A stretch of 64,000 nucleotides of DNA, taken from NCBI GenBank assembly GCA_000320545.1, contig ADNK01000135.1, positions 1 to 64,000 of the forward strand, written 5' to 3'. The stretch comes from Bigelowiella natans CCMP2755 (Eukaryota > Protista > Cercozoa). Under the pieces are notes generated by a model. It saw only the letters and a list, made by a program, of their open reading frames with translations, was not told where the DNA came from and ran no database searches. A program made the translations under genes and the position numbers. Every line of letters begins with the position of its first letter. Within the stretch, counting starts at the first letter, position 1. Positions 1 through 64,000 of this stretch are shown here, piece after piece.

Positions 1-462
1 CAGCCGGTGTTAAGATTGTGTAAAGTATCTTTACATTAAAGGGTATTATTGATACCGTACGCCCTCCTCGGAATACCGATTTTTAGCTACTTCCTTTCGC
101 GTGTTAGCAAGGTATTTTGAATGATAATACAAGAAAAACAACTATGGATGTGACGATTGCTGCAAGATGGAGGTTTCCCTGCCTGTGTACTATGGCTGGC
201 TTTGACTCCGACCCCCCCCCCCCCCCCTTTTCTTCTTCTTCTTCGTCATATATCGTAGGTCATTAACAAGTTCATCGTTATGATGACAGGGTAAGTATTG
301 CATCTAGAGAGGGGGGGGGGTGGGTGGGCTATTGTTGTTGTTGTTGTTGTTGTTATCTTTACACACACACACGCGCGCGCATACGTACCGACAGATATGT
401 CCTGGAATTCTTCACAGAGGAGCACAAAAAGCACATGTTTGGACAAGGAGGTGCTTTCGCTA

Positions 463-543
<81 letters not shown>

Positions 544-579
544 CACTTTGTTTCCATATTGTATGATGAAAGATACATT

Positions 580-619
<40 letters not shown>

Positions 620-906
620 CCTCCACAGGATTCAACTGGTTCATGGCGCTGACGTTGGTAAGGAATAAGCACCGATTAAGAACAAGTGAAAAATAAAAAA
701 ATACTTATCGACGTTCAGACGACACTACGACAGCTTGAATAGTATCTGTACTCCGACACGATTTTGAAAGTTTGCGGTACTTTTGGAGAAAACGAACGAA
801 CTTATGGTTGTTTCTCCTTTAAAATATTTCCTGATTTCGACGTTCGGTCTGACTTCTCTCCCACAATATTTTTGATTGGGTTCCCCCACACGCGTGCATA
901 CACACA

Positions 907-949
<43 letters not shown>

Positions 950-1185
950 GTGTAACACCGCAGCAGATGAAAGACTTGATTGCACCCCAACACTCATTAT
1001 GATGCATAACCACCATAGTTTCTCGAAACGTGCACGGCGCTGCTGATGGGCTCCGTGGTCTTCGTCCGATACGAATCTTGGGGGTGTGTGATGTATATGC
1101 AAGCGTGTATCAGAGTTAAATGGGCGCGCACACTCACGCGAATAATGAAGGTTTGTGATAGCATGATTTTTCTCTCCTCCCCTCG

Positions 1186-1229
<44 letters not shown>

Positions 1230-1627
1230 TCCCTCATCCTAGGTTCTTCGATGCTGTATACTTCAGTTTTGTCACGGTAAGAAACAACAAGAACAAGAAC
1301 AACAACTGACGTTCATCAGCATACTTGGGTGCTGCGGTTTTTGCTCTCCTCTTCCTCTTGCTCCTACTTCTGCTGCTGCTATTGTTCTAAAGGGTATTGC
1401 TCTGCTTGTGTACCTAACCGATATGCAGGTCTCGACGATTGGATTTGGTGACATGGTGCCTGAGACAACACCTACTAGAGGTACTATTACTACTAAGTTT
1501 GTAGTAGTATTTGTAGTAGGTGTTGTAGCAGTACCAGTAGTAGGAGTAGCGACAGAAGTAGTAATATTAGTATTACGAGGCCATTTGACAGCTGCGATGT
1601 ACCTATACATCTTTTGCGTCATTCGAG

Positions 1628-1659
<32 letters not shown>

Positions 1660-1999
1660 ACTACCAATCTTACTCTTATCAGCATAATAAAACAGCCTAT
1701 ATCACAATACTGCTTATACTACTGCTGCTTCTAACTCCTTCCTCCTCCCCCACCCCCCCCCCCCTTTTTGCCTCTCCTCCCTGCCTAATTCTTACGTAGT
1801 GCTGGCATCGATCTATATCATCCTATTCAATGGCAGGTGGTGTGCAGATAATTGTTGTTGTTTGACCTTTGTTAATGAGGATTGGGATTCATCAACGGTG
1901 AAAGTGTAGATACGGTGATAGTATCTTTCGGTGGGGAGGAGAAGACATGTATTATGATGTGATGGTCATCGTTCTGCTGCCAATACATCGAAATGATTC

Positions 2000-2045
<46 letters not shown>

Positions 2046-2064
2046 ATATAAATATATATCTAGA

Positions 2065-2113
<49 letters not shown>

Positions 2114-2794
2114 CATTACAAATGCAAATTCGTAAATGTGTACATATCGGGGGAGAGGGGTCAAGAAGGCGAGAAAGCCAAAAAACGACGGCTTTTAATT
2201 TTGCCCCCGAACCCAATAATACACCCATAGAAAAGCAACCGAAAACACGAAGAAATAGCAGGATGGCCTACATCATCACCACCACCATCATCACCCTCTT
2301 CTTCTTCCTCTTCATGATCTTCATCATCATCATACAGTATGGCTGGACTCCTCGGTGAGATGGAGAACATGTACGGGTTGCGATTCGATGAATTGGTAGT
2401 ACATAGTAGCTGGCAAACCATACGTGCATACATCCCCGATGCAGCTCGCCCATCAGCATCCTTCACATACACCATCTATGATGACACATAATGCCTGACG
2501 CGCCTCCCACGATGAGTGGAAGATGAAGGGGCTCAGGCGTAATATTTTACGAATGATGTTCTCGGGATATTGCTGATAGAGAGAAACTCCGATGATTATC
2601 GTTTCATAGGCCCAAAGTCATAGCCTTCTCGCTATTTAACTGTACTCGATATATCGTGATATTGATTATTTTTGGGAAGATTCGTGATGATAATAGCATA
2701 TGATGGACTAGGTGACGTGGGTATACGGTACGAAGGAGGAGCAAGAGAATGAGCTGCATTGTCCTGAGCAGCAGATTAAATCAACTGGTGAATC

Positions 2795-2829
<35 letters not shown>

Positions 2830-2883
2830 ACGACGACTACTTGGTGCTGAAAGACAAGATGAAACACGCACGCGTGTGTGTGT

Positions 2884-2934
<51 letters not shown>

Positions 2935-3324
2935 GGGAGGGGGGGGGAGGGGGGATATATGTGTGTTGCCTCATATCCATACAATCGTGACCTTTGAAGG
3001 CGTTTCTTACGGTGCGTTGGAGGAAATGGAGAAATCGCTTGATAAGGTCAGCATCAGCATCATCATCATCATCATCATCGCCGTCGTCATCATCATGATC
3101 ATCAATCTCTTCTTAGTCGTAGCAATCCCTAACATGCTCTTCACCATCAATTTCTCTTGCCGTTTCACTGTCTTCAGATGTCAGATACAGAGCTCATCGA
3201 CCTAGTAAAAAACAGTGACCCCGAGATGAATAGCGACAACATCGGGGAGGGCGGGGAGAAGGAGGAGGAGGAGGAGGAGGAGCCTCGCGTCTCCGTTGTG
3301 ATCGATTCCAAGCAGGACCGATAG
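1..3324 (+). CDS. Potassium channel, probably two-pore-domain/TPK-like; 3' part of a multi-exon gene whose 5' end probably lies upstream of the window
   Basis: Exon 1243-1276 (FFDAVYFSFVT) splices GT..AG to the exon at 1429 (VSTIGFGDMVPET), giving a pore helix plus the K+ filter TIGFGD. Further small exons are flanked by GT/AG (e.g. ~258-290 VINKFIVMMTG, ~395-450 YVLEFFTEEHKKHMFGQG, ~629-657 FNWFMALTL). The last exon MSDTELIDLV...SKQDR ends at TAG 3322-3324. Confidence 0.75.
205..3090. repeat. Dense intronic microsatellite cluster: (AC)n, (AT)n, (AG)n, (TTG)n, (CTA)n, (GAT)n, poly-C/G
   Basis: Directly visible, e.g. (AC)n(AT)n ~465-539, (TC)n ~585-615, (AT)n ~910-948, (CTA)n ~1629-1659, (GAT)n ~2797-2829, (GA)n ~2886-2930. 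Confidence 0.95.
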
Positions 3325-4554
3325 TAATGAACATACATCACACTTCGTCCGAAGTGTGGAACTTTATGACCTAAATACATTATTGGGAAACACTTTTAGC
3401 TTTAGTTCCTTGGTCGATATCATTTAATGATTTGCTGCGCACCATTGCCCATCCTCCATCTTCCTTTTGATTGTAAATTTGGAAATTTGTGGGAATATAT
3501 TTGGATTTGGGGTTCGAATAATAAACCCACCATAGTCTTCATATTTTGGTGCGCAATCCTCTACTAGACGACCTTCCCCATCATCAAAAGTCCCAATTAC
3601 AGAGTACGTAATAGACAACTCTAGTAACTGAGAAAACAAAAACACAACCAAAACGCCGTGAATCGGTATGGTTGTCCGTAGCGTTGTCTCTCGAACGCAA
3701 ATGGAGCGGGAAGAGGAAAACTGCAAAGTATGCAATCAATCCTGCTGCCCACCAGTGATACCACTTCAGGCTCTGCTTTTACATGCAGAACGACAGAGCT
3801 AGATGTAGAAAGATAACAAATTGAACGTATATCTTCTCATACCGAGAGGCGCTCAAGCGTTGCAGTACGCTGTATTGCTGTGCCGCTCGCTAGCTCGTGC
3901 CACAGCGCCTGTGTCTGTCACAAATGTGCGTGTGCAGAAAAACCCACATACATGACAGACATGCGTTGTGCACATGTGCCCGTCGATGTGAAACACATGC
4001 ACTTCTAGACTTGCATCATCAGTGAGAATACAAGCACATTGCAGCAACTATAATTCGCATTGATCGTGCCGGTGTGTGTTGTAGCACACATGTCGTGTTG
4101 TGAGAAGCATGTCTAGATGTACACAACAGATACATAGCCTGTGTACGCATCTTAGCTACAATGAACATTTGTACATGCTGTCGTGAATGAATTTCTACGA
4201 AAATGACGCAAGGGAAGACAAGGTGACAACAAGATATCACCATACATGTCACATGATCCGAATTTGAACAAATAAATTTATTTATCGAGTAGCTTCGGTA
4301 TGATTTGATCGTACTAAATACATGCTTGGCGTGCACATTTAACTTTATGATTATATATATTTTACAACTACATTAAGAGGGTGGGTGAGTAAATGATAAG
4401 GACAGCTGATCGGCCGGTACTACATGAGCTCTGTTGCGAAAGGTAACTAATGTGAGGTCTATACATGGCTGATTAAATTTGATAAGTTGCTCTACTTGCA
4501 AGTATCGCACATTTCTGTTTGGTAGTCAAGAACGTGGTGTTCTGTGTAATGATG

Positions 4555-5543
4555 TCACCTTCCATGACTTGCTTTGATCAACAGGACGTATACTAGAGAT
4601 ACGAATACTACAGTTATCATTAGTATTGGTAACGTAATGATAGCACGTTTCCAGCACGGCGGAGGGGGGCGATACATACGATCTCCGTGGTCGTTCACAG
4701 GTTCCCAAGAAGCCACCTCCTTTATGTCATAATATCCTTCCCGCTGATCAATCACCACAGACACGCATACGCATGAAAATATAATTATAAATCTGTGTGT
4801 AATATATATATATATATATATATATAGAGTATATGTGCATATGTTGTGCGAGTAAAATGCGTATTCGTGTATGTGCTTTGGCATTTGAAGAGTAGCAACA
4901 TCCCGTGTTGCATCTCAATAGCTTCTCTCTTGGATTGATCTTAAGCTACACTTACCCTGCAGACGTTCCTGGCTGCTTCTTCCCAGCACTCTTGGATCAT
5001 AGCCTCGATCATTCCTTACAATAACAAAAAATGTCATAACTATGTTCACCAAAGTCAGGAGGTATAAGATGGGGGGTTTACGGAGTAGTGGCGAAACTAC
5101 GAAGCCAACCGCAAAGACAATTCCCAGCTCAGCCCCTAATTGAAGAATGTGAGCTACGAATGGTTACTACACGATCTACGCCATATTCTTCGTATCACTG
5201 TTTTCCACACCATCTTTTGATAGGTCCAAAATTGAAATAAATCAGCGGCGTACCTTTGGACAAGTTTGAGGTCGAAATAAGCCAGCAAATCGCTGCCATT
5301 CCGAATATCACTGGTAAGCCGCACGTTCCTGCAGACAATGGAGTGTGAGGCACTCATGTGGAAGGAAGGATTTTCGATTCCAATTCACGTACCAAATAAC
5401 AAGAGGGGCGAGATATATGCTCCGTGTATTCTTAAACAACAGCGGGGGCACTTCTCAAAGCACTCACAGCTGACACACTCGGGCTCTTCGAAGTCCTCTG
5501 CGATGTCGCACCGATCGAAGACTACGGAGCTTTCCTCGTCCAT
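4555..5543 (-). CDS. Small multi-exon membrane protein, hypothetical
   Basis: ATG at 5543 (MDEESSVVFDRCDIAEDFEEPECVSCECFEKCPRCC...). GT-AG-flanked exons carry hydrophobic segments (GLPVIFGMAAICWLIS; LGIVFAVGFVVSPLL). The last exon ...RAIITLPILMITVVFVSLVYVLLIKASHGR* ends at 4555. Confidence 0.55.
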
Positions 5544-6008
5544 TGTCTCCCTCTTCAAAAGCACTTAAGCCTCAGATTGAATTGATTCGAGTCCTTTCGA
5601 ATTTGAAAAGCCCTTCCTTCTTCACGTCTCCCCGCCCCCCCCGCAGGAGTGAAGCACGTTCCGACTCCAGTAAAAACTATCAGGTACTCGCTAAATATTC
5701 TGACTCGTAAACCTTGTCGCAGAGTAAAAATCAACTGCGTTTTACTTCATCAAAATCCGTGTAAATGCCGGGGGAAAGTTACTGCAAACATGTTTTTTCG
5801 GGGAGTTTGTCCCTGGACCCGGGATGGAGCGGGACTACGTAACCAGTAAGAATGGACATTTTTCCTAAGATATTCCAGGTTGATCGAACAAGAAGCAACA
5901 CCGAAACTCATCGTTTTCTGGATTGATAAGATCACAAATGAAAATTAATGTGTCAATAATATTTGGAAGTATTATTATTTAGAAAAAGGCTATTTTGCGT
6001 TTTGGTGC

Positions 6009-7899
6009 ATGCGCCATGAGCCAGTCCTCAAAACCCAAGGCATCTCCCATCGCAGCATTTCATCCTATGGAGAAGGGTCAAGGAGCCAAGGCTCATGGAA
6101 GATATTTAGAGGGCATCAAACAAGTATAAATTCAAATATCAATTTGAGAATCATTTACAATGTCCCTTGGCTTCTACATGCCATTTTTATCCAGAAAATT
6201 GAACAAGAGGAAGCGAAGAGAAAGAATGAAAGCGAGGGGGAAATGGTACGAGAATATTTATGATGCAACGATTCATGCTCATAAGCAGCTAAAATCGTTC
6301 TTTTGGAATGCCTTGAAGACGATGAAAGGCGCTGCTGTGGAGGTTTCCGATGATGATGTGAAAACAGGTTGTACCCTATCCTTAGAACGATTGTGTCGAA
6401 ATCATCATATCGTTATTAATCATGCAGAGTCCACCCCAATCTTCAGCTGGGAGCAATTGAAAGAACTAGTACTAAAGAAGGGGGGACCGGCGTTTCCTCC
6501 CCAAGACAGGGTCAACGGAACAACAAACTCACAATCCAACCTCCGTTTGTTCGGTAAAAAGGAGCGTGATGTGCGTGTAACCTTCTACAGAGACAAGCAT
6601 GCGTGGTGCCCATATTGCCAGAAGGTACTTTGTAGATGTTTGTGAACACGTTGACACAGAGACGACAGTTACGTCGGGCAACAAGTTATTGTCGATAACC
6701 TGGAATTCTTTAGATTTGGCTATGGCTCGAGGAGATGAAAATTCCGTACAAAGTGGTTAAGGTGGGTGCAGACGATCACTTTTGTGGATAAACGTGGATC
6801 ATTCATCTTTTTACAGGTGACAATGTTTTGCTACGGTAAGAAGGAAAATTGGTACCTGTCACGAGTTCCATCCGGCATGCTCCCCGCTCTGGAACTAGAT
6901 GGCAAGATAATCACCGAGTCAGATGTGATTTTGGAAACATTGGAGGAGGAATTCGGACCACTTCACCGCGGAATGAATGACTCCTCCGTCTATAAATGCC
7001 GCAAGCTAGAAAGAGTACTCTTCCGCGCGTGGTGCATGTGGCTTTGCTCTCCATCCTCGGTGCACGCGTCAGTTGATCAGCGCTGCGCGATGATGTTTGA
7101 AGATGTCGTAAGGAAGGTCGAAGAAAAGATTGGAGAGACCTCCGGCCCCTTTTTACTAGAGAAATTTTCTACGGCAGACATAGTTCTCGCTCCATACATC
7201 GAGCGCATGAATGCTTCGCTATTCTACTATAAGGGATATCGCCTTCGCGATCCGAAGGAAAGGCCGCGAATCTCATCCTGGTTCGATGCTATGGAGGTAG
7301 TATACATGTAACGAACAACTCCTTTGTTCCTTTATTTACACCGTCTTTTTTGTTGCCGGACAATCTGATCGTAGGCGCATGCGACGTATAGAGGAACCCA
7401 GAGCGACATACACACTCATGTGCACGACCTCCCACCGCAAATGGGCGGTTGTTATAGCAACTCATCCGCACAGGCTATCAAGAACCAAAAGAAAGTCGAT
7501 TGTGGTCCTTGGGACAAGCAACTGCCTGATGTTGGGTACGGACAGGACCTCACGACCGCCAGAATCGATGCTGCTCACAGAGTTATCAAGCACAAGAAAA
7601 GTATCCTGTCAGTGAACCCGTACGGCGATAAAGTGACCGACGTCGCTCTACGCTCTGCGTTGACAGCTATGCTCACCGGCAAGAACTGTTCCGAGAATAT
7701 CCCCGTCAAGAAAGATGCTGACCGCGCTCTGAGGTACATTCGAGATCGAGTAAATGTGCCTCGAGACATGTCCGTGCACGCTGCAAGAGAGCTACGGACG
7801 GCGTTGGAGAAAACCGCGTCTGGAATCGGAGCTGGGAAAGGCCCTGTAATTCCAGTGAAACATCGCCGAGATCAAGACCCAAAGCTCTTTGGGAGATAA
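6009..7899 (+). CDS. Glutathione S-transferase family protein (cyanobacterial/algal long form with CPYC motif); start uncertain
   Basis: Spliced ORFs give NLRLFG...RVTFYRDKHAWCPYCQK|IWLWLEEMKIPYKVVK|VTMFCYGKKENWYLSRVPSGMLPALELDGKIITESDVIL (GST N-domain), a C-domain (GPFLLEKFSTADIVLAPYIERM) and the C-terminal motifs HDLPPQMGGC and RDRVNVPRDMS. Confidence 0.85.
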
Positions 7900-8574
7900 T
7901 TGATTTCATTCTAAGGAATTTGTGCGATCTATTCTAGCGGTACATAGATTGTACCGGCAAAATCTGGAAAGCTGTAGTATTGAGACAATGACAAGAATAA
8001 ATAGACACTGCCCTACGCGATAGGCAACTCGCGAGTGTGGCGCGGGTGCGGGTGCGGGTGCATGTACGTCTAGATGTGTATCTAGATATCTAGATATATG
8101 TGCTCGTAATATTAACGAACATGGATTGATATCTTCTAGAAATCTTACAGCCATGAGATTTCCTGCTAGCACATGTGCATGCAGTCATGCGGTACTATAG
8201 AGCAGTACGCGCATCTGCGATACATGTAGTGTGTCTCTATAGTCTAGCTAGCTAGATACTAGATAGTAGTACGTTCCGTTTTCGACTTATAACTACAGTG
8301 CTAGCACGTATATGATGTAGCTGTTAAATAGCTGTTCGCAAGCATATAAGCAGTCTAGCAGTATATTTATTTATTCTCAGATTGCACACGAGAATTAATC
8401 AAGAACACATATAGATATCCAGCATGTAGACATATGCCTGCATACTGAACTAGCGTTATATATCCGAGGAAAAGTATAGAGGGTGAAATTGGTTTGTAAA
8501 ATTCAGTAAGATCTACGTGCAATCAATGTTTACATTGTTTATACTTAATATTCATTTAATTTTATGAAATCTCT

Positions 8575-9590
8575 TACAATTGACGATTTAAGTAGAACGC
8601 CAAACGAAAACTAGAGGCTAAATCTCGTTCCTCGACAATGTTGATCCACTCTAAACTATGTTATATCTATGTCTGCTTTATCTGTGAAACGCTGACATTA
8701 AGTGTGTCAGAGTTTATACTTCTAGTATTTGAATGTTTCGAGTTCAGGTCTAAGGATCTAAGGGCATCATTTCTTCCTCTTTTTGAAGATTTTCTTACTT
8801 CCGTCTTCATCACAGAAGTAAAATCTTTTGGAATTGTATTTTCTATCTTACGATCCTTTGGGTCAGCTTGTCCAGTGAAAAAATTAATATTACCTAGATC
8901 GGATGTCAGCTTGTCTATTTCGAGAAACTCCTTGGCCTTTAAGTAGCTTAGGGGCTGCACTGTGATTTTCTTCCCACTTGCTGTCTGGAAAAGGGGTACC
9001 TCCGGAAAGTCGAACTGACTCGTTGCAGTTTGACCTTTCGTCTTTTCCTTTCTTCCAAAATATCCACTATTCTTGCCTCTCTTCTTTGAAACCATAGTTT
9101 TGTTTTTCCCATCAACCTCACCTGCGAGTATGAATGCTATTCAAGGAACTATTTTGCAAGAATTCACAACATCTGTGCTCACCAGAAATCGACTGGTGAA
9201 ATGGCGAACGAATCCTATTTCGATCCGATCTCTTCATACTTTTAGGCTTTGGCGATTTGGCCGCCAGCGTGTTTTCGGAGGAGGGGCACTTACTGCTCGA
9301 CATGTGGAGATCTGTCTCCATCTTTTGTACGACTTTCTTTCATCTATGTCTCACCTTCAGAAACAACTCTAATTTCCATTGATTTACGCTCCTCTTTTTG
9401 GCGGGTTGATGTTTGTTTCTCTACAACCAAATCCTCTCCCGCGACCTGCAGAGAGTTGAAATGTAGGTGATTTCCTCTGAGCTTCGAAACATTTCATCTT
9501 CTATAAAAATAAAACTACAAAGCGACATGATCTTCAGGATGTCGCACATTCTAATTCCCCTACCCAACGATTTCCCCCATAATCCTGCAT
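8575..9590 (-). CDS. Small low-complexity protein containing one BRC (BRCA2-type) repeat; exon limits approximate
   Basis: ORF 8667-9095 contains FQTASGKKITVQPLSYLKAKEFLE, matching the BRC consensus FxTASGKxVxVSxxSLxKAKxLF. Upstream ORF pieces 9118-9321 and ~9350-9450 are bounded by GT/AG sites. Confidence 0.55.
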
Positions 9591-9885
9591 CCGTTTGATC
9601 CCTGGGTAGGAGCTTGCGAGGGAGTGGGCTGGGTTACTGCGTCCAAGTTGTGAGCTGGCACAGATTTGGATAAGGATATGGAGGGTTTTCGAGAGAGAAT
9701 TCGGTTTTAGTAAATGTGCTTCTAATTTTCATGTGATACTATCTTTAATCCGCCCCGTAAAGGTATAGGATAACACGGATTTGACAGACGAAACTGGGAC
9801 TTTAATCGTCCTTACTGAGGGGAGACAAGTATAACGGAAGGAAAAAACACTAGTCTTTAACTTAAAGGCATTGAAAACAAGTATA

Positions 9886-10050
9886 ATGGCTAAGGGTCGG
9901 CGTCCGTCAGCTACGAGCTCCTCCTCTAATGCTTCAAAGGCTAAGGCCATCTACATGACCAAAAAAGAGTCTGTTCAATCTCATTACGTTAAGCAATTAC
10001 ATCTTATTTTTCAATATCATGTAGATTAAGCTCTTGCCCTCTTTCATTCA

Positions 10051-10109
<59 letters not shown>

Positions 10110-11382
10110 ACTCTTTCATCTTTCCCCCCAGTGTCTGTTCCTTGCTTTCCTTGATAATTTGTTGTGTTATTGATCTGACTCCAAGGTACAAAGATGTGAG
10201 GGTGCTGTGGTCACGAAAGAGCATCGAAATGTTCGAGAAGCTCTCTCCCACTATGTCCACTGCTCAGCAGATACAACTGAAGCGTTTCCTGAAGAACATG
10301 TTCAAATCAATTTTCACTCAAGTATGGGATTTCCCCCTCGTTTTCGACATACACTGCTGCACCTGCCCGCCAAAATTCGTATGCCATCCTTTTCTTGCAG
10401 TCACAGAGCAACGTTGAGTTTGAAGTCACAGATTTCTAAAATTCTAGGTGGAGAAACATGCAACTATCGGTGGAAGGCGACCAAGTATTCCCTAATTTTA
10501 ACCTATAATTGAGTAGTACTTTGTTAACCATGTGCTATTTTCAGAAAAAAATTCAGACGAATCAAAACCCAGTGCCAAAGACATCAAGATGCGGAAGGAA
10601 AAGCTTCTCGAGATGGTGAACGAGGTGGTATATTCCTGTGTTATGTCAACTGCCGAAGAAATGGGCGTGAGTGGGGCGGCCAATCATAACATATTCTTCA
10701 CCAAACTTCTTACTCGTTTAGACTGTCAAGAAGTCCTTAGAGTTCAATGAAGAAAAAGAAGATAAAGATGCAAGAGGGACTAAGAGAAAGAGGACCGCTG
10801 CAACAAAAATGCCTTCAGAGAATACGATTGCCACTGTGAAAGACATTCAGGAGCAGATAAAAGTCCACTTGGACAAAATTGAGGTAGGAATTTATACAAA
10901 TCCTTCATCAATGATTTAAGTACACATCATGAAAAGCAGAATGGGCACACCCATTATCCTTATCGAAATTAAGATAAGTTAAGCAGCTACATCGCTACTC
11001 AGGATGTGCAATCTGGCTATACGAAGGCAGCGCAAAATCTTCTGAAATACGTAAAGGGCCTCTCCGTCTTAGATGACGTAGATGTTTCCGATGCACTTCA
11101 GACCTTAGAACAAGGTTTTTTTTTCAATATCTATCGGTACCCGTGAATGCACACAAATTGAATCTTAGCGTTACACGCAGTTTGCAATGATGGTAATGGG
11201 GCGAGTTCCTCGTCAAGACATACGGCGGCCAGCAAGAGAGGAAAGCACATGAACAAGGTGGAGTATTTCGGATGCGAAAATGACAATAAAATAGATGCAA
11301 AGCTTATACGTCATCGTCACACTCGCGCTTTTCCTATCTTAACAACCAGGTTTCGAAAGCTCTTCGAGCGAGCAGATGGTAG
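9886..11382 (+). CDS. Hypothetical multi-exon helical protein
   Basis: ATG 9886 (MAKGRRPSATSSSSNASKAKAIYMTKK). Exons include YKDVRVLWSRKSIEMFEKLS... and EKNSDESKPSAKDIKMRKEKLLEMVNEVVYSCVM..., and the final exon VSKALRASRW* ends at 11382. No recognisable domain. Confidence 0.55.
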
Positions 11383-12133
11383 TGCTCCTGCATCTTGTTC
11401 GATGATTATGATGGCTGTCTAGTGTGCAGTGTGCATCAATATCCGAATATAATTGTGCTCGGGAAATGCCAATACTGCGCACAAAGGCCAGGACAATGAC
11501 GCTATTTTTTAAGATATCTTACTGACCGTTGAGAAATGTGAGTGTCCTTTTATGCCCATGTAAAATAGTCTTCACACGATAGATCTAATGGAACCAAATT
11601 CAGAAATGCACGTCTAGTCATCACGAATGCCTGCTTGTAGCCATGCCTAGATTGTGTGTATGCGCCGGATACGCATTTATATCACACTCCAGTGGCGCAT
11701 GAAATGCCTGTAATTAATCTGGCATGGACGGCCCTGCCATCTGGCAGTTCGTTTTATTTGTTCGCCCTGTGAGGTGCGCATCGGTCACAATGGTAGAGCT
11801 ATGCTCATGTTAGTAGTACAACTAACATTATTTCTGAGCTATGAAGCTAGGTCGGTCGCAATGCAACGGACGTACTACACGTACATACGTGCGCGACGAT
11901 ACGAGCAATGCTCGCGGTGCGATGGATGCACGATGCACGCATGTGCGTGCTGTGCTCAGATCTTGATTCACTTTGTGTCTCGCATCGCATATGCACGACA
12001 CACCTAGCGCAATCTAGCAACACAGCAACGGTTTCATCATGCAAAAGAAGAGCGTTGTTCAATGCGTAATAATGTGGGTGTTTGCCAAATGCCTTGGCGA
12101 TCGCCGAATTGCATCTCGTATACTGCAATAAAA

Positions 12134-12186
12134 GCTACATTAGAATGACAATTTAAAAGATTCAATAATTCATTGCATCCGTCTCA
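12134..12186 (+). mobile_element. Solo end of the TGAGACGG-TIR MITE family
   Basis: gctacattagaatgacaatttaaaagattcaataattcattgcatccgtctca followed by TA; homologous to 16601-16645 and 32852-32905. Confidence 0.7.
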
Positions 12187-12427
12187 TAGAGTGTGACAAA
12201 AGTTCTGATAGATATCAGTACCTGATGTGAGCATTTATGCCTAAGTGTCTACGAGTACGTGTCACGCTCTCAAAATGGCATCGTGCGAAAATGATGTGTT
12301 AGGACTGTGGCAAATGATGCAGAGATGGACCACTGATGTGGTATTACAACTTACACATTGAGAGACTTAAGTCTAAAAAGTAATGAAGAGATATCCGAAA
12401 CGCGATCTATGATCTTCTTCACCACTT

Positions 12428-12646
12428 TCATCTTGTACCCTCCTGAGTAGCGTACTTGGCGTCATTGTAGCCCCTCCAATCAAGGTGTCCTTCAGGATTT
12501 CCTTTGAGGAAAGCAGTCGCGGCCTGAGGATAGACCACGATGATGTTGCAGCTTTCCGCCCAACGATTCAGCCCAGTGTGCTTTACATACGTCTGGTCTA
12601 TCATGTATCCTTCATTAAGGTCGCACATGTAGGCGAGGTTCTTCAC
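12428..12646 (-). pseudogene. C-terminal fragment of an extracellular PHB-depolymerase/esterase-like gene, degenerate
   Basis: TYVKHTGLNRWAESCNIIVVYPQAATAFLKGNPEGHLDWRGYNDAKYATQEG resembles the conserved tail of this family (..GYNxWAxxNNIIVLYPQA...NPxGCWDWWGY...Y.TK.G), but the CWDWW motif is altered. There is no room for the N-terminal catalytic part before the next gene at 12959. Confidence 0.6.
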
Positions 12647-12958
12647 AACACTCTGGCTGACAGTGTAATCTCCACTTTAAAACCTTCGGTGCTCCTCGGT
12701 TCTGCATCTTCATCTGGGTCATGGAGATAAGCGGGAAAATTACAAGAGCAGAAACCGAGGCATGAGCGTTTAATTTCTGGTGAGTGTAGATCCATTAGTC
12801 GCGAGATGGAATCCCAATCAGGGTTTTGAGGCATGGATCATCATCACACGTACTATCATGTGGCGGTAATCCTGATTATTTGTCGAAATTTAGGAAGTTT
12901 TCCCCCTGCGACATACAATCGGACCCTCTTGTATTAAGAACTCATTCTTAATTTCGCA

Positions 12959-13866
12959 ATGCTTGCATTTGGTGCTTGCATGAAGATCGCTTGCAGCGGA
13001 GGCCGGAGGACAGCTGCTACACCAATACTATGGAAAAAATTATCAGTAGAAACTAGCAGAAAAAGTACCTGGAGGGCAGAGAAGAGGGCCTCGATTGAGG
13101 AAAAATCCGGCCCAGCCCTCATTCAGACGATCCCGTACATGCAAGCATCGAATCGGCTTTTGCAGCTTTATGAGCGTGTCAAAGGTCCTGATAACAACGT
13201 AGACAACATCATGCTGGCCCACAGTCTGCGGCCTCACACAATGGAAGGCCACATGGCCCTGTATAAGAGCGTGCTGCATCACAAGGACAACAAGGTTTGT
13301 AGATTGTATCTTGGTTTTGAGTATGACGCAACTGATGACCCACAAACCAAACTCGCACTATCATTGTCTGCCGCAACATAGATTCCTAAAGAATTTCTGG
13401 AGACAATTGGTGTTTGGGTGAGTGGTATGAACGGCTGTAGCTATTGCGTAGAGCATCATTACGTAGGATTGTGCAGACTCGTTGGGAAGGTATGATTGAT
13501 AAAGATGGCAATGTTTGCAGCTTATCCATTCACTAACTTTTGTTTGGGCAGGAGAAAGGATCTAACATAAGAAGAAGCCTGGAGTCTGGGTACATTGAGT
13601 CAGGGCCGTTTTCGTCTCGAGAGAAACAGGCTTTGCGATACGTCGAAATTCTCACCTTGAGCCCCGAATCAAGCTTCGTCGAGCCCATTGAAGATCTGCG
13701 CAAAGTAGGATTTGACGATGGCGAGATTCTGGAGATCAATCAGGTTGCCGCATATTTTTCTTATGCAAATCGATCCGTCCAAGGTCTTGGAGTTACATGC
13801 GATGGAGATATCCTTGGACTTTCCCCTAACAATGCTGAACGACTTGATGACTGGACACATTCGTGA
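12959..13866 (+). CDS. AhpD-like alkylhydroperoxidase / carboxymuconolactone decarboxylase family protein with N-terminal extension (3 exons)
   Basis: Exons ~12959-13294, 13382-13489 and 13552-13866 give VDNIMLAHSLRPHTMEGHMALYKSVLH...ETIGVWVSGMNGCSYCVEHH (CxxCxxHH) and LRKVGFDDGEILEINQVAAYFSYANR. The basic N-terminal extension may be an organelle-targeting peptide. Confidence 0.85.
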
Positions 13867-14276
13867 TAAGTTTTTATCAGAGTAATCGTAGAATAGCAAT
13901 AAAAACTCAAATTCTCACACAATTATAATGATTTAGCTAATACAGCATCAGTGTACGTCTAATCCACAGGCGGCCGCATCACCATTAAGCAAAAGCTCGA
14001 AATTGCGATCGGCTGTCAACAGAGACATGCAAGAAGATCGATCGCAAAGCCACACTGCACCTGTACAAATCATCACGTGTTCAATGTATGTCACTGAGTG
14101 TGCTAGTGTCTGATGATTCCACATCCACATGTCGAGACGAGCTAGCGAGCAAGCGTGAACGTGCGTGAGCTGTCCAGTTCAGCATTGCTAGATTGATGCA
14201 GTCACTGCGTGCGCAACGGTTGATTGATTGAACGAATGAATGAACATGTTGAATGGAATGCAATGTTCGCAATGAT

Positions 14277-14352
14277 GCTGCAGCCGCTGCATTGCACAGC
14301 TACATGAGAATGACCAATGAACAAATTTGATTGATTCATTGCATCCGTCTTG
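14277..14352 (+). mobile_element. Degenerate solo end of the TGAGACGG-TIR MITE family with adjacent hairpin
   Basis: gctgcagccgctgcattgcacagctacatgagaatgacc...ttcattgcatccgtcttg aligns over ~75 bp with 32830-32905. Confidence 0.65.
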
Positions 14353-14613
14353 CAATGATGCAGCCACAGGGATCCTCTAGTCCTCTCAAGATGTAAAGAA
14401 GCACTAGAGTGTGTCGATCCAATTTCACTTCCTTCCTAATCGGCAAGGACACAAAAGCATGCAAGCGCCTGCCTAGACAACGATGATGAGTGAATGAAGT
14501 GATTCCAATGCGCGTGCAGTGAGAGGGTGAGAGGACCATGCTAGCATGTCAGAGTTGCTAACTCATCCACTTCCTCTCCATGCAAAAAGGCCAACAAGGA
14601 AAATGAAGGATTT

Positions 14614-16064
14614 AGTGCACAACGGCACTTTGACAGACGAGCAAAGATGGTGCTCACGCGAGGCAAAATGACCGCTTGAACCGGCTCCCATCCGCGAATG
14701 GAGCGAGTGAACAAATTGATTCCGATGGTGGAGCTGAAAGGACATTGGTCGTGCTTACTCCATTCCCTCCTCAACACCAAAACCAGTGACCGAGCCTTTG
14801 ACCGCTTTCAAATTTTCACACGTTCTCCAAGTTTCATCAAGATTCAGATTCGTGCTTCTCTGCATGCTCCAGGAGGACAATGCAATGAACACGAGGAATT
14901 GACTTTGGTACGTGAAGTAGTTCTTCCGTTTCAAGTTTAGCAACGGGAGAAATCCAGGCAGTTTTCCCCCAGAGACTTCAACTTTCCGGATGAGTGGTGG
15001 GTGGCATGATGTGAGACACAAAGATGTTGTTGTCGCACCTTGGGATTCCCCTGAGTATATCACACTTCTTGTGTTCAGCTGATGGCTGCCACCCTCTCCA
15101 GATCTAGCGTGAGGCTTACTTCCGTAGCTCTCATTTTTTAGCCGTGAGTCCAGAGGAATAATCTGTATCTTCATTGGTGTTTAGGGATTGGGTTTCGTCA
15201 CTCCTCAGAAGGGAAAGAATCGAAGACAAGCTGCTTTGAGTGAGCAAACCATCCCTGAAGGTATCATGCTATCGTTGCTCACCTCTCAAGGTTTTCTGAC
15301 ACGAACCATATTTTAGAAGGAGAAGGCGCTCCCATGAACACAGCAGAACAAGAAATTGTTCACATAAAGATGCTGGTAGTTCTGCTCTCATCCCTGAAAT
15401 GGAAGGAAGTATCACATGAGTATCTCACTATTTAGACTGAGGCTGTCAAGCATCTGGAAGACGAGAATACTTTAATTAAAAAAGTTGTTGGCCGTGAATT
15501 AATTGATTTGGTAAAAACCCGCAATCAAAACTATGACGGATGGATTTGAGTGTATGTATTGGATTTATGTAGAAAGACCAGTTAGCGGAAGCGAAGACCG
15601 AGCATGAACGTTTGGTAGTAAAAGAATTCATATTTTTACGTTGCAATATCGATTCATTTTGGTTGTGGTACTTTGTTGCAATAATATGTCTTTTATGAAT
15701 AACGTTCCTTTTCATAACAGGTAATGGCGAACAATAAAAGAGCATCTACATCAATCGCAAGCGAAACTGAAGATTTAAGGTTTGGTAAACTTGTCCAATT
15801 TCGTGTTTTTTTTCCCATCAGCTTCATTTGTCTATGCTATCTTTCACTCACGTTTCTACGATTCAATCACATCAGCAACGTAGATTATGTGAATGCCAAC
15901 GGAAAGACCAGGAGAAGAAGGTTGAGAAAGAGGGGAAGAGGCTCACGAAAAGGAGGAGGATGTGTAACATGCATAATAGCCTAAACTATATGGCATCGCA
16001 GCCATCAGTACACGAATCAACCATTCAGAGAGTGAAAATTTTAAGTAGGATCGTGTATAGCTAG
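14614..16064 (+). CDS. Hypothetical multi-exon coiled-coil protein; 5' part possibly decayed
   Basis: Chain of short AG..GT-bounded exons: IRASLHAPGGQCNEHEELTL, QREKSRQFSPRDFNFPDEW, GLGFVTPQKGKNRRQAAL, EGEGAPMNTAEQEIVHIKML, TEAVKHLEDENTLIKK, KDQLAEAKTEHERL, VMANNKRASTSIASETEDLR, and a last exon to TAG 16064. No clear start. Confidence 0.4.
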
Positions 16065-16383
16065 CATGCGACGATGTAGTGTGTGCCAAATTAGATGAAT
16101 GTATAACGTATCGTAAATCGCGGACACAACAGTGTTCATGTTACATGAATTCTCGTGGCGGCGGCTTGAAATTCACACTGCATTGAGTTCCAAAGTGTGC
16201 AGCCTAGCTACACTGCCTGGTCATCAGCTACGAGCATGTACTTGTGGTTTTGGCTTGCATTGCTATATATCTATCGTGTCGATGTGTAGCAATCGAAAAG
16301 AATTTGATTTCTTCGATTCATTCCATCCGCCGACTCATTGCATGCGGGCCATGGCTATATGCATGTGCTACAATGTGAGCATG

Positions 16384-16645
16384 TGAGACGGATGTAATGA
16401 ATAAACTAAATTCTTTCAGTTGTCATACATATGTGTATATACACGTAGCTATATGTCGCACCCATGCATAGTTTGCTGCACTAATAGCGCCAAAAAAATG
16501 CACACAATCACACGTTACTGTCATGTACGTGACTCGACGCGACTCGGCTTCGGATAAATGATTATCTACCAAATATATATGTTGGTATTCTTATACACTA
16601 GGATGACTGTTGAAAAGATTTAATCATATCATTACATCCGTCTCA
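16384..16645. mobile_element. Complete 262-bp MITE with perfect 17-bp TIRs (TGAGACGGATGTAATGA) and a probable TA target-site duplication (Tc1/mariner-like)
   Basis: 16384-16400 is the exact reverse complement of 16629-16645, and imperfect complementarity extends to ~43 bp. The right flank is TA and the left flank is TG. No coding capacity. Confidence 0.8.
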
Positions 16646-16691
16646 TACATTCAAGCTGTAGATATGGAATATATATTGATCCAGTACATCA

Positions 16692-17348
16692 TCAGCTACT
16701 GAATACTCTCACATTTAAGGCTGCGTTTGGAACTAGTTTTGCTGCCTCCAATGTCTCATTATCGTTCTCGTAGCTTCTACGCGGATAATTTGTCCTGAGC
16801 TCGAATCTACAATACAAGGGACGGCAATATCAAGAATAGAATCAAACGGCAATGGCGACAGTATGATAGGTGAAAGCAGGAAGGTTGTCGCCCCCATTGT
16901 GTATTCTCACGTACTTTGCTCCGGGATCGAGGCTTTTGGCCACATATTTCCTCACAGCTGCAATGGTATCCTGTACATCACAATTACAATTTTATTGCCG
17001 CTACATCCCTATGAATCATTCTGAAAAAATGACAGAGAATTCGTTGGGAAATTGGGTGATGAATGCATGCGTTTGCTGTCTTTCAGTGTCGGATAGACTT
17101 CGTATTTAAGCTTGAGCAGCAGCCTCCTGCCGGTGGGTAGCTTCAGCTGTAGTGTCGTCTAGGTCGGAACACAGTGGAGGGAAGATGGGAGAAGAAATGA
17201 GTACGAAGCATAATAGAAACTATATCAACCCACTTACAACAAGTACGATATCACGTGTCAGAGGTTCGGGAAAAGTAAGTCCCCAAGCACAAATTTACAT
17301 AAATTAACAGTGATGCTTGTACTACCACGACATACATATATTTTTATT

Positions 17349-17391
<43 letters not shown>

Positions 17392-19349
17392 TGATGCTTT
17401 CACTACCACGTTGGTAGTGCTCTTGCTCCTTCCATCGCTTCCTTCCTGCATCTCTACAACACGTACAAGACGAGCTCAGATGGCATCTACTCACATAGGC
17501 TTTTATCGCATCTCTTTCTATTCGTTCCATTAACCTTTGATATATGGAGTTTCGATGACTTCAACGCCCGCACGATCACCTGAGGATACTCTGATAACTT
17601 CTTTGCACATATATAGCACAAACCCATGCCCCCCCATACGTGTTCTTATTTTATTTGGTTTCTTAAATTGCTAGCATCACAACCTGAAGCTGCTTTGTTT
17701 GACTGACCAAGTAACTTCGAAATGCCCTCCCTCACTTGGATGACCTGATATGAACAAGGTGGTAGTAAGAGATAAGAGTAGTTTTGCTTTTGAGTAATTC
17801 TCCTATTTTCGACATCGATGCTGCCGCTACTGCTGCTGCGGTGTGGCCCTCACCTTTCCGTCCTGAATCACAGACTTTGGAAGCCGTTGTAACAAGTGTT
17901 GGGCACTTTCATACCCTAAATTTGGTTCATATTTATCATCAAATACACAAAATAGTATCAATTCAGCCCACCTCCCTCTCCCCACCCCAAATGAAGTATA
18001 ATCTCATTGCATGTCTTTTTCTGTTTTTGAAGCACCTGCCATCCCCTTGGCGAAGGATTTGATATGCGCTTCTCTTTCATAGTCCTGAAAAGCAGACAAT
18101 GAGAGTGGGCAATGAGAGGTGGGAGGAGAACCATTGATTGCGTATTGGTTCTTTAAAGATTCCGTAGGAGGTAACTACACTGCTCTAGAAATTAGGCTTG
18201 CACCATCGAGTCTAAATTACAGAGAAGATATGTGCGCCATATGACAAACCTCGGATGACTTGTCGTGCAGCTTAAAGATCACTCCCTCTGGAAACTGGTG
18301 GATGAGGCAACGAGGGGAATATTAACCAGTGGGAAATATTAATCAGTGTGTAATAATGTCACACAGCTATCGCATATTAATCAGTGTGTAATAATATCGC
18401 ACAGCTATCGCCGTGTTGCTCACCTGGTCCTTTAGCTCAGAAGGGAAGTAGCCCTGGAGCATGTCGTCTATGAATACCTGCATATAAATACACACACACA
18501 CACACACACATATATTATATATATATATATATAACTCCATAGTGACGACAGCTTATATCATATCAGCAGCAGGGAATAATTTGGTGACGTAGCGAAGAAG
18601 AAAGAAAGCCACGAAAGCAGAGCCAACGGTTCAACGCGGAACAGCAGCTCCAAGCTTGACCGATTGCTGACAAGACGGCATTATGCTTGCCTCTGAGCCT
18701 ATCTTCTCACCTGTGTTTGCTTCAGGGAGTATGGCCTCAACGGTCCATTGCGGAAAAACATCCCGTCCTTGTAGAATACTAGCAACACCTGTAGATTGCG
18801 GTGTTCAAAGGGGAAAAATGCCATGCAATGGGGGGAGAGGGGACCAGGAGAGCAGATGTTTTTAATTTTGATTGAATGGGTAGGTAAATTACAAATGCAA
18901 CCTCTGTGCGGCCGGTGAATCTTGCCATACCACCTTCCCTTCTGATATCTGTCAATAGACACAGCAAGAAAGTATATTGGCTTCTCCACTTCCGATAAAA
19001 TACTATCCAGCCAAATCATTTGCCTTTGTCGTTTGCTTGGGTTTTCCATGACTACGCTTTACTAAACCATACAATGATCTTATGGTTTGATATATAGTAC
19101 CCATCTCGCCCTCATTTGCTAGGCTGTTTAGATCTTTCACGGCGTCGGTCATCTTGCTCATCTTAAAGTACACCCCCACACTTTTCGCGGTAGGTGAGCT
19201 GGGTTCATTCATATTTGTCCCAGTCTCTGCTGCTGCTGCTGCTGCTGCTGCTGTAGGAGACCCTACACATGTTCCATTAGGTGTTAGCAAGGAAGGAAAG
19301 GAGAGGGAGTTCCCCGTGATTCTCGCATGTATGTGCATATGTATTTGTT

Positions 19350-19393
<44 letters not shown>

Positions 19394-20413
19394 CGCGCGC
19401 GTGTTTGTATTTATGTTGTGTGCTGAATCAAGGCATCGTTCGTACAGAAGCTTTCAAAAATTTCCCTTCGAAACAAAAGTTTCTAGTGCAGTTTGCATAC
19501 CTGGGCCACTGTTGGGGCTAGAAGAGGACTCTCCTAGTAAGCAGCACAAAGATTATGTTTTATCTAATTATGTGCATGCTACCAACTCTTGCATCGGCGA
19601 CAAAAACCTGCTCTATAGCCGCACCATACAAGCCCGTAATCAGCCAAGAAATCCTCCATCGCGCTACCTATAGACAATACAGCAAATTAATCAAATAGCA
19701 CTTCAACTCTGCAATATCTAATGGCAAGTACGCATTCTTAGGGTCGAAAAAGCCGTGTTCCTCATACATTTATGCAATATATTAAAATTGAAAGGGAATT
19801 TCTCAAATTTTCAAGTTCGATTTGTCACATTGTCTCTGGTATCCGGCAAGAAGTGTCTGTCGCAAATCAAAAACAACAGATGATATCAGATTTGGTAATA
19901 CGAATTCGCAAAGGATTGCTTCATTAAATCCAGGTGTATACCTTTAGGTTGTACAGCTCCGTGGCCGCTTGCTTTGCGTCTCCAATCTTCTCGTGAGCCT
20001 TGAGTTTGTTTTGTAGAATATGGTTCTGCCATGGTGTCAGGGGAAACAAAACAGATAACATCAGCACCTTCAGAGAATGAAAATTATTTTATTCAACATC
20101 TTATTTTGACCTCTTGTGCAAGGCTGCTCATCTGTTCCTTCAGCACGGCATTTCTACGACACAGAAAGTTTGAAAGTAAATGAAGATGAAGCAGAAAATA
20201 TGAAGAGGATAAACAAGTCCAAACTGACTGTAACGCCTCTTTTATTGAATGTCAGGCCACGTCAAAAGTAAACCTTTGTTCAACGAGCTTAAGTCGCTTC
20301 AAGGCACTGGACATAAAACTCGATTCGGCGCTGCCATTATGCTCGCTTTTGTTACTTCTACGACCGCCACGTGGTCCTAGATTCAACTTCGCACGATTTC
20401 TCCTAAAAATCAT
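16692..20413 (-). CDS. UBXN11: UBX domain-containing protein 11-like (coiled coil + SEP + UBX), many exons
   Basis: N-terminal FMSSALKRLKLVEQR. SEP domain LVFYKDGMFFRNGPLRPYSLKQTQ|VFIDDMLQGYFPSELKDQ|FPEGVIFKLHDKS. UBX domain TLQLKLPTGRRLLLKL...DTIAAVRKYV...FELRTNYPRRSYENDNETLEAAKLVPNAALNVR, with stop at 16692-16694. Confidence 0.8.
18336..18411. repeat. Intronic 38-bp tandem duplication (2 copies)
   Basis: atattaatcagtgtgtaataat(g/a)tc(a/g)cacagctatcgc at 18336-18373 and 18374-18411. Confidence 0.9.
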
Positions 20414-20432
20414 AGAATCGCCTCAAATTTAT

Positions 20433-21900
20433 TAAACGCGTGTTCTCTCTACAGTTATGCTGCACACATGCAAACCCTTAACTTTATCATCAAAACACAA
20501 ACCATAGTACCTGGCGTCGCTAAGGAGAGAATCGATTGTCACCTGGAAAATGCTATCTTTCGGAAAAGGATGTTTAATTGCGGATATGCGAAAAACCTAC
20601 CTTTTGCTGTCTGGTTTTGTAGATTCCGGCGTCGACTGCCATCTTGCGCTCTATTGCGTGCATATTCTGTGTAAATTTTCAATACATATCATTCCGTTTC
20701 TGTACAATATCTCATTGTGGTCAAAGATACTGCCTTTATTCATACCACATTCTTTCCTCCCTTGCCGGTAACGTCCTTATCTGTCCTGTAGGAGCGAAGA
20801 AACATAAGATGAACTCGTTTCGCATGCATTTAGGTTCTAACCTCGCCCTCCGCGAGACTTTCCAACCATCTGACGCCATACTGGACTATGAATTTGAACC
20901 AATGAAGGAACAGGGGCTGTGAGTTGGTTAGTCAGTTAAAGGAAAGCCAACTGTCGGCAACTCTTTTCTTCCAGATCCGAGCGCTCCAGAATGCCTTCCG
21001 TTCCACATCAACAATCCGAACCACTTCTGTCGCAACCTCAAAATCACATTAAAACCTCCCAGAAAGAGTAGTTAAAACGACAACCTTCCCTCTCGAATTT
21101 AAGACTCTATTTTAGAATTTCTGGAAGGAAGAACATCTAAGATCCATAAAACTCATTTGGCGTTCGTTCTGTCTAATACAACTAAGATTTGGCTTCAGCG
21201 ATTGAAATGGCATTTTATACCTAAAATATCCTAGTTTTTTTTCCTGCAGAGAAACCAATGCCTCAACGCCTCCATCGCACCTCTTTCATTGTTCGAAGCA
21301 TAACTCTGACGTGTCGCGAGTGCAAATTCTTTCGTCTTCCCCCGTTTTGTAGCTCGGTTGGCACGGACATCCCTGGGCATTGAATTCCAAGATTAGAGAC
21401 GTTTGGCCGCATCTAATTCTGCCGCGCTTTTGATACGGAATGGAGATGCGTCCTTTCAGAGTGGCATCTTACTTGAGGTCGTCTCTGGCCTTCGCATTCT
21501 TCTCTCTACATATCCTTCTGCTCTCCTCACCGTGCCAGGTACGTGACTCTGACACATCAATTTGAAAGCAGTATTTTGAGAGTCCCATCTGTTGTAAGTT
21601 GGCCATCTTTCCGAACTTGAGTTATAGTAAATTGTAAGGACGGTAGCAAGAGGCGCATTCATCGAGCTTCACTTATCTGCGTGTCCCTAGCGGCAATCGA
21701 CTATTCCTGGGAAGCTTACTCTCTGAAAACCTACAACTCAACAGCCTTCCTATTCTTCTCGGTACAATAAGTTTTCCTTTGGCTTCAATCTGTTTATCAA
21801 CCTTAATGTTTGATGGCATCAACCTTCATGGTGTAAGCAAATGCAAACAAATCAGGTTCAGATCGCCGCATTCGAGATCATAACAGCCATGTTTCTGATC
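20433..21900 (-). CDS. Hypothetical multi-exon protein; boundaries uncertain
   Basis: GT/AG-flanked open segments (e.g. IQCPGMSVPTELQNGEDEENLHSRHVRVMLRTMKE; LFLHWFKFIVQYGVRWLESLAEGE; MHAIERKMAVDAGIYKTRQQK; VTIDSLLSDAR) ending at a TAA near 20433. Confidence 0.35.
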
Positions 21901-22385
21901 GATTCTTTACTTTCTGGGCTCGTACAGACAATCCTTTTCAGGTCGAACTGTCTAATTAGCATTGAGTAGACATGCACTTCGTGCTATTGATCTGGGATGA
22001 GATCTTGTTTTTAAAATTAGTGGAAGCTCGAAAGGGGAGGGAAATTCACGAAGTCATATTGAAGTCCTGGCAAGTTCACTGATTCATTTAGGCTCAAAAA
22101 CAATCCAGGTTCCATGTTGGGTCACGATTTTGCTGATCGAAGCTATCATGACTGCAATGCTGATTACCGACAAGCATAGAATTGGATACGGGGTCAGTAG
22201 AAATAATAGTAGAAGTAGCAGTAGTAGTAGTTGTAGTAGTTCATCATAAAATTAAATACTACATATTTATGTCACTCCTTCCCTTCTTCTACTGTCAAAC
22301 CTTATAAATTGTGTGCCCATGGGGTTCACATACCTAAACTAACTGGCATTAGTTACTGATCGCGGAAGGCGTCCTCTGCTTCTAC

Positions 22386-22710
22386 GTGGCTAACGTACTG
22401 GCGCTGCTTCTCTATCGATTCCTTGCTCTCGTTGATAGAAGCATAGAGGTGAATGGGTCCCTCGCCCGGAGATCCAACGTGCGTAAGAAATACCTGCAGG
22501 CGCTTTTTAGAGTAAGGAGCAGCCTCAAGAAGCTGATTTGTTACACGATTCCTGTAGGATATTTCTTAGCAGGTTTATATCTACTAGGCATCGGCCACAT
22601 TAATTTCCGAGCGAAGCATGCATGCAGTAAGCGTATCTTAAATATCTTTGTAACAAATATTTCCTATTCGAAGAAACTCTGAAAAAGAATTTAGATCCAT
22701 TCCCACCTCG

Positions 22711-22789
<79 letters not shown>

Positions 22790-22809
22790 CTCTCTCTCTC
22801 TCACTCACT

Positions 22810-22845
<36 letters not shown>

Positions 22846-23725
22846 GTTTCCTTACATATCCTTTGCTCTTTTTATTGTTGAATGTTCAGGTTTGCTAGCT
22901 ATTCCTCCAATAGCCTCCTTGATCCGCATGCCCGAAGAGAGCCAATCATGGAAGGAATCGTGGGAAGAAGATTGGAAGCGAGACGATGGAGCTCTCTCCC
23001 CTATCCAGGAGGCTATCAGTTTTCATCTCTTCATCGTTACGCCATTCTGGTTGTACTATTCGTGGGTCTCTATTCGTCCCTTCGGCGTGCGGTATCCAAG
23101 CTCCTCGCATCTGGGCTCTAACCGCCCCCAAAAAAACCTCTCCTCCAAGGATGATAGAATCAGTCGCGCGACTCGGCGAGACACGCATCACTGGGACTCG
23201 AAAGACTCTGTGCTTGTCGAAGAAGGAGGATTGCAGAGAAAATGCGTTAGAAGGTCTCTCTCTATTCTTGAGGTAAAAGAGAGAGACCAGGATATGAAAC
23301 CAAATATTCAAGATAATAACTTCACAGCACACCGTCAATACGACATGAATTTCAAGACCGCCGGATTCTATGATAATGGAGGTAACAACGACAATATTAA
23401 ATGCAATGACTGCGAAGACTCTAGATGCAGTACTGGCGATACCGTGACAGCCAATAGTGACAAGAAGAACGGTATTCGAGCCTCGTGCCGCGGATCACAA
23501 TCCCAATCAACGATTCTCCAACATTTGCTCCATCAGAAAAAGTTTTCCACGAGCGGTTCGAGCTTGCTAACTCTGCATACTCATCTAACCGTCGAGCAGC
23601 GAGCACCACCTATCATCATATCGTCTGATGACGATCGCACATTTGTTACTGCACAGATCCCTGCTACGAACGACCATGATTCTTGTAACACTACAGCCTC
23701 GATGAAGAAGGATTCACATCATTAA
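22386..23725 (+). CDS. Hypothetical membrane protein (last TM helices plus long polar C-tail, receptor-like); 5' end uncertain
   Basis: Hydrophobic segments NVLALLLYRFLALV, LICYTIPVGYFLAG and ISFHLFIVTPFWLYYSWV are followed by a ~200-aa Ser/Asn/Asp-rich tail in ORF 22892-23725. Confidence 0.45.
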
Positions 23726-24213
23726 CTCTTCGTAAACACAAATCAGTACCGCAGATGTAAAGAAATAAAGCGGAGTATGTTTATTTGATTCAGTATTTTA
23801 AATGTAAAGTCGTACTTTACTGGATCTTTTGTACATGAATGACATTTGATTACCACTGAGCATCGTCGCCACATTTAGGTATGAATGCATCATGGCAAAC
23901 TATTCCAATTGTTCATGTGATTGATAGAAATGATTCTCTCATTGCATGCATCTAGACTAGCGGAAAGTAGCACATCATTAGCGGTGAATTCAACAGCAAC
24001 GCATTGGCTATGTAGCGCACATGCAAATGCAAAGTGTACATCTGGACGTGCATTGTAGCGCGACGGGCATTGCATGGCAACAAAGATGATGATACAGCAT
24101 TTCAAAGTGCAACTTAGTCCGATTCTAAGGAACCTGCACATAACCAACTAGCCATGCTAATGTGCATAGAGAATGATTTTGAAATTTTTGGTTTCGTTTG
24201 TGTGCCTAGCTAG

Positions 24214-26127
24214 CTAGGTCTTGCGAGAGCGCTTGACGTTTTCATGACTATGTGTGCTTCTACGACGCCTCTTGAAATGGTTTGGGTGCGCATTCCTTGT
24301 TTTACAAAAATCTCGAACATGTACATCTTTCACATTCCTTGAAATGTTGTCTGTTGATATCCGCTTAATCACTTGATCATCATCATTTTGTAGATAATTT
24401 TTTGGGAGGAAAAATTGCAAAAATGGGGGCATGAAGACTGCCTCCTTTGTGTATAATTTGAATCCTTCATGTTTAAACTTCTCTGTTTCATGTGAAACCA
24501 AATCAGCTGGTGCGATTATAATAATGGAATTTTTGAAATTGCTGCATTTTGAGTCTGCAAGCACAACTTTGCCGCCTCCTACAATCATGGAAAACTTTTA
24601 ATAAGGAATTAGCCGGGAAAATGTTTAAATTTAAGTGGGGCAGGAAACATTTGATACCAGCTCGTATGGTCCTTTTTATTACAGTCTCCAACTTTGGAAT
24701 ATTTGGAGGAAATTTACAGACATAGAACACGTGACCTAATCCACGTCGCAACCTATCACAAATTGAATATGATGTTTGGCATTTGGATCCTCACCGCTAA
24801 AAATGCGACTCCTCTTCCCTTTCCCTCGAAGAAATTCAGATATATTGAATCCTAATTTTTCTTTCCACTTTTCATCTTTGAGAATGTAATCTTCTTCGTT
24901 AATAAATCTGCTTTTTATTTAGGGATACCAAGGATTGTCAAACTGACATCCTTCAACAATGATATAAACGATAAACGATTTACTTATTTTTTTCTTCACA
25001 CGCATAGAGCCAATCTATGTGTAATATGAACTAATTAAATGTAGAACAAATAGTGTTCGATTACATTAGAATGTAGATACGTTGATTGACGATTTGCTTC
25101 ACTTGATTAGAAATCCCAACAAGAAATTTCTCGGTTCTTAGCACGCGAGGAGCAATGATATGAGTTGCAAAACGGTAGTTTCTGGGGGCCCGTAATACTT
25201 TTCCACCTAGCTTCTCAACTATATAAATAAAATTTTCCGTGACTCTAGATTCAAAACCAGTTATCAAAACTTGAACAATAGGAGTTTTGTTTCGAAGATT
25301 TATCCCTCTTATTTGACGACGGCTATTACTACTCCGCATTAAGGAACTCTTAGAAGAAGCTTTATCTTTACTCTTAACCTTGTCGCTAAGCATAAGCTGT
25401 TGGGAAGATGACGGGCTAGTCAGAGCTATGATGATGCTATTCTGATGATGATTCGTTTTATGATGAGTGACAAAAGACTGTTTGTGGAGCCTTTCATCAT
25501 GTGTCTTAGAATTGTAAATCACTTTTCTAGATCTTCCAGGAATATTCTCATCAGCCACACTATGTGTGACAGGATAGTCCTTGACTTCGATGAAATCTTC
25601 CATAACAAGGATCTTTGCTACCTTATGGGTGGACTCGTTAAACAAGTCTCTGCAAAGGTTGTCCGTCCTCTGCTTCGTTGAATCATTTCTTTGATTCTGT
25701 ACAATAGTTTCTTCAATACATTGTCCTCCTCGAAATTCAGTATATACTTCACAATTAAGCGAATCATGAATCTTGGTCAAAGCTTCTGCAGCTAGCTTCG
25801 AATCATACACAGCTCGCTGTAAAGAAAGAAATTAGTGATATTATTGAAGTTTGAATAGGAAAACTTAGAATCAATGATGACCTTTGTTGGATCAGAGAGG
25901 ATGCTATAAGCGTCTTGAATTTCATGGAAATAACTTTCAGCTGATAGTGATGCACCGTTGCCATTTGTGTTCTTGTCAGGATGATGTTTTCGAATCAAAG
26001 CTCTCCAAGACTTTCTGATGTCCTTTTTTGAGGCAGTTTCAGAGACGCCGAGAATATCATAGTGAGAAGCTTGCGATCTCTCGGACACCATTTTGCAGTG
26101 TGCTTGCGTACTTTCCTTTCCCTTCAT
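24214..26127 (-). CDS. J-domain (DnaJ) protein with C-terminal tandem BRCT domains
   Basis: J-domain SHYDILGVSETASKKDIRKSWRALIRKHHPDKN...EIQDAYSILSDPTK|RAVYDS with the HPD motif. BRCT1 is VLITGF...IVEKLGGKV...ATHIIAPRVLRTEKFLVGIS. The BRCT2-like part is ...GHVFYV...MIVGGGKVVL...SIIII...YTKEAV. Pieces are separated by GT-AG introns. Confidence 0.75.
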
Positions 26128-26460
26128 GATAGACTGGATTGAAGAATGAGTTCAGCAAAATTGATTTGAGCTTGATGTGACTATCAACAACAGCAATCAA
26201 AACTTGGGGATTGCAGCCTGCGACTACAGACAAACGCTGACAAGTAAAAAAATCCACGTGGAAGGAAAACATAGTTAAAAGCCGTAACTGGCGGTATGCA
26301 CCCTGGGTCTTGGCTTCTTTCTTAATAATAAACATGTCGCACCGCAAAATCACTTGGTCACTATCAAAGCTCGACGACCAACACGATCTTTCCGTAAGAT
26401 TACTAAACAAAACAAGCCAATCAATCACGGCATAGACCAACCTCTATTTATCAACGCACC

Positions 26461-27127
26461 ATGGAGGCTCCAAAACTCGATGTAACTTAGTAATCATTAA
26501 TGACTTAAAGAGATCATTGAAAACAATGATTTCCATTTACGGTACATGATGATGTCATGTTTACATCATGGTTTATTCAGATGAATGTTTCTTTGTTAGA
26601 CTTCTCCAAACTCTCTACGAGATAGTTTGTTTTATGTGCTTCATTTTGTAAAGCCCAAGAATCTTCAAGAAAAACTACTACTTGCAAGGAGATATTTTGA
26701 GGCTCAAGATGTGCATTCTGCAATTAGGATTTACCAAGACATGAAGCACCTCCTTTTAAATGAAAAACATGAGATGAAAGAGGAACTGAAGAAGTGGTAC
26801 TTGGAACTTATCGAGTCAAACTTGAAAACAACATCTGATACCCCCTTCGGAGAGTTTCTTGTGGACGATTGCACTGTGTGGAATAGAGGATTGTCGTCTT
26901 TTTCACTTGGTAGCTACTCAAATTTTCGAGGGGGAAATGAGCATGACGAATCCACCATCGCTTCAGGTTCACTTCCCTGTGCTAGTTGTGAAAGTGTTGT
27001 TCATTCAACCAGCAGTAGGCCTAAAACCGAATCTGCAACCAAAGAGTTACCATCGAGATTTGCGAAAAGGGTTCCAAAAAAACAATTGGCTAGAATGCCA
27101 AGAAGCAAAAAATTGAAACATTCATAG
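26461..27127 (+). CDS. Hypothetical protein (TPR-like helical pair plus low-complexity tail)
   Basis: ORF 26627-27127 (LQEKLLLARRYFEAQDVHSAIRIYQDM...). A likely small upstream exon starts at ATG 26461, head-to-head with the J-BRCT gene. Confidence 0.45.
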
Positions 27128-28019
27128 TTGCAACCTTCAAGTAAATTGTGATTGAAACCATGGCTGTCAAGTTGATGAAGTTGAGAGTTTTAATCATTGA
27201 TGACCTGGTAGCACAATTGCAACATTCTAGATTGGTCATTGCCATTAAACGACAATAGATTTCGCTGTGTCTTGTCCTCCGCAGCAATTTTAGTTACACA
27301 TGTCTAAACGTACATACAATGGCATCTACGAGTTTGCATCGTGGCCATTTGACGATGCCCATGCTAGCATGTACGTCCAGCTTCAACGTGCAAGAGAGCC
27401 ATGTTAATGGTGACGCTGCAAAACCGTCAAACACGCTTGCACGTGCGCACTTGCTTGACCACAGCATTGTTGCACATGTCAGCATGGTGCAGACTCAGAC
27501 AGCAAACAAGCTGCTTGCATGTATGTCCACACTGTTACAGGCTAGCTTACAGCAGGCTAGCAGGGGCACTGCCTACACATTGTGACGCCGCGTCATCACA
27601 AATGCAATTGTCACACATGCGATGTGGTCCATGCTAGCATGCTTCTATCTAGCTATGCACATGCATTCATCACTAGATCATGCTGCGCTTCTGCAAACGT
27701 CTCAAATATGATCAGCTACTCAGAAGGCCAATCTAGCGGTGTTAGCTGTCGATGCGTACAAGTGAGGCCTAGCTAGCAATCACAACTTTTCATTTGCAAC
27801 ATGCCCTTAGAACTCGATCGTATCCGGTGCACACATTTGTTTCCTGCTTCAATGATGCAAGTAGTGGCACGTTGACACATGCGCACAACATGCTAATCAT
27901 CATTGGACACCAACAATGATAGACATGCAATACACAACATGTACCGCCGATTTCATGAACTTACACGTGTTGATACTTTCTCATAAACGTTACTCTTACG
28001 AAATGTCATGTGGAGAGTA

Positions 28020-30665
28020 TCATGTTCGCTTAGCATCCGCGCTAGTGTCTTTGTATTTATATATCTTCCTCTTTTCAGCATCCGTACTTTTGACAAATAG
28101 CTCCTGGACATGATCAAGAAGTTTAGGCAGCATCTTGTCCTGCTGGAAGCGTCGGTGCAACCTATATTCATCGTCTGCAATAATATTGATGACTTCTTGG
28201 GCTTCATCGAATCCGCCACTTTTTGATTCTACACTAATCTGAAGAAATTGATCAACAATGCTATGTGTGGCCTTGGCACGGGCCATCAATGTCCTTGCAC
28301 CTGGAAGCCAATCTTTGTTTTCCAGCACCTTTTTGACACTTTTAAAATACCCTTGATATGAATCAGAGGAATCCTCTCTTTTATCTGAGTTGCGCGCTAG
28401 ACCCTTCATGTTGATCTCGTCATAGTAATATTGAAGGAGGGCAGCGTAGTCTTTCCAGTCGTCACACTCGCTTTGACCATCGGTATCGTTGTATTTAGAT
28501 TCAGAACTTCCTTGTGTCCGCTCATCCAGATTCTTGTTGAGTAGAATGACGCTGCGATGGCGGGCACCATTTGCAAATTCTCGAAAGAGAAGGTTCACAT
28601 CTTCCACATACGCATCAAAATCTTCATCGCTGTAGCATTTGAGAGCCTTAATCTTTATCTTATCAGTCTCTTCCACAAAACCGAGTTCCTTGGTTTCTGC
28701 CTTCTCAAACGTCATCTTGACGTGATCTCGCTTGACTTGTTTGATAACATCTTCGAGCATGAAAGAATTTTCAAGCTGAAGAAAATTTTGCAGGTGGTTC
28801 TGAGCCTCCTTTGGACCTAGGGCGTTCAGAAATATAGGATACAAAGTAATTTGCATCTGTTTGCTTAGATACCCGATGTAGACGGGAATGAGTTCGTATT
28901 CGTGTGAAAATATGAGCTGTGCTACGTATGCAGATACAAGCTGGTCCCATTTCTTGTCCTCCTTTTGCACTTTGGACTCTCGCCTAGCGCCCTTCGTTAG
29001 GTCGAATGATAGGCAGAGATGTACAGAAAATCGGAGGAATGAGTAAGGGTCCAACCGTCGCTCGGTAAATTCTTTGATAGTATGCATCCCTTTTCCTTCC
29101 AGTCCTTGCTCTGAGTGTGAGAACCCCAATTTTTGTAGAACCTCCTTGAAAGGTTTCCAAGGATCCGAGCGTCCCTTTGGTACATTAGAGTTTGCGTAGG
29201 CCCGGATTATGTCGAGCGCATAATCAGTCAACTGCTGTTTTATTTTCTCTGGCTGATCTCTGTGAGTAATCATCATGCACTGGATCACTGCGTAGGGATT
29301 ATTGATATCCATGTTGGCCGTGGTTCTCTCTCTTTGCATGTCTTCAAGAATACCGCTAGCCGTGTTAACAGGCTTTGACTTGCCGTTACTACACATTGCC
29401 TCTCGGTCAATATCTATAGACACCAACTCATTTTGAAGCTCTTTTTCTAGTAACTCACACATTAGCCTGTCGCAATATCTTCCCATGTTTACTGAGAATT
29501 GGGCCCAACTCCAGTCCTCCCAAGACAAACATAGCGGGTTTTTTTGCAGGGCATCTAGATCGCCTCCCAGAAGGCCGTAAAGCGCGCGTTCTTCTAGTAC
29601 GCGCTCTTTCCGCTGCTGGCTAACACACAAACAGCTATCTCGCCAGAGGAGCCGCTGGATTATATTATCGCAAATTTTTTGGCGATTCGGGGTTTCGTCT
29701 GTTCTCCAGACCAGATAACCCTCAATTGTGGCCGCCGTCATACTCTCCTGAAAATATTGACGACTTGCTTTTTGCGCCGTTTTAACTTCGCCGGTTCGCA
29801 TTTTCCGCCAAATAGTCTTGTGGCGGTGGTTTTGTTCCATGACAACCTCAGGATCCCTACTCTCCACCTCTTTTGGATTTGTGAGAGCTTCCCAGCCACA
29901 ATTATCCTTTCTTGGATCATCGCCGCTCCTCTCGTACTCGTCCGCGGCTACGTCTTGAAGCCATTCAACCGCAAGTTCAAGCTGCAGCAATTCCTTAAGG
30001 TCCCTTTTCAGCCTCCTGCTCCTGCTATCCCTCGCCATTGAATAACATTTCTCCAGGAAGTCATACCAGTAATTACCCTTAACACCAAACTCAATCTTTT
30101 GATTGAATTTGAGTTGCTTCTCCCAGAGTATCCAGCAACTGAGCTCCATTAACATCGACCTCTGCAGACCCTTCAAAGAGGCACCGCCTGCCCAGGTCCA
30201 GCGCGTTTCTTTCATCTTTTCTGAAATGTTTTTCAACTCCTCTCCACAATTCTCCAAGAAACTCCGAACGAAATCTGATTTGCTTTTTAACACCTCCTTC
30301 TTTCCACGGTGTTGATCACAAGATTTTTCCATTGCTTCTCTTAGTCCTTGTTTTTGGAGCAGGTCGCACTGATGCTTGGCGATCACAGACTTCAGGCGCG
30401 TAGACTCGGGGCCTATCGTCGGGTTGAAAGCAGTAGGGGTCGCAGAGTCAAAGAGGTTCTTACGAGAGACGTCAATCCTCCGCTGTTCCTCCTCCATAAT
30501 CTCCATTTGCTCCTGGCGTGTGTCCTGTTCAGTTAGATCTAGTTGATCTGGGAAGCCATCATCCTCAAACTCAGCCAAAGGGGGAACAACCAGCTGTTTC
30601 TCCTCGAAAGATTCCTCCTCCAACTGGGACGTAAAGTTTCTTGTTCTCGGTATGAATTCGGACAT
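28020..30665 (-). CDS. NUP107: Nucleoporin Nup107/Nup84 homolog, 881-aa uninterrupted ORF
   Basis: Family motifs: LAVEWLQDVA; IWRKMRTGEVKTAQ..SRQYFQESMTAATIEGY; RLLWRDSC; EERALYGLLGGDLDAL...CLSWEDWSWAQF; FLRFSVHL; LIPVYIGYLSKQMQITLYPIFL. Confidence 0.8.
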   Translation of the reverse strand: MSEFIPRTRNFTSQLEEESFEEKQLVVPPLAEFEDDGFPDQLDLTEQDTRQEQMEIMEEEQRRIDVSRKNLFDSATPTAFNPTIGPESTRLKSVIAKHQCDLLQKQGLREAMEKSCDQHRGKKEVLKSKSDFVRSFLENCGEELKNISEKMKETRWTWAGGASLKGLQRSMLMELSCWILWEKQLKFNQKIEFGVKGNYWYDFLEKCYSMARDSRSRRLKRDLKELLQLELAVEWLQDVAADEYERSGDDPRKDNCGWEALTNPKEVESRDPEVVMEQNHRHKTIWRKMRTGEVKTAQKASRQYFQESMTAATIEGYLVWRTDETPNRQKICDNIIQRLLWRDSCLCVSQQRKERVLEERALYGLLGGDLDALQKNPLCLSWEDWSWAQFSVNMGRYCDRLMCELLEKELQNELVSIDIDREAMCSNGKSKPVNTASGILEDMQRERTTANMDINNPYAVIQCMMITHRDQPEKIKQQLTDYALDIIRAYANSNVPKGRSDPWKPFKEVLQKLGFSHSEQGLEGKGMHTIKEFTERRLDPYSFLRFSVHLCLSFDLTKGARRESKVQKEDKKWDQLVSAYVAQLIFSHEYELIPVYIGYLSKQMQITLYPIFLNALGPKEAQNHLQNFLQLENSFMLEDVIKQVKRDHVKMTFEKAETKELGFVEETDKIKIKALKCYSDEDFDAYVEDVNLLFREFANGARHRSVILLNKNLDERTQGSSESKYNDTDGQSECDDWKDYAALLQYYYDEINMKGLARNSDKREDSSDSYQGYFKSVKKVLENKDWLPGARTLMARAKATHSIVDQFLQISVESKSGGFDEAQEVINIIADDEYRLHRRFQQDKMLPKLLDHVQELFVKSTDAEKRKIYKYKDTSADAKRT

Positions 30666-31439
30666 ATGTCCAGAGACTTGCTTCGGGGGGCGTCGAGGCT
30701 AGTGGATCAAATGTAGCGACAGGAGTAATTTATCAATCATCAATGCTCTTATGACATGCAGGCTTACATCATTTCAAGCAAAAAAAATGATACCCTTTGC
30801 TCGGAGGCTGGAAACCATCGCCCATTATAGTCGGGGAAGTCTGCCATGGTTCTCTGTCTGCCCCTTCCCTTACGTTGGCGGGTAAAGGGAATTCTACTTA
30901 TTTATCAGGGAGGATCAAAATGCCGGCCTAGGTTTATCAAAAGAGACAACATAAAATCATTGTCGCACTTATATTTTTGAATGCGTTATTAAGTAATACC
31001 GTTCGAGTGGAGAAGAGAAACTCTTAATTCACGCACGAAGTGCGCACAAAGTTACCATAAAAATTATAGGCAAAAAAACAAGCTGAATAAGTCTTAGATA
31101 GAGTAATATTCCCAGAACAAAAGAGCGTAAATCGAGAATCGATTCACCTGAAATCAATATAAAAAATTCTTGCGAATAAATCCTATAATTATTGTTCCAG
31201 AAACAGTCTTAATGTTCGTGGCCATTCTACTCGTACGACTAAGGATTTTTTTTGTAGCCGCTAAATATTGTTGTCGCAGGAGCATCAGCACAAAACCTCC
31301 CGGACGGCACGCTCATTGACGCACTCCGATGGTGCATCCGTCGCAACTAGAGAATGATGCATCCGCATTCTGTGTAGATCATGTTACAAGTTAGAGTTCA
31401 CCGAAGTAGACCTTTCTAAACCTATCTAGATCTAGATCT

Positions 31440-32500
31440 AGAATTTTGATGTCGCTTAGCAATCATGCGCACCTGTCTGTCTCAAAATTGAGATCTCATG
31501 TTGTCTTTTTTTTCTCTTGTGACCTCGCAATGATTGTTGTTGAGGCTCTGCTGCATGCAAATGCCTGTCTCCCATGTGGTTCTTGCGCATGCAGGTTTGA
31601 TCAACGCTTTGTTCATTGTTCGTTGTTCATTGTTCTTCCATTTTTGGGTTGAAACGCTGAACCATCGCGCAATCTCGGAGCCACAGATTCAACTGTTGCA
31701 ATCTTTGGGCACCAGCAGGTCTGGGTCGCGCACGTTCTCTTGTTGAGTGAGCATTGCAGCAGTTCCTTGCATGATTCGATGTTTCATGTGATGTTCAACT
31801 GTTCGGACAGACAGCATGGAAACGGTGATTCTTTTCCTGCTGGATGCCATTCAAGCACCTGCGCAGTGTCAGCTAGTTGCTGGAGGCATCCACACATGCG
31901 TCAAATGCGGTGCCTCCGATGTGCGATGCTTCGAAACTCAGCACCAGATCACATCCAGCATGTTTGAAGCAGGAGAAACCAAGATTGTTTCTAGTGACCC
32001 AATCATTTGAGGGCTAGCTAGCTAGACCTGCACTGCGTGCAGAAAACCACATGTGTCATGTGGACTGTCACAAGGCACCGCTCACATTTGGTGTGTGCGA
32101 TGTCCATGATTGCGCTCATTCAATGGAAGTGATCTCATCACTGGGCTCTCACCTGCTAGTCATGTGAAGCCACCCAAATCCACAATCGAAACGCAACAAT
32201 TGATGATTACGCCGCATTTGCATTGTGAAACCTGCCGCTACACGCTGCAGTGTAGAAAGGTGAAACGTCTGGACCATGCCTTCGATTTCGTAATGATTGA
32301 TGCATGCCTTCATTGCGCCGGTACCGGCGCAGGCACAATTTGGCGTGTGGGATGCACATTTGTGTCGTAGTCGCACAGGGCAGCGCAGCGCGATGTGATG
32401 GCATGCATTGTTCATTCGCGTTGCTAAATTGTCAAAATGCATCACAAATCATCCACGCATTTCGGTATCGCTCTTTCACAACCTCATCTCATCGCATCGA
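31440..32500. other. TpA-depleted, TGCA/CATG/CTAG-rich intergenic island
   Basis: By eye only about 5 TA dinucleotides lie outside CTA/TAG context in ~1 kb. CG is common; gctagctagctag run at ~32013. Confidence 0.8.
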
Positions 32501-35500
32501 TCAGCACTCATTAATTTTCCGGGAAATCCCACATTCCATCGGAGGGGGGTCAGTTTTGGCAGCATCATTGCAAAAATTTCCATCTTTTGAGTCGCAACTC
32601 GCTTGAACTAGCAAGATGTAATTAGAACTAGGATGGTATGGGATCCCTACACCATTCTCAGAAAAGTAGGGTGTTTTTCCTGGCCCGTACAAGCCTGTGT
32701 CCTCGTCGTAATGGTAGTTAAAATCTTCGTTGTGTTTTTTTTTCCACCACAGATTGCCGCTCGAACGTAATCCTACTGCCACAATCCGGAAATATAGATA
32801 TCTGGCATAAATATAGACACAACATAAGCGCTGTAGCCGCAGCTTTGCACGGCTACATTAGGATGACCATTGGAAAGATTTAATCAATTCCTTACTTCCG
32901 TCTCACCTGGCATCATCGAGCAACAGTATAGCAGGTGCAACAACACAAGATGCAAATGCACATGAAGGGAAACTTTTTTTTGAATGATTCCAAAATTAGA
33001 AAATACTCTCATTCATCTAACCCTTTCTGGTTGTCCCAGTAGTATACATCGCCTCGACTCGACCTAACCTCTTGGATGCTAGAAACCTCCGAGAAGACTT
33101 TCTGCTTAGCTATATCGCTCTTATCTTCCCTACACACGCCAGATGAGTATGCTGCACACGAGATTATTGTGAACTCCGTGTTCTTAGGATATGAGATCGC
33201 AATCATCAGTGTCCGGTCATGCGGTATCTGCATTCTTTTGATTTCAAGACGCTTTGGAGCACCACCGTGATACTGGATGAACCAACCTCCTTGGTGAGAA
33301 TGATCAAATGGACCAGCGATTTGAGGATCCCCGCTCATCGGTACGCCGTTCTTTCCCAGGTTATTGTCTCCCCAATGCGCCGCCTTCCCTATCTCTTTCT
33401 CATAATTGTTCTCAGAGTGAATGGATTTGTCTCCGACATAAAGCTCAAGCGAAGCAATGTAAAAACTCTCCATGTTACAGAGGTAGCATGGGAGGTGATA
33501 GTTAGGCCTATGATCACAGCCTTTCGTGCTGCCGCGTGTTGTCTTCCACCAAAGGTTGGCATTTTCGTTGGTGATGCCTGCCTTCCCTGGCACCATTTGA
33601 CCGGAAGAGCCAACTATCGTAGGTTTTGAACGTTGTGTTGCCGATCCATCGATATCCAAGAAGTTCAGAAAGTAGACACCATATCGATCTTCGTCAGCGA
33701 GGGTCCAGGCTACAAGCGAACTTGGGTAGGGAGTCTCAACATATGTTGTGTTTTTTATTATGGTCTGGAATTGCTGAATATTCTTCCCGAGCGGAATAGT
33801 CCACACTCGCCCTCTTCCATTCGTAATTATTTTGCTTGCATTGTTGCAAGATTTTATAACAAAGTTGCTCATGATATGCTTTTGACCTGTGTCGTACATG
33901 CGGAAGGCCATGTAGTCTTTGTTCTCCCAGCGCCTCTCAAGGGAAGTTAGAGATGAGCTAGTGACGGGGAGCAGATTAAGCCCATTGTTTGTTCGACAAT
34001 AAATTGAACAATCCGTGAAAGTTACTTCCCCAAAAGCATTGAACGAGCGGTCACGATGATCTAGGACGTCGATCTTGTACCATTTTCCGCGTTGATTCCA
34101 GTCCGTTCCTGCTACACTGCATAGTGAGAGCTTGAGATTTGTAAATCGGTTCCAGACTTTGTTGCCGTTTGAGTCTTCCGGACTGCGCCTGTCTCGCTTG
34201 CCACCATTTACACTATTTTTTTGCACATTCCGTCCACCGTTGTACCTGCACCGATGAAAACACTAATAAAAATGCCTGCAACACTATAGCAACAGCAGAG
34301 CTTACATACACCCGATCGTAATGCCTTGCAAAATGAGCGCCTTTGTTTTCTAATTCTACTTTCTTCTATATCTCATGCAATGATCCAATGCATTTGTCCT
34401 TACACTAATTTCTTGTCGCTGTCTCGTTCCTCGAGAAATCCGCCGATGTATATGCAGCCCCCAAGCTTACTCCAATACCCTGTTGACCTCGCCATATTCC
34501 CGTTAAACGTCAACGTTGGCCTCTTATGCGGTGTCACCTTGCTAGCGCGTTGTTCCCCGATAACCTTTGGAAGGGTGGGTGCTGCGAAGCCTGACCAACC
34601 CCCAACAGCGGAATTTCCAGCAATCTCATTATACATGTTCGTGATGTAAAATGGCGACGCAGAGACATCGGCTGGGTTTCGAAGCGAGTTCGATTCGTAC
34701 TTATCGTCCTGCTCCTGGGTGTTGTACATAGGAGGAAGGTCAATCGAGTGGACATGAGCTGCCAGGTTGAACGAGATCTTGTTCCGCTCTTCGATGCCAC
34801 TCTCCATGTAAATACACATTCCAATTGCGTCAAATGCGACGTTACGGGATATCGTCAGCCCTGTTGTACCATGGGCAACAATGCATCGGTAGTAGGACTC
34901 GTGAACTGAGTTATCCGTAGCGTATGAATCGAATCCATTCGTCCCCATCAAGTGGAAGTGCAAGGGATATCTGCTTAAGTTTGACAACAGATTGGAGAAG
35001 ATTATATAAGTAGTTATTTTTTTAACCAACTTCTGCTTGCTACCACATGCTAAACAATAGTGTGAGATAATGTTAGAAATCATCACTTCCCCAGACGATT
35101 TGTCTGTCCCATTCGATGAAATTCAACGGATGCCACGCGGCCAACTGCCGCGCCTTCGATCCTTATATGCCCTCCATAGGCCGTGAGGTACTTTCCTTTG
35201 CATGGAAACGTACTCAGCAGATTTTGCTAAAAAGGAACATTATCAGATTCGGACAATACTGTAGTTGCAATGATGGAATAATGTTATGACGGACGAAACT
35301 GAAACAGTAAGCCCAGTCGACTGCTACGATAGTGAATTAACAAGATAGTGAAAATGATATTGATGATGATCGAAAGACCTCGAAGTCTCCCTTGTAGCAG
35401 ATGGCATTTGTGGTGTCTGTTGGGGGAGAATCATTCACGTCACCCTCAATCTTGATATTCCGCGTCAGCACAGCCACCTCAGCCTGGTACTCCTTGTCGG

Positions 35501-37944
35501 CGGCGTAGTGCCGGTACTTTATCGGTGCTATCATCGTCAACTTTCCAAAAAGATGCTGCTGGTTATTTTGAATAACCCTTTTGCATGCAACATTTTTAAG
35601 AACTCCTTTCTCGTTGAAGTTGTGCCCGCGGAAGTCCTTGTACTCGGTGGTAGTAATCACGATCTGGTCTCCCTTCGCCCACCCAACACAACGCTGCAGC
35701 CAAAGGACTTTGTCTCCTATGTTTGCTCTCTTTGCAAGCGATGTCCACGTCGGCTGGTGCATCATCCCATGAATATCCAGCATAGACCCAGAGAACGCTA
35801 TGATGCCCTTCTCGTCGTTATTGATAGCATTTCCAGTCAGCGTGATGGTAACCTTGCTCCTGATTCGACATGTGGGAGACCCGACGCGCAGCTTTCCGTA
35901 CACGTAGATGGATGATACTCTCAAGTTGGTGTTGGCGTCGCTAAATATCAGCTGAGAAGACTCTGGCACCGTAATCGTCTTGTACTTATTTTTCAGCGAA
36001 CAAGAACTGATCAATACCTTGGTATTCTCCGGAAGTGTTACATGCGAATTTCCGGAAGGCAGTCCTCCATTCCAAGTCCTCCTATCGTGCCAATCCTATG
36101 TTGGATCAGTTATGTGGCAGCAAAGGAGGAAGTAGAAGAAAATAAGATGAGGAAGAATCAGCATCACCACCATCCTAACCATAATGTCCGTCTCTTCGTA
36201 AGGACAATTCTCCATTTGGTTATACGTTTCAACCTGAGTGGGTGAATCGATGAGAATTATGATGCTGAATAGAAGGGGGAGGAGGGGGGGGGTTGAAAAC
36301 CCAAGCAGCTTCTTCCCGATTCTCTTACTTTTCCATATGATGGACTACTACAAAATTGAAATTGCTACCATATCCATCTGTGGAATGGTAGAGAAGATGC
36401 CATTCATGCTTGTGATTAGTTTGAAGTTGACAGTCGCATCTGAAACACGCGGAATGCTCAGCCAGTTGGGAAGCGAGTTCCAATTGTCCCGTTGACAGGT
36501 GTATCCTGTGGGTTATCAAGTAAATGAGGTGCTGATGCTGCTACTGGTGGTGGTGGTGGTGGTGGTAACTGCAATATTTTGGGGATTGACAGTGATATAT
36601 GCCTATAAAGATAATTTCTCTTCTGCTCGAAACTGCTCAGTTTCAACTCTTAATCCGATACTGCAACTACCACACCATGAGTACTTTGTGTAGTACATTT
36701 TCCATCTCCATCCGTCTTCTACCTCCTCCTCCCCTTCTTCTTCCCCTTCACGCTCTTTGGTGTCATTCATTTTGCATTCATCGATAAGGCGACGCACGTG
36801 AAGCGACCTGTTGGAGAAGGTGTTTGGGGGGCCGTCGGTGTTGCCGATGGGTATTCTGTTGGAAACTACTCACAAGAGATCAACAAAACACAGCGATATC
36901 AGATGCAAAACCGTCTTTAACTATCTCTTCCGAAAGCGTATCAAAATTCCATTCCTCCTTCCACATCTCATCCTTTAAACGAGTAGTACGAGAACACTTC
37001 AGCGCCATCTTTTTATTCATTATCATCATCATCATCATCATCATCATTATCATCGCCGTCTTTATCATTTGCAACTGCGGTGTGCATCCTTATGCTCTTT
37101 TCTTTCATGCGGCATTGTCCGTTTCACATGGAATCAAAGATCCCTTCATACTTCACAACAAAAAACTTATGAAACTGTTACCTTTGTCGGAAGTCTGGTG
37201 GGAGAATTCGTGGGGATGGTGGTTGGGGTCTCCGTTGGGTCAGGAGTTGGATAATCTGTGGGAAAGAGCGTCGGAAACTTTGACGGGTTATTCGTTGGGT
37301 AGTTTGTCGGGTATTTTGTCGGAAAGAGAGTAGGAAACTTCGAGCTCATCACCCTAGGTGATACCGTTGGTGTGATTGTTGGTGTGCGTGTTGTAGGGTG
37401 TACTGAAGGTGTTTCTGTTATCGGACAGCCAGTAGGAGAAATGCTCTCGCCAGGGTGTGTGGGGGAGCTGGTAACTATATAAAGCAGCAGCAGCAGCAGT
37501 AACAGCAAACACGCACACACATATTCACACACACACACACACACAAACATACAATACAAAGAGACAAAGGATCGTAACTTGAGACTGCTGTCTGTTCTTG
37601 CTGAAAAGTGAGTTGAGGTTACCAACAACATATCAAGAAAGAAGCGTAGGACACACACACACACACACACACACACAAGACATTTAGAACGCACTTGGAG
37701 AGGATGAGGGCGAGAGTGTGATAGGCGCTTTTGAGGGGAAGGCTGTCAGGACAGAGTTCGTAGGAAAGCGAGTCGGCTGCGCTGTGGGATCTGGGGATGG
37801 ATATGTCGTCGGAAACTTGGTGGGAGTCATAGTAACTCGTCTAGATGGCGCGCTTGTCGTCGGCGATTTCGTCAATGGCAGCAGCTCGATTAATGCATCT
37901 AAATGAGTGTGATCTTTACGAATGAAGTTGTGGCCGTGAATGAC

Positions 37945-37977
<33 letters not shown>

Positions 37978-38724
37978 ACAATTGACAATGATGATCTAAC
38001 AATGATGACGACGACGTGAAAATCATCCTGTCCGTAAACCATCTCAAAATCCTTGTACAACTGCCAATTCATACCGATAGAGTTTACTGTGGCTCCTCCC
38101 ACGATGATTTCCCCGGGAAACTGGGTGAATGACGCCGCGATTTCCGCTGCGACTCTATGCACAGGTTATCAAGCCAAGATGATAACTGAGGATAAACGAA
38201 GAGGATGATACGTTCATACATGGCGCACGTGCATGCCAATAAATATGATAGTCACCAATTTGTCGTACATATTCACGGGGGTTCGGTTGCCAAAAGCAGC
38301 ATCTCTCAGTACGACCTGGTAAATATATATCATATAGAGTTATTGCAAAGCAATAGAAGAACTACGGGTGTGAGAAAGAAAGCATCTTTGTTCTTTGGTG
38401 ATAGATTCTTCAAGGAGATAAGTAAAGTAAAAATTCTCTCAAATAAATGGTATCGAACGTTTCATTTTTCTATTTCTTGCTTCTCGTCTTCTTCTTTTTC
38501 TTCTTTTTCTTTTTCCTTCTTCTTCAGCCTCTCATACTGCCACTACGTGTCGCGTACGTCAACAATAATTGATCCTGGCGAAACAGTCACTTGAATGATT
38601 TGCTCATCCGTAATGGCATTAGCAGATCGGAGTTTCACCTATGGAAAATAATGATTTTATGCTCTTTTTTGGTTTTTGATAGGGATCTATGTGATACTGC
38701 ATACTGTGTAATAGAATATATATT

Positions 38725-38762
<38 letters not shown>

Positions 38763-40153
38763 TACATATTTCTACATGTGTGTGTGTGTGTGTAGACGAA
38801 TATAGAAAGATGATAAGAGAGAAGGGAGGGGAATAGGATATAGGCTCTATCAAATGCCTACTACGTAAATCACCTGATCTATCATATACTGCTCAACCTG
38901 GTCCTGATGAGAAGAAGAAATCACCGAAAATCATCATACGAAAAAAAGAAGGTGCAACATGAATGCCAACCCTTTCAACACTTGACATATCTAACACGTC
39001 TCCGGGAAATGTTAGCGATAGCCTTATCTATCAAATAAGTTGGAGGATTTTATGTCAGACTTTGATTTCGAAATTGAAAATGAGATTTTAGGTCAAGAGT
39101 TTGACCTCGAAATTGATAATAATGTCGGCATTTAAAGTATAATGATAGCAATGCGTGAGCAGCTGGTATATTAGTTGAAAGAATGTAGTACATCCACTCC
39201 AATGTAAGTGTAAGTAGGAGATGGGGGTTGAGCTGCACCGTCGCCAGTGCCCACTCCCTCACCAACCCCGCCAAGAAAAAGTGACACGGCTACAATCACT
39301 GTCACAGCCAAAGCACTTATGATCCCTGCCTTGATGCAATTGCACTTTCTCTGACTAAGATCGCTTGCAAACCGCTTCAAATGGATAAAAGAGCTTCCAT
39401 TATCTAAGCTTGGCCTGGGAGATCCATCGTTGCCCTGGATGAAGACATTTCGCCCAAGAAGCTGACTCCTGGGGCGCGGAGAAGGGTTCGGCGAAACGCT
39501 CTCCGGAGTGCCTGGAGTAATCATTATAGGACATTCAGGGAATAATACAATATGCATATTCGACACACTTGAATATGACATTTGAAGGGGGGTTGCTGGG
39601 TTTACTCAGATGTTATATTTGCATAACAGAAAAAATAGTCAGTGAATAGTTGAGAAATACGCGAAGCAATAATTCCATCGGTTCGGTGGTGCCCGACGGA
39701 AGAGTGGCCAGACGAAGGACTCTCGATACTAAATCCGCCTAGAGGGTTTCTTCCAATCTCCACAGGATTTCTATTCGCTCCTACGAAGGGATTTCGACCC
39801 CGATGAGGGGAAATGGTTGGAGGGTGTAGGTTGGTGCGGGACGGGGGGGATAGCGAAGTATCTCGAGCGCTGGATGGACTGAGAGGCTGTCTTCGTCCTT
39901 CTGTACAATCTCCTTCTGCGATAAAACCTCGAGATTTTGACTGCTGAGTGAGTCCCTGCTCTTTACAATCGCCTACTGCATGAGCCCCAGGACTTAGGAT
40001 TAGGGGTTCCCCACCGTCAGCTGGAGTAACGATCAGGGAAGGCATTACTTCGCCTTCAACTGAAACCCCGATTTCCATCTTAACTTGCTCGTCTTCATAC
40101 CAATTATTCCGTTTCCCGGTCTTGGAAATGTTTGGAAGGTCGACTGGATCCAT
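32501..40153 (-). CDS. G8-domain / beta-helix surface protein (TMEM2/CEMIP/fibrocystin-L-related protist family) with N-terminal cytosolic region, TM helix and Pro/Thr stalk; many exons
   Basis: G8 domain (VTLPENTKVLISSCS...IYVYGKLRVGSPTCRIRSKVTITLTG...LDIHG...PTWTSLA...YQAEVAVLTRNIKIEG). Also RYPLHFHLMG...SVHESYYRCIVAHGT...NVAFDAIGMCIYMESGIEERNKISFNLAAHVH. TM helix AGIISALAVTVIVAVSLFL at ~39270-39330. Joining the 5' exons to the G8 part is inferred. Confidence 0.8.
32830..32905 (+). mobile_element. Solo end of the TGAGACGG-TIR MITE family inside the last intron of the G8 gene
   Basis: Hairpin tgtagccg..cggctaca followed by ttaggatgaccattggaaagatttaatcaattccttacttccgtctca. Confidence 0.7.
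37175..37880 (-). repeat. Coding PT(xx)PT mucin-like repeats of the G8 protein stalk (two exons)
   Basis: SKFPTLFPTKYPTNYPTNNPSKFPTLFPTDYPTPDPTETPTTIPTNSPTRLPT and MTPTKFPTTYPSPDPTAQPTRFPT. Confidence 0.85.
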
Positions 40154-40579
40154 GGCGAGATTGGAGATTCTTTGGCAACCGAGGAGGGGAGTGCAAAGTG
40201 ATCAGTGATCAATGACCAAAGGCTTGAAAGGAAGAAACCTACAATCAATCCTTAAACAATTTCATTTACGTCCTGCGACAACATTCATCGACAGATTCTT
40301 GGTAGAAAATACCCTGTCATCGTACATCATCGTGGAGCACTGTCAGCACACATCCGTTTCAAGTTCGCTCCACGCTTATTCCGAGCAGTAAACTACCTCC
40401 ATTTCTTTCTGAATTCAGGTCTGTGTTGATAATCCAGGGAAAAGCGCCTACGTTTTCCCTCATGATTTGGTGTTTGACTCGGATACTGGGAGAAATTTTT
40501 GTCATTTTTTTCAATAAAAAATGGCCTTCATTTTCTACATGCATCTTCATTGGAAACTGATTACCTCAAGGGTACTCGC

Positions 40580-41700
40580 AAATTTCGACCAACATCTTGG
40601 AATGGACATGCGGATCAACCAATGACAATCGGAATCTCCATTGGAATCCATCCATTCATTCATTTTAGCTGTGCCATCGGAAACATTCATTTCCTCAATC
40701 AACCAGCAGATGGTTCTTTTCTGCCTGCTGGCTTGGTGGTCCTTTTGTTTCGCAGGGAGGATGGAAGTGATTGCATGAGCAGTTGCTGGCACTTCTCTGA
40801 TTCTGGTGGGTGATCCTGTCAACACAAGCTGCGTCGTGAGATCCTAGAACGTGCATCGAGATCTCTAGATCTGTGCGCATCAGCTGCGTCCCACATCCAT
40901 CCACATCACAGTGCTAGAGTGATTGATGGCTAGATGAATCCTGCAGCCTCGTTCTGACCCAGCAATCCAGCTAGCTAGCTAGCTACCAGTCTAGCAGTGA
41001 CACATGGTGCATGCAGGTGCAGCAGCAGTCATGCCATGTGTGCGAGAACATGACCTGACATGTAATTGATCAAAGAGGGTTCAAATTGACATCCGATTGT
41101 TCATTTGACGCTGCAATTCGCAACGCTACGCCATGCTAGCAAGCATGCTAGCATGTGCATGGCGTCTAGCACGTCTAGACGTGTGCAGCACATCAACCAT
41201 TTCGCTGAATTTTGGGTTCGTGTGCGGTCAAATCATCGCATGAGTGTGCATGCATCAATCCATGCTAGCAAGCATGTGGAAATTCAGGCACATTTCTAGA
41301 CTTCTTGTAGTTGTGAAAACATGCGTGTACACAGAAGTTCGAAGAACACATGCATGCGACGAAGACATTGCTAGATTGGTACATGCTAGCATGTGTGTTG
41401 CACGCGTGTGCACGTGTAGAGACTTAAGTCTCCATGATGCACCAGATGACCAGGTCAGGTGTGGCATCAATGGCATGTCTAGACGTGCAGCTGGGATTCT
41501 TCAAAATACAAGCGCATGTGCCATGAACACTCAGCGACACAAGTGCCATGAACACTTAGCGTGCATGTATAAGCATGTTGTTTGGCGTCGTGTTTGTAGT
41601 GTGATGATGATCTAATGACAATCTAGCAATTTTGTAAAATCAATGCATGCGTGCATTGTATTTGGCGATAAAAACATTACAAGGGAAGCATAGCTGTAGT
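40580..41700. other. TpA-depleted, TGCA/CATG/CTAG-rich intergenic island
   Basis: Manual count over 40801-41520: 26 TA, 21 of them in CTA/TAG context (17 CTAG). Abundant gcatgc, tgca and catg. Confidence 0.85.
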
Positions 41701-41753
41701 AGATGATTGAGTGTAGTCTGGTACACGAACTGCTGGTCTCTTCAGCTAAAGAT

Positions 41754-44700
41754 CTATTTTGGTTTGAAGCAGCGATCTAAACTATCAATGAGTACTTGCG
41801 TATTCTTCATGACCTCATCTAGCCCACTCGGAGCCTTCCCTGTCTCTGTGCCTTCCAAAAATCCGGTCAATCGTGCCTTAGCGCCATCTAGTCTAACTTG
41901 AAGCTCTGCGAACTGTGCCCCGAGGTCTTCCAGGTTTCGAAGAGATGCAAGCATCTTGTTGATGTTCCCACTTGCTTCCTGAATCTTGGCCTGCATGCCG
42001 CCAATCGCATCGCGGAGGGTCGACAGCTGCTGCGTTGCCGCTAAGAGATCCGCTGTAGATGATTGTGATGATGAAGATGGTGATTTCCCTGCTTCTTTCT
42101 TCTCTTCTCCCTTCTTTACTTCAGTCGTTGTTGTGCTGCTGTCGTTCTTTGGCGCAGCCGCTCCTTGATCACTAGCATCCGATTGAGTCTTTTTCGTCTT
42201 TTTCACTTCCTCTTGACTAGGAGATCGTGATGGGGTTGGGACTTTGTAGGAAGGAGCATCGACCTTCAGCGGTAATGAAGACGGAGAAACAGAATGCAGT
42301 TTCCCGCTTCGATGGGCTGAGAACCATTCGTGAACAGGTCGGTACTGCTCGTCTGGAGGCGCATGCTTGAACTTTCTGGCTCCGAAGTTGATTCTGACTG
42401 TACCCATGGAACTGGTAGAGAGCGCTGGGATGAGTCCCTTCTCGAAAGAGATGTTTTCAAATGCCACTGAAACCGTACCTTTCCCGACTCCCCATGATCC
42501 GTTGAAGGAGAACTGGACAGTCTTTGCATCAACATCCAGCGCGCATCCGATGATGTCGCCCTTCTTGAACCGGGTGCCGGACTTCACTGGACCGCTCCAA
42601 AGGCGTCTTTTAGAATCATGTTTGAGCTCTGGGAGGCCGTTGATTCCATCGGTGACACCCCATCCCCAACTATGGGCATCATCTCCCACACCCCTCTTCG
42701 TAATAGAACTACCAAAGAAGAACGAGTCGCACCAGCCGATTGTCATCACAGCGCCACCCTGTTTTCCAGATAACTGTTCCAGCTTGGCCTCATAGTACCA
42801 CTTCCCCCTTGTGAGACTGACACGATCCGCTACGATGCTCGGGTAGTGGGAGGATGCGCCCACCGTTCTACCATTGATGAGGGCCTGTGAGTAACCACTG
42901 CTCGCTCGTAGAGGAATGCGGTCTAGCTCCGAAGAGGGGCGTGTGTACTGCGAAATCGATCGGCTCAGCCCTGGCACTGCCAATTCCTTCAGGTCATCAT
43001 GCTCCTCTGATTGCAGCGTCGCCTTCGATGGCGACACAAGTGATGCCGTCGCAGCGGGATTGTAGAGCTCGAGCCACTTGGCGATGGAAAGATACCCGGG
43101 GGGGCACGCTTGCGCGAAAGGAGCGGTTCCGAAGTTAACCGTCACTGTGCATGAGTTGTTGAGGGTAATTCCAGGGGCGAGGCCACCGATGAACTCCATG
43201 TTCTCAGCAGCAGCTCCAAGAGGATCACCATTCTGCCAGAAACGGCACGACCTCGAGTCAATATCAACTCCCACACCGATTATGTCGCCAGTTTTCCACA
43301 TCTTTCCATACGGATGCTGCCCGTTGAACCAGAGGCAGATTCGCTGCCCGTCGTAGCCCCAACTGTGCTTATCGTCTCCCACACCAACCCCGTCACCAGA
43401 ACTGGCATAGAAGTGGAGATCGCACCACCCAATCTGGGCAATCCCAGCTCGCTTCAACTTATACTCCCAGTACCATTTTCCTGAGGTCAGCAAGCAGCCC
43501 TGTAGCACTGCCGTGGGGAACGCAGGACGTGTATTCACAATCACATCCACGGTGTTATCCTTGTGGTACTTGATGCTCATCTTTGCATCGCCAGTGGTGG
43601 GCTTCAACTTGCCGAAGAGGGCGCCTGCATTGAGCGCATGTATCTGCTGCATCTTGTTTCGTGCCCAGGAACGAATAGAGCGGCTACCATCCGGTGCAAC
43701 ATGCCGCCATGGTCGCATACCGAAGTTGACTCGGAACTGGAACGCCGACTCGAAGGAAATAGCTGGGATGATATGCTGCTTGAAAGTCACATTTTGGAAG
43801 GGCGCACCGACAAGTACACCGTTGAGGTAGTAGGAGATGGTCATCTTGTCCCTGCTCGTGATCTCAGCTTTCACGCCAATAACGTCGCCGGTGCTCCACT
43901 TCGGAAGACCAGCATCAGCCGATTCCTTCCCGTCGTGGATAGCAAGCTGCCTGAGGCCGTCATAGCCCCAGCTGTTCTTATCGTCACCGACGCCATGCGA
44001 CGTTGAGTAGTTGGGTCTGAACGCCGCATCAGCCCATCCCAGGCATCCACGGCCTGCTGTGACAACGGTGACCTCGTAGTAGTACCTCCCAGACTGAATG
44101 AGCACGCCACGAGCACAAAGTGTCGGCCGGTAGCCTGGCCGCGTGCTGACGAGGCCGTCATCGTGGAAGTAAGCCATGCCGCCACTCGCCAGCGACATAC
44201 TGCCCAGAGCGCTCAACTCGGCATATGACATATGCGCGAATTTCTCTTCTTCCTCGCCTACACTATCGAGTGTCGTCGTCGTCGCTTTCGCGTTCTTCGC
44301 GGAGGCCGCTGCGGAAGGCAGAAGATTCAGGGGAAGGGCTTTGCGACGCTTCTGCGATAACTTGCCCGGGTTTAATGCGCGGAACAACTCGCCTTTCCCA
44401 TCCTCTCCTTTTGAAGCAGAGGAATATGCGCCAAACCTAGTCGCAAATTCACGATAGTTGAGGTAGCCATCCTGACTCGAGTCGGCCTGCCTCAAGAGCT
44501 GCGCGCATTCCTCCTCACTCAAACCAATATTCAGCTTCATCAGCGCGTTTGTGAGCTCTTCGCGGCTGAGCCAGCCATCGCCGTTAGCATCAAACTTCCT
44601 GAAGATATCGAAGAGAGACATCTTGCCCTTGATCACCGCACAGGTGACTCTGAGGGCTAGGTCTCGCATTCTCATCAAATGTTTCTCGTCTGAGTAGGAG

Positions 44701-47700
44701 AACACCTGTGCGACTGGCATGCCGTCCCACTTCGTACGATCACGACGCCGCGCGCTCACCATGTTGTCAAAGACTATTCTCCTACGTGACTCAGGGGCCG
44801 ATGAAAGCGCCCTGAGCACGCGAATGATACCGTCATCATCGAACCACATCTCATTATCGAAGAAGCGAATGCATTGCCTTCCATCTTCAAAACTGCTTGT
44901 TTGCTGCTGCTGCTTCCCACCACCGCTAATGTTACTCTGAGAGACCTGCTTTGCCATGCTCGTCGCCAATCCTGGAATCTCTTCCTCCTTCACTCCAGCG
45001 TCTTTTAGCTGACGCGTGTACTTTTCGACTAGAAGTGCGAGCTCCGATTTATTGATACCGGTGCTTCCTGAGGACTCTTTGGCTGCTGCCGCTACTGCTG
45101 CTGCCTCCGCTGCCTCTTTGGACGACGCGAGCAAGGAGAAGAGTTCCAGTCCATCGATCGTTGTCATCGACACAGAGGTGCCTTCGAGGCCCGGTACACC
45201 ATCCTCTAGTGCCCTTTTAAGGCTTTCCGCCTCGGCGAGCGAGATTGTCACACAGTATTCTTTAGGCGGAGGAGGAGGGGGTTCCAGTTTCTCCTCATCT
45301 TCCTTTGCCTTTGCTTCCTCGTTACTGGCGGCTTCTTTCTCTTTCATCTCGGCCACTGCCTCGACATAAGCAGCCGACATCCAGTCCGCATCTTTGCCTT
45401 TGACCTCCCTCACCTCCTTGGCGCCCTCAGTTATTTGCGGTCGCCAGGAGATTAGCACTGATGCGTTCTTCATGCGACGCGCAAGATCCGACCGATGCAG
45501 CAGAGGCGCAAAGTTTTCTGATAAGAGAATAGACTTGGGAAATGGTAGTCCAGGCCCAGTTTTCTTGTTGAGGGAGAATGTGCGTAATGGGTAAAAGACC
45601 CTCGGGATGAGCTTACCAGCGTTGGCGAGATCCTCCTTATGCCACACGACGGCTGCCTGCGACGCCGAGGCATAATTTATGCGGACCTTCTCGATCACCT
45701 GTTTGTTCTCCTGCTCCTGCTCTTTTTCCTGCTCCTGCACCATTTCGGTGTCGAATTCCAACGTGTTGGCAGCCTTTTCCTCCGGCGAGTCTTCCTCATT
45801 GCCCACAGCACCTGTTTTCTTCTTGTCGCCACTGCCTCTCTGGCTGAGTTCCTCAGTTTCAACCTCGTTCAGAATGTCCTCAACGACACGCATCTGAGCC
45901 GGGTCAGTCAGGAAGTCACGGCGAGCTGCTACCTGCTCTCTTAGCCTGGCTGAGTACTGCACCTTTGTGGGCGGTTTCTCAGAGATGTCATGGTCGAGCG
46001 GCTCTCGGAATAAGGCGATGCAGCGTGTGGCCCATACTGGATCGATATCCATGGTCGCCTTCTTGCCGTACGATAGTTCCAGGGCAAATCTGAGCTTTTC
46101 TTCATCGCTCATTTCGGCGACTGGTTTACGTCCCGCAACGACAGTGGAAGAGCCAGCCTTTCTACCAGCACCAGCACCAGCAGCTTTGTTTTTGGAATCG
46201 CCAGCCTTTTTCTCAGCAGCACCATCCTCAGTGCCCACAACCGACCATGTTGCTGTGCAGCTACTTAAATCGGCTGGTTTTGCTGCAGCTCCTTCTCCTC
46301 CTGTAGCCGCTGGTGCTGGTGTTGAAGCAGACGACCCTGCTGCTCCTCCTCCTCGGAAGCCAAGATCAAACACAGTCATTTTCTGATTTCCATACTGAGA
46401 GCCAACCACGTCTTTGAGTTCTTTCCCCTTGAATTGGATTTGTACTTTGGCACCTTCAGGCAACTTGCCCTCCACGCGTATCTTCTCTCGTAAATCAGAG
46501 ATAAAAGTTAAAGGCGTGCACGATATCTTAAAAGACGTCGTCTGTCCCTGTGCCTCTGCCTTTACATCGTCCCCTCCTCCTTCCTTCGTCTCCTCTCCTT
46601 TCTTCTTCTCCTGTTGCTCCTTCGTCTGAGCCGAAGAGGTGGAAAGAGCGACAGTGATATCAAAGGCTTCTTTTGGGATAGTAATGCCGCAGGAGGTGAC
46701 AAAATCGGTGAGGCCCTTAATCTTGGCTTCAGGGTCGTTGCCAAATTGCGACATAATCATGCTCAAGGGCACCGGCAGCTGCGTCTTGGAAGTCCTCACA
46801 CTTTTCACGATAAGGCGAAGATGCGCTTGTTGCTCATGCCCCTTGGCCTCGAGCTTCTTTTTCTTCTCTTCGAGTTCTTTCGGATCGAGAATCTCCACGC
46901 CCATTCCCTTTGCTATATCTGCAAGTGCGCCTACCCCTTTGGCGAGCGAGCCTGCTTGGGCAATCAGGTCTTGAGGTGCGATTGGTAGCTGTTTGCCGGA
47001 GGCGCGAATGGAAATCAGAATCTGATCTAGTCGCTTCTTGGCTTCTTCATTCTCCTTTTTCTTCTTCTCAGCTTCACGATCCGCGTCTGTAAGCACTGAG
47101 TGCTCTTTAAGCGTCAATTGAATCTCCTTTTCGTCTGTAATAGCCCGCCGGAAACGTGAAGGCAGCAGCTCGCCCGCTGTCGCGACCGAGGGCGCCGCGC
47201 TCTCGATGAGTGAAACCCATGCCTGTCGCCTCCATGCGTTGTTGAGGAGCTGCCCGCAGAGTGCCAGGTGCTGTAAGTTCTCTGATCTCATCGAATTAGT
47301 GGTGAGCCACGCCACAACATCGCACAGAATATTGCCGGTATTCGACGCCTTTCGAATCAGCTGGCGAACTTCACCTACAATCAACACACATAGCGTCTGT
47401 CCCTTGGCCAGCCCACGGAGCCTGTAACAGCCTTGCTTGTAGTCTCGGAAAGTCATGTCTTTCCCAAGGGTGACAGCAGCCTTAGCATCCAGCGCCTGCT
47501 TGATATCCATACCAGTCGTGTGCACCTGGTCGTAGAACGTGAAGTAGCGCTCGGGGGAAACACCGCAGCGGCTGAGCGGAACAGGGCGGCCGCCAGTCCT
47601 ATCCACAACCACCTTTCGATCCGATTCGTCAAGATAGACGCACGCGTCTACACCCAGCAGTCCATTCTTGAGGAGAAACCTGGCTACTTGCTCGTTGGTC

Positions 47701-50700
47701 ATGCCCGTGATCAGAGCGCCGGTGTCAATCAGCGCGCGGTACGGCGTTGGTCTACCAGGGCTTGCCACCTCAAGCAGCAGCGTCTCCACGCTCCAGTTGC
47801 CCTGAATATACTTGGACGTGACCACATGCGGGTCGGTCAGCACGCGCAATATCTTGGCCTCAGAGCCGGGCTCGTAATGGCAAGGCCGAAGTTCCTTGGG
47901 TAGTAGATCCGATGGCGTGCCGCTAAATCCCAGTCTTAGCCCGAAGATCACGTCGCTGCCGAGATCAGCACCACTGGCCCGCAGCTTGGTGGCCTGGTGG
48001 CGCATGACGCGGTCGAAAACCTGCTCCCTGAGGAAGTACCCTACAGAGTCAGGAAGCGTGGTGATAGCGCGGTATAGCACTTCGAGTTGCTTGTCGTCCT
48101 GGTATTGGAAAAGCTCCAGTGGTAACACTTCGTATCCCTCATCGTCGTCATCAATAGCAGCAATCTTCTTCTTCTTTTGTTCTTTGGCTCTCTCTCGCTG
48201 GTCTCTGGCTAGCTGTAACCACTCCTGGAACTTTATGCGCGAGGCTCTCTGCACGTAGGGCCCTTGCTCTGTAGCAAGCTTCTCCTTGAGCTGCTGAGCT
48301 ACAGCACGTACGTCGCGGCGTCTGAGGCCTTCATATCTATAGGCCAGGACGGAAAGCCCAATTTGGATCTCTGGGTGAGCAAACTCTGCTGCACGCGAGG
48401 GCACGTCAAGACCAATGAAGGGAACAGCTAATAGCCGCCGCGCCGCTGATATTTCCGGAGGTTTTCCTTCCATGAGCGCCCATTTGTCGATGTGGTGCGG
48501 ATGCAGCAAACCGTAGGCCACACGGTTGATCTTGGAGATACAGTGAGGGAGGAATGAATTAGTCCAGTCGCGGGCCAGGTTGAGTAGCTGGATCGACTTG
48601 GGAGAAAGCCTGCTCTCCGCCATTTCGTATGCTTCCTTTACTAATAACTTCTGTGATGCACTGCTGGTGTTATCTAAGATGTATGCGAGCATTAGCTCCT
48701 GAACGCGGCTTGAGTTAGAGAATGAGGAAGCCGGTTCCGAGCCATCATCATCATCATCACCACCACCACCATCGTCATTACCACCATCATCGTGTTTGCC
48801 ATCTTCTTTCTCCCTTCTCTCCTTCCTCTTTGATTCGGAGAGCACACGCTTCATCTCAAGCTCTGTGCCAGTGGCCGTGGGGGAGGAGGCGGCGGTTTCG
48901 ATGTCGGCCTGAATGCACGGCTGCGCACGGAGCCAAATCATGGCCCACCGCCCAACAGCCATCTTGAGATGAGACTGGTAAAACGACTTTTGTAAGACGA
49001 CAGGGTGGGGGCTGGTTTGCACGACCTTCTGCTCCTCCCCCTGTCGCATGGCATTGGCGATGTCTCGTAGGACTGCAAGCGAGTCGGTATCAGGCCGGAA
49101 ATCAGGCAAGGGCACTCTGCCCCCCGACACGTCGTAAAAGAAAGCCTCGAGAAGATGCATGGGAAACTCCCATCGCTCAGGGCCTAGCGGAAGCTTCTCC
49201 TTCGGTCCGATAGGAAAGTTCAGCTCTGACTTGAGCGGATGCAAGATTAGGTCAACTTCGTCCAAGAGAGCCACCCCACCCATATCTTTGCCGAATAGCT
49301 TGAGAATGCGCTTTATGGCGTCTGCCTTGAGCGCATTGCTTCTCAAATCCTTGGCTAAGACCCCAGAACGCTGCAGCTGTAGGCCAGAGCCAACACGTGA
49401 CTTTGGGAGCGAGAGAATTGGAGATGCCGCCTCCACAGACTGTAAAAGGTCCACGTACTTCAGCATCAAAGACTTTACTGCCTCAGGGGTCGTGCACACT
49501 ACAGCACGCTGCTTCCTCGCGCGATCCAGCTTCGTATACAGTGCTTCTAGCAGCTTAATCGAGTTTGCCGTATCCGAGCCACGATCGAAGTTAAACGTGT
49601 AGACAGCCTTGGAAATCACATTGGAGAAGACGTTCCGCATCACGCTGCGCGTTTGGGCAAGGAGTGCCTTGGGCACCACCTGCGACACTAACACGCGCCC
49701 GTTGGCGAGAAGTAGGGTAAGCATCGGGGATACAACGGACGTCTTGCCCGCTCCCATGATCATCTGTCGCACAGAACTTTGACGTGTTCTAGCGGATGCT
49801 AGGAACTGATAGATGATCTCGACTTGTCGCGGCCGCATCATGAAGCCCGCCATGAACTCGAATGCTAAGAATCTCGGGTCAAAGGTGCCAGTCGTGAGAG
49901 ACATCTGCGTGGTGTAGCCTCTTGAAGCTGTCAGCAACCCTGCTACATCCTTGGCTGTGTGCTCCATGATGTGCACCATGGCACCCAGCGAAGTAGACGA
50001 TTTCTTCCTGCCACCAGCACTTCCACCACCACCAGGAGCTGTACCATTGGCCCCACCACCCACTCCCCCTCCTACCATCTTCTGAGAGGGCATGGCTGGC
50101 TGGCGGTCACCGGTTGGGCTAGGCTTCCACAACTTAATCCCATCCTGATAGCAGCCGCGCCGGGCGAGCTTGAGAAGCTCCAGCGAGTTTGAGCTGTCCT
50201 GCAACCACGTTCTGGTTTTCTTCGCGTCAAACAGATGGAAGTGGAAGGCCACAGCCACAACGGCAGGCAAATGCCGCTCTGGGAGACCCTTTTCCTTGAC
50301 GTAGAGAGAGCGATCGGTGCTCGAAATGAGCTGCGATTCTTTGCGAAGGAGGTCCTTGGTCAGCGCCCTAGTTTTCGCTTCATCGTAGCCGCATTGCTTT
50401 GCGGCATGGAGCAGCATTTGGGGTGTGGGCACGAGGATTTCGTAGACAGAGCCTCCGCCTCTTAGCCAGCCTTCCTCCAGACGCTTGACGATCACTAGCT
50501 CAATACTGCTCTCGAGCTTCTTCACCACGTCCAACGTGCGATTGCAGTGGCTTAGTCGTGTGCATCGGAACAAAACGGCGGCGACGGCAGCCATCAGCTT
50601 CTCGATGTCGCTGCGTGAGAGGAAAGGATTTATGCGCTGCATGTCCTTGGCCTCGCGGGAGGACAGGAACAACGACGCGATGTGCTCGAAAGATGCGGTT

Positions 50701-53700
50701 GCACGTTTGCCACAAAACTTCTCCAGCGAATAGGCGATCAGATTGGTAGCGGCACCGTCTGCAGGTGCAGCTCTATCTTTCAACTCTTCGCCCTTTTTCT
50801 CCTTCGAGTCTTCTTTGGTGGCGGTGACGACATTTGCCATTTGCTCTACCAAAAAGGAGCCCTGCCTGATGGCATCGAAGTCTGCGCCACGAAGTTTTTC
50901 CAGAAGGTTTTTAAGTTTGGAAAGCTTCTCCAGGGCAGAACCGAGGATAGCAGCTGCTTGCGATCCGATCGTAGCGGTTCTTCTAAGGCTGGGAATAGCC
51001 ATTATCGGAAGAGGATTATCACCGTCAAAGGCTTTTTCTTCTTCTGCTTTGTGGGCATCATCTTCACCATTACCATCAAGCCCGGAGATTAGGATAATAT
51101 CCTTCCTGATGGCATCGAGGTGGTCAGGAGTGAGGTAGGCTAGACGTGGGCGCGTCTTTCCTTTGGCCTTTACGGCAGAGGTCTTGAGGTCGTGCTCCAT
51201 GAGCTTTAGCATCTTTCGTGCCACCTGTGACCGAGCCACGGGATTACTTGTGCTGACGGTGAATGGGAGTTTGGCGAGGATCGAGTCAGCGTTAGGATCG
51301 AGTTGGTAGGCGATATCCGAGCTGAAATCTATTGCTGAAAGCGGCATTGAGAAGAAGGCTTTTCGATCCCTGTCGCTCACGTGAAGAAGGTCGCCATCAG
51401 ATTGGTTCTCATCACCGTTCTGATTCTTTGCATCGAGGGGGAGGTGGCGCTGAGATGCCGAGCAGTCAGAGACCTCAGGGCGAGTGAGAATCTCTGCGTT
51501 GGCGGGTATGTGCGTCGTTTCATTGACTTCGGGGGGGGGCGGGAACTTTGGTGCGTGCATCTGTGTCTTGACATAGCGTGCAGCAGCCGTGAGATGGTCT
51601 TTAACCCACATCCCCAGCCCTGGATGCGAGTTGGTGGGACAACCCTCCTCGAGTACCGTGGATATCTTAAAGAATGGTAGTTCTGGGAAAGTCTTCTTGA
51701 TCTCGACCCCACGCTCGATGGCGTGGAGCAAAGGCCCTAGCATGCCATATGCGACCTTCGCGTCATCCGAGGGCGGCTTCTTGCCCATCTTGGTCTGCTC
51801 AAGATATTTCATCTGAACTAGCAGCTTGGTCAACGTGAAGCTATGCTGCGGGAAATCATGGTGCACGTCAGGCCATAGCAGCGGCTTCAGCGTCCCTGAG
51901 AGCATCTGGTAGAGCACAAGGAGGCCTCGTGACATCTTTGAGCCAGTAAGGCTATCATCAAATATCTCCTCGATCAATGTGACGAGCGCAGCGCCATGCA
52001 GACTACTTCCAGATGGCTGCGAGTATTTAAGGTAGAACCCGACGCCACGCTCAAGAACGGGCGCCATTTTTTTCACAGCTTGCACCACTTTGTCTTGCCA
52101 CAGAGCGCCTCCCTGCTTACTGCGGCAAGGACCGGCAGGAAATTCCAGCGCCTTACTGAGCCTTGAGCTTTGCTCGATGGCCTGTAGGTAGCGAAGGCGG
52201 TCAGGAGCGATACCGAGTTGTATCTCCTCGTCCTGGGTAAGTCTGCACACCACGGAGACGTGTGGGAACTTCTTCAAGTAGCCTTCCTTATCAGCTTTCA
52301 CCTTTACCGGAGGGGATTCCCCGCACCCTTTGCAAATGCAGGCAAGTCGCAGCCTGCATGCGTGTGCGTCAGGGTGGCTGTCCTCCTCAGTGTTCTTGAT
52401 CAGTGAGACTATCCATTTCTCCTCTTCCGTGAAGGCGGTATCCGTGGAGCACGTTGACAACAACTTAGACGCTGCAGCGTAGTCTCGCGCCATTAGCCTT
52501 AGCAGCAGGAGGTAGAAGGAAGCACTGAGAGAGCGGCTCAAGACGAATGTTCCTGACAGGTGAATGGGGTAAACATAGTAGCGCGTCTTCACCTGCTGTG
52601 ACCACTCTTTACCTCTTGAGAGCACCACGTGAGTTGAGAATGGGCACTGCTTGATCTTAGGTCTCGTGATACCATAGTTCGGTACCATAAGGAAGTATTC
52701 TTGCCGCGAGTTGTTAAGGACGACAGCATGAGGGATGGCGTTTGCGTGCTTCGAGAGGATGGAATCTGGACTTTCGGTAAGATATAGTCCATCATAGTCC
52801 AAACTAGCGAGCACCGACTTGCCGTCCTGCTCTCTTGTCTCAAATCGCGCCCCAAGGCGCGGGAGCTCCACAAGCGAGATCTCGCATTCCTCCTCGGTTT
52901 GTTTGGGGGAGGAGCGTGTCCACACCAGCACGTATGAGAGGTTCTCAATGCGAGTAAGCACCTTCTTTAGCCTATGCCCTAGACTCGAGGGCTGCGATCG
53001 TACAAGGTTCAGCAGCAACATTGGCTCTGGCAGAACACCGCCCCCCCCATTACTGCTACCACCATCACCACTCTTACTTTCCTTTTCCTTGCTCTTTTCT
53101 TCCTCCTCCTCCTGGCTAGTGCTGTCTTTTCCATAATATGGAATCCTGTATATATTAGCCACCCACTCGCCAATGCCTTCGTTCTCTAAGATAGCTTCGT
53201 CGTTGTGGCTCAACCCGGTGTAGCAGTCATGGGGCGGAACCTGGGCGAGTCTGGCTCCTGCCTTCCTCGCAGCATTTTCACGCACCGACTTCCACGACGC
53301 AGTAGGAGCGCTATCGACCGCTACATAGCGTCCGTTGACCTTAAGGACGCTCTGGATCTTGAGTGTCGCCACGATCACGGTGTTGGAATCTACCGTCTTC
53401 GAATCTGGCCGTGGGTAACCGCGGAGAATGCACGGCCCTGTTCTCCAAAACTGGTACTGCCTCGTGAGTATATCCGGGATAAGACCACTCAAAAACCTTG
53501 CTGGGATGTACTCCTCGTACTCACCTTCTGCTGCTTCTTCGTCTTCAGATGACACAGTGTCTCCCCACGCCTCAGCCTCCTTCTTGAGCTTGTTCTCTAA
53601 GTCCCTGTCGGATTTGGCGACAAGGCGGTTCCTGCGGATGACCACAGAGCCGACCGCATTGTTTGATAGCTTGCCAACGCCAGGCCGATCGGACATAGAG

Positions 53701-55227
53701 CCATCCTTGTTCAGAAGCCCATCAAACATCCCACCGCCTGCGAAACGAAGGCCAGGCTTGGCAGGATTGTCCCTGTCTCTCGGGTCTTGCTCCAAGTCGT
53801 GAAGGCAAAATCGCGAGTCCGATGAGAACACGCACTGGCGGTGCACACGTCGTCCACATTCGGCTAGGTAGTAGACAGTGAATGTCTTGTGCGTTCTGAA
53901 TGCCTGAACCTCGAAGAATCCGCCCGGGTGCCCCTTGAGCTCTTCCAAGTCTCCTTGCGGACTCACGTACCTGGGGAGTAGGAATGGTGAGTATAACCAG
54001 TAGCAAGAGCAAGGGCTTTATCAACACCATATGGATCATGTTAGGAACAAAAAGGGAGGGGGGCAGGGAGGATGAGGGAATCACGAGTCTTCTTACATGA
54101 GCATCTGGGCACATAGAGCAGGAGAGACGCCGCCTGTGACATTATCGATGCTGCTGCTGCTGCTGTCTCTGCAGGAACGAAGGCCCTGGGTATCGATCCA
54201 GACCTTTGGCCTGGCCTCCATTTCCATCTTATCGACGGATTGATCCAGTATGGGATCAAGGAGCTCTGACAGCCACCCAGCACTACCCGGGGAGTAGGCT
54301 ATGAACGTTTTCCCATCGTACAGCAGCTTCGAGGCGCTTCCTGGAGAGCGGCGCGGCATATTGAGGCACTTCTGCTCAGGTAGACCGCCCAGACGACCAA
54401 CAGCTTGGGTTGGAGTGCTGCTGCTTTCGGAGCCTTCGTTGTCCTTTTGTCCGTCGTCGTTTTGTGTCTTCTTGTCGCCACTGCCAGTAGTGATGGTAGA
54501 AGCAGCGTCGAGGCTGATGCTGCCAACAGCGGACATGTTCTGAGCCATCTCGTTGGAGACGATGGGAGTCCAGCTACCGATCTCGTAGACGTGCTGCCCG
54601 TGGACAATAGTCATCAGCTTTCGATTCAGGTTGTTCTCCACAATGGCGCAAAACAGCGATGACGACGACGAGGATGAGCCGGACGACTTGTCCTTCTTCT
54701 TCTTCTTCTTCTTCTGCTGGTGTTGCTGCTGGATCGCGATTAGATCCTGGGCTACCTCAAAGACGTCGGAAAAGTCGCTGTGGTTGGCGATATCGGTAGG
54801 AACCGGCATGAGCATACGATTTCTTAGATAAACCTCCCCTGTCTGAAGATTGACCTGTACCGTCCCCATTGGGTCACGATACAGCCCGACCGATTTATCT
54901 CGCGAAGACGACGACGACGCCTCAAGTTTCTCCTCTTTCAATTCCTTTGCGATCTTAGCCTTGATCTCCTTGAGGTTCTTGCGCAGGTATTGGCGAGCTG
55001 CTTCGAGGTCGTTCATGGTCTCCATGAGCGCTCTGAAAAAGGAGGGGAGCGATTAACGATTAGCAATTGTGATATATGGTATATCACATGATAAAGTGCT
55101 CCTGATTGTGATACAACACGTGGTTGATGATCTTCAATAGTGACGCCTCCTCTTTTGGTGTCGGTAGTAATGGTTGGATGTGCTGATGATGATGACGATG
55201 ATGGTAGTATTTGATAATGCTTCCTAT

Positions 55228-55260
<33 letters not shown>

Positions 55261-55480
55261 CTTTGAGCCACGTTAACGCCCACCGGCTGCTTATTTTCGT
55301 CCTGCTCTTGTGATAAAAGACGCGCCGAAGCTACAGAGACCGGGGCAGCAGCTGTGAGCCTAAAGCCCCAATCTTCCACCGAACGATCCGAGTGGAAGTG
55401 TACCACGAAGCTATCAGCAGGGATCACGAGGGGCGGCCGGCCCCCAGCACCTGACATTAATTATTATAATGATGATGATA

Positions 55481-55515
<35 letters not shown>

Positions 55516-58500
55516 AGCATTTGTTGTACGCTATCGTGGATTTTGTTGCGTGATGATCGTTGTTCTTCTAACCAACCTGGCCATTCGCCAGCAGCAGGGC
55601 CGGAGAACTTGCGCTCTTTCCCCCAGAAGCTGGTGCAGCTCTCATCTTTGTAAATAGTCACGAAGTCGGAATACTCCTCCGTCGCACACTTCTCATCAAA
55701 ATAGATCGATATGTAAGGGGTTCCTGGGAAACGAACAGTTTCGTAGTAATCGGTGAGAGGCTTGTAAGGATGTGAGGACTCGACGACTTTGGAGCAGATC
55801 AGTGGCTTGCTCGCGACAGAGGCCCACCCACGCCACTGAACCTCAGCCATCTCGCCTGGATTAGCCCTTTGTAGAGATACGGAGGCCACGCGTCCCAGCA
55901 GCTGGTCAAGCATGGCACTGTCCGCCTTCTGCGCGCAGTGGCAAATATCCGCACGACTCTTTTCGTAGATTAGGAACACGTCGTGGAGAGGCACCGGGAG
56001 CAGTGGGATTGCCTGCCCAGCTCGCTTCTTATCGCTCAGGTGCTGGATGACAAACTTCGCGCTCTTAGCCTCCGAGTGCCAGCTCAAGACGAAGGCGGAG
56101 CTACAACAGAGGTCGGAAACGGTTTTGGTAGACACCATGTCTTGGCTGCTCTCTTCCTTCTCAATCGTTCCTCGTATAGCATGCAACAAGGCTAGATGCG
56201 AGTGCATCTCCGTGGACCGCTCTACGTCGCCCGCCGTCTCACTCTCTACCAACCAACGGTGGAGAATTGCAGTGGCTCCGTTGGGGCCGAGTAGCCGCAA
56301 GATGCGGTTCTCCGTGCTATCCTTTGGCGTCTTATGGCATTGCCTAGCATGCCTGACGAAGGAAAGGATGAAATAAGTAATGCGTATGATTCTCATTAGC
56401 AGCGTCGCGAATGTTGAGGTGTAGTCCCCAATACACAGCTCAAGCGTCTGGCTGACGATCTTTGCAAGGGGCCCGAGGAGACTCCGAGGGGCGTTTTTGG
56501 CCTCTCGCATCAACACACCATGCGAGGTGCCCAAGAGAGGATCGCGCTGCTTGCTTTCGACTGGAATTTTGTCAATCTTGTTGAAGCTGTCAGACACATA
56601 GGCTCGAGGCTCAAACAGCACAGATTCGAAAATGTCGCGGAGCCACGGGTTCAGTAGAGCACCAACCCTCTGTTTAGCGAAGAACTCAAGAACCAAGGGA
56701 ATGGCAAGGTAGGGCGTTGTGAGATAGGTCATCAGCCTCTCTGACTCCTCCTCACTCAACGTGTCGCCGAATCGCTGCAGCTCCGTTTTCTGGAGCACGG
56801 CATCCTCGTCAGCATCATTCCGCGTGCCAAGTAGTGACAAGGAGGCTGGTGATTTCTGGGCATACCCAGGAGCAAATTTGATGTTGTGCTTCTCGTTGCA
56901 GATCGCCACCCTGAGCAGGGACACTGTCCCGTCGCGATTGCAGTCATGGAAATCCCACTTGGGAGTCGCCTGTGAGAGGTACCATAGCGACACGCTCCGG
57001 AAGGGAGCATTGCCAATTTTGAGGAGCGCTGCAGGCTCAAGGATGAGGCGGTGCAAGAAGATAACGTCGCGCAGAAGTAGCACCTCGGGCGCCTGGTCGA
57101 AAGCTTCACCCATGATCCACCGACTCTGTCTCTCTAAATCAGTCATCGCATCAGGGTTCTGCGCACCCCTCACGTGACCGGCGACCCTCCCCCGCTTCTT
57201 CCGAGGGGGCAGCGTATACATGAGTCCGCACTGGTCAAGAAGCTCCTTAACAAACTTCATCGTCGTGTCGTCCTCCTGTACCTGGAACGTGGGCTGCTTG
57301 TATTGTCCGGAGAATAAGCCACCGCGGGGTGGTTCTGGTTTCCAGGAAAAGAGGGCGGGGCTCTTGGAGAATGGCATGCGCTCGAAATAGTCGAAAACAC
57401 GGTGGCGCGTATCGAGAATGTGAGGATCTGTGAAGAGCATTCGGTCAGAGATCCGCCGGAGCTGATAGCCCTGGAACGACGTAAGGCATATCGAGTAGCC
57501 TTTCACCCCCTTGGTGCCGGCAATTGAGGCCGCATCCACTTTTGTACCACATAGGAGTCGAGCTACTACGTCGTGAGTATTTTTCTTCTTAGTTTTTGCC
57601 TCCCCTGAGGATTTCTCATCTTTTTTACCGTCAGGCACTGTCGTTCTCATTCGTACTACAGCATCAAAGACAGCGAGGATGGCCATGGAGGTCACAGCAC
57701 GGGCCGCCTCATCCGCACGATCGAGATTTGTTGACAGTGTTGCCGCAATGTAGTGAATCAACAATCCGTGGATGGCCTTGAGCACCGCCATACGCTCATC
57801 ATTCGTAGGGGTCGCGTTTGCAAAGGGGCATGTTGATTTCCGACTTGGATCTTCTTCCAAAGATGATTTCTCTTCAGTAGGCGCAGCTTGTGGCTTTGGA
57901 ATAGGGATTCTCATTGTAAAGACAGCCTGGATCAAGCACGTAATCTGATGGCAAGCAATGGAGCCTGCAGAAACAGATGTCTTTGCACGAAGGCGATCAC
58001 AGCGGTCCTTGGTCTCGGTCAGATAGCGCTGAATCGCTGCGAAACTGCGGGGCTGGCTATCGTCGTAAAGGTCAACAAACAGCTCAGGAACTGCCTCGGT
58101 CGGGCCGCCCTTGAGCCCATCAGTCTTTCTCTTATCCGCGATGAGACCAAATCCAGAGTAGCCGATATACTCGTCTGAAGAGCGCATATTCAGCTCGCCC
58201 AGGCGGTTCTGAAAGGCGACATCAGACTTGAGCATATTTTTGATAGTCTCCTGCACTGTTTTCACTTGCGTTCGTACGACTTGGAGACCTTTCGCGTCCA
58301 AAGAACCTCTCTTCAGCTCCTTAAGGGCGGCCATTGCCGTCTGCCTGCAAGCTACGTTAATCATGCGAACATCAGAGTCCTCGAGGAGGCCACTGCTGGT
58401 ACTGCTGTCCTTTCCATCAGCACATTGCTGATCCTTCATTGCTTTTAGGTCTGCTAATACGCGGTCGAGGTAGGCACAGCGGATTTGGAATAAGAACTGC

Positions 58501-59960
58501 TTTCTTTGCTTTTCATTGAATCCGTCACGCTTCATGAGGAATCGAAGTGTCGATAAGATGCAACGATAGTAGCAGGTTCCAGACCGCTGGATCGTCTCAT
58601 ACTCACCACAAAGATCGTCTTTGTCAGCGGCTTCCACAGCCTGTGCCAAAGGGCCGTTGGCAAGGTGAGGCAGGAGCACTTCGTACATTTGTTCAGAGTC
58701 GTTTTCCTTCTTGTGTGTGAGACGCAGTTTCCAGAAGAGGAACCATATGGCCGGGTCAAGAAACCTCTCTGCCTTAATTCCTTTGATAGTAATCGCAACC
58801 TGTGTTGGTGGGAGGGGAGAAGGAGAACAGGAAGTACTCTTATTATTGAGAATGAATGATGACACCGTCCCTTTAGTCTGTTCCTCTTTCGTATCAGATA
58901 CTTTTGATGTTGCTACCCACCTTATGCTTCTTTTTCGGGAACCACTTGTTGGTCGCGGGGTGGTATTCGACGCCTTGACCTGATAAGGTAGCCGTGCATG
59001 TTATTTGCCACGTATCAACAACGACTTGCACAAGTTTCAGGCTTTATACAAACGGAATAAACTCAGTTTTTTGCATGAGTCTATTTCCTTTCATAAATGA
59101 CAAAACCACCTGTGTTGATTACGCTGAAGTCGTAAGAGTCTTTGGTCTTCCACACCACGTGCATGATGGCGTGCCCACCACCCTTATCAGACCAACCGCT
59201 GCACACAGCACGCGCACATAAACACAAACACACACACACACACACACACACACAACACAATTTGTAGTGAGGAACACTGCCCATAGAGTGCCAGTGGTAC
59301 TTCTCAAGCACTGCAAACAGTTCTATTTTGTAAGTCATATCTACCCAGTTACAGCTAGCCTTTGGCCGTCCTTCATTTCCGTAAGTCTTCGTTGAAACTT
59401 CTTCACGAAATCTGGAACACATTTGTGATCCTGAAGAAACCAAAACCAGTGGTGATAAGAATAGATTCAATAGTACCCGACCGATTCGTTGCACTAGAGA
59501 TAAAAATAAGGAACCAAAAAGTACAAGAGTGGTAGAAGAAGAAGAAGAAGAAGAAGAAGAAGAAGAAGAAGAAGAAGATGTGTATATTCATATTCGTGTA
59601 ACCCTACCGAGACAGCATCTTTCTCGGCGTCAATTTCGGAGGCTAGTACCAGATCGGAGACAATTCGCTCAACCTGATGGTACATTTGTGAGACATTTAA
59701 TGCTTACACTAGATCTATGCTTTCGATTCGATCGCCTCTCTGTTCGGAAGTATTTACGAGCAGCTGTGCCACAACGCAATTTAGAATGATTGTTACCTTT
59801 TGCAGGTCCTCCTTTTCCATGAGAGAGAGCTGGCCTTTTCGTTCTTTAACAAGATCGCGAATGATCTTAGCGAGGGTGCGGATGCTTGGGGCTGTTTGCC
59901 CCCCCTCTAAGTCTGTGTTCTGGATATGAGGATCCCCGAATTCCCCTGCGAACGCACCAT
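41754..59960 (-). CDS. Giant multidomain protein (~5,700+ aa): putative Cys protease, CUB-like, DUF3638/DUF3645 SF2-type P-loop NTPase, ubiquitin-like, UIM, EF-hand pair, 3x SPRY, coiled coil; true start not resolved
   Basis: ORFs 55464-58865, 55257-55457, 54093-55025 and 41754-53966 are linked by GT-AG introns (e.g. ...QML-M|YVSPQG; EWPG|AGGRPP). Motifs: QMIMGAGKTSVVSPML, LLDEVDLILHP, LLAVPFIGLDVPSRAAEFAHPE, ALIDTGALITG, FYDQVHTTGMDI, DANGDGWLSREE / DSSQDGYLNYRE, and three G(R/K)xY(Y/W)E...GVGDDxxSWG...GD(V/I)IG repeats. Confidence 0.85.
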
Positions 59961-60049
59961 TTCGCCATATCGCACCAAGAAAATCCTTCCCAGGTCTATA
60001 TGGATATCATTTAAATACTTAGTCATCAAGGAGACCGCCTTATAATACA

Positions 60050-61300
60050 ATGAAAATTATGAGACGCATCTTGAGGAAGCGCAGTTTGAGGAGTAGGTAT
60101 ACATAGAGAATAATAGTCAAAAGCACTCCAAAGTTACAAGATGGTTGCTTGTAGAAAATAGATAGACAACGTTTCATCGAATGAATGGAGTATCTTACTT
60201 GCAGCAAGATGAAAGCTGCTCATGCCTGGGCATAGTTCAGTATGATTGCCTCGGTAAGGCGAGTGCAATAGCAGCTCTTCCGAGGTGTTTATTGGGAGCT
60301 ACAGATTCTTTTAAGTAATTTGTCTGTGTGGAAGGAGAACGTGATTCGGGTGACGACGCAAAGCAGACACGGAAAAATGATAACTTCTATTGCAGTAAAT
60401 AATTGATATGGTAATTTAATAGGTCTACTGCAATGCAGCCCTTAGTAGGTGAGATTCGACTGAGGAGATACTTTTTTCATTCGAATGCTTCTTTTTCTAC
60501 CGACGGCGTCTCTCTCACATTAATATCACCAATCGGAGTACCATCGTCCGAATCCCTCCAAAAATGTCATATGTATGTATACACTCGATAAATTGATGGA
60601 GGGTGGAGGAAGGAAAAGGGGCTAACCGGAGGAAGGAAGAGGGGTAATAAGATATCCCCACTCTACTGGATCTATCCTGGAATCTGCGTAGATTTCGAGA
60701 AGCCATTTTGCATGCGGTTTAGCTGTGTATTTCCATTGTCGCAGCACTAAAATACATGCCTTTTTTGCGAAAAGTTTTCAGTACCTGGGTCATATAAGCA
60801 AATTGGTCCCCATTCACGACCTGCGACAAAGCACCGAAGAACCTAAATGCTGCAGTTTTTGTAGTTCGGAACTTCGAATTCCAACATTCTTGCACAATCG
60901 GTTCCTCTCTGGGAACCCCTACCCAGACCTGCTGTGTGTGCACAACAGCCTTTTCCACAGATCGAGACTATCCTTCCTTGTTCTCGTCTGTTGGCGTCGT
61001 TTGTAACAATTATTTATTTCTTATCCAGCGTCTGTCTGAACTGGCAGTCGTAATAAATTATCTGGCAATCCCCCTCATCGCCGTGATTCCTTCGAGTAGT
61101 ACCTCCCTCCGAGAGGTTGCGAGAAAGACACGCTGTCCTCCAAGAATTTTCCATCACTGATTTTTAGCGATGTGGCAAGATGTCCATCGTCTACAGTATA
61201 AAGGAAATATATGTTGCAGTTCTTTCATCCGGCGCAGATCTTGCCTGACAATCTGCACAACGGCATTTCTCATGATGATGTCCGTCACAATATCGAGGAA
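60050..61300 (-). CDS. Possible hypothetical multi-exon gene (or extra 5' exons of the giant gene)
   Basis: Open, splice-site-flanked segments such as MEKAVVHTQQVWVGVPREEPIVQECWNSKFRTTKTAAFRFFGALSQVVNGDQFAYMTQ and KPHAKWLLEIYADSRIDPVE. The structure is not resolved. Confidence 0.3.
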
Positions 61301-61376
61301 AGAGGAGGCATTGGGAAATAGAAGGAGAGAATTTGGGGCGAAAGTTCATATGACTAGGCTAAGAGGGGGACTTTCG

Positions 61377-63186
61377 ATGAGCGATGTGAAACTCCCGACT
61401 CTACCGCGCTTCTCTCGTCCAAGTATGCTCGCTTCTACCTTTTGGCATTTGAAAGCATTTCCCCGTATTCTCGCTTCCTCCCACTCGCTTTTGCTTTGTA
61501 TTTATTCTGTGTGAAATGTATATAGTTATAACAAACCGAAACTACCATGAAGCTATGCCATGATATTACTTCATCTCTCACCATAATCGGCCACAAAAAC
61601 TCTCATTTGATTGATTTCGTCCTCCTGTTCAGGGTTGAACTTCACATCGCCGAGGCTTCTCGATGCTGTAGCTGGAACTGTCGCAGGTAGGCACCATAGA
61701 TAATATAACCGCAGTTACATAGGTCAGCAAATTTGTTTCTAAAAGGTGCAGTATCCTCGACGGTAACATGTCCCTTGGATGTTTTGAAGACTAGATTGCA
61801 AGTTCAAAGTCGCCAGTTCAGTGGTAAGAATAAATGTATGCTAATCTTGGTATTATACGAGAGATAAGGCGAGAATTTGAGAAGATTACACTCTTTAAAA
61901 TTCTCATTTTCCAAGGTAACGTGGGTATTATTCACGGAGTCACGCGAATAGTGGAGAAGGAAGGGGTTCGCGGCCTTTATACTGGAATCAGGTTTGGCAT
62001 TAGGAAATATCAAATTGATTTTCAATTGCCATATTAGGTATTTAATTTTCAGGCCAACAATTATCGCGCTTCTACCCAATTGGGCAGCATACTTCCCTGT
62101 GTACACCGCTGCAAAGTCTTACTTATCCGAAAAAATGCCGGATCGTCCTTCAGGTTTATCACGATTCTAATTCTCTACAACGAGGAAAAGAGTTCATGTT
62201 GGGATGTCCGTATTTTTGGCCTATATTACTTTAGCTGTCAACTCCCTCGCAGCTTTGACCGGAGGCGCTGCAGCACTTGCAGCTTCAAATCCGTTTTGGG
62301 TAGCGAAGACGCGCCTGCAGACACAGGTTCTAGCTCTGTCCATAGCGAAGAATGCTAAGGGGGTGCCCTACAAAGGCCCATTCGACTGCATAACCAGGTA
62401 TGTTCATAAAACAATATTTATGTTTTTCATTGCATCGCGAACTGAAACTTATTTTATGTGAACTTACGAGGATTGCCCGTGAAGAAGGGTTTGGGGGACT
62501 ATACAGTGGCGTCGCTGCCTCCGTAACTTCGATTTATGCTGATCGACATTCCTTGTCTAATCGTTTCCATATTAATTTTAAGATTTTTGGCCTGGCGCAC
62601 GTCGCCATTCAGTTCCCTGTATATGAGTTATTAAAGCAAAAGTTTGGTGAATGTGATGGTACATACTCAATTACTGCCTTTCCCAATACACTTTCAATTG
62701 ATCAAACTATATTTTTAGTGTCATCCTCCTCGCAAGATGGGCGCTTCTCCTCGATGCGACATCAGATCTCGTCTCTAATGACAGCTTCTGCATTGTCCAA
62801 GCTGGTCGCAAGCACGTGTACCTATCCCCATGAAGTTGTTCGATCACAGATGCAGGTATTATTGTTCATCGGATGGTAACACTGCTCACTAAAAGAACTA
62901 GTTTGGATGAATGAGAGTTTCAACTTCCCTCCACCTCCACCTTACTGCGATAGGTTGCTGGGATCAGTGGCTTTGGCGGTCTTGGGCGGGCATGCAAGCG
63001 TGTGTTTATGGAAGACGGGTTGGCAGGATTTTACCGGGGGTGATATTAGTCGTAGATAAATGCAGTAGTTTTATAGCATTATTCATCAACCAAACCTAAT
63101 TCTTCAGATACACGATCAACCTGGTTCGGACTATACCAACTGCAGCTGTCACTTTACCTACGTATGAGGTTTTCACGAACATATAG
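61377..63186 (+). CDS. Mitochondrial carrier (SLC25), NAD+/folate-FAD transporter subfamily (NDT1/SLC25A32-like)
   Basis: Three carrier signatures (CPLDVLKTRLQ, NPFWVAKTRLQ, YPHEVVRSQMQ) and subfamily motifs PTIIALLPNWAAYFPVY and GLAHVAIQFPVYE. Stop TAG at 63184-63186; the first exon MSDVKLPTLPRFSRP splices in phase. Confidence 0.9.
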
Positions 63187-63199
63187 ATACTGCATGAAC

Positions 63200-64000
63200 A
63201 AATACAACACATTCCATGGCATGTGCGCGTCAGTCGCTAGCATTGCTAATGATGAAAAATTAATCACAATGTCCACATTCAATATGCAACTAAATTTGCA
63301 AATATCAGTTGGTTCGTGGTGGACTAGAGAATCTTGCTGTTGCCCTCGCCGGTGATGATCAGCCTTCAGCTTAGTCAATCGACGTAGGGGAAAATCTGTG
63401 ATGGTTTCACCGTCACACTCAGCTATGTTGCAACATGATGAACTCTAGCAGATGTGTTGTTAGTTGAGGGTGACTCCTCTGTTCACTTTCGTAAGTTTCG
63501 CAAAGCTTGACGAAATGGACAATCACATGTGGTGGCATGCAATTGGCATTGAGATCACCATTGAATGAATTCAATTCTCATTGCATCCGTCTCGCATGCA
63601 GCATGGTGCCGCCCATTCTGGCATTGTGCGCGGCGACGTCTAGACGTGTGGTTGAACAATTGAACAAAGCTAGAAAGTGTCGAAAGTGATGAAGGCTTCA
63701 GTTTTTGCACACCCAGCTAGCCAGAGCGCAGAGCGTGCGTGCGGTGCAGTGCTGCTAGCTAGCTAGACATCGCCGAGCTCGTGAAGTCAGATGCGCTGCC
63801 TTTGTTTGTTTCACAGTTGTTGTGTAGTTACAGCGATTGAGTGATTCACTCATTTTGATTCGTGTCAGTTTCGAAATTCCGACGACAAGTTGTTCACTTC
63901 TGGACCTGCTAGCTCTAGAGCTTGTGCTGCGATGTCAGCGTGCCATGCTAGCATGCGCCTGAAACAACGCTGTAATGTTGCACAAGCCAGCTGATCCAGC
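63200..64000. other. TpA-depleted, TGCA/CATG/CTAG-rich intergenic island downstream of the carrier gene
   Basis: After ~63500 nearly all TA are in CTAG/TAG context. Contains a degenerate MITE end. Confidence 0.8.
63546..63594 (+). mobile_element. Strongly degenerate solo end of the TGAGACGG-TIR MITE family
   Basis: gcattgagatcaccattgaatgaattcaattctcattgcatccgtctcg followed by CA. Confidence 0.55.

Follow-up and report, generated by a model that had tools for sequence, protein, structure and literature searches.

We studied a single large gene of Bigelowiella natans on the minus strand of the window, i.e., the whole 64,000-nucleotide stretch of DNA analysed here. Its coding span (41754..60233, minus strand, like every feature described below) comprised 10 coding exons, from an ATG at 60233 to a stop codon at 41754, and the product of 5,699 aa matched the Bigelowiella natans model Bigna1 85176 (database protein P0001) in every residue. 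Exons 1 to 5 corresponded to 60233-60199, 59995-59797, 59673-59608, 59430-59345 and 59198-59110, and exons 6 to 10 to 58979-58921, 58799-55577, 55450-55261, 55032-54097 and 53970-41754; the long ORFs at 41754-54017 (4087 aa), 54093-55052 and 55464-59000 were connected via GT-AG introns. A preliminary description of this DNA had proposed one giant protein reaching to 59960; the single gene and the positions of its motifs were borne out, and the start codon was found 273 nt past that limit.

All nine coding introns were accounted for by transcript contigs: six were joints in three contig runs (presumed to be of RNA origin), two further ones separated contig pieces adjoining within one contig, and the intron at 59199-59344 was supported by record length only. 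An intron in the 5' UTR (60234..60627), at 60324-60626, was also spliced out, its joint being present in three of four runs, and the 3' UTR (41593..41753) extended to a poly(A) site (a T-run precedes 41593 in 33 reads of raw-read run X21). Two contigs (10,251 and 7,171 nt) were interrupted at a micro-repeat (48737-48786) where the ORF continues uninterrupted, and no full-length mRNA in one record was seen among the transcript contigs searched. The gene is real and is expressed as one spliced reading frame.

Modules along the protein

A Pfam scan gave matches above cut-off for three SPRY domains (E 2e-53), DUF3638 (PF12340, E 4e-31, 108.5 bits against a gathering score of 31), an EF-hand pair (EF-hand_7, E 2e-12) and DUF3645 (PF12359, E 1e-9, 38 bits against a gathering score of 25), all in the places where these domains had been described beforehand. 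No signal-peptide-like start was found in the 5,699-aa protein, which showed just one moderate hydrophobic window. The putative CUB-like module (aa ~1175-1300, 55308..55811, with VESSHPY at 55784 and HFHSDRS at 55400) is interrupted by an intron and is followed by a long middle region (aa ~1300-2985, 49902..55307) for which the Pfam scan returned no family; its conserved blocks are family-wide (e.g., aa 1630-1830, 1940-2250 and 2600-2950, matched by 96, 110 and 99 of 137 relatives, respectively). The Bigelowiella natans CUB sequence alone as a query gave no match, while a profile of 13 members matched the CUB domains of MASP at 4e-5, as well as those of Kremen and C1r/s, and three of these members matched Pfam CUB; the CUB-like assignment made earlier is, by profile, supported. 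The module was present in 22 of the 137 relatives, and elsewhere it was found alongside APC10 or MIB/HERC2 domains.

The variable slot after the scaffold helix of the motor (see below) appears to hold a weak ubiquitin-like domain (Ubl, 46344..46541, motif at ~46532) and a UIM-like helix (46071..46112, motif at 46112), both lineage-specific. The Ubl scored 0.016 with Pfam Rad60-SLD, 0.17 with ubiquitin and 0.047 with the OASL Ubl, six of 500 shuffles reached an equal score, and its identity to the Chlorarachnion orthologue was 32%; Ubl-like sequence occupies the same slot in the relatives P0003 and P0004. The UIM-like motif, defined by a purpose-made regular expression, was found in three of 120 relatives and in none of 200 shuffles, and was 78% identical to the orthologue; Pfam UIM gave no match in the Bigelowiella natans protein. 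An 'RGGG' after the Ubl was considered as a ubiquitin-like C-terminus and rejected, given that the orthologue lacks it and that the alignment puts it before the last strand. Both sequences thus lie where the preliminary description had placed them, but they are weak and restricted to close relatives, being missing in most of the subgroup with CUB, EF-hands and SPRY. The ubiquitin binding proposed with them is likewise weak: apart from this marginal pair it is suggested by the UBA, NZF or PUB domains of 56 of 120 relatives (hand-compiled list), mostly outside that subgroup.

Towards the C-terminus, the EF-hand pair (44436..44618) has a canonical first loop (44591) and a less canonical second one (44483), both retained in the orthologue. 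The three SPRY domains (42330..44140, cores at 44090, 43481 and 42806) are RyR/RanBP9-like and 59-69% identical to those of the orthologue. The terminal coiled coil of the preliminary description is again predicted (41757..42056), with 61% hydrophobic residues at the a/d positions against 40% overall; it seems lineage-specific, since among 137 relatives it was found only in the orthologue.

The head domain and its family

The N-terminal head (~aa 15-345, 58299..59990), previously noted as a putative protease, is predicted from its model, fold matches and conservation to be an AnkH/AnkD-type His-Asn-Cys domain of cysteine-protease-like fold with an intact active site. The 350-aa head was compact and well modelled (pLDDT 91.8), and its best fold matches were the Legionella proteins AnkH/LegA3 (6MCA, Z 17.8, 283 residues) and AnkD/LegA15 (7EW8, Z 16.3, 264 residues), the next row having a Z of 7.6. 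Identity was 11-14%, with the His-Asp/Asn-Cys order shared and the motifs similar, whereas AnkH and AnkD are small ankyrin-fused effectors without a motor. The head keeps His138 (59173), Asn157 (59116), Gln249 (58589) and Cys254 (58574), and its GGHA, NTG and GTCYYR correspond to the rGHa, D/NRg and GNCSWANV motifs given for AnkH in the available part of PMC6712400. The same order, with Gln before Cys, is that of the clan CE proteases (ULP1/SENP, XopD, RavZ) and the YopJ acetyltransferases. AnkH has been likened to XopD/ULP1 (clan CE) and RavZ (PMC6712400, part available), and any link between the head and clan CE would pass through AnkH; ULP1, XopD and other proven isopeptidases were absent from the top 50 head fold matches. 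Foldseek gave no match between the head and the PDB at E 0.001, sequence searches of the PDB with head profiles gave nothing meaningful, and Pfam searches of aa 1-370 gave no peptidase match to E 5. PF20255 (DUF6606) matched neither aa 1-370 (E to 5) nor the three long ORFs (E to 0.1). Many UniRef entries of the family are labelled 'ubiquitinyl hydrolase 1', a label that we take to be automatic and untested; the OTU-type deubiquitinase to which it pointed was rejected, as His precedes Cys here and there was no OTU Pfam match.

Relatives in the DUF3638/DUF3645 family included Chlorarachnion reptans P0002, Thecamonas trahens AMSG_03687, Criblamydia sequanensis CDR34502.1, and entries of Hokovirus and Harvfovirus. 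The giant proteins of this family (PF12340 plus PF12359) have the head, the middle blocks and the SF2 core in common with the Bigelowiella natans protein, which differs in the added Ubl/UIM slot and in its subgroup, whose members carry CUB, EF-hands and SPRY and mostly retain the catalytic set. The head was found in 88 of the 120 core relatives listed and, used alone as a query, in 3,210 clusters at 50% identity; the core is also present in environmental Chlamydiae, and the head in giant-virus DUF3638 proteins. A survey of the relatives, as had been suggested, showed that accessory domains vary widely, with SPRY, SH3, PH, FYVE, fn3 and Tudor among them. The catalytic set was intact in 15 of 17 scored CUB-bearing relatives and in three named chlamydial members, against just five of 63 other scored eukaryotic relatives; since 60 of the 80 scored relatives lacked the full set, the family can do without cleavage. 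The CUB/SPRY set formed one clade with one outgroup pair and was paraphyletic with another, and the link of CUB to a complete catalytic set amounted to a single independent pair on the tree, so co-evolution of the two is not demonstrated. A genome-contig search with the relative P0136 as query found no relative. The literature searched (supplements excluded) mentioned the family in passing and contained no functional study of it, and our searches found no characterised protein with this combination of domains, in agreement with the preliminary description.

Neither AnkH nor AnkD is demonstrated as a protease in the available parts of their reports. Protease activity of AnkH in vitro was not detectable (PMC6712400, part available). 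AnkD, the second-best fold match, is reported in the portion available to hydrolyse GTP via Gln356, Cys361 and Lys367; it has a His-Asn-Cys set with Gln five residues before Cys, in which H268A had barely any effect. These reports are consistent with a reading that keeps the threading motor proposed below and makes the head a non-protease, either an AnkD/LegA15-like Cys-dependent GTPase switch or a YopJ-family-like acyltransferase, which would gate or mark substrates. The ESM Atlas gave a weak lead to the YopJ acetyltransferase family at 0.80, the triad effector Ceg10, formerly thought to be a protease, is an acetyltransferase according to the part available of PMC12773746, and the frequent loss of Cys among relatives fits a regulatory role. 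However, the positions of AnkD Arg291 and Lys367 are Thr158 and Leu260 here (by offset from the catalytic residues, not by superposition), and His138 is kept together with Cys254 in the subgroup, while in AnkD the His mutation barely mattered. We consider a head of this kind rather unlikely.

The motor and its comparison with SecA

By its motifs, the NTPase (aa ~2985-3885, 47201..49901, including DUF3638) is a complete SF2 motor set. Motifs Q, I (MGAGKT), Ia, Ib, II (DEVD), III (FSGT), IV, V and VI (QGCYRLRG) are distributed on two RecA domains and followed by a long scaffold helix. MIMGAGKT (49763), LLDEVD (49268), the AVPFIG of DUF3645 (48428) and the RecA2 motifs (47930-47417) lie at the positions reported beforehand for an NTP-driven core, and of 120 relatives, 120, 119, 117, 110, 110 and 117 retain motifs I, II, III, IV, V and VI, respectively. 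SecA shares this motif order with similar spacing (I-Ia 24 residues here vs 23, III-IV 65 vs 63), and in both proteins motifs II and III are separated by an insert and motif VI is followed by a long helix. The insert here greatly exceeds that of SecA in size (427 aa from motif II to pre-III, against 164 aa), and identity in fold alignments is 12-14%.

In Foldseek, the first match of the motor model, which ends at aa 3900, was SecA 5EUL (TM 0.37/0.45, rmsd 9.5, 953 columns); the RLR helicases, RIG-I and MDA5 included, were among the matches with an rmsd above 20. In the structure comparison (VIA) SecA was in the top 14 rows, and the substrate-engaged, clamp-closed structures 6ITC and 5EUL aligned with 520 and 507 residues, as compared with 387-408 for other full-length SecA, ~335 for DEAD-box helicases and ~330 for RLRs; the gap in Z was small (17.8 for SecA vs 16.6 for DEAD-box helicases). 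The scaffold helix (893-935 of the model) falls within the SecA-aligned range and outside the DEAD-box-aligned one. About 110 additional residues, seen as alignment length and not residue by residue, are gained only against clamp-closed SecA; this speaks for a polypeptide rather than a nucleic acid as the substrate. The SecA clamp arises by rotation of the PPXD and binds the polypeptide backbone, according to the part available of PMC6599042, and its counterpart here would be the insert between motifs II and III, which holds DUF3645 (47996..49211). The motor is thus predicted from its model to be SecA-type in shape with a clamp-like insert, a refinement of the NTPase assignment that sets it apart from AAA+ and STAND immune ATPases. 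At the sequence level, the Pfam scan gave no SecA family, hhalign gave a probability of 0.2% with E. coli SecA, profile scores were no better than shuffles for the motor against E. coli SecA and for the insert against the SecA PPXD, and a search of the PDB with the motor gave no meaningful match. A likeness between DUF3645 and the PPXD loop seen by eye scored nothing in the sequence test and was dropped as evidence.

A clamp of this shape could also serve in a scaffold or holdase gated by ATP and calcium, which would bind partners and let them go but not thread them processively, with the head used only for self-processing or binding. SecA-type pushing needs a two-helix finger and the model ends before it, most eukaryotic relatives combine a dead head with an intact motor, and the accessory domains listed above are chiefly interaction modules. 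Against this reading, which we judge unlikely, every helicase motif is conserved, including the coupling motifs III and VI, and the substrate-engaged state of SecA is the one that the model fits best.

A candidate threading enzyme and known systems

The preliminary description raised an innate-immune role. In such a role, the SF2 motor would sense nucleic acid of foreign origin or the surface of a pathogen, receptor function would fall to SPRY and CUB, and the protease head would be the effector. This reading draws on the RLR fold matches, the fusion of one relative (P0016) to NACHT-WD40, the variable accessory domains, the head and DUF3638 of protist-infecting Chlamydiae and giant viruses, and the hint at host-parasite conflict in the expanded microsporidian family and the polymorphic clubroot candidate effector that DUF3638 marks, but is unsupported and improbable: SecA fits the motor better than RLR helicases do, no AAA+ module, E3, CARD, TIR, RING/RZ or RLR C-terminal domain was found in the Pfam scan, the SPRYs are of RyR/RanBP9 type, identity with the Chlorarachnion orthologue is 59-83% across SPRY, CUB and motor, and just two Bigelowiella natans copies were among the 120 matches listed, counted from search matches and not from the whole genome. 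The quality-control alternative of the same description fits better.

We tentatively favour, at somewhat less than even chances, a soluble, calcium-tuned, ATP-driven enzyme of the DUF3638/DUF3645 family that threads ubiquitin-tagged proteins. Its predicted SecA-like motor would clamp a polypeptide and pull the chain, and its predicted cysteine-enzyme head would cut the polypeptide or a ubiquitin-type tag. Tagged substrates may be selected and docked by SPRY, CUB and the UIM/Ubl slot; ATP cycles would open and close the clamp so that the chain is unfolded, extracted or fed; Cys254 would cleave an isopeptide or peptide bond; and calcium on the EF-hands would tune the cycle. The setting is likely cytosolic protein quality control or remodelling, and relatives with a dead head would retain a motor, with the head left for binding only. 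A bolder version, which we hold doubtful, is a channel-free SecA-type polypeptide translocase in eukaryotes, i.e., a single calcium-regulated chain that clamps, threads and cuts a ubiquitin-tagged protein or its tag with a new His-Asn-Cys isopeptidase class, as a functional alternative to p97 plus a deubiquitinase; environmental Chlamydiae and giant viruses would have it too, and its head would be kin to that of the Legionella core effector AnkH.

DUF3638/DUF3645 proteins are widespread. If the threading reading is true, SecA-type protein threading extends beyond membrane export and the ubiquitin system includes an unrecognised class of cysteine enzymes; the chemistry of the head would also inform the unexplained catalytic triad of AnkH. 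The Bigelowiella natans member is a good test case because it is expressed, its exon structure is confirmed, it keeps every catalytic residue of motor and head alike, and the compact head has a good model.

Among known systems, SecA differs in that the motor here lies inside a 5,699-aa chain with an enzyme head and has no known channel partner. p97/Cdc48 and its deubiquitinases form an ATP-driven, ubiquitin-linked system of several chains, and one chain may do the same job here. RNF213, the RIG-I-like receptors and p97 are all large, ATP-driven and tied to ubiquitin, as proposed for the Bigelowiella natans protein. RLRs bind RNA via domains missing from it; RNF213, an E3 ligase, and p97 work as AAA+ rings, whereas the Bigelowiella natans protein has a single SF2 motor and no ligase domain.

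The giant gene, its transcript and its neighbours

The gene for the giant DUF3638/DUF3645 protein runs on the minus strand from an ATG at 60233 to a stop at 41754, three long reading frames and several short exons being joined via GT-AG introns into 10 coding exons (5,699 aa). Its translation is identical to the database copy P0001 (Bigelowiella natans model Bigna1 85176), and this set of minus-strand frames is one gene, as the preliminary description had proposed. Six of the nine coding introns were found as joints in contigs of three sequencing runs, presumed to be RNA; two more were visible as adjacent pieces in a single contig and one was deduced from the record length. A UTR intron was also seen, and the poly(A) end lies at 41593. 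Two contigs, with no single molecule across, cover the mRNA; they break at a micro-repeat within a continuous 4,087-codon frame, and the RNA did not split the locus into separate genes. The locus holds a single frame that is expressed and keeps the motor and head residues intact; its product is a genuine, complete member of a family that is catalogued but has not been studied. GC content is 0.50-0.57 across the gene (42001-59000) versus 0.37-0.49 in the rest of the window, and several introns are filled with CTT, GT, GTA or ATC microsatellites.

Other matches in the window were, on the minus strand, an 892-aa Nup84/Nup107 nucleoporin frame (28020-30698; Pfam 7e-43), exons of a G8 and CEMIP beta-helix protein (33009-36095; Pfam 1e-26, 2e-37 and 4e-7), upstream of which, at 37167-37745, lies a PT-repeat frame, a BRCA2 repeat (8667-9140) and a BRCT domain (25061-25831). 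Domain matches on the plus strand were a glutathione S-transferase (6739-7311), a weakly matching ion channel (1243-1734) and a mitochondrial carrier (62394-62879), whose gene is divergent from the giant gene.

The N-terminal head and the SF2 motor

A search with the core gave 309 relatives among 1,730 candidates. The 120 listed span rhizarians, stramenopiles, apusomonads, choanoflagellates, kinetoplastids, dinoflagellates and metagenomes, and SF2 motifs I-VI are retained in 110-120 of them. The head (aa 15-345) bears His138, Asn157, Gln249 and Cys254, here called the catalytic set. Its model (26 sequences, pLDDT 91.8) had no match in Foldseek; in a VIA search of 48,161 chains it matched the Legionella effectors AnkH (Z 17.8, 283 residues aligned) and AnkD (Z 16.3, 264 aligned), the next row scoring 7.6. 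AnkH is described as having a XopD/ULP1-like domain with motifs rGHa, D/NRg and GNCSWANV, whose triad is required in infection and for which in vitro proteolysis was not detected (PMC6712400); AnkD has His268-Asn290-Cys361 plus Gln356 and reportedly hydrolyses GTP (PMC9757750). The AnkH-type fold and the catalytic set are therefore well supported, and the head is a putative cysteine enzyme; a non-proteolytic head, acting as a GTPase or transferase, seems unlikely.

The head occurs in 88 of the 120 listed relatives, and its profile retrieved 3,210 clusters. Among the members known by name are proteins of Criblamydia, Parachlamydia and Waddliaceae, which carry DUF3638 and keep the set intact, as well as giant-virus entries of Klosneuvirinae type, some of which bear the name DUF3638. 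Insertions of ~160-400 aa divide the head of P0003, P0004 and P0014 into a His/Asn and a Gln/Cys half, the set being kept where scored. In the fragment P0127 a SAM domain directly follows the His/Asn half, and in P0216, which lacks DUF3638, the head (aa 2484-2996) follows thioredoxin and UBA domains; this record may fuse two neighbouring paralogues.

The motor model (aa 2950-3900, 28 sequences, pLDDT 82) ranked SecA 5EUL first in Foldseek (rmsd 9.5, with RIG-I/MDA5 above 20), and SecA structures lay within the top 14 VIA rows. For substrate-engaged SecA the alignment covered 520 residues (6ITC) or 507 (5EUL), for the remaining full-length SecA structures 387-408 and for DEAD-box or RLR helicases ~330, with a Z gap between SecA and DEAD-box proteins of only ~1. 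Located between motifs II and III, the DUF3645 insert would overlay the closed SecA clamp, which is formed by PPXD rotation and grips the polypeptide backbone (PMC6599042). The small Z gap speaks against this overlay, as do sequence and profile comparisons with E. coli SecA, which were not significant for either core or insert. An ATP-gated scaffold that threads nothing is, in our judgement, improbable.

Accessory modules and the CUB/SPRY subgroup

All motifs named in the preliminary description were located where it had placed them, and DUF3638, DUF3645, the EF-hands and the three SPRY domains exceeded Pfam cut-offs. The CUB module gained support solely through its relatives: a 13-row profile, of which three rows match Pfam CUB, matched MASP CUB at 4e-5, followed by Kremen, C1r/s and PCPE. 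The ubiquitin-like domain was marginal in all four tests, and our regular expression for the UIM-like helix matched 3 of the 120 listed relatives and none of 200 shuffles. Both lie in a variable-length slot after the scaffold helix (488 aa here; median 130 aa in 97 of the 120 relatives), which in P0003 and P0004 is occupied by Ubl-like sequence and in P0043 by a jacalin domain, and looks like a swappable recognition site. P0043 (Bigna1 76726), a second B. natans paralogue, has an intact catalytic set and an N-terminal NZF finger besides this jacalin lectin domain. The CUB-like module, also paired with APC10 or MIB/HERC2 domains, recurs in P0293, P0310, P0284 and P0285 (partners APC10/DOC with ankyrin, MIB/HERC2, LamG or SPRY), which suggests that some CUB modules form a class that works inside the cell and is linked to ubiquitin scaffolds.

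Eighty core relatives, the query included, were scored at all four catalytic positions, 40 of the 120 being partial or unscored. Twenty were intact: among relatives carrying the CUB module 15 of 17, among those lacking it 5 of 63, the latter group being inflated by near-identical oomycete rows. In a head-based search, which is biased toward the query, 80 of the 108 heads scored had an intact set. FastTree grouped the CUB/SPRY set as one clade of 29 rows; IQ-TREE (46 rows) separated it, at full support, from the remaining 24 eukaryotic rows, but it was paraphyletic under a different outgroup. The tree offers only one independent pair, too few to demonstrate co-evolution of CUB and catalytic set. 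Of the 120 relatives, 56 contain UBA, NZF or PUB domains, and most of these have dead heads. In many relatives, among them P0050, P0239, P0252, P0261 and oomycete rows, the head is immediately followed by a thioredoxin-like domain, frequently accompanied by UBA domains, and is mostly dead where scored.

An immune sensor is very unlikely. It would fit P0016, where a SPRY region precedes a NACHT/STAND NTPase with WD40 repeats behind it (either a genuine NLR-like fusion or two genes called as one), the parasite members among the relatives, and mentions of an expanded microsporidian family (PMC5423893) and a polymorphic clubroot candidate effector (10.64898/2026.10.14.759018); however, Pfam finds no signalling or ligase domain in the B. 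natans gene, whose SPRY, CUB and motor regions share 59-83% identity with the Chlorarachnion orthologue.

Proposed mechanism and comparison with SecA

We predict, from the models, a SecA-like clamp motor joined to an AnkH-type head. A tagged protein would be docked by the SPRY, CUB and Ubl/UIM slot; ATP would cycle the clamp and pull it, Cys254 would cut the tag or chain, and calcium may tune the ATP cycle. As a whole, this calcium-tuned dock-clamp-pull-cut scheme is tentative, somewhat short of probable. DUF3638 is named in six papers and related accessions in three; PMC12615304 describes its function as undefined, and searches of the main text of open-access papers found no description of the family, nor of the subgroup with CUB, EF-hands, SPRY and mostly live heads. 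That the protein is a channel-free SecA-type translocase joined to a new isopeptidase class is possible but rather doubtful. Given the fold match, the non-significant sequence and profile comparisons and the small Z gap, the motor resembles SecA in fold yet falls outside the SecA family.
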